Under the pieces are notes generated by a model. The model was not told the origin of the DNA and did no database searches. It saw only the letters and a list, made by a program, of their open reading frames with translations. From Eledone cirrhosa (taxonomy: Eukaryota), in NCBI GenBank assembly GCA_964016885.1, contig OZ024741.1, forward strand, positions 195,424,001 through 195,488,000: a DNA stretch of 64,000 nt, given 5' to 3'. Below are positions 1 through 64,000 of the stretch, in pieces. Position 1 is the first letter of the stretch. Each line of letters begins with the position of its first letter. The translations under genes were made by a program, and so were the position numbers.

Positions 1-2082
1 GGAAGGATGTCCTTATAAATCCTCCTGGAGAGTGTTTGTCGGAAGTCTCCGATGTCTTTGGGGAATTTTTGTTTTAGAGTCGTGTACGTTTTCTGTGTGA
101 TGCGAGTGATTTGTATGTGTAGAGGTGGTGTGAACTTTTGGGTTGTTGTGTAGTCTTTTTCTGTGATGCTGGTGTTGTGTTGCATGTAGTGTAATAATTG
201 GTTGTTGTTCAAATTTAATGCTGTGTAGTGTGTATCGTTTTGGTTGTTTTGTTTTGTTTGCGTTTGTTGTGGGTTTGTTTCTGTTAAGCTTTTTGGTGAC
301 TTTTGTGGTGTAGGTGATGGTGGTGTTGGGGTTAATGATGGTGAAGGTGTTGGTGTTTGTGGTGATGGGGTTGGTGATGCTGGTGTGGATGGTGGCATAT
401 CTGTCCTAACTTTTTTTTTTATACTCTATTTGTTTCCCTCTGTATTTTGTTTTTGGAGGGGGAAGGAAGAGAATTTTTTCTTTTTTGGTTTCTTTTTTTC
501 TTTTTTCCTGATACCGTTTCCCACTCCTCGTCGTCACAATCTGTTTCCAGTTGCGATAAGCCGGGGAGTGGAAAATCCTCCACAGGCGTTGGTTTTGGTT
601 GTGGCGTGGTGGATGGTGTAGGCGCTGGTGCTAGTGCTAGTTCTGAAGCGTTGGGTGGTGGTGGTGTTGGTTTTGCTACTGTTGCTGGGGTTGTTGCTGT
701 TACAGTTGCTTCTATTGTTGCTGCTATAGTTGTTGCTGCCATTTCTGCTGCTGGTGGTGTTGATTGTTTAGTCACTGGGGTGGGTAAGAGAGGTGGCCTC
801 AACCTTTTAGCCTGAGGGCAGAAAGCCCTTAGGTGGGTTCCTTCACCACAAACGACACACCTAGGTCTTCTGCCCTCGACGATTACGGTGAGGTGGTTGC
901 CGTCAGTGAGGTCTATTACCTCTGGGATCTCCTCAATGCTTTTATGGTCCGCTTGGATCAGGAGCTCCATCCCAGATCCGGACCAGTTCTCCTGCTTTTC
1001 TTTCGCTATTTCAATTATCTTGGTGTTGGCCTCGATGCCGGCGAGGACGGCAGCCATTAGCCAAGGAATTTCGATGGCCGGTGGAACGTGGGTCACCCTG
1101 ATCTTCACAAGTCTCTGGCCACAATAGCTTGGGACGAGTGTAAAGTTGTCACTTCTTAATGGGGCCATGGAGTGTTCTCTGGCCTCCTGTGGTGTTTCAA
1201 AGGACACGTCCACGGTTCCATACTTCTGCCCACGTCTGATGTGGGGGTTTTTTGCCCACTCATGTCCCAAAGCTTTTTGGATTTGGGACTCGGATGCCCC
1301 TTCCACTCGGCGCGATTTTATGTTAATTGTCCGATAAGACACGGTGCATAGGTGACGTTGCTCTATTTTATTAGGTGGGGGTGAGACTGACCCTGTACCT
1401 ATCTTTCTTTACCATTCCTTTGGCTTCTTCTAATTCCTCCTGAGTTACCTGGATCGCTTCGCACGTTTTTGCTACTCTGGCAAAACTCAGGGTAGTTTTC
1501 TTAATTTCATTGTTGCTGTTGTTGTTATCGTTATTTTTGCTATTGTTAATTTTAGTTTCAGTTGTGGTGGTGGTGGCGTCAGTGGTGTTCGGTGTGGAAG
1601 AGTTCATTTTGGTCGAATTCATTTCGATATCACGAGTTAATTTATTTTTTTTCTTTTGTTTCTGTTGTCGCTGTGGTGGTAGTGGTGGTGGCGGCTTTAA
1701 CACCTGCAGTCATTAGTAATGGCGGGAAATGAACGTCTGCCTGAGACAAATTTAAAATATTGCTACTGCTTACATTTCCAGTGTTGGCAAACGTAGCAAT
1801 ATTTACAATGGTGGTGTCGGTGTGAGGTGTTAGATTGTGAGGAAGGAGTGACTCTGAGTCAGCCATGATTTTTCAAAGAAAAAATTTTTGTTTGATAATT
1901 ATAAAAAGTTTAAATTTTGGGCTCAAGGCCCCGATATTTTTTAGTGTCCTTTTCAGAAATCAATGTATGTGCACTTATATACAGTTAACAATAAAAATTT
2001 TCCATAAATGGCAATTTTAAACAACTGAAAATAACAAACCTTTGCGGAGCTCACGATGATACGATTTACTACGTAGGTCACC
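1..2082 (-). mobile_element. 5' part of a Tx1/L1-like non-LTR retrotransposon (5' UTR plus frameshifted ORF1), continuing beyond the window start
   Basis: ORFs 1642-1866, 1371-1703 and 419-1342 look like one frameshifted gag-like ORF1. The 5' end abuts (TAA)n at 2083. Confidence 0.7.
419..1342 (-). pseudogene. ORF1 gag-like protein segment with a zinc knuckle
   Basis: CVVCGEGTHLRAFC fits CX2CX4HX4C, preceded by an RRM-like region and followed by a Pro/Thr-rich tail and basic patch. Confidence 0.7.

Positions 2083-2122
<40 letters not shown>
2083..2122. repeat. (TAA)n microsatellite, retrotransposon target
   Basis: Direct reading. Similar tracts at 2477-2495, 6660-6687, 12496-12511, 14371-14413 and 14674-14711. 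Confidence 0.95.
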
Positions 2123-2124
<2 letters not shown>

Positions 2125-2476
2125 GATTACCAAGCCAACATAATAAAAAATGGATGCAGCCCATTATGCCGTGTATGTAAAAAACAACCATGAAACCATT
2201 GATCATATAATTTCAATGTGCAGTCCTATAGCTCCAACCGAATACCTAAACAGGCACGACAGAGCTGCACAATACATACATTGGATAATGTGTAAGCATT
2301 TTGACCTGCCCCATCAAAAGAATTGGTGAGAGCATCAACCACCTCCCATACTTGAAAAAGATCACACCTTACTTGTGGAACTTTAGCATCCAAACAGACC
2401 GAAAAATAGATGCAAATAGACCTGATATAATACTGAAGGACTTTAAAAAGAGGGTATGCCAAGATAAATGCAGCTG
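2123..2476 (+). mobile_element. Short R4/Dong fragment with an internal deletion of about 400 bp
   Basis: Matches the reverse complement of about 7105-7442, joined directly to the 3' terminus aagataaatgcagctg (6688-6703), then (TAA)n. Confidence 0.9.
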
Positions 2477-2495
2477 TAATAATAATAATAATAAT

Positions 2496-3237
2496 GCTTT
2501 CTTTATTAACCACAAGGGTTTACACAAAGTAGACATTAAGGACAGTGCAGGCAATACAGGACAATACAGGACGGTACAAATGGGCATTTATGCGTGTAAA
2601 AAAAAAAACAGAGGATGTAACAAAAAGGGAACAATGGAAAATTCCCCAATAGGAGGAGACTTCCGAGGGCCATCGTGGAGAAAGCCCATTAAAAAAAAGG
2701 AACAATGAAAAATTCCCCAATAGGAGGGGGGAGACTTCTGAGGGCCATCGTGGAGAAAGCCCATTAAAAAAAAGGAACAATGAAAAATTCCCCAATAGGA
2801 GGGGGGGGGAGACTTCTGAGGGCCATCGTGGAGAAAGCCCATTAAAAAAGTCACGGTGACCCTGACCACTAGGGCAAGTGCCCTCTCCCAGTTTTCCACC
2901 TTCAATTTACGGGCCTCTCTCACCCAACTTTCAACAAAATGCTGGGAAGAGAGCACTTCCCTCTCTACCCTGATTTTCCCTTTCAAATGAAATTTGAAAA
3001 AGTTAATCAGGGCATCACTGAAGAGGTAAGTGCTCGTCTTCAGCCCTTTCAGAAGCGTCCACCACACTATCTCTTTTTCACATGGCCACCAGACAGATAA
3101 AAACTGCCTGCCCTTCCCGGCTAAAGGAAGAGGGCGGGGCAATCCTCACGATAGACTCAGCTGATAGCCGGATCCGTTCTACACGCGACAGCAGGTGTTC
3201 GACATAAACCCACAAGTCAGCAATGCTCGGACACTGG
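2496..3237 (-). mobile_element. 3' fragment of a Tx1/L1-like element (end of ORF2 plus 3' UTR)
   Basis: Peptide LINFFKFHLKGKIRVEREVL is shared with 11724-12188. The 3' UTR has a triplicated unit of about 65-70 bp, then aataaa and a (TTA)n tail. Confidence 0.8.
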
Positions 3238-6200
3238 AAATGGAAATAAAAAGGGGAAGAAAAATTAAAAATTAATTTTCACATACATGTTATGTTCATT
3301 CAGAGAAGAGAGTTCCTTTCTCTGTCCATCCTACTCTGCTTATAGCTTGGTTGTGACTGGTAGTAGGAGAGGGTAGAAGAGGAAGAAGGAGAGAGGGGGA
3401 ATCCCCCCCCTCCTCCTTACAAAAAAAAGAAGGCAACATCTTACCCTTACCTCTTAACCCAACCGCGTAGAAACTACGCGGACACCACACACAAAGAAAT
3501 AAGAAAACATCACCCCCAGGATGGACATTACAGCCCACTAGGAGATACCAAGGAAACCTCCATTATTACAACCACCAGCCACCCCCCAAAACCACCACAC
3601 ACAACAAACCAAAACCACTCGATATATTCAGCAGCGAAGGGCCCCTAAAACACAACTACCACACATGATATATAGGGACACACAACCACCCACTAAAGGG
3701 ACGCCCTAATCAACCACCCACTAAAGGGACGCCCTAATCAACTCACATCCACGAACCCGAACCTTCAATAACAACAGCAGGGAACAATACAACCACAGCA
3801 GACAACCCAACATCAACAACCATCACAACTACCTTAACCATTTTTTAGACCCAGTGCACAGACACAGGGAAACGAGATGACACAAGACATACAGGAGAGA
3901 CCAAAAGTAATAAAAGTAATAAATTTAACCACTAAAGAACTAACAACAGACCAAATCAACATACTCTCCAAAGGGCTGAAATTTACACCGACACCCCCAA
4001 CGCTCAACCTACCCCGAAATGAAGGAGGACATTACGGAATTCTGTAGAAAACTAAGACACAGCGAGGAACTACACGACAAGTACAATGAGGACGACTCAC
4101 TAGCTAGAAATAAAAGCAACTACATCCCAGCAAAAGGTAAGAACAAATTCCTAGACCAATTCTACGAACACATTACAAATTACCCATATCAACACCTACA
4201 CAGACATAAACACAAGCCAAACTTCAACAAGAAAGAATGGGATGAGCTGAACAGTTTAAAGATTGATAAAGCTTTAACAATAAAAGAGGCGGATAAAGAA
4301 GAGAGTGCGGTAGTCCTTATGGAGACAGAATATTATACAACCCTAGTACTCTCATCTTTAGAAGACGAAACATACTACAAAAAGGCTCAACACTACAGCC
4401 AACAGAAAATAATGAGAAACCTAAACACTCTAACAACCCTTTACAGAGAAGGACTTACCGACAAGGAATACAACTATATCACTGACTTCAAAAGCAAACC
4501 CATTTTCTACGGTATACAAAAACGAAAAAATAAGTAAGGCATGCAAGGAAGCTACAGACATATTCATCAATGTCCCCTGACCCAATGACCTCAAATTAAG
4601 ACCTATAATACCAGGTCCCGCTTGTGAAACCCACCGCTTGAGCAACTTCCTAGATATACTGTTAAAACCATTCCTGAAACACATTAAAGGCTACATAAAG
4701 GACGATCTTGATATGCCTAACCACCTCCCCAAAACACTTAATAATGAACATACCCTACTAGTGTCTTTTGATGTAGTCAACCTTTATTCCAATATCCCAC
4801 ACAACCTAGGAATAGAGGCAATCCAATTCTGGTAGAAAATTACCCCAATGAACTACCATACCGCATCATAAAAGAATTCGTAATGGAAGGGCTCAAATGT
4901 ATCTTGGAGAATAACTACTTCGAATTCGATACCAAATTCTACAGGCGGAAATCTGGGACTGCCATGGACACGAAAATGGCCTCCTCTTACGCCAATCTTC
5001 TTATGGGAGACTTGGAAATCACCCTCTACCGAAAAGTACTAGATAAATACGGAAACCCCTTCTACCTCCACCGAAAAAAAAACTAGAAGAGATATCTAGA
5101 TGATTGTTTCATCCTCTGGCATGAAAGTATAGAAAGGCTTATTGAATTTATAACACATCTAAATGGACTCAACACAAACATTCAATTTACAATGGAATAC
5201 TGCCGCGAACAACTTCCTTTCCTTGACATCCTTATCAAGAAAACCAACAACAAAATAGAAGCAAACATATATTATAAACCCACAGACTCCAAACTCAACA
5301 TCCAGGAACTTAGACACCCCAAACCAAGGAACGAATCAAAACTGAAAACTCTACCATACATCTCCACAGACAACCCCCTTAATAATGAGACCTTCGACAC
5401 CATCCTCCAGAACATACCTTTACTAAAAGAGACCTAAGAATGAATCAAATCCTTCAAACGCACATTATAAAGAGCAAAAGACAACCGAAATCAATGAAAA
5501 ACATCCTTACACTGGCCAAAGTCCAGCCGACCTTAACAATGAACCCTACAGTAAAAAATGTGGAAGACCCAACTGTGGTATATATATATCAACCTAATAG
5601 AGAGATTGGAGTTGCACTTCAAACAAGGACAACGCTTTACAGTTAAACACAAACGCATCAGAAAACCTGATTTATGTGTTGACTTGCTCGGGGTGTCGAG
5701 AGCACTACATAGGAGAGATCAAAAACAACCTCTGACAACGTATGATGACCGTCCATAGATCCCAAATCAAAATGCGGGAATACAGAAAGATAGCACTGTG
5801 TGAGCACATTGCGACCTGCGCAACCCAATTTTAGAATGTTTCCCATCTACAAATTCAAAGACAACGCTTCCTACATCCAGCGCATTAGCAAGGAATCACA
5901 ATTTATCGCCAAATACGAACGAACTCCTTCTAAATGCTTCCACTTCGGACTAAACCAAAGCTGGCACACTTTAAAATTAACACCCTAGACAAATTAATCC
6001 TTTAGCAATGTATACTTCTCCAAGATTCCAGCAACCTCTGACAACTATATAATGCAGACCAAGCAACCACATAGTAACACCCACATCAGCAAGTCCTGGA
6101 GGACCTCCACGAACAGCATAAATGGAAGCATGCAGGTGTCAAACTAAATGCTTTACATTCCTCTGAATCTGGAAGTTTCTGCTGAAGATAGAATGTGCAT

Positions 6201-6660
6201 TCCAGTAACTCTGAACCCCTTTTTGTGGCAAAATGTTCTCCATTCCCCTAAATCTGAAATTTCTGCTTGGGATGGAATTAGTATCTCAATAACTCTTTAT
6301 CTTCTTTGTGGCAAAAAACAAGGTCAATGTTGATGATTTCTTCTAAGAAAAAAATACCAAGATAGATTTTTTTTAGAAGCAATCAACCCTCCACCCCCTC
6401 CGGTCAACTCTAAGGTCACCCGACCTTTCAAACCAATCCCAGCTGGAACTTGTATCCACTCCTCAAAGGGCCTCTCACAGCAGTCTGGTAACACAACTAT
6501 CCCCTGCCTCCTCCTCCGTCTCCTCTCCTTCCTCTGCCCTCTCCTACTACCAGTCACAACCAAGCTATAGGTAGAGTAGGATGGACAGAGAAATGAACTC
6601 TCTTCTCTGAATGAACCTGTATGTGAAAATTAATTTTTCTTCCCTTTTTTATTTTCATTT
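3238..6660 (+). mobile_element. Penelope-like element (Neptune-like), degraded RT plus C-terminal GIY-YIG, flanked by inverted ~160 bp repeats
   Basis: Motifs LSKGLKFTPTP, SFDVVNLYSNIPH, NYFEF..SGTAM, RYLDDCF, LPFLD and ENLIYVLTCSGCREHYIGE (~5661-5717). Segment 3238-3402 is the reverse complement of 6498-6660. Confidence 0.88.
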
Positions 6661-6687
6661 TTATTATTATTATTATTATTATTATTA

Positions 6688-9600
6688 CAGCTGCATTTAT
6701 CTTGCTTTATGTTCATACGAGTTATCACCAAGTCACAACCAGTGACCTCAAGAGACAACAAGGTCCGCCATGTTCAAGAAAGAACATACATACTCACACA
6801 TGCTTCTTTAGGTGTTTAGACTTGTGATGTACTTATATTGACAGAATCTTCCTTAGTATATGGGCAGTTCCCATTACTACTATCTTTTGTATTTCTCCTA
6901 TACGCGGGTTTCCTGGGATTTGCGATAAGTAATCATTAGACCCCTTAGGTATCATTCCCAGAGCGCCTACAACCACTGGTATTGTTTTAGTTCTCAATTT
7001 CCACATTTTCCCAATTTCTATCTCCAGGTCCTTATACTTGCTCAATTTTTCAAATGTTTTTATAGATACATTCTTGTCTATTGGAACGGATATATCAATT
7101 AGCAGGCATACCCTCTTTTTAAAGTCCTTCAATATTATATCAGGTCTATTTGCATCTATTTTTCGGTCTGTTTGGTTGCTAAAGTTCCACAAGATTGAGA
7201 TGTGATCTTTTTCAAGTATGGGAGGTGGTTGATGCTCCCACCAATTCTTTTGATGGGGCAGGTCAAAATGCTTACACATTATCCAATGTATGTATTGTGC
7301 AGCTCTGTCATGCCTGTTTAGGTATTCGGTTGGAGCTATAGGACTGCACATTGAAATTATATGGTCAATGGTCTCTGGTTGTTTTTTACATACACGGCAT
7401 AATGGGCTGCATCCATTTTTTATTATGTTGGCTTGGTAATTTTTTGTTGGCAGACACTGATCTTGTGCTGATATAATCAGTCCTTCAGTCTCCGATTTCA
7501 GTCCAGAGGATGCCAACCACCGATGGGTTAAAGTTTTGTCAACATCAGGATTGTTAGCTCGTTCTGGGTATTTTCCATACAGAGGCTTTTCTTGCCATTT
7601 CTTAGCCAGTTTCTGTAGCAGTTCTTTCTTTGCAGTTACTTTTACCTGCTTTGCTTTTTCTGTGTTTTCCATTTCAGCAGTAAATGGGACTTCTGAAATT
7701 TGTAGTCCATTACTGTATCTTTGTGCATCTTTTGTAATGGAGTATGATCTTTTGATGCTTTCGTGTTTCAAAACGAGTTTGATCATCCAATCATGTGATT
7801 CCCTTAGATATGTAGATAATCCAATTGTTGCAGTTTTCAACGCAATGTCTAACTGGATTAACCCACGTCCTCCTTCTTTCCTAGGGAGATATATTCTATC
7901 TGTATCTGCCTTAGGGTGATGCATTCTGTGCATGGTTAAGAATTTTCGAATTTTTGTATCGAGCCTACAGATCTCTGTGCTTGACCAGTTGATGACATTG
8001 TAACTGTAGGTTACTACTGGTATGGCAAGCGTGTTTATGGCATCGATCCTATTCCTTGCATTCAATTCCGTTCTTAAGATTGCTCTTACTCTGCGGTAAC
8101 ATTCCTTCCTTATCCTTTCCCTCATTGTCGAGTGCTTGATTCCGTCTCCTTCACAAACACCTAGATATTTGTAAGTTTCCTCTTGATCAAGTTCTCTTAT
8201 CACATTCCCCCGATCAAGATTAATGTCTGAACTTTTCAGCAGCTTTTCTCTGGTGAACGTTGCTTTGGCGCATTTATCTAGTCCAAACTCCATTTTAATG
8301 TCATCACTGAACTGCTCCACAGTGGATAATAGCACTTGCAATTGTTCATCATTTTTTGCAAATAGTTTCAGGTCATCCATGTAGAACAAGTGATTAATGG
8401 TTTTGTCATAAACTTTATATCCATGTTTTGTTTCATTGAGCATTTTACTTAATGGTATAAGTGCGATGCAGAATAAAAGCGGTGATAAAGAGTCACCCTG
8501 AAAAATTCCACAATTAATATTAACTTCTCCAGCTTCCAGTGATTTTGTTTCACTATTCAAAAGGAGTGTCGTTTTCCATGTCTTCATACTGAATGACAAA
8601 AACCTCCTGACAACGGGAGATATTTTGAAAATCTCTAAACATTTTTCAATCCAACTGTGTGGCAAACTATCGAATGTTTTTTTATAATCTATCCAAGCAA
8701 TTGATAGATTTTTGTGTCTATTATGACAATCTTCCAGTATCATTTTGTTAACCAAAAGCTGATCCTTACAGCCATATGAGCCTCGTTTACACCCTTTCTG
8801 CTCAATGGGAAATAGGTCATTTGTTATCAGGTGATCATATGTATATTCAGTTAGGACTGATGTTAAAATTTTATACATTGTGGTCAAGCAAGTTATCGGT
8901 CTGTAATTTTTGGGATTGTTTGTCTCATCATTCTTCGGAAGCAGGAATGTAATGCCGTTAACTAGCCATGATGGTATCTTTTCTGGCTCCTTAACTAGTT
9001 GTAAAGTTGGGCTAACAGCTCATGAGACTCTGTGAAGGCATTTATCCAAAAATTTTGTATTTTGTCTTTTCCTGGGGATTTCCATTTGCTGGTTTTTCTT
9101 AGAGCCAAGCGCAACTGTTCAACTGTTATATTTTCCCATATTTGTTCCTCAATGTGAGCTGTATCTTTCATTTGTCTGTCTATCCATGGGGCATGTATAT
9201 TATGAACTTTTTCTTCGGCCCAGATCTTTTCCCAGAATTCTTGCACTTCCTCCTTGGGTGGTATTGATTTAGCAGTTATTGTTGACTTACCAATTTTTCT
9301 GTAGAAGTTTCTTTGGTTGTTTTTGAACATATTATTGTCCTTATAGAATCTAGATCGTTTTTCAAAGCGCCTTATACGAGCAGCTTTGGCCGACACTTTT
9401 TGCTTCATTATTTCTATCAGCATGTCTATGTCACTTGTTGATTTTATACTGTACTTTCTTTTCAATTTTCTAAGTTTAGTTTGTTTAACATGTTCACCTA
9501 CTTTATAGTTTGTTAAAATTTCTATGTCGGAGAAGGTTTATTTGGCGATTGATGTTCTCTTGCCAAGTAGATTTCTTGTGGGAATTCCTTTGTTTTTTCA

Positions 9601-10635
9601 TCTTCACTCCACATAAGTGAGTGGTGACTTTAGCCGATGCATAATAGAGATGATTTAAATCAGTAATGTTTAGTTTGTTTGTGATGATAATGTTTTTGAG
9701 AATTATGTTAGTCTTGTGTATTATTATCTTTTGGTTCTGTTTGAAGTTCTGGATCTTAGGGAGGGTGTCTCGTTCCCCCATGTCAGATTCTTTCATTTTC
9801 ATCCATTCGATCATAATTTCATCCTTCAAGTTGGCAAGTTCATTCTCATTCATTTCTTTATCATTTACGATCTCATTGTTTTCATTTGGAGTTTCATCTT
9901 GAGCATGCACTCCCTCCACTTTTTCGATCCTTTCTTTAATTTGTTCTGTTGTCAGTGATTCCGCCCCAAACCTGGGATTCGAAGTGTTACAATTTACCTC
10001 GTGTTCACTGACACATGTTTCATTTTCCCTTCGCTGACTTTGTGCTAATAGCTTGATCTGATCAATTTCTATATCAGTTAGTAACTTTTTTCTTACAATA
10101 TTTTTCGTATATTGGCTAGTTTGTTACTGTCAATATAGCCTCTGTTTTCGGGATGTTTCTTTTTCCAGTTGATATATGTCTGTTCTGTATTCGATATATT
10201 TGATGGGTAGTACCCGGCAGTGTAGAAAGCCTCAAGGACTTCTTTATTATCTTCCCTTGACCATTTTTCTCTCTTTTTCTTTGGATTTCTTGGTGGTGAG
10301 CCAACAGTAGGAGTATTCCGGTTATGGGAGGTCTCCAGCTCCGAAGTGATGGGAAGGTTTGAACCATTAGCTGATTTTTCGACCCCAGTCTGGTTCCTCT
10401 CTGAGGGACGCGGCCCTTTTTGACCCGGGTGACGGCCGATCCGGTATGAGATTTTATCATTAGACATTTACTTTATTTTGTCGCGTTTTATCCTTATCCG
10501 CCAAGGGGTAATCATTTCGTGTTACCACTTCTAGGACGAGTGTCAACCAAGACTAGAGGGGTCCTCTTCCCCTAGAGACACGGCTATTCCCCGCTGGCCG
10601 CCATCCCGGTATTTCTTGGTCACGGGGTTTTCTTT
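6688..10635 (-). mobile_element. Near full-length R4/Dong-clade RLE non-LTR retrotransposon
   Basis: One ORF split by frameshifts (10093-10467, 9503-9919, 8995-9465, 6833-8887). GC-rich 5' UTR; the 3' end joins (TAA)n. Confidence 0.9.
6833..8887 (-). CDS. RT + CCHC knuckle + restriction-like endonuclease (intact C-terminal 684 aa of a frameshifted ORF)
   Basis: WIDYKKTFDS, GIFQGDSLSP, YMDDLK, CRVCKKQPETIDHIISMC, RHD, NRPDI..LIDISVP, KYKDL. Confidence 0.9.
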   Translation of the reverse strand: MTTMYKILTSVLTEYTYDHLITNDLFPIEQKGCKRGSYGCKDQLLVNKMILEDCHNRHKNLSIAWIDYKKTFDSLPHSWIEKCLEIFKISPVVRRFLSFSMKTWKTTLLLNSETKSLEAGEVNINCGIFQGDSLSPLLFCIALIPLSKMLNETKHGYKVYDKTINHLFYMDDLKLFAKNDEQLQVLLSTVEQFSDDIKMEFGLDKCAKATFTREKLLKSSDINLDRGNVIRELDQEETYKYLGVCEGDGIKHSTMRERIRKECYRRVRAILRTELNARNRIDAINTLAIPVVTYSYNVINWSSTEICRLDTKIRKFLTMHRMHHPKADTDRIYLPRKEGGRGLIQLDIALKTATIGLSTYLRESHDWMIKLVLKHESIKRSYSITKDAQRYSNGLQISEVPFTAEMENTEKAKQVKVTAKKELLQKLAKKWQEKPLYGKYPERANNPDVDKTLTHRWLASSGLKSETEGLIISAQDQCLPTKNYQANIIKNGCSPLCRVCKKQPETIDHIISMCSPIAPTEYLNRHDRAAQYIHWIMCKHFDLPHQKNWWEHQPPPILEKDHISILWNFSNQTDRKIDANRPDIILKDFKKRVCLLIDISVPIDKNVSIKTFEKLSKYKDLEIEIGKMWKLRTKTIPVVVGALGMIPKGSNDYLSQIPGNPRIGEIQKIVVMGTAHILRKILSI

Positions 10636-11366
10636 TTTGTTGTTTTTTAAATTGTTATTACCATGAGTGGTTCCTTAATGTGAGCATTGCGTGGCTTAAG
10701 AATGAAATTATTAATAATATAATATACTTTTTGCTGAAGTTGCCTGTTATTGTTGTTGGCTATGTCGGTGGTGGTGCTGGGGCTTTTTCTATTGTTGGTG
10801 GGGAAGGGGGAGCCAGCATTGCCATAGTCGTTGACGTTTGGCCGGTGGCCGGGTCACTAAGTCAATCTATTTATATCTTTTGCTAGCCTCTCCCTTGTCT
10901 AGTGATACCGCCACCTTCCCCTTTCTTAAGTTAACAGAAGGTAATGGGGGAATAGTGGTGGTAGCAATGAAGGAGTGGTGGCGGCGGTGACTATAGTGAT
11001 GGCGTTGTCGTCACTGAGTTTTGTTGAATAGACTGTAGTTTTGTTTGATCTGTGTATCTATGCGTTTGTCGCGCATGTTTAATATATGTGTTGACATATT
11101 TTCTTAATATTGGAATTAAACATTTTGTGAAAACTTGAGACAATAATAATAGTAGTAATTATTATTATTATGCTGGGATTGGTGGTGGTGGTGGTGGTGA
11201 AATTGCCGTTATCTGGCTGTTGTATTTAGTGTACACAGAGGGGTGATGGGGTAGGTAGTGTATCTAGTTTCTGGTGTTGGTGAAATTGCTGTTATTTGGC
11301 TGTTCTATATAGTGTAGACAGAGGGGGTTTTCTTCCATTTATAACCATTTTCTTTATTATTATTAT

Positions 11367-12495
11367 ATGCTGTGGCTAATGATGTGCAGACATGCGTTGA
11401 GGCTGCGACATCTCCAGATATTCTGCCTCAATGGTGAACAGGTGTGGTCGCCGTTTATCAGACGGGCCTTTCCACAGCTCATTTCTTTGACTGAGCTGCA
11501 GTCCTGGGTCAAGAAGAAACCGAGACTGGGTGACTGGCACCTGGAATGTTGCCAGGCACTCACTGCCCTCTACCAAGCGGGCAATGCGATCAGTGGAACT
11601 TCCACTCTCGAGTTCTATAGAGGATTAGTGGTGGGAAAGTGCGATGACGCACTCGGAGAAGCTTTGGGCCTCGACTAAGTCGAACTGACCAGTCTGTACC
11701 GGAGGACTTTTGATCCGGGGACGATGGACAATTTCCAGAAATCCCTCGCTTGGCAGTGCTACCGGGGGGCACTGCCGGTTCGGGATAAACTCTACAGGCA
11801 CGGAAGTGCTGTCAGACGGACCTGCCCAAGATGCGCACAGAACGACGAAACCGTTCTGCACGCACTTGTCCAATGTCCGTGCATTACTGACTTGTGGAGT
11901 TATGTCAAACAGCTACTGTCGCGTGTGGAATGTATCCGGCTATCGGCCGAGTCCATAGTGAAGATCGAGCCGCCACCTTCCTTAGGATATTTTCCTCTGT
12001 CTGGTGGCAGTTGCGAAAGAGATTATATGGTGGACCAGGTTGAAAGGACAGACACTTTTCTCTTCGGCCAATCCCTCATCAACTTCTTCAAGTTTCACCT
12101 GGAAAGGAGGGTGAGGGTGGAGAGAGAAGTGCTGCCCCCCAGTACATTTGCTAAAAGGTGGGTGATGTGGCGAGAATGGCTCGTGTGAATGGGCCTACTC
12201 TGACCATGCGCCTATAGGCTGGCTAACTTGAGGAGAGGGGTGCTCTCCTGGGTGCCCTAGAAGCGCAGGGTGGTTCAGGATTGGTGGGGTACCCGAATCA
12301 CCCCAGGGTCGTCCACCCCCTATCGGGGAATTTATTTTGTTATATTTATGCATAGTTTATTTTATATTTTTATATTTTCATTGTTAAATTAGTCTTGCCA
12401 TTGTGCACTTTTACTCGACCTTATTGTAAACCCCCACTGTCCCTGTCTTTGTATTGTCCCCTACATGTCGGCCCTTGTGGCTAATAAATGAAATC
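11367..12495 (+). mobile_element. 5'-truncated Tx1/L1-like element (C-terminal zinc-finger region plus 3' UTR)
   Basis: W..YRGALPV..CPRCAQNDETVLHALVQC (zf-RVT type). Flanked by (TTA)n on both sides. Confidence 0.85.
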
Positions 12496-12511
12496 ATTAT
12501 TATTATTATTA

Positions 12512-13171
12512 CAGTTGCATTTATCTTGCTTTATGTTCATACGAGTTATCACCAAGTCACAACCAGTGACCTCAAGAGACAACAAGGTCCGCCATGTTCA
12601 AGAAAGAACATACATACTCACACATGCATCTTTAGTGTTTAGACTTGTGATGTACTTATATTGACAGAATCTTCCTTAGTATATGGGCAGTTCCCATTAG
12701 TACTATCTTTTGTATTTCTCCTATACGCGGGTTTCCTGGGATTTGCGATAAGTAATCATTAGACCCCTTAGGTATCATTCCCAGAGCGCCTACAACCACT
12801 GGTATTGTTTTAGTTCTCAATTTCCACATTTTTCCAATTTCTATCTCCAGGTCCTTATACTTGCTCAATTTTTCAAATGTTTTTATAGATACATTCTTGT
12901 CTATTGGAACAGACATATCAATTAGCAGGCATACCCTCTTTTTAAAGTCCTTCAATATTATATCAGGTCTATTTGCATCTATTTTTCGGTCTGTTTGGAT
13001 GCTAAAGTTCCACAAGATTGAGATGTGATCTTTTTCAAGTATGGGAGGTGGTTGATGCTCCCACCAATTCTTTTGATGGGGCAGGTCAAAATGCTTACAC
13101 ATTATCCAATGTATGTATTGTGCAGCTCTGTCATGCCTGTTTAGGTATTCGGTTGGAGCTATAGGACTGCA
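12512..13171 (-). mobile_element. 5'-truncated copy of the Dong element
   Basis: Nearly identical to 6688-7348; encodes the RLE domain; (TAA)n tail. Confidence 0.95.
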
Positions 13172-14148
13172 TATTCGGTTGGAGCTATAGGACTGCATTA
13201 TTCGGTTGGAGCTATAGGACTGCATTATTCGGTTGGAGCTATAGGACTGCATATTCGGTTGGAGCTATAGGACTGCATATTCGGTTGGAGCTATAGGACT
13301 GCATTATTCGGTTGGAGCTATAGGACTGCATATTCGGTTGGAGCTATAGGACTGCATATTCGGTTGGAGCTATAGGACTGCATTATTCGGTTGGAGCTAT
13401 AGGACTGCATATTCGGTTGGAGCTATAGGACTGCATTATTCGGTTGGAGCTATAGGACTGCATATTCGGTTGGAGCTATAGGACTGCATATTCGGTTGGA
13501 GCTATAGGACTGCATATTCGGTTGGAGCTATAGGACTGCATATTCGGTTGGAGCTATAGGACTGCATTATTCGGTTGGAGCTATAGGACTGCATATTCGG
13601 TTGGAGCTATAGGACTGCATATTCGGTTGGAGCTATAGGACTGCATATTCGGTTGGAGCTATAGGACTGCATTATTCGGTTGGAGCTATAGGACTGCATT
13701 ATTCGGTTGGAGCTATAGGACTGCATATTCGGTTGGAGCTATAGGACTGCATATTCGGTTGGAGCTATAGGACTGCATTATTCGGTTGGAGCTATAGGAC
13801 TGCATATTCGGTTGGAGCTATAGGACTGCATTATTCGGTTGGAGCTATAGGACTGCATTATTCGGTTGGAGCTATAGGACTGCATATTCGGTTGGAGCTA
13901 TAGGACTGCATATTCGGTTGGAGCTATAGGACTGCATTATTCGGTTGGAGCTATAGGACTGCATATTCGGTTGGAGCTATAGGACTGCATATTCGGTTGG
14001 AGCTATAGGACTGCATATTCGGTTGGAGCTATAGGACTGCATATTCGGTTGGAGCTATAGGACTGCATTATTCGGTTGGAGCTATAGGACTGCATTATTC
14101 GGTTGGAGCTATAGGACTGCATTATTCGGTTGGAGCTATAGGACTGCA
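13146..14148. repeat. Tandem array of 38 x 26 bp (tattcggttggagctataggactgca) derived from the Dong ORF
   Basis: Unit equals 7323-7348. Counted by eye: 38 units, 15 of 37 junctions with an extra T, no substitutions seen. Confidence 0.95.
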
Positions 14149-14368
14149 CTTGCCTTGGTGGTCAGGGTCATTGTGGCTTTTTACTGGGCTTTCTCCACAA
14201 ATGTCCCTCCGAAGTCTGCCCCCTATTGGGGAATTTTTCATTGTTATTTTTTGTTACATCCTCTGTTTTTGTTTTTTACACGCAGAAATGCCCATTTGTA
14301 CCGTCCTGCATTGTCCTGCACTGTCCTTAATGTCTACTTTATGTAAACCCTTGTGGTTAAAAAAGAAA

Positions 14369-14415
<47 letters not shown>

Positions 14416-14672
14416 TGTCTGTAAATTAAAGGTGGCAAACTGGGAAAGGGCACTTACCCTGGTGGTCAGGGTTACTGTGGCCTTTTACTGGGCTTTCTCC
14501 ACAAATGTCTCTCCGAAGTCTCCCCCCTATTGGGGAATTTTTCATTGTTATATTTTGTTACATCCTCTGTTTTTGTTTTTTACACGCAGAAATGCCCATT
14601 TGTACCTTCCTGTATTGTCCTGTACTGTCCTTAATGTCTACTTTATGTAAACCCTTGTGGTTAATAAAGAAC

Positions 14673-14711
<39 letters not shown>
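14149..14711 (+). mobile_element. Two head-to-tail 3'-end fragments of the Tx1-like family, each with a (TTA)n tail
   Basis: 14149-14370 and about 14416-14673 match each other and the reverse complement of 2496-2900. Confidence 0.85.
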
Positions 14712-14712
<1 letters not shown>

Positions 14713-14912
14713 CACTATCTGTACAAATATGCAACTTAATATTCTGCATATCCGCAATTAACAATGATTATAATGCTGAAACCGGTATTGTAAATAAATT
14801 AATGTTTTGATATCTCACTGAAAAATCTCTTCAACATTTTCTACTGAAAGAATATTTTTCCTTTCTACTATTTGTTTTCATATATATCAACTCGTGTGCT
14901 ACTTTTCTACAT

Positions 14913-14943
<31 letters not shown>

Positions 14944-15213
14944 TCCTCTCTCATTCTCTCTTTCATTCCTCTCCTCACTTTCACCTTGTGCCTCTCTATA
15001 TAATATGAAATGAAATTGGCTGAAATATTTATCAGACAGTATAATAGATAATGAATCGTATTTCTATTAAATTTAAGCATGGTGGATTTCCCCTTTAGCC
15101 ATCCTGGATTTGAAAATACCAGTCAAATACTGAGGTCTAGTTAATCGACTATTTCCTCCCCTCATATGTAATCTTATGCCAATTTTAGAAATTTATAATT
15201 AATGAAGTAATAA

Positions 15214-15600
15214 GGACGGTGGATTGACCGAATCATAAGTGCATCGTTTGAAATAGATTTCAGTATTTCGTTCCGATTCTAAGTTCTGGTTTCAAATCCC
15301 GTCGAGATCAACTTTACTTTTCGTCCGTCTGGAGTCGATAAAATAAAGCACCAGTAAAGTACTGGGGTCGATTTAAACGACATTCCCCATCTTTCAAATT
15401 GCCGGCCTTGTTCCAAAATAAGAAATCATCAGGGCGGTAGATTGGCAGAATTTTGAGAGCGTCGGGAAAATGCTTTGCGACATTTGTTCCAACTCTTTAC
15501 ATTCTGTGTTCAAATCTCGCCGAGGTCAACTTTGCCTTTCATCTTTTCTAATCGATAAAATAAAATACCAATCATGCACTGGGATCAATGTAATTGATCA
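15214..15600 (+). mobile_element. Two tandem SINE copies (family A, Nin/Deu-type core)
   Basis: Box-B-like gttcaaatc and core gaggtcaactttgcctttcatcc..gtcgataaaataaagtacc, repeated more than 10 times in the window. Confidence 0.75.
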
Positions 15601-16019
15601 AGATTTTGATTGAATAAGTTATTATTCAGCCTATGTTATTGGTGTTGGACCTCCGTCATTTCCGACGACGAGTACTCCGAGTGATTTGATCAACGGAATT
15701 GTCTGCTCGTGGTATTAACAAGTAAGTAGCTAAGCATTTCACAGACACGTGTACCCTTAACGTAATTCTCGGGAAGATTCCGCAGGACACAATGTGTAAC
15801 ATGGTGCCATTTGGTCAAGGAATCAAACTCACAAACTAACGATCATTAACACAGCATCTTAACCCCAAAGCCACCAAAAACTGGCCTAAAACACACATAT
15901 TACTTTGGGGAGAGGGGTTGGGGTGACAGAATCGGTACAGCGCTTGAATCGCTTATACTCCACTCTATGAATATATATGGAGAGTAGGGTTGGAATCGAT
16001 CAGCTCAGGGACGCACTGA

Positions 16020-16660
16020 CCATATCCCAGGCGGATCCTTCTCCGCTTCACATTGGGCCCGATGTCGTGGAGTTTGTCAAATCTTTCGTTTACCTGGGCT
16101 CGATAGTCGTCAACAATGGCGACCTGTCCCCAGAGATCAACCGCAGATGTGGTCTGGCCGCCGGGCTCATGCACTCCATATGGAAGTCCCTATTGCACCA
16201 CTGCTCTATCTCCTAGTGTACGAAGCTCCATATCTACTACGCGTCGGTCCTCTTTGTTCTCTATGGAACAGAAACGTGGTCCTCTCAAAGAGCCTGGCCA
16301 AGAGGGTCGATGGCTTCGATAGCAGACAGAGCCCTGAGGACCATCGAAAACATCAGGTGGTACCACCACGTTTCCTCCCGCCTCTTAACCCCCCCCCCCC
16401 CCATGCGCAGGTATGGATATGTCCTCTGCCTCCCGCCAGATCATCCTACCATGGCCTTTCTCTCGTTCGATACAGCAGCTACAGGCTAGAAGAGGTCCCG
16501 CATCAGAAGGCTGGATATCATCAAGGAAGATCTCCAGAGGCTCGGCGTCACCTTGGAGGATGCTGAGAGGTTGGAACAGGACCTCCAGTTATGGAGGGCA
16601 CTGGTGGACCTGGGCCGCTCTACGCATGATGATGCCTCTAGGATCACTGACCTAGGATGA
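16020..16660 (+). mobile_element. Degraded RTE-clade LINE 3' fragment
   Basis: VEFVKSFVYLGS..DLSPEINRR, LYGTETW. Confidence 0.7.
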
Positions 16661-17109
16661 CCCAAATCCCATCGGGCAAGAGCAAAGAAGAAGAAGAAGG
16701 AGGAGGAGGAGGAGGGTTGGGATGGTAGAACTAGTAGAGCTTTTATTATGGTTGATTGTAAAGACTTTGCAATCAACCATAATATGTTACGTGAGTTTGT
16801 ATAGTTATAATCACCCCCGTTTGTGACTCTTTAAAATGTACACACACGATGCATTTCCTCTCTCGGTTATGTTGCTACAAGATAGTCATTTCCAATCACA
16901 AGGTTCTGGCTCCTAACCTTACATTTGTCATTGTAAATAGTTATTCCTCCGAAGTTACTGATACACTCAATCCTGTATGTCATTTGGACACATATGCTGA
17001 ACATTTATGTAATTAGATCCTAAAAAAAAAAAGAATTATTAAAATATTATTTTTACCTTTAATCACTTCCACGTGTGAGTAATCAACATAAACTGTTTGG
17101 TTTTATATA

Positions 17110-17268
17110 ATTGTTTCTTCATTTGGTACAAGGCCATCAATTTGAAGGGATGAGGAATGTCGAGTAAATTGACCCAGTGTGTTACTAGTACTTTATTTTA
17201 TCGACCCCGTACGGATGAAGGGCAAAGTTAACCGCAGCAGGATTTGAAATTAGAACGTAAAAGGCTAT
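17110..17268 (-). mobile_element. SINE family A copy
   Basis: tactttattttatcgaccccgtacggatgaagggcaaagttaacc is the reverse-complement core. Confidence 0.7.
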
Positions 17269-17493
17269 AGAAAGGATGGGAAGTTAAATGTTACCTATAT
17301 CTCTTTATAACTGCAAGTTAAAATCTTCTAAGGATCTTGTTTTTTTACAAACGTTATAAGAGAAATACCTTAGTCGGTGAGTTGGTTGCTTCTTATTTGT
17401 AGTAACATGCTTCTGACTTCCAGGATATAAATAAATATCTCTTTAACGCTCAATCCTCTATAAATATAATTAGGAATATAGTAGGAGTCATTC

Positions 17494-19323
17494 TGTAATA
17501 ATTGTTCACACTTCCGTAGTCATCTCCTGGTCTTCCGTGTACTGTGGTTTTTTTCACCAGAGAGAGAGAGTGACCATGTATTCATACGCAATTTACCATT
17601 GGTCTGTTTAACCTTATTGCATATGAAAATGTTGCTATTGCGAGGTACAAACGTAGTTCTACTACATCACCCTCTGCTTAGACTAGAAAGCAGTCGATAA
17701 AAATGAGGAGAAAATGTCTGCAAATGTAACATAAGTCATGCAAAGCAAATACAAAAATGAAGAAAAAAGAGAAAAAAAGAATAGTTCATATGTAAATTGT
17801 TTTACAAAGTTTCTTGGGCCAATGTACCTGACGACCACTACGAGTTGTCGTGATGTATGTTGAAGATAAAGGAGTGTTTGTATGTGATTGTGGTGTTTGT
17901 GGTGGTGTTTGTATTGACACATTGTAGGAGGGGGGAGTATGAGGCTCTGGTGTGAGAGCATCTGTGTAGGCCCGCTTTAGTCTGTCAATAGAGACTGTGT
18001 CTTTATGTCCATTAAAGTCAATGGTGAAATCTGTACGTGCAAGTACGCGATAGGGTCCAGAATAAGGCGGAGTGAGAAGACTTCTCACTGCGTCATTTCT
18101 GACAAAAACATGGGTCCACGAGGCAATGTCCCTCGGAACCGAAGATTTAATGGCTTGTTGCCTAGTGTTCATAGGAGGTAGGACTTGAAAATACGAACGC
18201 AAACGGGTCACATAGAGTGTAGGATCCTGAGTAGAAAGGTCAACTGGAGCAAGCATCTGCCCTGGCAAAGATAAAGTAGTGCCGTACAAAGGCTCGGCGT
18301 AAATCCAAGGTCCTCTTTAATTGAAGTACGGATACCGAGTAGTACTATGGGGAGGTAGTCTCTCCACTGTAGAGTATCCGGATAGGCACGCAATGCGGCC
18401 TTTAACTGGCGATGAAAATGCTCTACCATTCCATTCGATGCAGGATGGTAACTGATAGTCCTGATGCGTTGAGCGCCGATGATATTTGATAGATCTGTGA
18501 AAAGTTGAGATTCGAACTGCCTACCTTGGTCTGTAGTAATAGTGGTAGGAATTCCGTAGCGTGATATCCACCCTGAAACCAGGGCTCGCGCTACTGATTC
18601 AGCACTAAGAGGGGTGGATTTAGACCATCGGGTGAAACGGTCAATGCAGATCAGAATGTATGAACATCCACGACTGGCAGGCCAAGGTCCCACGATATCA
18701 ATGTGTATGTGGCAAAAACGTGCGTCAGGTGTGCTAAATGTGCCGAGAGGTGCGCGAATATGTTTATGCACCTTCGACTTCTGACAAGACAAACAGTAAC
18801 GTGACCAAGCAGTGATATCACGTCTCATATTCGGCCAGAAGAATCTAGCTGAAATGAGTTTAACTGTGGTGGAAATTCCAGCGTATGCCAGACTGTGTAG
18901 AGAGTCGAAAACTATTCGACGATGAGTCTCTGGTACCAGAGGGCGAGGTGAATCTGTCGCAGTAGCACACAGAATCTGAGAGTACGAAGTGGGTACAGGA
19001 AGGTATTTGAATTTGCAGGTTGCTAATTCAGTTGAAGAGAGATCTAGGGTGGGCTGTTCTGCAGCCATAAGATGCAAGTCAATATTCTCAGGTGCTGACA
19101 AGGAATAGATGGGTAGGCGAGATAAGGCATCCGCCGCTCTATTTTGTTCACCAGGTATAATTGTTCACACTTCCGTAGTCATCTCCTGGTCTCCCGCGTA
19201 CTGTAGTTTTTTCACCAGAGAGAGAGAGTGGCCATGTATTCATACGCAATTTACCATTGGTCTGTTTAACCTTATTGCATATGAAAATGTTGCTATTGCG
19301 AGGTACAACGTAGTTCCACTACA
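17494..19323 (-). mobile_element. Internally deleted Ty3/Gypsy LTR retrotransposon (integrase only)
   Basis: LTRs at 17494-17666 (TG..CA) and 19157-19323; purine-rich PPT at 17667-17679; no TSD found. Confidence 0.88.
17786..19150 (-). pseudogene. Gypsy integrase (zinc-binding, DDE, GPY/F), frameshifted
   Basis: NRAADALSR, CLSCQ, HIDIVGP, TTDQGRQFES, ASNGMVE, PYSGPYRV. Confidence 0.88.
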
Positions 19324-19439
19324 AGGCCATAATTATATGCCGCAAATCATGTTGTCTGACGCCTTACCGACACTGCTAAATTTTCCGGTTATACATCCTA
19401 TCCTCGGTCGTTTAGTGTGACATCCCACTAATTCCACGT

Positions 19440-19635
19440 GTCACTTCCATTCACCATGGTAATTCGTGGTGGTCTTGAGCTCCTCTACTCTCTCCATTTG
19501 TCTTATAGCAGTGTCCACATACCTGAGTTTTCTCCTTCCTCTACAGTTTCTTCCTTCACTTGGTTGCCAGAGCACTAACTTGTTTGCCATCACATTATTG
19601 TATCTAATGCACTGGCCTACGAATTCAATTATATA
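19440..19635 (-). mobile_element. RTE LINE 3' fragment
   Basis: FVGQCIR..KLVLWQPSEGRNCRGRRKLRYVD. Confidence 0.6.
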
Positions 19636-19686
19636 ATTGATCAGAAATCCGGTAATCTTGGACACCAAAAATTACTTTCAACGCCA

Positions 19687-19883
19687 GCAGACCTGCCAAC
19701 CTCTAAAAATACAAACGGGGAGTACCAAGAAGAAAGGTGCTCCAAAACGGGGAGAAATGAGGCAAAATGAGGAGATTTTACATGATGAAAGCTATACCCA
19801 TTTTCACAAGAGAAGACATCTCCCACCCTCCCCAAAGTGGGTGGGAGATCTCCCTGTCGGACAGGGAGAGTTGACAGATCTGC
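19687..19883. mobile_element. Candidate MITE
   Basis: Imperfect terminal inverted repeats gcagacctgccaacctct / agagttgacagatctgc; no clear TSD. Confidence 0.45.
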
Positions 19884-20329
19884 CCCAGTGCCGTTATTAT
19901 TGATCAAACTGATGCTCTAGTTGGATATAATACAATAATATCACATCAATAAAATACTTGGACACACAGATGTATGTGTGTGTGTGTTATAGACAAATAT
20001 AAAGGTATAAAATTGTATAAAAATATATAAATCATACAAAAATATCAATTATAAATATGGGTTATTTTGTTTTAAATTTAGAATAGATTAGATAAAATTA
20101 AAGCTATGAACGTGACAAGAGTCATTTTTTACCAGAAGAGATCGCTCTTGGGCTGGAGTAGATTTGTAAGGATGATGGAGTTGAATGTGTTTAAAAACAT
20201 TCTATTAGTCACGTGCCAAAGTTGGTGAGTATTTGTGAAGCACGTATTAGTCCTACATTTGGAGACTTAAGTGAACAAACACCAAAAACAAAAACAACTA
20301 GAATCTTTGTTGCACCTTTATCGTTGTTA

Positions 20330-20409
20330 TTACGGCAGTTGTTGTTGTTACTACAGCAACTAACTAATACTGTAGCTGTTGTTGTTACTATAGCAACTGA
20401 TACTGTAGC

Positions 20410-20440
<31 letters not shown>

Positions 20441-20680
20441 ACTACAGCAACTAATATTGCCGCTGTTGTTGTTGCTGTTATGATAGCAACTATTATTGCA
20501 TCTGCTGTTGTTATGTTGTCATAGCAACCATTACAACATCTATGGTTGTTATAGCAACTATTACAATATCTGTTGTTATAGCAACTATTACAATATCTGT
20601 TACTATAGCAACTATTACTACATCTGTTGTTATAGCTACTATTACTAATCTGTTGGTATAACTACTATTACTACATCTGC
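20330..20680. repeat. (TTG)n plus degenerate ~24-bp minisatellite (gttatagcaactattacaatatct)
   Basis: Direct reading. Confidence 0.8.
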
Positions 20681-21051
20681 TGAGATAAAGACTTTACCGT
20701 GAAAATGCAATAGTATATACAGAGTAATGTAAATGGCTGAAGATGAAATGCCACAAATATTGTTTGGCTATCACTAGCTTTTGCAGTCCATTCCAATCTG
20801 ATGTGGAGTAGCTATAATGCCTTAAGTCAACCTTTTTTTAGCTCTGCATTTGGTAGAAGTTGATGAGCTTCTGAGTGGGAAAATTTATTTTCTTTAGCAT
20901 CTTGAGAAGGTAAAATACTAGTGGACATTCTTTCAATTGATAGCTAAGTATTTTGGAGTATGTGAGATCATATAAGCAACTTATCATCATCATCATCATC
21001 ATCGGCATCACCACCACCAAGTAATCTAAAACAACTTTTAATTCTTAAAGC

Positions 21052-21406
21052 AGAAATGCAGCTATGTAAAGTTATTTCTATACTGTCTCAATCATTATTA
21101 GACTGCGATCATGCTGAGGCGCTGCTTTGATTTAGTCAATCTTATTTATTTTTAAGTCTGGTACATTTTTATCAATCTCTTTTTTAATTTCTTTCTATCT
21201 AAAATGGATGGTGCAACCTAAGAAATGCAGCTATGTAAAGTTATTTCTTTACTGTCTCAATCATTATTAGACTGCGATCATGCTGGGGCGCTGCTTTGAT
21301 TTAGTCAATCTTATTGATCCCAGTACTTATTTATTTTTAAGTCTGGTACATTTTTATCAATCTCTTTTTTAACTTCTTTCTTTCTAAAATGGATGCTGCA
21401 ACCTAA
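21052..21406. repeat. Tandem duplication of about 170-185 bp
   Basis: agaaatgcagctatgtaaag...gcaacctaa occurs twice; the first copy lacks about 15 bp. Confidence 0.9.
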
Positions 21407-21616
21407 TTAAATGTATTTTTAAATGTTTGTATTGTTTATAAATGTGAAATAAAACTATTTAAAGCTATTTTCAATGTTCAAATTAAAAATAGTCAGTTGA
21501 AAATATTTTTCGATTTTTAATGTTAAAAATTCCATTTACAATCAGTTTTCCAACTTTTCTATCCACAATAAATTAGCTTTGTGTTGAAACTAAAAATCTA
21601 TGAATAGTTATTTTGA

Positions 21617-22070
21617 AACTCCATTCACACGAAGAGTGCACTGTGAGGCTTCCTTGGGAGGAGTGTCTCAGTTTTCACGAGTGAAAACTGAGACACTCGT
21701 TCTTTCAAGGAAGCCTCACAGTGCACTCTACATGTGAATGGAGTTCCACTGAAGCAGGTGGAGGGGTTCAAGTATCTCGGGGCCGTGTTCACGAGTGATG
21801 AAAAGCATGAGGCTGAATTAAGTGCAAGAATTGCAGGAACTGGTGCAGTAATGCGCCAGCTTCAGCACTCGGTAATCAGAAAAAGGGAGGTAGGTGTATA
21901 AGGCAAACTCACTATCTTCAATTCAGTATTCGTGCCAACCCTTACCTAAGGTCATGAATCTTGGGTAATGACCAAAAGAATATGATTGCAAATACAAGCG
22001 GCTGATGGGTTTTGTGAGTAACGTTTCTTGATAGAGTAAGTAGCTCAGCGTGTTGCTCCAGGTAGAGCTA
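21617..22070 (+). mobile_element. RTE fragment with an inverted 5' duplication
   Basis: Hairpin 21617-21745; then TLHVNGVPLKQVEGFKYLG and GHESWVMT. Confidence 0.75.
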
Positions 22071-22739
22071 CTACTTCTCCAAATTGAGAGATCACAGCTC
22101 TGGTACTATGGGCATGTGGTTAGTATGTCTCATTTAAATCAGCTGTATCCAGCTAGAATTCTCTCACCTTTTTCTGTTCAAACTGGCCGCAACCAGTCAC
22201 TCATACCGATGTTAAGATATTGTTCTCAAAATAAATAATATAAAAATCTCGTAGATGTGATATTATGCGTGATATTACATGAGATAAAGCTTTTACTGTG
22301 AACATATAATAATATATATGGAGTTATGTAAGCATTCACCTTGTATTAAAGCTTCTACCTTAATGTCTTAATCTTACATGAAATGGCAGTTCTTTTTTAT
22401 AAAGGAAACAATCGATTCATATATATTATTTCTATTATCAAGTTTAAGGGATCTTTAGGAGTTTCTCAGTAATATTTGCGATTCATATCGTAAATTATCA
22501 AATTCAGTTATTCTTTATAAGTTTTTCGGTGATATTTTGTGTTTGTATTGTTGAAAAACGTTAGAGACGGCTGTTCAGTATAGCCGTATGACGGCTAGAA
22601 ATAGCAATCAAATCTCACTCAAGGTTACACACTAACCTCTTAAAAAAGAAAGACAAATTAAATAATATAGTGCTAGGTGTATGGTGGAAATTAGTGGGGG
22701 AAAAAAACTAAACAAAATCTGGTGAACCACAGATTAAAG

Positions 22740-23019
22740 CAGAGGTTCTCAAAGTGGGTGCTACCGCCCCATGGGGGTGGGGATGAGAAGGTGCAGGGGA
22801 TGCTGCGGCCTAAGGGAGCAGTATAGATAGATGATATAATAGTATATCAAATATCAAACGATGCATATTATATATAAATATAGTAAAATGGAAATATATA
22901 ATATTATATATTATATACAATTTGTGTGTAGGCAGGTCTTTCTGGAAATAGGGTTGAGGACGCTGAGAGTATTACGTGGCCGTAAGGGGGCGGTGGCCCA
23001 AAAGGTTTGAGAACCTCTG
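22740..23019. mobile_element. hAT-type MITE
   Basis: TIRs cagaggttctcaaa / tttgagaacctctg; 8-bp TSD gattaaag / ggttaaag (one mismatch). Confidence 0.88.
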
Positions 23020-23137
23020 GGTTAAAGCAACAAACATTTTACCAAAATCATATTTATAACACTTCTAAAATTAGGAGAGTACAGGACGAGTACCAGAAAG
23101 ATTAACACCACGTGACCTGCCTATACAAGCAATAATA

Positions 23138-23323
23138 ATTATTTCTACTTTTGGCACAAGGCCAGCAATTACCCCAGTGCATTACTGGTACTTTATTTTA
23201 TCGACTTCGTAAGGATGAAAGGCAAAGTTAACCTCGGCAGGATTTGAACTCAGTCCGTAAAGAGCCGTAACTCTATGCTGCAAAGCATGGCGCCCGAACC
23301 TCTACCGATATTGCCAATCATCC
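23138..23323 (-). mobile_element. SINE family A copy
   Basis: Near-complete match to 41190-41381 and 42421-42611. Confidence 0.85.
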
Positions 23324-23869
23324 AATAACATTGTTAAATATGACTTAGAAATGTATAAATGATGCAATACCAAGTACGGCGAAGAGAAAATCACTTTCAT
23401 AAATGATGAGATTGCTTTAACGATCCAAGTAAAATAACTCAGACGAAGGATTATTCGAGTTCGTTCCCTTGAATCGTTACGTGAATTGCTTTACCAATAT
23501 TTGTATTTTGTTATCGAGAAGCTATGTGACTATTAGACCTGTTAGAAATTGCAATTAAATCTTCTTCAAATAACACTTTACCTTCCAAGAAAGGATACAT
23601 TGGATAATATAGTCTTAGATGCTTTTGTCTAAAAAATAGTATGAAATAACCATAAGGACAAGCAAAATTTGGTAATACGTCAATGTTGTATGGCCGAGTA
23701 GCTAAGAAGTTAACTTTGCAGTCAAGAGATCCTTGATTCGATTCCACAACATTTTATCTTTGGCAAGTGTCTTTTATCATATCCATGGGTCAATTCAAAC
23801 CTTGTGGGTGAAATTGGGTAGACGAATTTTATTTATAAACCTATCGGAGGGTCTATGTTTGTATTACAG

Positions 23870-24110
23870 CGAGTCATGTCAGAAGCAACCGTTTCCAACT
23901 GATCCGGCTGGGTCCCCAAACGAGACCAACCAAGTTCATTGATGTTATCCAACCATCTTGTTCGGGGTCTACCCCTGGGTCTCCTGCCAGTTGGTTTTGC
24001 CTGTACAATCTGTCTAGCGATTCTTTCCTTAGACATTCTAACCACATGCCCATAGTATCGGAGCTCTACATGGAGTGACTCCCTGATCTCTGAGTTACGC
24101 ACTCTAACAA
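23870..24110 (-). mobile_element. RTE LINE 3' fragment
   Basis: LRYYGHVVRM..GRRPRGRPRTRWLD. Confidence 0.75.
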
Positions 24111-24239
24111 TATAACATATTTTCATTCTGAAAGAATTGCAAACGATTTGTAATGTTATTTAAAACATATTTGCTATGTTAAAAAAAAAATTTAAAAATA
24201 AAAAACAATATATCTTTACTCCAAACACCCTTCGGATTT

Positions 24240-24440
24240 CTCAAAGAATTTTTTTTTTCTGCCTCTGCCCACTCTCCTCTATTTTTCAATTTCTTCTTTA
24301 ATTTCTCATTCTATTTTTTAATGAAGGACTGGCGTCCGAAACGTTAAGATTCTTTTCCTATTATATCAAACGTAAATCTAATAATATATTTCTTCATTGT
24401 ACTGTGTCGTTTGCTTTGTTATTTCTGTTTACCTTTTACA
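24240..24440 (+). mobile_element. pLTR-like repeat with a degenerate hammerhead (same family at 36310-36497 and 47880-48030)
   Basis: ttaatga-a-ggac-tggc-gtcc-gaaa-cg-tt-aaga at about 24314-24349; downstream sequence shared with the other two copies. Confidence 0.6.
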
Positions 24441-24453
24441 CACACACACACGC

Positions 24454-24491
<38 letters not shown>

Positions 24492-24619
24492 TAATATATA
24501 TTAGAATATGTATATGTATATATATAGAGAGAAAGATTCGTGGAATAAATAACCCATATGTGACATTTCTTCCTTATATATATATTTTTTTTTTTTTTTT
24601 TTTAATTTCGAACTTTTAA

Positions 24620-25292
24620 GGTACGTAGTTGAATAATATCTGCCAAATGGAGTCTTTTCAAAGTTTCAATTTCCTCAACACACGTCCGTAATACTTTTAT
24701 TTTTGAATTGCTTTCAAAAATATTTTCGGTAAATTTATTGAACACCTCCCCTTCATCGATTTCAAGGGGAGAAAATTATTTTTTCCTCGTTTTTTCGTGT
24801 ACTATTAAGTAATCTAACTTCCAAGATGCTATCAATCGACTCCCCCGGTAAACGGAAACCCTGACCCTAAACTTAACCCTAACCCCGACCCTAACCCCAG
24901 CCCTAACCCTGGTGGGGAGTCGATTGCGAACATCTTGGAGGTCAGGTTAGTTGATAGCACACGAAAAAAAAAACGAAGAAAAAAAATTATTTCCCACCAA
25001 ACGCGATTGGGGTGCAGATCTGCGAAACACCTATTGTCTTTCCGCCCTCTTTCTCCCTCCTTTTTTTACAAATCAAGCCGTTTCCGAATGGTCCGGAAGT
25101 CATATTTGTTGATAATACGCGGAAAAAAAAAATCGCAGAAAAAACTCAGAGGAGGGAGTGTTTGAGGACTCTGCCCCACGACTCTCTCATGAATAAGTTG
25201 GCGAAGAAGATGTTTTAAACATTACAAGTGCAAAAAAAAAAAAAAAAAAAAAAAAGGGTGTCGAACAAAAATACCTTGTTGAATTACTTCTC
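24620..25292. mobile_element. Possible TTAA-flanked non-autonomous DNA transposon containing a telomere-repeat hairpin
   Basis: TTAA at 24616-19 and 25293-96; weak TIRs (11/17); internal inverted arms 24773-24846 and 24913-24992 around degenerate (CCCTAA)n. Confidence 0.45.
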
Positions 25293-26904
25293 TTAATCCC
25301 AGTAGACAGTTTAAACCTTTTGGTAAATAGAGATAAAAAGAATGATACCAGACTAGGAAACACATTCACCGCATTCCGTTCACATTGGAACGAAAATAAA
25401 TGTGTTGGGGTGGAGGGCGTGAGGCGTCAAACGAAGGATAGACGTTAAAAAAACACAACCCTTGTAGTGTGTAACCCATTGACACTTTCTAAAGTCTGTC
25501 TTATCAGGCCGGAGCTTAGCCCGGTTTCCGTCGTGTGGAGCAACTGAGAGTACAAGACCCTCCACTCGACAGGACGCCAGTCCATCGCAGGATTAAATCC
25601 CCAGCTATTGCTGGTACCCATTTTCAGCTGAGCATATGGAGCAACGTGAAATGAAATGCAGTGTTGACTTAATATTCTCTTTCATTTTGATTCTATATTT
25701 TCATATGAAATATTTATGAAATTAAATAATAGATATGTGTGTGTACCTGTTGATTTTTGTCAGCTATGGCATTTGTGTTTGTAATTTCAAGCTATCTATA
25801 TTGTCAACATATTTGTTTGGGGGGAAATGTGAACTTGGCTATAATGTAATTTCATGTATATATTTATTTTGATATAATAAAACAATCTAAAAGAGAGATG
25901 TTTATTGGTTGGTTAGTTGGCTGGCTGGTTGATTGGTTAAATCACACGAAAACTACACACACACATCTAAAGAGAGAGAGAGAGAGACACAGAGGGGAGA
26001 CAGAAAGAGAGATAGACCGTTATACATAGAGGGATACAATCAAAGTGTTGGATATTTAGAGAGAGAGAGAGAGTAACGTCCCACAAAAGTCTAGAAACGG
26101 CCTTATAGATCAAAGGATCTATAAGGAAGGTTAAACAATATTGCGTTAGCTTTTATAAAGTCGTTTTACAGTCTTTGATTTTACAGAACAAAGAAAAATT
26201 GATACTATTTGAAATTAATCTACCCTCCAGCTTTTATCCATATATACTACTTACAGTCCATACTAACGAAGCTAAACACTTCAGAAGCAATGTTATGCGC
26301 TGTATTGTTGTGTTTCAGATGACGTCCTTTGGACCTGAAAAAAATCATACTGACTATGGTTATTTCACATTTAAAATACTAGGCCAATACGATCATTTAA
26401 TCGGCAGTTTACTCCCCCAGCCTAATAAGGAAGTTTTATGATTGTTTTGTATCACTCCAGAAAGTTAGTAACGTTCCATTGTTCATAAAACTACATGTAT
26501 ATACGAGGAGGGAGGGGTAGCATAGTTCTCAAGATTGACTCTTCATCGAATGAGTCAGTGTCATTCGATAACACTGCCTCTGTGGGAAATTATGCATGAC
26601 TGGGTAAAAACCGACAGTCTTCCACAAAGTGTTGTTTACAGTCAGCAAAACATGTTGTTTACTTCATTGAGGTTTACTGATTGACGTAATGCCCTCCATA
26701 CCAAGTCATTTATGGATTGCGGTGAATGCGGTGAGGGGGGGGGGGGGGGGCGAAAAAACAAATCAAAACTTCCTAGTTTCAAATTCAAATAGACATATGT
26801 GTCAAATTTATAGAACAAACCCATCGATTTCAATGGGTAATAGTTATTTTCCTCGTTTTCTTTTTTTTTTTTTATTTTGTGTGTGCTATCAATATATATA
26901 TATA

Positions 26905-27222
26905 TACAATATATTAACAAATGGAAACTATATTTATAAAACCATATTTATTTCATTATACATATTTCAAGGGCCACCAAGGCAAACTATGGTGCGCTTT
27001 CATCAGATAAAATATAATATAGGTTAGTTTTATAAATAAATATTGATATACCCTTAAAAAATGCAACCATTCTGGTTGGAATCTCCTGGATAAATATAGT
27101 TTTATAAATATAGTTTCCATGTGTTAATATATTGTATATTTACTCCAATATCTGTTGAGTGCTTTATATCAACTATAAAAATATTTTGCTTGTTGTATCC
27201 CAACAAATTAAATATAACCTCT
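26905..27222. mobile_element. pLTR foldback element, same family as 38745-39192
   Basis: Inverted arms 26905-26941 and 27099-27137; strong similarity to the 38.7-39.2 kb element. Confidence 0.8.
26950..27013 (-). ncRNA. Minimal type I hammerhead ribozyme
   Basis: attttat-CTGATGA-stem II-GAAA-tatgta-TA-atgaaat on the minus strand. Confidence 0.7.
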
Positions 27223-27312
27223 ACACACACACACATGTATATATATATATATGTGTATATATACAAATTTGGAAAAATGGATGTTAAACAGTGATGATGA
27301 TGATGACGATAT

Positions 27313-27347
<35 letters not shown>

Positions 27348-27586
27348 CACAGTAAATATTAGCGAAGGCCATATGAAGTTGGACATAAATTTATTCAGCT
27401 ATTTATTCAATTTATTCATCTCTGAGGTTGATGATTAGGTGGTGTAGTTTCCATGTAACAGTCAGCCGGAGTTCATCAGATAGCATTCAGAGATAAAGAC
27501 AAGCAACTTCTAAAGTTTATTGATGGCCACCATAGAGCCTGTTCTCAATTTGCTGGCTGGATATATATATATATATATATATATAT

Positions 27587-27765
27587 AACAAAGGAATAGT
27601 GGTAAGGAACCAGATGGACCATAACGCACCAGAGTACTCAATACTTAGGGTAGTAGAGTGGGAAATAGAAAAAAGTATGACCCCAACGGCAGAGCTCAAG
27701 CCGTTTCGACGGCTATTTCTGGACTAAATTAGAATGTTTAGCCGGATGAATAAATAGCTGAACTT
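27587..27765 (-). mobile_element. pLTR-like repeat with the 3' half of a hammerhead (same family as 56557-56757)
   Basis: GAAA-cggc..gccg-TT-ggggtc on the minus strand; about 130 bp shared with 56557-56686. Confidence 0.6.
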
Positions 27766-28519
27766 GTCAAGCGTGTACTTCCTTATATGGGAAGATTGTA
27801 GTTGTCAAGAGGATTGGTTAAAATTTGTTGTAAACACAAATAAGTCTATCATGGCATTTGGTGGGTGGTAGGGGTGGCTGAACTTGCCTGTAGAACAATA
27901 GAGGTGTGATATGTATACAGCAGATTCTAAGGATAGTGTATGAAATGGAGGAGGGAGGTTATAGAATAGGTACTTCGAATGAGAGTAGGAGACAATAAAA
28001 GATGATAGAAAGAAATAAAAAAATATATAAAATTAGATAGTGAGAAATGAATAAAAAAAAATCACAATGCTATCTTACAATTACAGGTTAATAAGTTGAG
28101 AATAGAAAAGAATTGTAGAAATGGAGTAGTAACAAAACTGATACAAAATTAAGGGGGTCTAACACATCTGCTATAAGTAGTTAGTAAAACGTATTCGGCC
28201 AATTCTATCTTAAAATTACAGGGGTGGGGGAACTGAAGCTTCAGAGGCCCGATGGGCTGCATCGGGGTAGGCGAAAGGGGAAAAGCAGACGAAGAAGAAA
28301 ATAGAGGGTGGAAGGAAGTGATAGGATGAGACAGGGGGAAGAAGGAGACAAAGAGGAAAAGAAAAGAGATACATCTACCTTTGTAAGCTGGGGTTTCCCC
28401 TAACTTATTCGGCAAGTGGGGGGGTATCAGCCCTTGTCTACTCACCCGGGTTGTTATGGGGTTTGAGGGCGAGGTAATTCCTACGCAATCTGTGTTTACA
28501 TGCGGTTACCAGTTCATCT

Positions 28520-28700
28520 TTCTTGTTTAGGAGTTGGTCCTTCGAAAACAGCATTTGTAACAACAACAAATGCCGAGAACGTAACGTGATCTACCAGTGG
28601 AACAAGAGGACGGACACCTCCAACAAAGCTTATATAGGATTAACCGCGTGTGACTTCAAGACCCGGCGCTACTCTTTCGGGCCACATCTGGGACCTCCAA
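28520..28700 (+). mobile_element. Penelope-like GIY-YIG endonuclease fragment
   Basis: CRERNVIYQ..KAYIGLTACDFKTR. Confidence 0.65.
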
Positions 28701-30153
28701 GATATTAATATAACCTACAATCTCACTTGGAGCTTACTTTAGAGACATTTAAATTAATGCTTTCTCACAAAAATGTTCACTGAATAATGTAAAAATTAGT
28801 ATATGTTGTTAGGAATTGAGGAAGAGGCAGACCCAGGAAGACATAGGATGAGGTTGTGAAAACTTACCTTAAAAAAATAAACCTCACAACAGAAATGACT
28901 AAAGATTGTGAGAGTTAGCGCTACACCGTGCTGAGGAACAGTCCTGAACATCAACTACATACAGAGTCTTCCATTTCTGTTAGTCTGCCTGTTATCCCAC
29001 TACACCTCTTGTGTACCCAAGATTTACATTTATATAGAGTTTATACCTACTATACAAAGATTTAGTTTGTATAGAGTTTATACCTACTCCTTTTCTTCAT
29101 ATCAAGCAAGGCCACTTCCCTGATGAGATTAGTGTCCTATCTTCTTTCCTACTTAACATTTTGGTTTTTGCTAAATTTATTCTCAGCCCTTTTTATTCTA
29201 AGTTCTGTTATCACAACCTGAATTTATTCTCTAGTTCATAATAACCATATCCACTTGCAACAAGTTCCAAACATATACCAATGTTGAATGGTTCTTGTGT
29301 TGCCTAAAACTCCATGCCTTCTATGACACACTATCAACATCAACCCAAACAGACTGCTTCATGAGTTTTGGTTGCCAGTCATCATGCTGATGCCTAGTTC
29401 CGGCCAGTTGAGCTTACTCAACTATTTCCTAGATACCTGCCACTGTACCTAGAACTGCTTCAATTTCAATGAACGTTCTCATTGCATAAACGTCACCCAA
29501 TCTGAGCTCTCCACATTCAGCAGCCTATGGCATGTTTATGACACTATCATAAACCCACCAATAAAAGTGGCACGGTGGTGGCATGGAGCTTCATCTAGTG
29601 TGGATAGCCCCCACCCACCCACCCACCCAACTTCATCCAAGCTACCCTCACCTGTGCCCATAACGTTGACCACAGCCCTCTAACACCATGACTGCCCTAC
29701 CCCACCTTTTCCCTTTTCCCTCACTAGCCATCCCTCTACCTTACCCCCCCCCCCCCCCACAGTTCTGTATCCTCCTTTACTTCCTAACCTTACTTTCATA
29801 TCCAGACACTTCTCATTTCTTTCTTAACCAACCTATCTTCACCTTTGAGTGCCTGTAATCTCTGTGACCCACTTGTGCATAGTTCTTTATGTTCCTTATG
29901 TGAGTCAATATACATTTGACCCACTGGTTCTCATCTGGCAGATCGATTCACAGGGCACCTGAGAGACATATGACTTCCATTTTCCCAATCACTCAAACCA
30001 ACACCACTCTGTTTCCAGCATCATTTTACACTATCAAGTCGCAGTCACTTGCTCCAGGAATGAGTAGAACTTGATTTCCTGAATGGCCTCAATTCCCTCA
30101 CCCACAGTTTCTATAACCTCCATTTATCCTTGCACACACACACACACACACAT

Positions 30154-30335
30154 TATTGGCAGTATCGGTAGAGGGTTGGACGCCATGCTTTCTAGCATAG
30201 TTACATCCCTTGCCATTCTGAGTTCAAATCCCGCTGAGGTTAACTTTGCCTTTCATCCTTACGGGGTCGATAAAATAAAGTACCAGTAATGTACTGGGTA
30301 ATTGCTGGCCTTGTGCCTAAAGTAGAAACAATTAT
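30154..30335 (+). mobile_element. SINE family A copy
   Basis: Full core match. Confidence 0.85.
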
Positions 30336-31299
30336 TTTTCTAGATCATAAAAGGATATTAAGAGTTAAAATATTTAGGTGGCAGCCAAATGAAACAACCA
30401 CTCCCCAAATTTATATATCTGACATAGAAGAATATGTGTCTATGTCAAAACATAACGTTTTCGTGACTGAGTAGTTTACTTTGCTGTAACAGTAACTAAT
30501 GAACTGCATTCTTATATTGACACAGTGAAACAACATTGGTATAATAATACAACATTGTAGAAGGCAGAATAGAAACAATTAAATAAAGTTTAGTACTCAA
30601 TTGCTGGTTACTTTATTGACCCCAATTATCAACACCATCAGTAGCAGCAGTATTATCATCCCCATCACCTCCTCTTACTTCTCTTCCTCCTCCTCCTCTA
30701 CCTCATCATCATCATCATCATCATCATCATCCCCTTTATTTAATGTCTACTTTTCCTACTTGTACTGGTTAGATAGGTTGTTATGTACTGGGCTAGACTG
30801 TCAGGCGACTATGTTTTGTTTATACCCTCCATATTTGGCTTGGTTTTTATGGCTGGATGCCCTTCCTAATGCTAACCACTTTACAGTGTGTACTAGGAAC
30901 ATTTTATCGTGATTCCAACACTACCACCTTATAGGGTGGACAAGGTACTTTTTGTCATGACAGTAGCACTACCACATAACAGAGTGAGGAGGGTGTATTT
31001 TTATCATGGCACTAGCACTGAGGAGGCATTAATGGGAGGGGGTGTCATACCATAATGGGCAGGGAAGCATTGAGTCATAAAGACAATCAGTTGGGACTAG
31101 CGATATATTTTGAAGCATACTTAGCTTTCCATGCTGGTATGGGTTGGATTAGGAAAGTGAATGAGGGATGTAGAGAGTAATAGGGATCACTGGGATGAAA
31201 AACAAAGTGATTCCTGTTATCTTTGAAAACAGGAAGTAGAACTATGAAACAAGACACTCTCAGACATTCTAATCTGCTGATCCTTTCCTTCCAGTAGGT

Positions 31300-31645
31300 T
31301 CATCATCATCATCATCATTTCATTTTACGTCCGCTTTTCCCTGCTTGCAAGGGTGGGACGGAAACTGATTCTGGCTTGATTTCTACAGCTGGATGCCCTT
31401 CCTAACACCAACCTCATTTACAGTGAGTACTGGCTGCTTTTTTGCCGTGGCACATCCACGACCACTTTGCAGTGGAATGATATGAACCCCAGTCCCTATC
31501 ATCTCATTTCTACAGCTGAGTAAACTGGAGCAATGTGAAATAAAGTGTCTTGCTCAAGGAAACAACACATCACCCGGTCTGAGAATTGAACTCACAACCT
31601 TTCGATTGCAAGGCCAATGCTCTAACCACTGAGCCATGTGCCTCC
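31300..31645 (-). mobile_element. tRNA-derived SINE (family B, CORE-like middle, RTE-like 3' tail)
   Basis: Box A tggctcagtgg and box B gagttcaatt; ccttgagcaagacact core; tail aggaagggcatccagctgtagaaa..(TGA)n. Confidence 0.88.
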
Positions 31646-31868
31646 TATATTAAGACTATCTAGAATGCCTTTTTAAGTAATCAAATCACTTTAGCTTAAC
31701 TATTAACATCTTGTACAACATGTGAGACATTTTTGAAAAATGCAAAACAGAATTATGACTGAATCACATTAAAAATTGAAGTTTTAGTTCACTGCAAATT
31801 TCCACATAAGGTTAATGATCTATTCACTAATAAAGATATGAACATTTGAATTAACAAACCTATTTTAA

Positions 31869-32078
31869 CCCTTTAATATTTACATTACTCTATATATGCT
31901 ATTGTATTTTTGTGGTAAAGGCTTTATCTATATAATTATCTCACATAATATAGAATCTGCGAGATTTTGATGTTATTTATTTTGAAAACAATACCTTTAA
32001 GTCGGTATGAGGGGCTGGTTTGAACAGAAAGTGGTGAGACAATTCTGGCTGGATATAGCTGGTTTAAATGCTAAAGGG
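31869..32078. mobile_element. piggyBac-type MITE
   Basis: TTAA|cccttta..taaaggg|TTAA; reverse orientation relative to 57624-57851. Confidence 0.8.
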
Positions 32079-33007
32079 TTAAGTCATTTTCTGTTAAATC
32101 ATTACAGGATATAAAGAACAAAGAAATACCATTGGCATATTTTGTTTCATATGTTAATTTCACAGAAACTAACAGAGATGCAAAATACAACTTTAAATTT
32201 GCATTTACAATTGCAATGAGTGGAGAAATGCTGTGCTGAAATGAACCCATTGAACCCAATGAGGATGATGATGATGGTGATGAAAATAGGGGGGGGGGGG
32301 AATACTTAAAAATAAAGAGCAAATGAGAATCAGTTAAATTGAGATTTTAAATTTGTAGGACTGGATTAAGATATAAAATATACATACAACAACAACAACA
32401 ATAATAACTTAGGATTGAAACCAAATCATTGACTGGATTCAATAAGCTAATAAGTGCAACAATACCATATTTAATAATTATAAAGACAACAGCTCTTTTT
32501 TCATAATAATAACCTCGATGTCCATCAAAGTTATTTTTGTGCCTTTATTCATTTCTATATGAAAATCTATATCTTCAAAGGACTTCGACTACGAAATTTG
32601 CAATAATTACCCATTTTCCTACATGATAGATACTTTGATTAGATTTATGGTGAATAATTTGATCACTTTACAAAAGTGTTGGTTTCTGAAACCATGACTA
32701 CACTTAAAGACCGAGTAAAATGGACTAGAAGTAGCAAAGTAAAGCTGTTGTCTAGACAACAAGCTGCTTCTATTGAAAGATAGTATACTGCGATAATACA
32801 CAGGAACCATCCATTGTGCTTTTATAATTATACTGTAATGATGCTAGCGGCAGAGAGTGTATATCATAGGATTAAGGAGATTTAGACTGTACGTCAGCAG
32901 AGAAAGTTGATATTGAAATAGATTGTTCACATATATCAATAAGATGTCAAAACAATGAATGATGTCAGCTAGTTCAAAAGACTATATTTAGCCATGTTTC
33001 TCTTCCT

Positions 33008-34813
33008 GTGACCAGTCTTATAGAAACACAGGTCTCCACACATTACAGATCCATGGAACACTGCCATCGACAGCTACCAGCTTGCATGCTTACAAGGACA
33101 GATTCACACTTTACTGAAGATGTGGTTAATACCTTCACGTATTGGCAGGCTTTAAGCTGGATTGAAGAGAAGCAAATCTTTTTGAAAATATTCATTGATT
33201 TACTCAAAATCTATCCAAGAATTATTCAAGAAAAAGCTTATGATTCTCTCTGGAATTTTATTCTTCCATTATTACCAAATTCTGCTGCAGATTTAGCTCC
33301 GCTGGATACAGTCTCACCTCTTCATATGCAAATTTCTTCACCAGCCTCATCCCCAGATTCTCCGACATGTTTAAATAGTTTTTTAATTAGTGCCAACCAA
33401 GAGATAAGAAGTGACAAGAACTTCCCCTTAGAACAAATTGCTGTCAAGACATCTGATTATATTTCCCCAAAAAAGGGCCAATTCAGAAGAAAGAAAAAGA
33501 GCACAAAAATCCCCAAAATACCATCAATTTTTATCTCATCTGTTCCTACTGCATCTCACTTGGAAGGCAAGAAATTACCCAGGGCAGACATTGTTTATGC
33601 AAATAAAGTCTTTGTATGCCGGGATCCAAATAACATCAAAGATATTATGAGTTCTGCTGTCTTAGGTTCTGTATCTGCTGTTACATTTCTCCATTGTATG
33701 GTTCCAACTTTACAATTAGCAAACAACATAATCACAGAATGTAATGCTTTCATATTCATTTTTAGTGAATCAACGATTTCTTCTAGTGAATGTCTTTCAC
33801 AACTTAAACAGGCTCTTGACTACCAATTGCCAATTATTTTTGTGCGATATCCAGACTTTCAGCTTCCATGTAACATCAAAGAGATTATTACCAAATGTTG
33901 TGAATCAATGGATAATCTAAACCAATACCTTTCAGTAAGAAGGCGAAGTTTTATTATTTCAAATTCTTTGAAGAATAACCCAAATTCAAGTGACATTGGT
34001 TGTTTGTCTGACAGAGAAATGTCATCTACTTCTCCTTTACTAAACCACCGAAAAAACAATAAAAAATCACCTCCTCTGCTTAGTTCTGCAAATAAAAAAT
34101 CTGAAATCTTAAAAAAAACTGTTCATAATGTGATAAATGCCTTACAAAATGGTTATAAACAATCGCATTTGTACTCTTATAAATTACATGTCAGTTGTAT
34201 TTCACAAATTATAGATTCTATATCTCGTATACTTAAAGCACCAATATCTTATGATACTGCATATTTCCAACAGACCAAAAAATACCTTTGCAGGAAAGCA
34301 TCTCATCATTCAAAGAATACTTCACCAATCAATAAGAAAATAGTAAAACCAAAGAACACATCAACAGAAAAACCAACTGATGACTGTAGCCAAATTCTCA
34401 TAGATCCACAATTTTCAAATTCAAATCTAACAGCCAAATGTTCAATCCATCAGAAAAACAGTGACAATAATGTAACAGCTTCCTCATTCTCTACCTCTCT
34501 AAAATTAGAGAAAAATATAAATCAGGTAACTAGTACAGTAATGGATGATGGACATTGTAATAATCCACATTTGCCTCCATTTAATGAAGCTTCTTCCATA
34601 AAAGAAACTTCCTTTATTGTTTTTCCAAAAACAAGTTCCCAACTTGACCAAAAACCAGTTGTAGTTAAATGGCCACCACCATGGAATAGTCTTGATTTAG
34701 AGAATGCAACAAATATACCAAGAGATGAAACAGAATCTCAGATTTCTAACAATTTTGTTGATCTGGACCTAACTAAAGAATTTAATCCATATTCAGATGA
34801 TGATTTTTTTTGA
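33008..34813 (+). CDS. Probable host coding exon, uncharacterised protein with TIR-like segments
   Basis: 1.8 kb stop-free, non-repetitive frame, open from 32963. First ATG at 33053 (tccATGG); possible acceptor tatttag at 32991. TIR-like ITECNAFIFIFSESTISSSECLSQLKQALDYQLPIIFVR. aataaa near 35150. True start unknown. Confidence 0.75.
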   Translation: MTSLIETQVSTHYRSMEHCHRQLPACMLTRTDSHFTEDVVNTFTYWQALSWIEEKQIFLKIFIDLLKIYPRIIQEKAYDSLWNFILPLLPNSAADLAPLDTVSPLHMQISSPASSPDSPTCLNSFLISANQEIRSDKNFPLEQIAVKTSDYISPKKGQFRRKKKSTKIPKIPSIFISSVPTASHLEGKKLPRADIVYANKVFVCRDPNNIKDIMSSAVLGSVSAVTFLHCMVPTLQLANNIITECNAFIFIFSESTISSSECLSQLKQALDYQLPIIFVRYPDFQLPCNIKEIITKCCESMDNLNQYLSVRRRSFIISNSLKNNPNSSDIGCLSDREMSSTSPLLNHRKNNKKSPPLLSSANKKSEILKKTVHNVINALQNGYKQSHLYSYKLHVSCISQIIDSISRILKAPISYDTAYFQQTKKYLCRKASHHSKNTSPINKKIVKPKNTSTEKPTDDCSQILIDPQFSNSNLTAKCSIHQKNSDNNVTASSFSTSLKLEKNINQVTSTVMDDGHCNNPHLPPFNEASSIKETSFIVFPKTSSQLDQKPVVVKWPPPWNSLDLENATNIPRDETESQISNNFVDLDLTKEFNPYSDDDFF

Positions 34814-34889
34814 GGAAACGCTAAAAAATATTGTAAAGAATGCTATGGACCAGCTACCTTGAGACATTAAGTTAATTCATGTATATACA

Positions 34890-35707
<818 letters not shown>

Positions 35708-36660
35708 TGCAACCCGATTTCGAGTAATGTCATCGCTTGTTACTTAAGCATGAGCATCATGGACATAGCTATTTAGGCCTGCTGGGGACTTGTCTAGGAC
35801 CAGCAATATCAGGCATCGCAAAAAAATGTCACATATCCAGCCATGCCTGGGCTTGAAGATGTTTTAAGTGAGGAAAGGCTTTGCACAGGGCCAATCCCAC
35901 TCTCTGAACATCAAATTTATTTACCCAAAAAGAAGAACTGGTCTACATCATTGGATGCAAACAAAGTCACAGGTTTTATATCAGAGTGACCTTCACCTAG
36001 AGCGATGTCATAATCAGTCTCTTTTTCCACAAAAAAAAAAATACTTTAATAGATGGCCGTTGACTTTCCTGAGTTCCTCCGCTCTTTGCGGATACATACA
36101 TACTACATACATACATACATATATGTACATATATATAGAGAGAGATTGAGAGTTACTAGTTTCGATTAGTAAGACTATGTTCATCTAAGTCCCTGATCCT
36201 TGGGAAATTACGGTGTATGTATAATGAAAAGATAGTTCCTGTTGGCTGAGCTCACGATATTTCAATATATATATAAGTATATATAAATGACTGACTGAAT
36301 ATGTACGTTTTTTTCTCAATTTCTTTTCCGTCCCCTTCTCTTATCACTCTCTATCTTTCTATTTTATCTTTTACTTCTCTTTCTATCTTGTGTCCAAAAC
36401 TTTAAGACTCTTTTCCTATTATTTTAAGTGTTAAACTAATACATTTCTTTATTGCACTGTGTCATTTGCTTTGTTATCTCTGTTTACTTTTTACATTTAT
36501 ACATACACACACACAATATATCAAAATACAGTTCTGTTTGAGCATGGTACGATGCAGCCACCTGGCCAGAATTGTCTCATAACGTGGATTATGCGTTTAA
36601 CCCACGCAAGTGAGGAAAAAATAGACATTAAACGGTGATGATGATGATGATGATATATAT

Positions 36661-36750
<90 letters not shown>

Positions 36751-37058
36751 GTCAGTAGCACCAAGACAGCATGAAATATTCAGAGAAAAACAGAGAAAAA
36801 TAATTTTTTTTCATTACAGATAATTTTTTCTTTGATAGTGAGTTACCCATATGTTTTTTGTATATAAACTTTTACTATATGTTTATATATGTTTCATATA
36901 CTACACCTCTCTCTATATATATATATGTGTGTGTGTGTGCGAAAATGAAGTCCAAACCCTAATATGAAATATAAGGTAAAAATTTTAACTATTACGTTTT
37001 AGCTTTCACTTCTGTAATTCTAATTTGCATTGTTCCAGCAATTGATAACATTCATATA

Positions 37059-37109
<51 letters not shown>

Positions 37110-37470
37110 ATATATATACATAGACACACATATAAATGTTTGTGTGCTTAAATATTCAATAAATAGTATGAAGATTTATGTTGGTTTCTATATGTTTGTA
37201 TATATATATATATATATATACACATTTCCTTATAACCAGAAATATATTTTGCCTATCTAATTTAGTATCAGTCAATCTAACTACCTATCTGCCAATTTTT
37301 CTATCACTATACATATGCCTACATATGTACATGTACACACATACACACATACATATATACATACATATGTACACACATACACACTATACATAGATATGTA
37401 CATTCATATATACATACATACATACATACATACATACATACATACATACATACATACATACATACATACA

Positions 37471-37734
37471 GTATCCAAGATACCCCTTTAGCTTCATACC
37501 CATCATTATTGGAGCTACGGGTTATATACCAACCCGCTTGGACCAAAGTATGACTGAACTTGGATTTGCGGACAAAGAGCGCAGCTCCCTAATTCATAGT
37601 CTACAAATGGTACCTTCAAAATTTGCAAAACATTCTTGCGATTCGAGGGATGACAATTTCTTTTCTTTTACAACCTTGCCAACAGGAAGGTGGCCAGTCA
37701 AAAAAATATACTCGAAATTAAGAGAAAGAGATAA
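37471..37734 (+). mobile_element. 3' fragment of an R4-clade element inserted in (CATA)n
   Basis: FIPIIIGATGY..KICKTFLRF; 3' UTR shared with 56355-56465; (CATA)n on both sides. Confidence 0.8.
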
Positions 37735-38003
37735 CATATATACATACATACATACGTACATTCATATATATATATACATACATACGTACATTCATATATA
37801 TATATACATACATAGTACATTCATATATATATATATATATCTTCATTATCATTGTCATTTTAATGTCTGTTTACTCTGCTAGCGAGGGTTGGACTTATAT
37901 ATATTTATTTATTTATATCATATATTTATACACGTGTATGTATATTATTTATATGTCCCTCCACACATACATATATATATATATACTTATGCCTTCATAT
38001 AAT

Positions 38004-38337
38004 GAAGGCATATGGCTTAGTGGTTAGAGCATTGGTCTTGCAATCGAAAGGTTGTGGGTTCAATTCTCAGACCGGGTGATGTGTTGTTTCCTTGAGCAAG
38101 ACACTTTATTTCACATTGCTCCAGTTTACTCAGCTGTAGAAATGAGATGATAGGGACTGGGGTCCCTATCATTCCACTGCAAAGTGGTCATGGAGGTGCC
38201 ACACCCAGCACTCACTGTAAATGAGGTTGGTGTTAAGAAGCGCATCCAGCTGTAGAAATCAAGCCAGAATCAGTTCCCGTCCCACCCTTGCAAGAAGGGA
38301 AAAAGTGGACGTAAAATGAAATGATGAATGATGATGA
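38004..38337 (+). mobile_element. SINE family B copy
   Basis: Near-identical to 42770-43115. Confidence 0.88.
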
Positions 38338-38450
38338 TATACATATACATATATATTTAACGTATTTATATATCAAACCCATGCAAGCGTGGAAGATGGA
38401 TGTTAAACGATGATGATGATGATGATGATGATATATATATATATATATAA

Positions 38451-38725
38451 GAAAATGAGGTTTCACCTTAATGTCTTTATTGATTATACAGAGTAACACC
38501 CATTCCACTGAAGGGTGGCTCAGTTGTTTAACAAGTCTGAATAGTAGATTGGGCTGGAGTTGGTTCTGTAGCATTTACATGAACCCTGAGCCACCCATCT
38601 GTGAAACGGTCATAATTGTGTATAATCAATAAAGACCTTAATGTGAAATCTCATTTTGTTTTCAATATATACAGTACTGATTTTGGTACCTTCCTCAGTA
38701 AACCACGAATCTACTGAACCACTTA
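38451..38725 (+). mobile_element. Foldback element with inverted 40-bp arms and an internal hairpin
   Basis: Arms 38451-38490 and 38618-38657; inner gggtggctcag/ctgagccaccc stem followed by GAAA-cgg-TC. Confidence 0.6.
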
Positions 38726-38744
38726 ATATACATATAAGTATATA

Positions 38745-39192
38745 TATACAATATATTAATAAATGGAAACTATATTTATAAAACCATAATTATTTTATTA
38801 TATATATTTCAAGGGCAACCAAGGTAAATTATGGTGCGCTTTCATCAGATAAAAAAAAATATTGACATACCCGGAAAAAAGACAACCTCAACAGTTGAAA
38901 TTCGCTGTATAGTGAGAATTTCAATACAGCGAATTTCAACCGTTGAGGTTGTCTTTTTTCCGGGTATGTCAATATTTATTTATAAAACAAATCTGTATTT
39001 TATCTGATGAAAGCGCACCATAATTTACCTTGGTTGCTCTTGAAATATATATAATAAAATAATTATGGTTTTATAAATATAGTTTCCATTTATTAATATA
39101 TTGTATATTTACTCCACTAACTTGTTGAGTGCTTTATATCAGTTATAAAAATGTTTAAGCTTGTTGAATCCCAACAAATTAAATATAACCTC
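38745..39192. mobile_element. Palindromic pLTR element carrying two hammerheads
   Basis: About 38745-38910 mirrors about 38920-39108; the right arm has an unpaired tail; flanked by (TA)n. Confidence 0.85.
38997..39060 (+). ncRNA. Minimal type I hammerhead ribozyme (mirror copy on the minus strand at about 38792-38855)
   Basis: Stem I attttat/ataaaat; CTGATGA 39004-10; stem II aagcgcacca..tggttgctctt; GAAA 39042-45; palindromic TATATA; predicted cleavage after A39053. Confidence 0.8.
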
Positions 39193-39264
39193 TGCATATA
39201 TATATATCTATAGATATATAGATAGATAAATATACACGGGTGTGTATGATTGTGTATAGAAGAT

Positions 39265-39648
39265 TATATTAATAAAAGAATTCCAACTTTGATTTACTCG
39301 TTTTATTTACAATCCTTTAAAATTTATAATGGTATTAGAATGAAATAGTATGATAGAATATTAAATGTTAAGTGTTAATTGAACAAGTACTTTCATGCTT
39401 TTGCAATTTTCAGGTTCATAATGTGTGGTAACAGTCAAGTTTGCAATTTGAAAGTTGAAAATTGCAAACTTGACTGTTACCACACATTATGAACCTGAAA
39501 ATTGCAAAAGCATGAAAGTACTTGTTCAATTAACACTTAACATTTAATATTCTATCATACTATTTCATTCTAATACCATTATAAATTTTAAAGGATTGTA
39601 AATAAAACGAGTAAATCAGGCAAAGTTGGAATTCCTTTTATTAATATA
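39265..39648. repeat. Near-perfect palindrome (~185 bp arms, 9-nt spacer) with a variant hammerhead in each arm
   Basis: Centre 39450-39458; tgaac-CTGAAAA-ttgc-aaaa-gcat-GAAA-gtac-TT-gttca at 39490-39528 (+) and 39380-39418 (-). Confidence 0.9.
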
Positions 39649-39650
39649 TA

Positions 39651-39683
<33 letters not shown>

Positions 39684-39684
39684 G

Positions 39685-39825
39685 CCGCAACTCCAGGTAG
39701 AAGAAGCAACGTGAAATAAAGAGTCTTGCTCATAATGCAGCGCCCGATCTGGGAATCGAACTCACAACCTCACGATTGCGAATCCAATTCTCTAACCACT
39801 CAGCAACGCGCCTTCACATGTGTGA

Positions 39826-39869
<44 letters not shown>

Positions 39870-40552
39870 AACCCAGAATGTAAAGAGCCGTAACAGAATG
39901 ATGCAAAGCGTGTTGTCTGACGCTCTACCGATACTGCCAAAGTTATTGATAATATTGTTCTACTTTTGGCACAAGGCCAGCAATTACCCCAGTGCATTAC
40001 TGGTACTTTATTTCATCGACAGCGTAAGGATGAAAGGCTAATTTAACTTCGGTGGGATTTATATATATAATAATTGTTTCTACTTTTGGCACAAGGCCAG
40101 CAATTACCCCAGTGCATTACTGGTACTATATTTCATCGACAGCGTAAGGATGAAAGGTAAAGTTAATAATTTTTGGGTAGGGGAAAGTTGATTAAATCTA
40201 CTCCAATGCATTATTGGTATAATTTGAACTATATTAAGCATCATACCATTATATGTAAGCATTAATTCCTTACGGGGTCGATAAAATAAAGTACCAGTAA
40301 TGCACTGGGTAATTTGCTGGCCTTGTGCCTTAAGTAGAAACAATTAATTTAAAATTCAAAAGGGCGGTGGATTGGCAGTATCGGTAGAGGGTCGGACACC
40401 ATGCTTTGACGCATAGAGTTACGGCCCTTTATGGTCTGAGTTCAAATCCCGCTGAGGTTAACTTTGCCTTTCATCCTTACGGGGTCAATAAAATAAAAGT
40501 ACCAGTAATGCACTGGGTAATTGCTGGCCTTGTGCCAAAAGTAGAAACAATT
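39685..40552. mobile_element. SINE cluster: one family B head (minus strand) and several family A pieces on both strands
   Basis: Repeated cores at about 39950-40060 (-), 40070-40170 (-), 40265-40345 (+), and a full copy at 40362-40552 (+). Confidence 0.8.
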
Positions 40553-40729
40553 TAAAATTCAAAAGGAACACAACAAACCCACACACAAAACTCCTATCAG
40601 TATTTATCCATCAATTGCTTGGTAACACACACACACACGCTCAAACACATGCAAAAACATATGTCTGTGTGCATGTATGTATGTATTTGTACGTATGTGT
40701 GTATATATATATATATGCGTATATGTATG

Positions 40730-41150
40730 TATGTATGCATATATCTATATATGTATGTGTGTATGTGTGTATGCATATATCTATATATGTATGTGTGTAT
40801 GTGTGTATGTGTGTATGTGTGTATGCATATATCTATATATGTATGTGTGTATGTGTGTATGTGTGTATGTGTGTATGCATATATCTATATATGTATGTGT
40901 GTATGTGTGTATGCATATATCTATATATGTATGTGTGTATGTGTGTATGCATATATCTATATATGTATGTGTGTATGCATATATCTATATATGTATGTGT
41001 GTATGTGTGTATGCATATATCTATATATGTATGTGTGTATGCATATATCTATATATGTATGTGTGTATGTGTGTATGCATATATCTATATATGTATGTGT
41101 GTATGTGTGTATGCATATATCTATATATGTATGTGTGTATGTGTGTATGC
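40730..41150. repeat. Minisatellite built from gcatatatctatatatgtat plus gtgtat units
   Basis: Direct reading. Confidence 0.9.
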
Positions 41151-41189
41151 ATGTGTAAGATAGTGCATATGTATATGTCTCATATAAAA

Positions 41190-41381
41190 TAATTGTTTCT
41201 ACTTTTGGCACAAGGCCAGCAATTAACCAGTGCATTACTGGTACTTTATTTCATCGACCCCATGAGGATGAAAGGCAAAGTTAACCTTGGCGGGATTTTA
41301 ACTCAGAATGGCAAGGGACGTAACTCTATGCGTCAAAGCATGGCGTCCGACCCTCTACCGATACTACCAATCCACCGCCCT
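41190..41381 (-). mobile_element. SINE family A copy
   Basis: Full-length match to 40362-40552. Confidence 0.85.
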
Positions 41382-41545
41382 CTATATATAAAATAATGCA
41401 ACCAGCTATCCACGAAATACTGTATAGTTAGCACCCCAAACACTAAATTGGGATTATACTTAGGTATATTCTAATGTTTGTTGAGTGAGATGGAGTTGGT
41501 CAGAGTATCACTTAAGGCTTTCTCTGTTAATGTATTAAATATATA

Positions 41546-41874
41546 TCATCATTTCATCATTTCATTTTACATCCGCTTTTTCCCTGCTTGCAAGGGTGGG
41601 ATGGGAACTGATGCTGGCTTGATTTCTACAGCTGGATGCCCTTCCTAACACCAACCTCATTTACAGTGAGTGCTGGGTGCTTTTTTGCCGTGGCACCTCC
41701 ACGACCACTTTACAGTGGAATGATAGGGACACCAGTCCCTATCATCTCATTTCTACAGCTGAGTAAACTGGAGCAATGTGAAATAAAGTGCCTTGCTCAA
41801 GGAAACAACACATCACCCGGTCTGAGAATTGAACTCACAACCTTTCGATTGCAAGGCCAATGCTCTAACCACTA
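41546..41874 (-). mobile_element. SINE family B copy
   Basis: Near-identical to 31300-31645. Confidence 0.88.
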
Positions 41875-41928
<54 letters not shown>

Positions 41929-41934
<6 letters not shown>

Positions 41935-42360
41935 TGGTAAACGGAATAGAAAATGCTGACAAATTGTTCACAGTTGAAAAATGGTTTAATTAGGAATAAA
42001 AGAGTATTAGTGATTGTGTGGGTTAGTATTCAGTTGTGGTTTTAAGTTTTTAAGTTTTTACCGGTTGCGCATTTCTAAATGCTTTTCAAAAATAATTTTG
42101 AGATAGAGTGTCCGTGCTGTTTGCTCTGATCTGAGCAAACAGCACGGACACTCTATCTCAAAATTATTTTTGAAAAGCATTTAGAAATGCGCAACCGGTA
42201 AAAACTTAAAAACTTAAAACCACAACTGAATACTAACCCATACAATCACTAATACTCTTTTATTCCTAATTAAACCATTTTTCAACTGTGAACAATTTGT
42301 CAGCATTTTCTATTCCGTTTACCAATATATAATAACTTGTGTGTTACACCTCTATTCTTT

Positions 42361-42365
<5 letters not shown>
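41929..42365. repeat. Near-perfect palindrome (~198 bp arms, 6-nt spacer) plus a ~35-nt tail
   Basis: Centre 42127-42132; hammerhead-shaped motif TTGAAAA-gcatt-taga-aatgc-GCAA-ccgg-TA at 42170-42200. Confidence 0.9.
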
Positions 42366-42401
<36 letters not shown>

Positions 42402-42420
42402 ATATATGTATGTATATAAT

Positions 42421-42611
42421 AGTTGTTTCTACTATTGGCACAAGGCCAGCAATTACCCAGTACATTACTGGTACTTTATTTTATCGACTCCGTAAGGATG
42501 AAAGGCAAAGTTAACTTCGGCGAGATTTGAACACAGAATGGCAAGGGCCGTAACTCTATGCGTCAAGGCATGGTGTCCGACACTCTACCGATACTGCCAA
42601 TCCACCGCCCT
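42421..42611 (-). mobile_element. SINE family A copy
   Basis: Full-length match. Confidence 0.85.
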
Positions 42612-42769
42612 GTATGTATGTATATAATAGTGTATATATATGTATATATAATTGTATGTGTGTATATTTGTAAGAATGGATTGCACATACACCAATATAC
42701 ACCAATCTACACATATGCAAACTTACATATGATTGGGGAAAGTACAGATGATAATTATAACACACACAC

Positions 42770-43115
42770 GAGGCACATGGCTTAGTGGTTAGAGCATTGG
42801 CCTTGCAATCAAAAGGTTGTGAGTTCAATTCTCAGACCGGGTGATGTGTTGTTTCCTTGAGCAAGACACTTTATTTCACATTGCTCCAGTTTACTCAGCT
42901 GTAGAAATGAGATGATAGGGACTTGAGTCCCTATCATTCCACTGCAAAGTGGTCGTGGGAGGTGCCACAGCAAAAAAGCACCCAGCACTCACTGTAAATG
43001 AGGTTGGTGTTAGGAAGGGCATCCAGCTGTAGAAATCAAGCCAGAATCAGTTCCCGTCCCACCCTTGCAAGCAGGGAAAAAGCGGACATAAAATGAAATG
43101 ATGAAATGATGATGA
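42770..43115 (+). mobile_element. SINE family B copy
   Basis: tRNA-like head, CORE-like middle, (TGA)n tail. Confidence 0.88.
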
Positions 43116-43425
43116 CACACGCCATCTTACAAAGACAGTGGGTTCAGATATGCAATTGTTGCTTGTAGATAGCATGTTCTAAGTATAACATTCAGGGGTT
43201 CAAATCATACCTGCATTAACTTTTATTGTTGTTGTTGTTGTTTATGCATATTTTATCCTACTTATATTGTCAACCATGGCAGTAGAGGGATCTATAAAAG
43301 AAGTAGATTACTGCCTGGTTGTAATATTGCATACAACGATATTTTAGAATTATGCATATATATATATATATAAATGAAAGGATTACAAAGGAGAATATAT
43401 ACTGTCAGAACATGTTTATATAAAA

Positions 43426-43468
43426 GCACCTACGTACGTTTCGCCCGAAAAGGGCTTCTCAAGGGCAT
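43426..43468 (-). ncRNA. Minimal hammerhead variant (CUUGAGAA core) inside 32-bp inverted repeats
   Basis: tgcc-CTTGAGAA-gccc-ttttc-gggc-GAAA-cgtacg-TA-ggtg; inverted repeats at 43372-43403 and 43531-43562. Confidence 0.6.
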
Positions 43469-43594
43469 AGAAAACTACAGAGTGTTCAGTACAGGACCCA
43501 GAAGGAGTTTTAAAGTGATACATACATCAAAGTATATATTCTCCTTCGTAATCCTTTCATTTGTAACTGCTCTGCTTATTTTCTCGCCCGCTAA

Positions 43595-44050
43595 ATATTA
43601 ACGCTTCCAATATCTATGGTTAGGTGTTCAGTTGGATAGTATTTGGTAACTTTTATACTCTGGTGGATGGAGTGAGCTATTTGTTGGATGCTTTCCATGC
43701 TGTTCCTCTCTAATTCCTGACCGGGTGTTTTCACTACGATGTTTATGTCACCTATGTAGCAGAAGTACATACTTAGGGTTATAAAATTCTCATCTAAGCG
43801 TTCTTTAAGTCTTCTGTCCCACCATACCATAAAGAGGTTAGCTATGTCACTCGCAATGCTGATGCCAATGGCTGCCCCCTCCTCTTGGGCATATGTTTTG
43901 CCATTAAACTTAAACATATGTTCCTTAAGGTTTAGTTTTATACTGGCCCCCACAGCATGTACAATCATTTTCTTTATTTTGTTGTGGTTTTCAGGGGTCC
44001 ATATGGCTCTGGTCCATCCACTCCATCTTTTTGTGCTGGTCTTCTTGGCC
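43595..44050 (-). mobile_element. Penelope-like RT fragment
   Basis: HMFKFNGKTYAQEEGAAIG..IANLFM..YIGD (degenerate YIDD). Confidence 0.75.
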
Positions 44051-44059
44051 ATATATATG

Positions 44060-46586
44060 TACATCAGCGACCTCATACTCATTGCAGGTGACTTTAACGG
44101 GCATATTGGGCAAAACTACGAGGGCTTTGACAGGATCCATGGGGGTTACAAGTTAGGCACTAGAAACGATGAATGTTTCAGACTGCTGGAATATGACATA
44201 TTTATGTGTAACAGGAACTTCAAAAAATGAGACAACCACTTAATCACCTATAGAACAGGTGAGCATGCCAGTCAGATAGATTTCTTTCTTACCAGAAGAT
44301 GTGACAGAGTAACTGTTAAGAACATTAAGTCCCTCCCCAGTGAAGAATGCATCTCCCAACATAACTTAGTAGTTAGCGATCTTATAATCAGAACTAGAAG
44401 AACCTGGCAACAGAAGACAACCTGGAGGAGAAGAATATGGAAGTTAAAAGACCCCACAGCCAGTAACAAATTTAGAGGTATGTTGACTGATGCCTTCAAG
44501 AGTAAGGAAGAGCAAATAGAAACATATAATATAGAGAAGCAGTGGGGGTTCCTGAAAGATAACTTACTGAAGGCGACAGATGATATGTGTGGTTGGAGTA
44601 GATCTCTAGGGAGATGAAGAGTGACTTGGGGATGGAATTGTAAGGTAGATGAGACAAGTAAGGCCAAAAAACAGGTTTGGAAGGATTGGCAAAATGGGGG
44701 TAGTAGAGAAGTCTACCAGAATGCTAGGAGAGAAGCTAGGTGACAAGCATACCTTGCAACAAGGGAAGCAGAAAACAAAAAATTTAAGCATGTTTTGCAG
44801 TGTGAGAATCAAAGGTGTGAGGTGTTCAGGATTGCAAGATAGTGTGTCAGGGAAAATTGTGATGTTGGTGGGGAGAAGTGTTTCCAAAATGATTTTGGTG
44901 AACTTGCCCTCACTGACTCTGAAAGATTACTGAATGAGGAGAATGAATGGAAAGAAGAAAGTTTGTCATATGTCGACCTAACAGAAGCTGTACAAGTCAG
45001 CAGTAATATTGTTAGTAAGGCAATCAAGGATGTGAAACCAGACAGGGCAGCTGGACCCTCAAGGATAGTTGCTGAGATGCTGAAAGCATCATTTATGGTG
45101 GGCCACACCATAGTCTCCTGCATTGTAAACCAAGTCATACAAAATGGTGTCATACCCAATGACTGGTGTAGCAGCAGCATTGTAAACTGTTACTAGGGCA
45201 AAGGTGATGCTTTAGATAGAGAAAATTATAGAGGCATTAACTTGGTTGACCAGGGTATGAAGGTCACAGAAAAGTCATAGCACAGCTGATTAGAGAATAT
45301 GTTAACATAGATGAGATGCAGTTTGGATTGTACCGGGTAAAAGTACCACAAATGCCCTCTTCCTTGTAAGACAACTGCAGGAGAAGTACCTAGCTAAGAG
45401 TAAGCCCCTCCATTTGGTTTTTGTAGACCTGGAGAAAGCTTTTTACATAGTCCCCCGTTCCATTATCTGGTGGGCTCTTAAAAAATTAAGAGTAGATGAG
45501 TGGCTTGTGAGGACAGTACAAGCAATGTATTGAGGAACAACAGCAAGGTCAGAATTAAGAATGACTATAGCAAAGAATTTAGCGTGCAGGTTGGTGTCCA
45601 TCAGGGCTCAGTTCTTAGCCCTCTCCTGTTTACTATCATTCTGCATGCAATAACAGAGGAATTTAAGGCTGGTTGCTCATGGGAACTCCTGTAAGCAGAT
45701 GACCTAACCCTTATAGCTGAATCTATGACTGAATTAGAGATGAAATTCCAAAACATGGAGCATGGCCTAGAATCAAAAGGTTTTAAAGTCAACTTGGCTA
45801 AGACTAAAGTTCTAGTAAGTAGAAAGCAGCGAGACCTGGGCACTGTGTGCTGAGGACCGGCAAAGATTGGAAAGAAATGAAGCCTCCATGCTTTGATGGA
45901 TGTGCAATAGGAATATATGCAAATAGCAAAGCATAAATGAACTACAAGTGCAATAAGAGGGATCAGATGCAATGTGCAGGAGTGGAGATTACATTGGTAT
46001 GGACATGTGATGCATATGAAGGGTGACAGCTGTATAAAAAGGTGCAGAGCACTCAAAGCTGATGGAAGCCATGGAGTGAGTAGGCCTAAGAAGACTTGGG
46101 ACGAGGTAATAAAAGCTGACTTTGCACAATTACACCTCATTAAGGCGATGACACAGGACTGTGATCTCTGGCGCTATGAAGTATTACTGAAGACCCGCCC
46201 TCCCATGTGCACAAGCTGGGGCATATATCTAGTATGCCACACCTTCCCTAACATCACCCTTCCCATTCACCTCCCTTGCTGTAATTATCCCACCCCTATA
46301 CTTACCTCCCTAATTCCCCAGGCATCTTCCCCACCTCCACTCCACCCGTGGTAACTCTGGAACCATGATGAAAGCGCCCAGTCCACACTGTAAAGTGGTT
46401 GTGTAGGTGCCACGACTAAATCACCCAGGTTGGCATTAGGAAGGGGATCCAGCTGTAGAAACCATGCAAAAATCCGTTTTATGTGTGAGAAAAAGATGCT
46501 CCTTCGACCTGGATTTCTCATGTCGGGACAGCCCATCCTTCCCATGCTAGCATGGAAAATGGACATTGAACGATGATGATGATGAT
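44060..46586 (+). mobile_element. Degraded RTE-clade LINE (APE endonuclease plus RT) with (GAT)n tail
   Basis: IAGDFNGHIG, SQIDF, QHNLVV, FVDLEKAF, GVHQGSVLSP, ADDL, RLHWYGHV; many stops. Confidence 0.88.
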
Positions 46587-46610
46587 AATATATATATATA
46601 TATATTTATA

Positions 46611-46990
46611 TATCATCCTCATCATCATCACCGTTTTACGTCTATTCTTCCACGCTAGCATGGGGGTAGACGAGTTGTCTTGTTGTGGGTAATGGTAGGT
46701 CGTGACCATGCTTTTGATTTTGTCTTGGTTTCTACAGCTGAATCCCCTTCCTAACACCAACCACTATACAGTGAGAGGGTGGGGCAGGGCATGCTGCATA
46801 TATGCTTCAGCTTCAGCTTCAGCCTGTGCCCATGGGGAAGCCAGATCTTCTGTATTATTGCATAATGCCAGAGATCTCAGTCCTGTGTTATCACTTTTGA
46901 GAGGTGCAATTGGGCAAGGTCAGCTTTTATCACTTCATCCCAAGTCTTCCTGGGTCTTCCCACTCAAGTCATACGATCATCGACTTGTAC
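46611..46990 (-). mobile_element. RTE 3' end, tail-to-tail with the previous element
   Basis: GRPRKTWDEV remnant and the shared 3' UTR motif. Confidence 0.65.
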
Positions 46991-47786
46991 ATTTTGTTGA
47001 TCGTATGATGACCAGCTTGTTCAACCTGTACTGATGAAAAAGAACAGGAAAGTATTTACTCATAGGGGTGGGAAAAAAAGACTGGAGGAGAGGAGAGTCA
47101 AACTAAGGATAGATAATCCGGATCGTCTGATGGAAGTAATTTAACCTAACAACTTTTTCAGGGTGAGCAAACGCTAAAGTTATACTTAAAGATTATGACT
47201 AAAAATTAGGGGGGGGGAGGGCTAGAAAGAAATCTATCAGTTAAGAAAGATGTAAATCGAAAGGTACATGAGAGCATCTAAACGAAAAAAAATTGGTATA
47301 ATTGTTAAGTTGAGCTTCTTAAGTTGAATGGTTATAGGCTGCTATTTCTAGCGGTCTTTTGATCCATTCAAGCCACTATGAGATGTGTAGCACGTGTATT
47401 TTCGTCTCTTTTTACCATGTGCGTTATTTCAGTTGTCTGAAATATTTTTAGAAGTGTGAACCATACTGTTTTTACACCTGTTGAGAAGCCCTAAGCGGTA
47501 TGGTATCTACACGTCTTATGGCAAAACATTCTCTTATTAGAGTTTGTCAAGGTGTTATAGTTATAAAAGGTTGGTCTGTACATTTTGATTTATTCTTTTA
47601 ATTAATATGTATTTTCCATTCCTTTCATAGACTTTATGTTTTTACTCTAGTGGTTCTCTACCCCCTGTAATTGAAAACATACCACTTTTTGTTTTCTTAT
47701 CTATATACTGTAGTATGAAGAGCCTGGTATCTATACCTTGAGCTCATTAAATTGCAGGGGATTAATGCTAGTTTTTAACTCCATTT

Positions 47787-47878
<92 letters not shown>

Positions 47879-47965
47879 GTAAAAGGTAAACAGAAATAAC
47901 AACACAATCGGTACAGTATATGGAAGGGATATATTAGGTTAGCGCTTGATGTAGCAGGAAGAGGG

Positions 47966-48001
47966 TCTTAACGTTTCGGACGCTAGTTCTTCATCAGAAG
48001 A
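47966..48001 (-). ncRNA. Minimal type I hammerhead in a pLTR-like repeat (47880-48030)
   Basis: tctt-CTGATGA-a-gaac-tagc-gtcc-GAAA-cg-TT-aaga. Confidence 0.65.
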
Positions 48002-48134
48002 AAGAATGAGAAATAAGATAGATTGAGGGGATGGGCAGGATGGAATTGGAAAAAATTTCTTTAGATAAAAATAACAGGTCCATTCATGTTGACATCTCTT
48101 CCAAAACTGTTGGTGCTGGCGTTTTTTGTATGAT

Positions 48135-50775
48135 TTATTTTAATGACTACTGCTCATCCATATCCCCAGTCACCCTGGGTAAAGCGCTAACCTTTGCCCA
48201 GAAAAATTCGGACCTTACCTCGGACGAAATTAAAATAATACTAGCTGCTAGAAGGATTATCATTAGATTCGAAAATAGTTACTGGGAACGAAACACAGAC
48301 AGAATAGCTTCGATATCACAATGGGATCTAACGGACTTGGTGGGAATATATATAGCGCACAACTTACATAAGGAATTCAATAACCTCCAAGGAGTAATTT
48401 ACAGAGACGACACACTCCTTTTAGCCAAAAACTTAAATAATCAAAACATTGAAAAATTACGAAAAAACATTAGAGTATTCTTCAACAAACTAGGCCTAGG
48501 CATCACTTTCGAACTTAACTCTAAAAAGTAAATTTCTTAGATATAACACTCAACCTAAATACAGGATTAATAGAGCCCTTCCATAAGAACAACGAGAATC
48601 TAGCCCTTCCATAAGCATAACAACAAACCACCCCCGATCCATATTTAACTCCATAGCACATAGTATATCCCTCAGAATATCCCGCCTATCTTCGAACCTA
48701 GACATTTTTAACGAACACGCAAACTATTATAACATAGCTTTACATAAGGCTGGACATAAGGAGAAGCTGGAATACATATTAGATAGAGACAGCAACAACA
48801 AACCTAACGACAACAACACTACCCTCTCATATAGAAATAACAAGCATTGGACTAAGCATAGAATTAGACAACGAGCACCAAAAATAACTGAACCGAACAC
48901 TAATATAAGGACCCCCAAAAACTATAGAAGATCCAGAGATAGAAAGTACCTATGGTTCAATCCAATATTCAACTCCTCTATAAAAACTAAACTACCTTCT
49001 ACATTCTTTAAACTAATAGATAAGCACTTCCCTACACTACACAAATACCATAGAATCTTTAATAGAAAAACTATAAAACTATCCTACTCTATTGCAGCCA
49101 ACATAGAATCACACATACGTAAAATCAACCACAAAAATATCTCTAAAGAAATTAACCTACCAACATACACCATAGCACCAAATACAAAACGCAAACACAT
49201 AACAACATCACAACCACAACTGCATCAGAACGCATCACAACAAAACACTAATAGGCCTAAATCACAACCCACCCACAACAACTTACAAAACCGCAACGGA
49301 GAACCTGCACACAAAAAATCCTCAAATTCTAATTGCCACCTACCGGATAAGTGCCCACTACAGAATAGATGCCTGGATTCGAGTATGGTATACCTGTGTA
49401 CTCTAGATTCAGGCAACTCTACTTGGCACTACATAGGTTCCACGGCTGAGGAGTTCAAGAAAAGGTGGTACGTCCACAGACACTCCATGAAGAACCGTAG
49501 ACTAGAGAACTCTATGACGCTCGCCAATAAAATCTGGCATCTTATAAACAAAAACCTAGAATATAAGATTAACTGGTCAAAATTATCGGTAGCAAGAGCT
49601 TACAGCAACGGAATGTCTCACTGCGGACTTTGTAATTTAGAACCACTCCATATTTTAAGGTACGATGGGATGCTGCTTAACAGCAAAATAGAAAGATCAA
49701 TTTTCTGTAGGCATAAAATAGCTACCAGATTCACAAACTTCAAACCACCATGATTTGAACCAGCAATCCCAAAATTAAAACTGAATCACCTAGATTTTAG
49801 CATATAGAATATCATCGCACTGCTATTAGCTGTCAAACGGCCAACTGGTCACTGGATCATAATTCTCTGAACATCTCTTTCACCCTCTTTCCCTGAAACA
49901 ACATCAACCCCATTAAGATAGAACAATCAGCAAAACATTTACAACACACGTTTGTCAAACGTCCCTTCACAATCCACCCCTAGCCCATAAATCTCATACA
50001 TGTATCCCCCAATTAATCTCTAATTTATTGCTTTTTCTTTTTTCTTTTATCTGTCACTACATCAGACCCTCTACACGTATCTATATATATTTCGAATCTG
50101 GTTTTACATGTTAGCACTAAACCCACCAAGGAATCCTTATAAGAACACTTACTCACCACCACCACAAACATAATGTGGATTGGCAGTATCGGTAGAGGGT
50201 CAGACACCATGCTTTGCAGCATAGAGTTACGACCCTTTACGATCTGAGTTCAAATCCCGCCGAGGTTAACTTTGCCTTTCATCCTTACGAGGTCGATAAA
50301 ATAAAGTACCAGTAATGCACTGGGATAATTGCTGGCCTTGTGCCAAAAGTAGAAATAACTATGTACTTACATGTTCTCACTTATCCTTATTTATTTCTTT
50401 ATATTTTCCATTTTCTTATTTTCTTACTTTTTTAATGTATCCTATCTTACCTTTTACTTTTTACTTTTTACTTTTTACTTTTTACTTTTTACTTTTTACA
50501 TCTGTAACTTCTCTACCTATTTACCATATGTGTTTTATTATCGATGTTATTGTTTTGATTATACGCTATTCTTTTATATATGTCTTGCCTCGAGTGAATT
50601 TTTTTTTATATCTACGTACTCTGATGTGTTGACCAGAGGTAAATAATGTATTGGAGATCGAGTGGCGCAACTTCAAGCGATTAGCGACCTATAGACTCAC
50701 CTGATCAACGAAACAATTGTCAGTACTTTAAATAAAGCCCTTATTGTACAGCCAACCATGTTACTCTTCATTCTT

Positions 50776-50780
<5 letters not shown>
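48135..50780 (+). mobile_element. 5'-truncated Penelope-like element (Nematis-like): RT, GIY-YIG, 3' pLTR; SINE A inserted at 50175-50358
   Basis: IYRDD, NFLDITLNL, WFNP, CPLQNRC..MVYLC..HYIGST..FKKRW..CGLCNLE..LLN..CRHK. Confidence 0.85.
50616..50726 (+). ncRNA. Type I hammerhead with a long stem II insertion
   Basis: gtact-CTGATGT-gttgaccag..ctgatcaac-GAAA-caattg-TC-agtac; predicted GUC cleavage after 50721; A9 is U in this copy. Confidence 0.7.
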
Positions 50781-50815
<35 letters not shown>

Positions 50816-51316
50816 ACGAAGGGTTAAAATTATGAAATTGTTTTTATGGATTAGCATGGTTGTTTAGATGAAGTAACATGCTTAATATTTGAAATAACAA
50901 GTATAATAAGAATAAATATAATAATGAAAATATAAAGAATATAAGAATAAATGATTTGGTTATATATAGTTTACTTCGCGTGAATCAATTAAAAAGTACA
51001 TATAAAACAGTTACCAAGAGTTGTTAATGTTGTTATTGCTGCTGATGTGAGGCTTTTGTAGTCTGTTGTTGTTGGTGGTGTTACACTCAAGGGAGTGTAA
51101 CTTGGAGTTACTGTAGATTCACCCGGGTGAGCACTCGATATTTAGGTTCACTTCTGTGTCGAGGTGTAGAGCTAGACAGTGTATTATAGTAAAATAAAAC
51201 AAAACAAGAGTCGGGCTAGATCAATACAGATCGAACCTTGAGCTGATCATTGGCGAAACACGCATCACCAACCAATAAACGTAATGAAGGAGTAACCAAT
51301 CGTCCTTGTTTTATTT

Positions 51317-51399
<83 letters not shown>

Positions 51400-51506
51400 T
51401 GTATGTATGTATGTATGTATGTATGTATGTATGTATGTATGTATATCGCTCTGTATAATCAGCTCCTGATTATTACTGGAATTCTATAAGAATCCAGCTT
51501 CTATAA

Positions 51507-51596
51507 TTTTCGGCGGAAGCAGGGGGTGCGTGACTCTGATGATCGCCATCCAGCGTGAAACAGACTGTTAGCTTCTCTCGCTTCTTTCGCTGAAAA
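51507..51596 (+). ncRNA. Type I hammerhead with an extended stem I
   Basis: CTGATGA 51536-42; cgc/gcg stem II; GAAA 51557-60; cag-a-ctg; TT; distal stem ttttcggcg/cgctgaaaa and gaagc/gcttc. Confidence 0.7.
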
Positions 51597-52129
51597 GAAG
51601 TAAGTGGCATAGTCACTACTTTCAAACCGATACCATATGGTCTTCTAAATGTTTTTAATTAAACATTATCATCATCATCATCATCATTTAACGTCCATTT
51701 TCCACGCTTGCATGGTTTAGATGGGTTGTCACATTATGTGACAAGTCAGGTTCAGAGACTGATTCATGCTCTTACAGATCTGTATTTTGGCTTGGTTTCT
51801 ACAGCTGGATGCCCTTCATATATATGTGTGTGTGTGTGTCTGTGTGTATGTGTGTGTGTGCATGTGTGTGTGTTAAATGATAATATATCATCATCATTTT
51901 GCAACCACTTTCAATCCATGGATTGGCTGAGTTGTCATAGTCTGAAACTAGCCATGTCAGAAAAATCTCATCTTACTCATACATTCCATGTATGGCATGG
52001 TTTCTACAACTGAATGCCCTTTCTAACGTCAAACAACTTTCAGGATGTACTGTGGTCAGTAACAAAGACTTTCCATTTAGTGCTTTATCATTGCCTCAGT
52101 CAAATGACTGAAAAGGAATAACAGAATAT

Positions 52130-53825
52130 ATATGGTATAATCTTATGTGGGACTCCATTCACCTTTAATTGCTAGGCTCTTTTTACCAGGCCCGTGTTGG
52201 TTCTCATATCAGGAATCCTGATTGAGTGGAGATGCGAGTAAAATTGTTGTTTGAAATGATCTTGCACCATACCCACATATCTTTCACTAACTTCAGAATT
52301 GTGGTGTTGTGTGTAATCTCCACCTCATACACAATGGATTTGATGTTACATTTCTGTTGGGGAGGGCAGTTCTCTTTAAGCCTGCAAGAGCAGCAGGTTT
52401 ATTCTTTACAGAAATTTTAGATCCCATAGATGGGCCACGGAATAGGATACCTTGACAGAAACTGTATCTATATTGTGGTGGGAAATATCTATCAATTATA
52501 TCTAAAAACTTCTTACCTACATTAGTCTTTATGTTAAGGGAACGGGGAAGTTAAAAACAAGATAATTCTTCTTTTTCTGTTAGCGTTTTTAGTATGGTTG
52601 GTTTGGGATTGATTGGGTATGTACTTAATTTAATAAAACCACTATCTAGGAGGGCATGGTTGTAGTATGGCACAGCCTTATTGAATATCTCCCTAGTTGC
52701 TGATAGATTTGAGGGCCTACGGCTAATGTTAGAAACTAGGTTCTTAAAAACTGTGTGTGTGGAGGGAGGACATGCCACTTTATTAATATATTTCAATTTA
52801 TCGTTGGTTTTATGGTATAGTTTTTAGGAAGCTGAGGTTAGGTCTAAGTTTACATCAAGGAAATGTGCATTAGTAAGGCTTATATCAATCACAATGTTAA
52901 GTCCTAGCATGTGAAAGGTTTTAATTAAATTTTTACGGAATCTGTCTAGAGTGTGGCTGTTAAAATTATGTGAAAATGAAAGACCATCATCTCAGTATAG
53001 ACCAAAGGAGTGGTTGGGAAACTTAGACTTTAGTGTATAAAGAATATATAACCTGATAAGATTACAAACATCACCACTGTCATAGGACCCATGGAAACAT
53101 CAAAAAAATCTTTGGGGTCAGATCTATTTACCCATGTACCATTACTAAAAAGGAAGGTTCTCCAGGCATGGATTTTTAGTTGATATTTTATGACATTGAT
53201 GCATACAAAAGAATGGGTAAAATCTAAAGCATTATTAAGAAGGTTCCTAGAAATGGAAGGTTAAAAATCAATAATATCAAACTGTGAATTTGGTACTGTT
53301 CTTAGAGAGGATTTCTGTGAACCAGAATATGCTATATTATGTTGTTCCACAGTGAGAGACTAGTGTGTTTAATAATACAAGTGTAGATGTTTCTTAATTT
53401 GTTTACTAGCTAGTTCTAGTTCTATCCTTGCAAGATTTATTAATCTACAGCTAGGTCTGTTTGTAAAGTCAGGTTTGTGATCCTTCAGGGTAATGAAGGT
53501 ATCAAGTTCTGCTAAGCGTTCTACTCTATTGTCAATCTTAAAATTTCTGGTAATATCTTTGGCTTCGTTTTTAATCTTGTTATAGGTGTTGGGTTTAGCC
53601 TTCTGGTATTTAGTAGTTATGCTATTAAAGATTAGGTGGCTATACTTTTTTATATCTAGTTCATACAAATTTTTTGTCTTGTTTAAAAGCAAAGGCATTA
53701 TTAGATAATTTGAGTATTTTAATGTCATTTAAAAGAGTATTTTGGAAGGGATTGTAGTACTTAAGGAACTTTATATTGGAAACTAAATCTAACAGGTCAA
53801 CTTTGAATGGGGATAAGTCCTTAAC
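52130..53825 (-). mobile_element. Degraded Penelope-like element (RT plus GIY-YIG remnants)
   Basis: FITLKDHKPDFTNRPSCRLIN, MGSYD, F(G)LY.DD, HFLDV, NISRRPSNLS..FNKAVPYY, KCNIKSIVY. Confidence 0.8.
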
Positions 53826-53828
53826 TCT

Positions 53829-53831
<3 letters not shown>

Positions 53832-53910
<79 letters not shown>
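53832..53910. repeat. (GA)n microsatellite
   Basis: Direct reading. Confidence 0.95.
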
Positions 53911-53913
<3 letters not shown>

Positions 53914-54097
53914 GCATGTGTGCTGTATTATAGAGCTGAATTTGTGACACATGTAGTTGATGGTTTGAGGATTTAATACATATATTAAACTTGAATGGAT
54001 GTGAATATTCTGATTACCTAATGTCTTTGATAGAAATAGTTATGACCAACAGATAATTATCAGAAAACTAAAATATCTATACATACATACATAAACT

Positions 54098-56465
54098 TGT
54101 GGACACCTTACAAGTGATACGAGATATGTTTCAAGAAATACACAACCTTAATTTGAGTAACAGACCATACAACACCAGAATCGGTAAAGGTGTGGAAACA
54201 ACCTATGAAATGATTAACATTTTGGTATATGTCTCAGCTATCACATTGCTAGCCTATCATAAACACCCAAAACCACACAACCAAGACACAAACAGAAAGC
54301 CAGAACCAGCATGGATACGTAATTTAAAAAATAAAATTTTTGTTCCTGAGATGAAGTATCTCACAGATTGCTGTAGTTATAAAAGACAACATCAGAAAGA
54401 TTTAAGAAAAAACTAAAGAGGCAATTTGGAGATATAAGATTTAAAACTCTAAAATCAAAACTACACCAGCTTTAACGACAACTCATAGCTACAGCAGAAA
54501 GACTAAAATATAAATCAACAGCACATAAACAGTAAGTGCTAGATATATTATTTGCCAGAGATACTAAATCAGACTATTGCAGTTTCAGTGGGAAAGGCTC
54601 AATCTCTGTAAATGACGCCTCTAAAAAATAACAGGTTCAGAGCTACTGGAGATCTGTATGGGAAACAAATGATGAATTTGACAAACAAGCTATATGGCTA
54701 AAAGAACTAGAACAGGAATACTGCCAGCATTTCCAGTCAAAATAATATGAAATAGATGGTTCAATACTGGAAACAGCTCTACAGAAAATGTTGAATAGGA
54801 AATCACCAGGCCTATACCTCATAACAGGTTACTGACTGAATGATTTCACCTTGTATCAATAAGATCTCATATGGCTGTATAGAGAAACTAACAGACGCAC
54901 AAAAACTGCCCAAATGTTTATCAACTGCCACTACTCTCCTCATCTCCCAAAATAGCCAAACGACCCTTGCTAAAAATGACTGTCCAATAGCCTGCCAGAA
55001 CATCATGTACAAATTATACACTGGGTACCTTAATCTGTTCTTGCAGGATCATTGTGCCACCAACAACATTGTAACACCCGAGAAAGCTGGTGGAAAGAAG
55101 GGGGTGTGGTGATGCATAGATCGGCTACTAATTAATAAAATGATACAAGAAAAATGGTGAAGAATCACAGGAACATGACTGTGGTGGGGCTGGACTATCA
55201 GAAGGCTTTTAATAGTGAACCTCATGAGTGGATTATTAAGGCTTTACAGTTAGCCAAAGTGCCACAACCACTAGTAACTGCTGTTGAATGCCTGACCAAG
55301 AACTGGTACACCAATTTGATTCATAGGGGTGAGAAGGAGGAAACTGAGACTGATATGATACACTTCCAGAAAGGCATCTTTCAGGGTGATGACTTATCAG
55401 TGCTGCTCTTCGTCCTCTCACTAAACCCACTATCATACCTGCTCACAAAACAAAGTGGTCATAGAAGTGGGTCCAGAAATAACTCCTATCTTTTCTTTGT
55501 TGATGACCTGAAGTTATATGGGCCAAATATCAACTATCAAAAAACAACTGGACCACACTACACAATTTTCTACAGATATCAGAATGAAATTTGGCGAGTC
55601 CAAATATGCATATTTATTAGTAAAACGTTGAAGGGTCATGACCTGAAAATCTAGAGATGAATGGCTTGACAGTACACCCTCTACAGTCAAGTGACAACCA
55701 CATATCTTGAACAGGATGAGAATGTCAAATATGATGGACCCATAAATAAGGAGAGAACCAGGACTGAATACCTCGGGAGAGTAAAGAAACTCTCAGCATA
55801 CAACAAGTACATTGCCCACAATACTTTTATTATTCCAAAACCATTTGGCCTGCTGAACTTGTCATTGAAGAACTAAGTGAGATAGATGTAAGAACTTTCA
55901 AGCTGCTCAGTGTTACTACAAACTTTAACATCGATGTGGATAGGCTATACTTCTCATGCAAAGAAGGTGGCTGGGGACTAAAATCCATATTAACATCATA
56001 CGAAACCCGGATAGTAACACTGAAGCAACATCTTCATCAGAAGAAAAAGGTCAACAACCATCTTGCCAGGTTTATGAGCATGAAGGTAATAATATCATTA
56101 GGATAGCCACTGATCTGGAGGAGAGACATAGAATAAAGTCTGATATAAATCTCTCTCCCAGGAACATTAGAAGATCTTATTCAATGCTCAAACAAGAAAA
56201 AGAAAGTGAACCGATTCACAGAAGAAAGTTGTGCATGGGTATCTGAGAAGAAAAACATAGACCCCAGAGGGATAAATCATTCAAAAAGCCAGGCATGGAG
56301 TTCCAACAAGTTTATAACATTAAAAACTTGTTGGAACTCCATGCCTGGCTTTCTAAATTTGCAAAACATTCTTGCGATTCAAGGATGACAATTTCTCTTC
56401 TTTTACAACCTTGCCACCAGGAAGGTGGCCAGTCAAAAATGTGCTCGAAATTAAAAGAAAGAGAA
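54098..56465 (+). mobile_element. Degraded R4-clade element between (CATA)n tracts
   Basis: PIACQNIMYKLYTG, LDYQKAF, GIFQGDDLS, FVDDLKLY; 3' end gagaa|catacatac. Confidence 0.85.
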
Positions 56466-56556
56466 CATACATACATACCTGCATATATGACGGCTGCCCC
56501 CTCGTATTCGAGTGTGCGCGAAAAAGAAAAAAAATAATATATATATATATATATAA

Positions 56557-56752
56557 TGAAGGAGATGTGGTAAGGAACCAGATGGACCATAACGCACCAA
56601 AGTACTCAATACTTAGGGTAGTAGAGTGGGTAATAGGAACAAGTAGGACCCCGACGGCTGAGCTCAAGCCGTTTCGAAGGCTAATTGCTGTTGTTTAGTC
56701 CAGAATTAGCCGTCGAAACGGCTGGAGCTCAGCCGTCGGGGTCCTACTTGTT

Positions 56753-56757
<5 letters not shown>
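56557..56757. mobile_element. Foldback pLTR-like element with hammerhead 3' halves
   Basis: Arms 56633-56686 and 56704-56757; agccgtc-GAAA-cggct..agccg-TC-ggggtcc; flanked by (TA)n. Confidence 0.7.
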
Positions 56758-56793
<36 letters not shown>

Positions 56794-56839
56794 TATGTGG
56801 AGGCCATTTTCCTTTAACTAACTCTCCATAAAAGAGTTG

Positions 56840-57045
56840 TTTCGGTATTCTAGAATCCTTCATCCTGGCAAGGTGACCACTCCATCAGAGTCTTTGCTTA
56901 AGCACAGGAGCTTCTATACTTTCACACAGAGGACTTTCCAAAATCTTGACATCACTGATGTGGTTCCTCCAGTGAACGCCGTGGATCCGTCTGAGACACA
57001 TCTGATGGAAACGTTCCAATTGTTTAAGGTGGTGTTGATATGTGA
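56840..57045 (-). mobile_element. RTE fragment
   Basis: HLKQLERFHQMCLRRI..W..ISDVKIL..SIE. Confidence 0.7.
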
Positions 57046-57229
57046 TCTGCATACATATACACATACATACATACATACATACATATATGCATACATACAC
57101 ATACATATGTAAATAAATACACACACATACATACAAACATACACATACATACACACATACATGCATACACAGATACATATACATACATACATACATACAT
57201 ACATACATACATACTTACTTACCGTACTT

Positions 57230-58755
57230 ACATAGACTGCCTCTACCTGAAACATAAAAGGGGGGCAGAGGCCTAACATAAGTCCAGACAGCATTTGAGT
57301 GTTACATCATATCCCTCCAAGAACATCTACGAACCTCCAAGAATAAGAGCCTATATATTAAAAAAGTATGTTTACATAAGACAGATAAGATCTTGAGAGT
57401 TGAGTAGGAACTTCTTGAGAAATACTCCCAGCATGATAATCAAAAACTCACATTCAGGGAAATTGCCCAGCAATATTGCAGTGAATCCATCGATGAAAAT
57501 TTGAATGCCTACCAGCAAAAGGTCATGCCCGGATATGTTGGCAGGAGGCTCCAGAGAGAGTAATATAGATAAGCAAAGTAGTCTATCTTGGACCAACAAT
57601 CACTATATTGGCTCTCACTTTAACCCTTTAGCATTTAAACCGGCCATATCCAACCAGAATTCTCTCACCTCTTTCTGTTCAAACTGGCTGTAACGGACCA
57701 CTCATACTGTGCTGATGTCAAGGTATTGTTCTCAAAATAAATAATATCAACATCTCATAGATTCGATATTATGTAAGATAATTATGTAACATAAAGCCTT
57801 TAATGCAAAAATACAATAGTATATATATAGAGTAATGTAAATGCTAAAGGGTTAAAGGATATGCTTTTGCAATCCAAAAAAACAGAAAATCAATACAATA
57901 TACCTAATTCACAAAAGAGATAGGGATGCAGGCAAAACATCTAGATGTGACAACAAATATAGACTCTGCAGAATTAATATCGAAGATGTCACCCATGTCA
58001 TAAGCAGCTGTTTAAAGGTGTCTTCGTGGTACTATCTACCTATGAGGCTTAATGGAGAGGACAAAATACTATTTAGTGAATCAGTAGAAAGGATAGTTCC
58101 ACAATAAACATATTAAAAATTACAGTGAAGACATACATATACATAATATAAAAGAGTACTGGTGGAATGTTCCAGTCAAAACCCCAATAAAGTGCAAGCA
58201 TAACAGACCAGATATAATGATATGGGACAGTTTAAAGAAGGCATGCACATTAGTGGAAGTTAGCTGCCCAACAGATGCCAATATAATATAAAAGATTAAG
58301 GAAAAGGAGAACTAATGAGGAATCTGCAGATACTCCACCCTGACTATACCTTCAGATTTATGCCTGTGATTGTTGGGGCACTGGGATATGTTAGTAACTG
58401 CCTCAGTACAAATCTTGAGAAGCTGGGCCTCACAGGAACAGAAAGAACATTAATGGAACAGTAAAAGTATTTAAACATTCCAAAAATTCTGCATCTAATA
58501 ACTGCATGTACACATGTACAGATATAAAATATATGCATGTGTACACATATATCTCAAAACATACAGATGCACACATAAAATAACATCCATACTTGCACAC
58601 ACACACACACACACACACATGCATGCATGCATGCAGACATCCACACATATTTACCTAGTTGATGTTTAAATTCCAATGAAGGAGTCCCGTGTGTATGTTA
58701 GAAACTGACTCTCTCTTTATTCATAAAAAAATATAAAATAATGAAACCAGAAGAA
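57230..58755 (+). mobile_element. 5'-truncated copy of the R4-clade family at 59201-62996
   Basis: Colinear with about 61695-62996; ends ccagaagaa|catacatac. Confidence 0.88.
57624..57851. mobile_element. piggyBac-type MITE inserted in the R4 copy
   Basis: TTAA|ccctttagcattta..taaatgctaaaggg|TTAA; the empty site is visible at about 62085 (cactttgaaggata). Partial copy at about 22130-22340. Confidence 0.9.
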
Positions 58756-59200
58756 CATACATACATACACAAACATACATACATACACACATATATACAC
58801 ATACATACATACACACATACATACATACATACACAAACATACATACACACATATATACACATACATACATACACACATACATACATACACACACAGCCAT
58901 ACATACACACACAAACACACATGCATACATACATGCATACACACATACATACATACACATACATTCATATATACATTCATTCATACATACATTCATACAT
59001 ACATACATTCATACATACATACATATATACACACATACACACATATATACATGCATACATACACACACACAGACACACACACACACATACATACATACAT
59101 ACATACATACATACATACATACATACATACATACATACATACATACATACATACATAATACATACATACATACATACATACATACATACATACATACATA
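58756..59200. repeat. (CATA)n/(CA)n microsatellite
   Basis: Direct reading. Confidence 0.95.
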
Positions 59201-62200
59201 CAGTCAACGCGATCAGTCTCATATTTTGGCGTGGGAGACTATTTATTAAATTTAAGATGAATACTATCCCTGACAGTAATGCCACAACTACAGTTATGTT
59301 GAATAACTGGTTATTCTTGTAACTATATCTTCTGAAGACACCTTTTATTCGAATTCGTAGAGATATCCGACTAAATACATAATTCATTTTACAAGGATTT
59401 GCTGCAAACAGCATGGCTGAACACAACATCAACAACACAATTAAGGAAGTACCGAAGACAAATAACAAGGAAGGTAAACAAACTTTATTCAGTTGTAGCT
59501 ACAGAAGAAACCGAAATTATAAATCGCATTTCTCTTGGAGTTGCGAACTTAATAATGATTTATTTAATTGTTATAAAATGGCAAAAAACAACCCCTCCAT
59601 TGGCTATATGAACAGAATGAAGCTACACTGGGACGAAATGCACCCAGAGCTAAATTATTTCACAGCGAAACAATTATGCCAACAAGCGACGTTTGTTGAA
59701 CGTAAAAATAAGATAAATATTATTAATTGTAAGTCACCCACAACAAACATGTTATCAACAACACGTGCTACAGGTCGCCATGCTACTAGACTTCATAGCA
59801 GCCAGGTCGAACAGTGCCTTGAAACAACTATGCCTGTAAGAAACTTGACACCACCTGTACCATCTAAGTCTACCTCGAATGCTGTGGAAAACACTAACGA
59901 TAATAATAATAATCGAAGAAATAATAATAATAATCGAAGAAATTTGACACCACGTGTACCATCCGAGTCTACCTCGACTGTTGTAGAAAATACTATCGAT
60001 AATGATAATAATCAAAAGTATAAACAATCGAAATTTTCCCTCAACGAAATCTTCCAGAGAGAAATTAATTCATGTATAAATATCTCTCTTGCTGAACGTA
60101 TTAAAACGACAATGTTTAATAAAAAACCAAATAATGAAATATTACGTGTTATTGACGAAATAGGGGATGAATATTTACGACAGATAAAAACCCCATCATT
60201 TTTGCAAATCAACGCCTGTTTATATGCCTTAGCAACGACAGTGAAGCGTTATCTTGGTGATAGCAGAGATATTAACAAGAACAGAACACCACCAAAAATA
60301 CCATCATATATTACTAAAATAGAAAAAAAGATTGCTGACATACGAAAAAACATAGGATATGTGACAATGCTCCTTACATGCAAACAAACACAAAAACCCT
60401 CACTCCTCACCAACAAAGAGTGAAAAATAAAATAGAGACGATGTTTTGTAACAGTAGAACCAGAACTCTCCAATATAAGCTGATCACCCTCAAACAAGAA
60501 TTGAGAGCTGTTAGCGAAAAACGCTGATACCTGAAGAAGGTAGATGAGAGAAAAGTGCTTAATAAAAGATTCAGACGAAACCTAACATCAGTCTATAGAG
60601 ATATGAAGGGCAAAATAATAAGTGTCACTGAGGGCCCCATCCCAGAAAGACATAGATTCCTTTTGGAGCAAAATATGGGGTGAAAAGAAGAATTTCAACC
60701 AAGATGCAGTGTGGCTAAAAGAAATCCGAAAGAACTATTGCTCCTACACTACACAAAAACATACGAAATAAGTGAGGGTACCCTTGAGACTGTGATAAGA
60801 AAACTCCAAGATAAGAAAACACCAGGAAGAGACATGATTGTCGGCTACTGGTACAAAATACTGATATTCTATCGGAGGTATCTTATCGACCTCTACCAAC
60901 AAATTCTTACGGGAGATACACTTATACCAGAATGGTTGACATTAGCACAAACATTACTGGTCCCCAAGAACAAAGACATTATCATCAGAGCCATAGAGAA
61001 GCTGTCTTCTTCTTGGGCTACTATCCTAAAGTTAAAAACAGAGCAGGAGGACTCTATTTTCACTGATAAAATAAAATAAATACAGGGGTGTATTTCAAGG
61101 AGACAGTCTCTCTGTGATACTATTCATCCTGTCATTAAATCACTTGTCCTTTCTGCTCAAGAAATGGGAAGGATACATCATCGGCTCACAGGACAGAAAT
61201 ATGAACTTAACCCATAATTTCTTTGTGGATGATCTGAAACTCTATGCCAAGAACATGGATGGGATGAAGAAAAATCTTGACCTGGTTACAACATTCTCAA
61301 AGGATATAGGAATGGAGTTTGGCCAAGATAAATGTTCATATATGATTGTAAAGCGAGGAAAAACTACAACCCAATATAGCAACTTTGTCATCAATGGCCT
61401 AACTGTTTCATCGATATCCGATAAGGACTGATACAGATACTTGGGGATAGATGAAAACATATCCTATAATGGTATCTGTAATAAGGAACGCGTAACCAGA
61501 GAATATTACACCCGATTAAGAAAAATATGGTCATCGGAACTCTCTGCGCACAATAAAACAATGGCTCACAATGTGTTTGCTGTGCCTGTCCTAACAATAG
61601 AATACTCAATTGGACGATAGACGAAATCCGAGCAATTGATGTTAGAACTCGGAAAATACTAAACAACTCCGGAAACTTCCACATCAACAGTGATGTAGAC
61701 CGCCTTTACTTGAAACGTAAGCAGGGAGGCAGAGGCCTAACATCAGTCCAGACAGCATTTCAATGTCGCATCATATCCCTCCGACAACATCTACCAGCCT
61801 CGAAGCGTAGGAGCCCGTCTCTCGAGCAAGTCTATCTGCATGAGACAGATAAGATCATGAGAGTTGGGAAGGAACTCCTTGAAAGATATTCCCTGTGTGA
61901 TAATCATAAACTCACACCCAGGGAAGTTACCCAGCAGTACCGCAGTGAATCCATGGATGACAAACTGCATGCTTATTAGCAAAATAATCATACATGGATA
62001 TGTTGCCAGGAAGCTCCAGCGTTAGAGTAATATAGATAAGGAAAGTAGTCTATCTCGGACCAACAACCGCTATATTGGCTCCCACTTTGAAGGATACACT
62101 TTTGCAATCCAAGAACAGGAAATCAACACGAAATACCTGATTCACAAAAGAGATAGGATGCAGGCAAAACACCTAGATGTGACAACAAGTGCAGACTCTG

Positions 62201-62996
62201 CAGAATTAACATCAAAGATGTCACCCATGTCATAAGCAGCTGTCCAAAGATGTCATCACGGTACTATCTACCTATGAGGCATGATGTAGTGGCCAAAACA
62301 CTGTACACTGCAATCCGTAGAAAATATAGCCCCGATAATAAACACATTAAAAGCTACAGCAATGTGGAAGACATACATATACATGATATGAAAGAGTACT
62401 GGTGGAATGTTCCAGTAAAAGCCCCAATAAAATGCGTAACAGACCAGATATAATGATATGGGACAGGGAAAAGAAGGCATGGATAGTAGTGGAAATTGGT
62501 TGCCCAGCAGATGCCAATATAATATCAAACATAAGCGAAAAAGAGAATATTTATGCAGAACTGATGAGAAATCTGCAGATACTCCACCCTCATTATACCT
62601 TCAGATTTATGCCTGTGATTATTGGGGCATTGGTATATGTTAGTAACTGCCTCAATACAAACCTTGAGAAGCTGGGTTTCACAGAAAGAATACAACTGGT
62701 TAGGAAATTACAAGTACAATCCATTAATGGAGCAGTAAAAATATGTAAAACATTCCAAAAATTCTGCATCTAATAACTGCATATACACAAGTACAGATAC
62801 AAAGCATATGCACACATACAACTCACTCAGGACATACACATCCACACATACAATAACATCCATACCTGCACACACATGACTGCATGCAGACATACCTAGT
62901 TGATGTGTAAATTCCAATGAGAGAGTCTTGTATCTATGTTAGAAACCGACACTCTCTCTATTGGCAAAAATTTGTGAAATTATAAAACCAGAAGAA
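59201..62996 (+). mobile_element. Probably end-to-end but degraded and internally deleted R4-clade RLE retrotransposon
   Basis: N-terminal GYMNRMKLHWDEMHPEL; GVFQGDSLS, FVDDLKLY, CRLC..H..SSC, RHD, NRPDIMIWD..VEIGCP; starts after and ends in (CATA)n. Confidence 0.88.
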
Positions 62997-63099
62997 CATA
63001 CTTACATATATGTGTGTATTCATATACATATATGTATCTATATAATTGTATACACATTTATATACATATCTAAATTTAGATATAAATAAGGTTTAATTC

Positions 63100-64000
63100 A
63101 CACACATGGCCTAGAATCAAAAGGCCTTAAATTTAACTTGTCTAAGACTAAAGTCCTAGTTTGTAGAAAGGAAAATAGAGCACATGTGCCCTCTGGGAAA
63201 TGGCCATGTTCAGAGTGTAGGAAAGGACTAGGTAGAAATTCCATTTTATGTCCCAAATGCAAACTACATAAAAGATGTAGTGGGATCACAGGTAAACTAT
63301 CTAAGAACGTAGACTTTATATGTGGCCAATGCTCAGGTGCAATAGGTAGCAAGTGTCCAAAGGATACTAGCCCCTTCTATTGCCCAGATGGTTCTATAGA
63401 AATAGACACTTCCGTTACCTGGGTGACAAAATCAGCAGTGGTGGAGGGTGTTCTGAAAGTACAGTAGCCAGAGTCAGAACGGGATGGAAAAAGATCAGAG
63501 AGCTTATATCACTGTTGGCCACAAAAGGTTTCTCTCTAAAAATGAAAAGCAGATTGTGTGATGCTTGTGTACGAACAGCAATGTTACATGGCAGTGAGAC
63601 ATGGGCATTGTGAGCAGAGGACCTGCGTAGACTAGAAAGGAACGAAGCATGCATGCTCAGTTGGATGTGTAATAGTAATATACGCGAACGGTAAAACATA
63701 AATGAACTAAGTGAAAAATTAGGAATAAGAGATTTCAAATTCTGTTTACTTGAGAGAAGACTATGTTGCTATGGTCACGTGATACGCATGAAAGACGAAG
63801 CTGTATAAAAAGGTGCAGGGCGATCAAAATTGATGGTAGTTGCGGAGTAGGTAGACCCAGAAAAACCTGGGACGATTTGATAAATTCCGACCTTACACAC
63901 TGCACCTCTCTAAAACAATGTCACTGGACCGAGATCTTTAGCACTACGCAGTAATACAGAAGACCCGCCTTGCCTATGCACAAAGCGAAACCTACAGTCA
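63100..64000 (+). mobile_element. RTE LINE 3' fragment with a PHD-like Cys cluster
   Basis: NLSKTKVL..WPCSECRKG..CPKCKLHKRC..FICGQC, FRYLGD, MLHGSETW, GRPRKTWDD. Confidence 0.85.

Follow-up and report, generated by a model that had tools for sequence, protein, structure and literature searches.

A perfect 38-copy array of a LINE's terminal 26 nucleotides at a 5' truncation point in Eledone cirrhosa

Minisatellites of the MS32 type are made of two variant units that are interspersed with each other. It is not settled how the 5' junctions of LINE insertions form and whether the element's reverse transcriptase (RT) or host repair writes the extra bases there, which also matters for R2-based gene insertion. 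According to the available parts of the papers cited in this paragraph, the R2 RT needs an untemplated addition in order to jump to a new template and does so best from an overhang of one or two bases onto an RNA ending in a 3' A (PMC8857657). Concatemers of short templates of this kind are made by L1 ORF2p in vitro (PMC10830420), and endonuclease-dead R2 gives head-to-tail repeats in cells (PMC11371274). The same bases could come from repair: at cDNA 5' junctions in Drosophila, the extra bases depend on PolQ, and those added by the RT are mostly A (PMC3280974). DNA polymerase theta primes on a single base and works in iterative rounds (PMC5068794, PMC4912351), with a reported error rate of 1 in 30 in its C. 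elegans inserts (PMC5068794). Here we analyse a kilobase array at the 5' truncation point of a LINE copy, within a window of 64,000 nucleotides, which is the whole stretch of DNA that we studied.

The array, the truncated copy and their surroundings

The tandem array extends from 13146 to 14148 on the plus strand, which is the cDNA strand, and is composed of 38 units of 26 or 27 nt, as defined by repeat detection and exact unit matching. A tandem-repeat scan of the window returned 38.0 copies of a 26-nt unit, whose 25-nt core is invariant, with 38 exact matches across the array. There are no substitutions in the 950 nt of core, and none in the 925 core bases that were re-copied. The perfect 38-copy array of a 26-nt unit at a LINE truncation point, as given in the preliminary description, is confirmed. 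Neighbouring units are joined by T at 22 of the 37 joints and by TT at the remaining 15, in the order 0110010010100001000110010110010000111 (1 = TT). The earlier claim of an extra T at 15 joints with no period also holds: comparison with 10,000 shuffles revealed no periodicity (best lag p = 0.83 over 18 lags), the runs and LZ complexity of the joint order are unremarkable against shuffles, and the commonest 7-mer of the T/TT code occurs three times (p = 0.19). The first unit is the truncated copy's own last 26 nt, colinear with the element; beyond the unit, a different sequence follows in the longer copy of the window and in all 30 of the other copies compared. Because it is a segment of an abundant LINE, the 26-mer itself has 3516 exact matches in the 3.0-Gb assembly. 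The head-to-tail joint has 37, all of them inside this array.

The truncated copy lies at 12512 to 13171 on the minus strand and retains the 3' UTR and the last 171 codons, with the end of the CCHC knuckle and the PD..D endonuclease region, as judged from its translation and from its 98.5% identity to the longer copy in the window. The latter, which we used as reference, is a near full-length member of the same Dong/R4-like family (6690 to 11150, minus strand, upper end approximate; Pfam RVT_1, E = 1.3e-28), with a piece of the RT ORF at 6833-9019 and a single copy of the 26-nt unit at 7323-7348. The best solved relatives of its RT are R2 proteins (E = 2.3e-26), aligned through the RT, the CCHC knuckle and the PD..D endonuclease. 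An open ORF of 1216 aa was found in three sampled copies and one of at least 900 aa in nine, and a motif search located the C-terminal CCHC knuckle and PD..D motif in all nine long ORFs. At 136 of 174 non-internal 5' ends of the family, (TTA)3 is reached within 120 nt. The element is an R2-like non-LTR LINE (RT, CCHC and PD..D) that inserts at (TAA)n targets, and the position of the array at the 5' truncation point of such a copy, reported earlier for a Dong element, is borne out. We use Dong/R4-like as a working label, drawn from the motifs and the (TAA)n targets; a look-up for its RT gave generic RT clusters only. In the available parts of the respective papers, Dong (R4 clade) is described with a flank of TAA repeats (PMC3774820) and Dong-R4 LINEs as recently active in Octopus vulgaris (PMC13282606). 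A second truncated Dong-like piece, internally deleted, is located at 2083-2495 of the window.

When compared with 197 copies, the truncated copy has no private substitution in 659 nt, and 48 of these copies are likewise free of private substitutions. The copy is young, among the youngest of the family, and the perfect array can therefore be as old as the insertion.

Repeats border the locus on both sides. At the 3' end of the element, an (ATT)n run (12496 to 12511, plus strand) constitutes the target or tail and is common to the tail of the left neighbour, an arrangement found alike in other copies. That neighbour is the 3' end of an L1/Tx1-like LINE (11679 to 12495, plus strand), composed of the remnant of a zf-RVT ORF at 11679-12188 (Pfam zf-RVT, E = 8.9e-10) and a 3' UTR. 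At the right junction (14146 to 14149, plus strand), GCA(C) is common to the last unit and the next repeat, with no (TTA)n between them. The gcac microhomology proposed earlier for this junction stands for GCA (14146-14148), which is surely shared, but not for the final C, which can derive from either side. The absence of (TTA)n between array and next repeat points to a likely loss of target DNA, either during insertion or later. Such a loss is not rare, since a nearby (TTA)n run is also absent at 38 of 174 other non-internal ends, and the original right end of the array may be gone. The next repeat (14146 to 14415, plus strand) is a 3' UTR fragment of a second, putatively Tx1-like LINE family, with an (ATT)15 tail and many genomic copies; it is related to 2477-2910, which continues into sequence 71% like the zf-RVT region. 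The Tx1-like label is carried over from the preliminary description and has indirect support only. Another 3' UTR fragment of this putatively Tx1-like family, 93% identical and with its own (ATT)n tail, follows at 14417 to 14712 (plus strand). We searched the assembly with the right flank for a haplotig or for an allele without the insertion, and its only matches were the locus itself and copies of the family. A run contig that joins (ATT)n to the right-hand repeat at 14150 was rejected as a candidate empty allele, as six other assembly loci share its junction.

Other repeats and frames were noted in the window. In the part from 1 to 14720, two or more LINE families are nested, each inserting in the other's tail, so that one (ATT)n run serves an element on either side. 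A 75-nt repeat of 3.1 copies lies inside the Tx1-like family 3' UTR (2622-2849), and a perfect 28-nt repeat of 2.1 copies in another element (3683-3742). Integrase zinc-binding and core domains mark a fragment of an LTR-type retroelement on the minus strand (18208-19164), and three plus-strand open frames of 616, 388 and 346 codons (32963-34813, 48587-49753 and 59383-60423, respectively) have no Pfam match.

The T/TT alternation was checked in public contigs of three sequencing runs from one sample. The animal sampled may be that of the assembly, and the runs give no independent support for the locus. All three contain, without mismatch, the 53-nt sequence of the T joint (depths of 165.8, 181.1 and 139.8) and the 54-nt sequence of the TT joint (220.6, 213.3 and 210.6). 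A reduced-representation (RAD) run has no depth on the array, which is no sign of its absence. The two joint types, for which confirmation in reads had been advised, are therefore not a read error. The share of TT is 0.57, 0.54 and 0.60 in the runs versus 0.405 in the assembly, and the depth of TT-TT neighbours (100-110) is about half of the TT depth, compared with 5 out of 15 in the assembly. A rough estimate, scaled on one rounded family depth, gives approximately 93-108 joints in the diploid sample as opposed to the 37 assembled. Rare 1-nt deletions are scarce in the assembly (seven in 89 young copies of 659 nt, none at two-base runs), which makes ordinary consensus error an unlikely cause of the gap in TT share. 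The assembled joint order is not the sole form of the array, and the higher TT share in the runs likely reflects another allele or individual with a different string, or later turnover. This probable allelic variation is deduced from joint depths in runs and assembly.

Terminal re-copying at other junctions of the family

We surveyed 214 element-bearing loci. They come from the top of the listing of places, lie nearly all on contig C1 and are not a random sample. Five of the 136 5' junctions flanked by (TTA)n carry terminal direct re-copies of at least 10 nt, as compared with a mean of 0.01 and a maximum of 1 in 150 shuffles; at 8 nt, the count is seven out of 136 (shuffle mean 0.17). In this test the match is confined to the filler between the element end and the target run, a requirement that was tightened after a first version with a looser definition of filler, which had returned 5 out of 121 against a null mean of 2.7 and was not significant. 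The re-copied units at other junctions measure 43, 21, 14 and 8 nt. Those of 14 nt occur in about five copies with two kinds of start (L157) and those of 8 nt in about 4.5 copies (L253). These junctions show that, in this LINE family, the re-copying of terminal bases goes with the formation of the junction. There is no second long array among the 214 loci surveyed, and the array under study is the extreme of a class that reflects a family-wide tendency.

The preliminary description had suggested looking for self-derived arrays at other Dong 5' junctions, and they exist: in addition to the five re-copies, a 43-nt array ends at the same boundary. At this locus (L251; G000:C1:373616400-373618400, 889-1055, minus strand), 3.9 copies of the unit share the end base of the 38-copy array, and every joint (3 out of 3) re-enters at a T without other homology, before (TTA)n is reached. 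The LINE copy is independent and older, with 97.1% identity to the copy at 12512-13171, and its units 2 and 3 have one substitution in common. L251 is the sole further array near the boundary among the matches listed in genome-wide pattern searches, one pattern of which skips G at the last place. Those searches listed 72 out of 72 and 100 out of 224 matches, respectively, and the others among them are unrelated minisatellites.

The end base of both arrays is also a preferred site of truncation. Twelve of the 46 loci truncated in a 30-nt window are simple truncations at this base (counted by eye, with 100 of 103 listed), and 11 such truncations have independent flanks. The corresponding probability is P = 0.0004 for one pre-specified site among nine A-ending sites, or 0.004 if the site is not set in advance. 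The same five bases as in the TT joint are present at 10 of the 12 simple truncations, and the start of the unit is the only target-like 4-mer in the element's last 45 nt. A stem of 6-7 bp touches the boundary. We rejected a hairpin as the cause of the stop, since folding is no better than in shuffles (z of -0.68, 0.76 and 0.13) and L251 has no pairing partner.

The survey returned further repeats of various kinds. Runs of (CTT)n stand directly at the element 5' ends of L025, L022, L211, L196, L203, L223 and L078, and in L025 and L223 they lie between the element and the (TTA)n target; they may be reiterated last bases or compound microsatellites. In L024 and L237 the element end is followed by a few target triplets, by the element end again and then by the target. 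Repeats of 9-30 nt in two to four copies occur at internal deletions or duplications of element copies (L199, L208, L221, L239, L187, L112 and L101). L087 contains an inverted snap-back piece, and the 5' junction of L027 is joined to a copy of about 20 nt of the element's 3' flank, resembling a target-site duplication. Elsewhere in the genome, long minisatellites with interspersed variants are located on C2 near 90.07 Mb (14 nt), C2 near 391.97 Mb (34 nt), C9 near 4.82 Mb (42 nt) and C1 near 20.1 Mb (20 nt). The 14-nt minisatellite has a unit equal to an element segment, and no match was found that links it to the element end.

Origin of the array

The reading that we put first, with a probability of roughly 0.45, is that the array was mostly made in one event by the element's RT at insertion, and that some units were reshuffled later. 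On arriving, during insertion, at a favoured end of its RNA template, the RT would add one or two untemplated T's. It would then re-engage, at an A, a short piece left over from that RNA (such as a stretch spared by RNase H beneath the enzyme), and copying of this remnant round after round would produce an array of 26-nt units, some of which could be gained, lost or exchanged after insertion. In all 37 joints both borders of the unit are reused exactly, and the T joints offer no more than one base of homology, which suggests a template with physical ends. Re-entry occurs at a T in 37 out of 37 joints, and the joints of 0-2 added bases are as in RT template jumping. Since both arrays at the boundary re-enter at T, they fit the R2 RT jumping onto an RNA with a 3' A. 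The probability of no errors in 925 bases is 0.05 at an assumed rate of 1 in 300 and 0.83 at an assumed 1 in 5000.

We also simulated the possible origins of the T/TT order with simple models of our own. Independent draws fit it with a joint probability of 0.17. Single-unit slippage and large-block duplication are excluded, blocks of five to eight units are unlikely, and duplication of two to three units and unequal exchange give the observed order with a joint probability of 0.03-0.08. As these last fit almost as well, the lack of period is weak evidence for one event. In favour of a one-event birth, the copy is young and older seeds are short (L251 stayed at four units), and turnover after birth is in any case what one would expect of a long perfect array. 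From the single-event re-copying by RT that was proposed at the outset, the re-copying at junctions, the youth of the copy and the reality of the T/TT joints are retained, whereas the RT as the enzyme, the single event that gave most of the units, an RNA remnant as the template and the boundary as a true RNA 5' end are what we infer. It is conceivable, though less likely than not, that, in a more general form of this scheme, the LINE RT locks onto a short RNA remnant at a fixed cleavage site and copies it dozens of times per insertion, telomerase-style, so that kilobase minisatellites would be born whole at 5' junctions and the 26- and 43-nt arrays would be their fossils.

Re-copying linked to insertion very probably made at least the seed of the array, and growth may have come afterwards. 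Junction formation, by the RT or by a repair polymerase, would in this case have given two to four units with one T and one TT joint, and minisatellite mutation (small-block slippage, unequal exchange and conversion) would have grown and shuffled them to 38. This sequence of events deserves appreciable weight, short of even odds. Seeds of two to five units are present at other junctions, the joint order is compatible with 2-3-unit duplication and unequal crossover, and the runs indicate a differently composed allele (TT share of 0.54-0.60 versus 0.405). The substitution common to units 2 and 3 of L251 is a sign of later copying at the level of units, and minisatellites with interspersed variants are numerous in this genome. 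However, no private substitution in 659 nt of copy and none in 950 nt of array leave little time for growth, the older seeds stayed short, and the single-unit and large-block routes are excluded by simulation.

The whole array could also be the work of a host repair polymerase of the theta type that linked the cDNA end with the target and primed anew on one to four bases each time, for example on a 26-nt single-stranded gap; the TT joint would then be an ordinary junction with a (TTA)n target. The sharing of five bases between this joint and 10 of 12 simple truncations agrees with such an origin, and so do the start of the unit at the only target-like 4-mer within 45 nt and the alternation of element end and target repeat in L024 and L237. 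The 2-4-copy repeats found also at internal deletion junctions (L199, L208, L221 and L239) are the signature of this polymerase. It fits the long array poorly because 925 bases were copied without error, which at 1 in 30 has a P of about 2e-14. In addition, the array has a single origin and direction, with no inverted or mixed-origin pieces, none of the 37 joints has a second extra base, and the re-entry site of L251 has no likeness to the target. Polymerase theta is thus an improbable author of the array, and a good candidate for the short, imperfect repeats, those at internal deletions among them.

The preliminary description had also considered a piRNA or sliced fragment as template. That a mature 26-nt piRNA, or many such molecules, with the same 5' end as the sliced element RNA was repeatedly copied now appears very improbable. 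The sense unit has U at position 1 and A at position 10, and the boundary coincides with a truncation hotspot, as a slicing site would. On the other hand, the unit of the other array ending here measures 43 nt, 25 of the 68 clean truncations carry A at position 10 (a share of 0.37, where the background is 0.40), and the excess of U at the first base (22 out of 68) is not separable from an effect of target homology. The 37 joints lack the variation in 3'-end length that a pool of piRNAs would be expected to show, and the position of the sole target-like 4-mer in the last 45 nt accounts for a length of 26 nt just as well. The hotspot may still mark a cut RNA end. Lastly, an assembly or sequencing artefact is hardly credible: the joint proportions do differ between runs and assembly and no run contig is listed across either outer junction, a gap that proves nothing, but both joint types are exact contigs at a depth of 140-220 in three out of three runs and rare 1-nt deletions are scarce in the assembly.

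Significance and comparison with known systems

Should one event be able to write a kilobase array, as in the RT reading that we put first, retrotransposition would lead directly to minisatellites. With later growth, the locus would still record the birth of a minisatellite that can be dated and is unusually clean. No host function is suggested for the array. Within one genome, the family forms a graded series of 2, 4, 5 and 38 copies, and a single site has two arrays alongside 11 plain truncations. Because two arrays arose at one defined site, the question of RT versus polymerase theta becomes testable with two short RNAs. In the available parts of the literature, with subscription papers mostly outside its scope, we found no report of a long or kilobase perfect array of a LINE's terminal segment; supplements such as junction tables could hold cases.

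Several described systems resemble this locus in part, as far as the available parts of the cited papers go. Template jumping by the R2 and L1 RTs (PMC8857657, PMC10830420, PMC11371274) is alike in its concatemers of short templates, its one or two added bases and the use of a 3'-A acceptor under a T overhang. There, however, the jump leads to a further RNA present in excess, or the template is repeated as a whole, whereas the locus here has 37 chromosomal repetitions of an internal segment, the terminal 26 nt, with T as the added base throughout. The extra bases at non-LTR 5' junctions (R1 and R2, PMC2718515) and at group II intron cDNA ends in Drosophila (PMC3280974) share with our locus the filler from neighbouring sequence and the microhomology, but these fillers are short and mixed, and none amounts to a perfect array of 1 kb built from the end of the element itself. 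Insertions by polymerase theta (PMC5068794, PMC4912351) have in common the iterative copying beside a DNA end and the one-base priming; they are about 10 bp on average, error-prone and of mixed orientation, while the array is long, error-free and one-way. Telomerase and the bacterial DRT2 (PMC12039810) likewise copy one short RNA segment repeatedly into tandem DNA. Theirs is a programmed process with a dedicated RNA and precise joints, whereas the array looks like an occasional by-product, imprecise at its joints and without a function known so far. Minisatellites of the MS32 type are similar in unit size, in two variants in irregular order and in likely allelic variation, and differ in that the variant here is a joint base rather than an internal substitution and the birth can be traced to a single junction of retrotransposition. 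The filling of junctions, template jumping and insertion by polymerase theta have each been described before.
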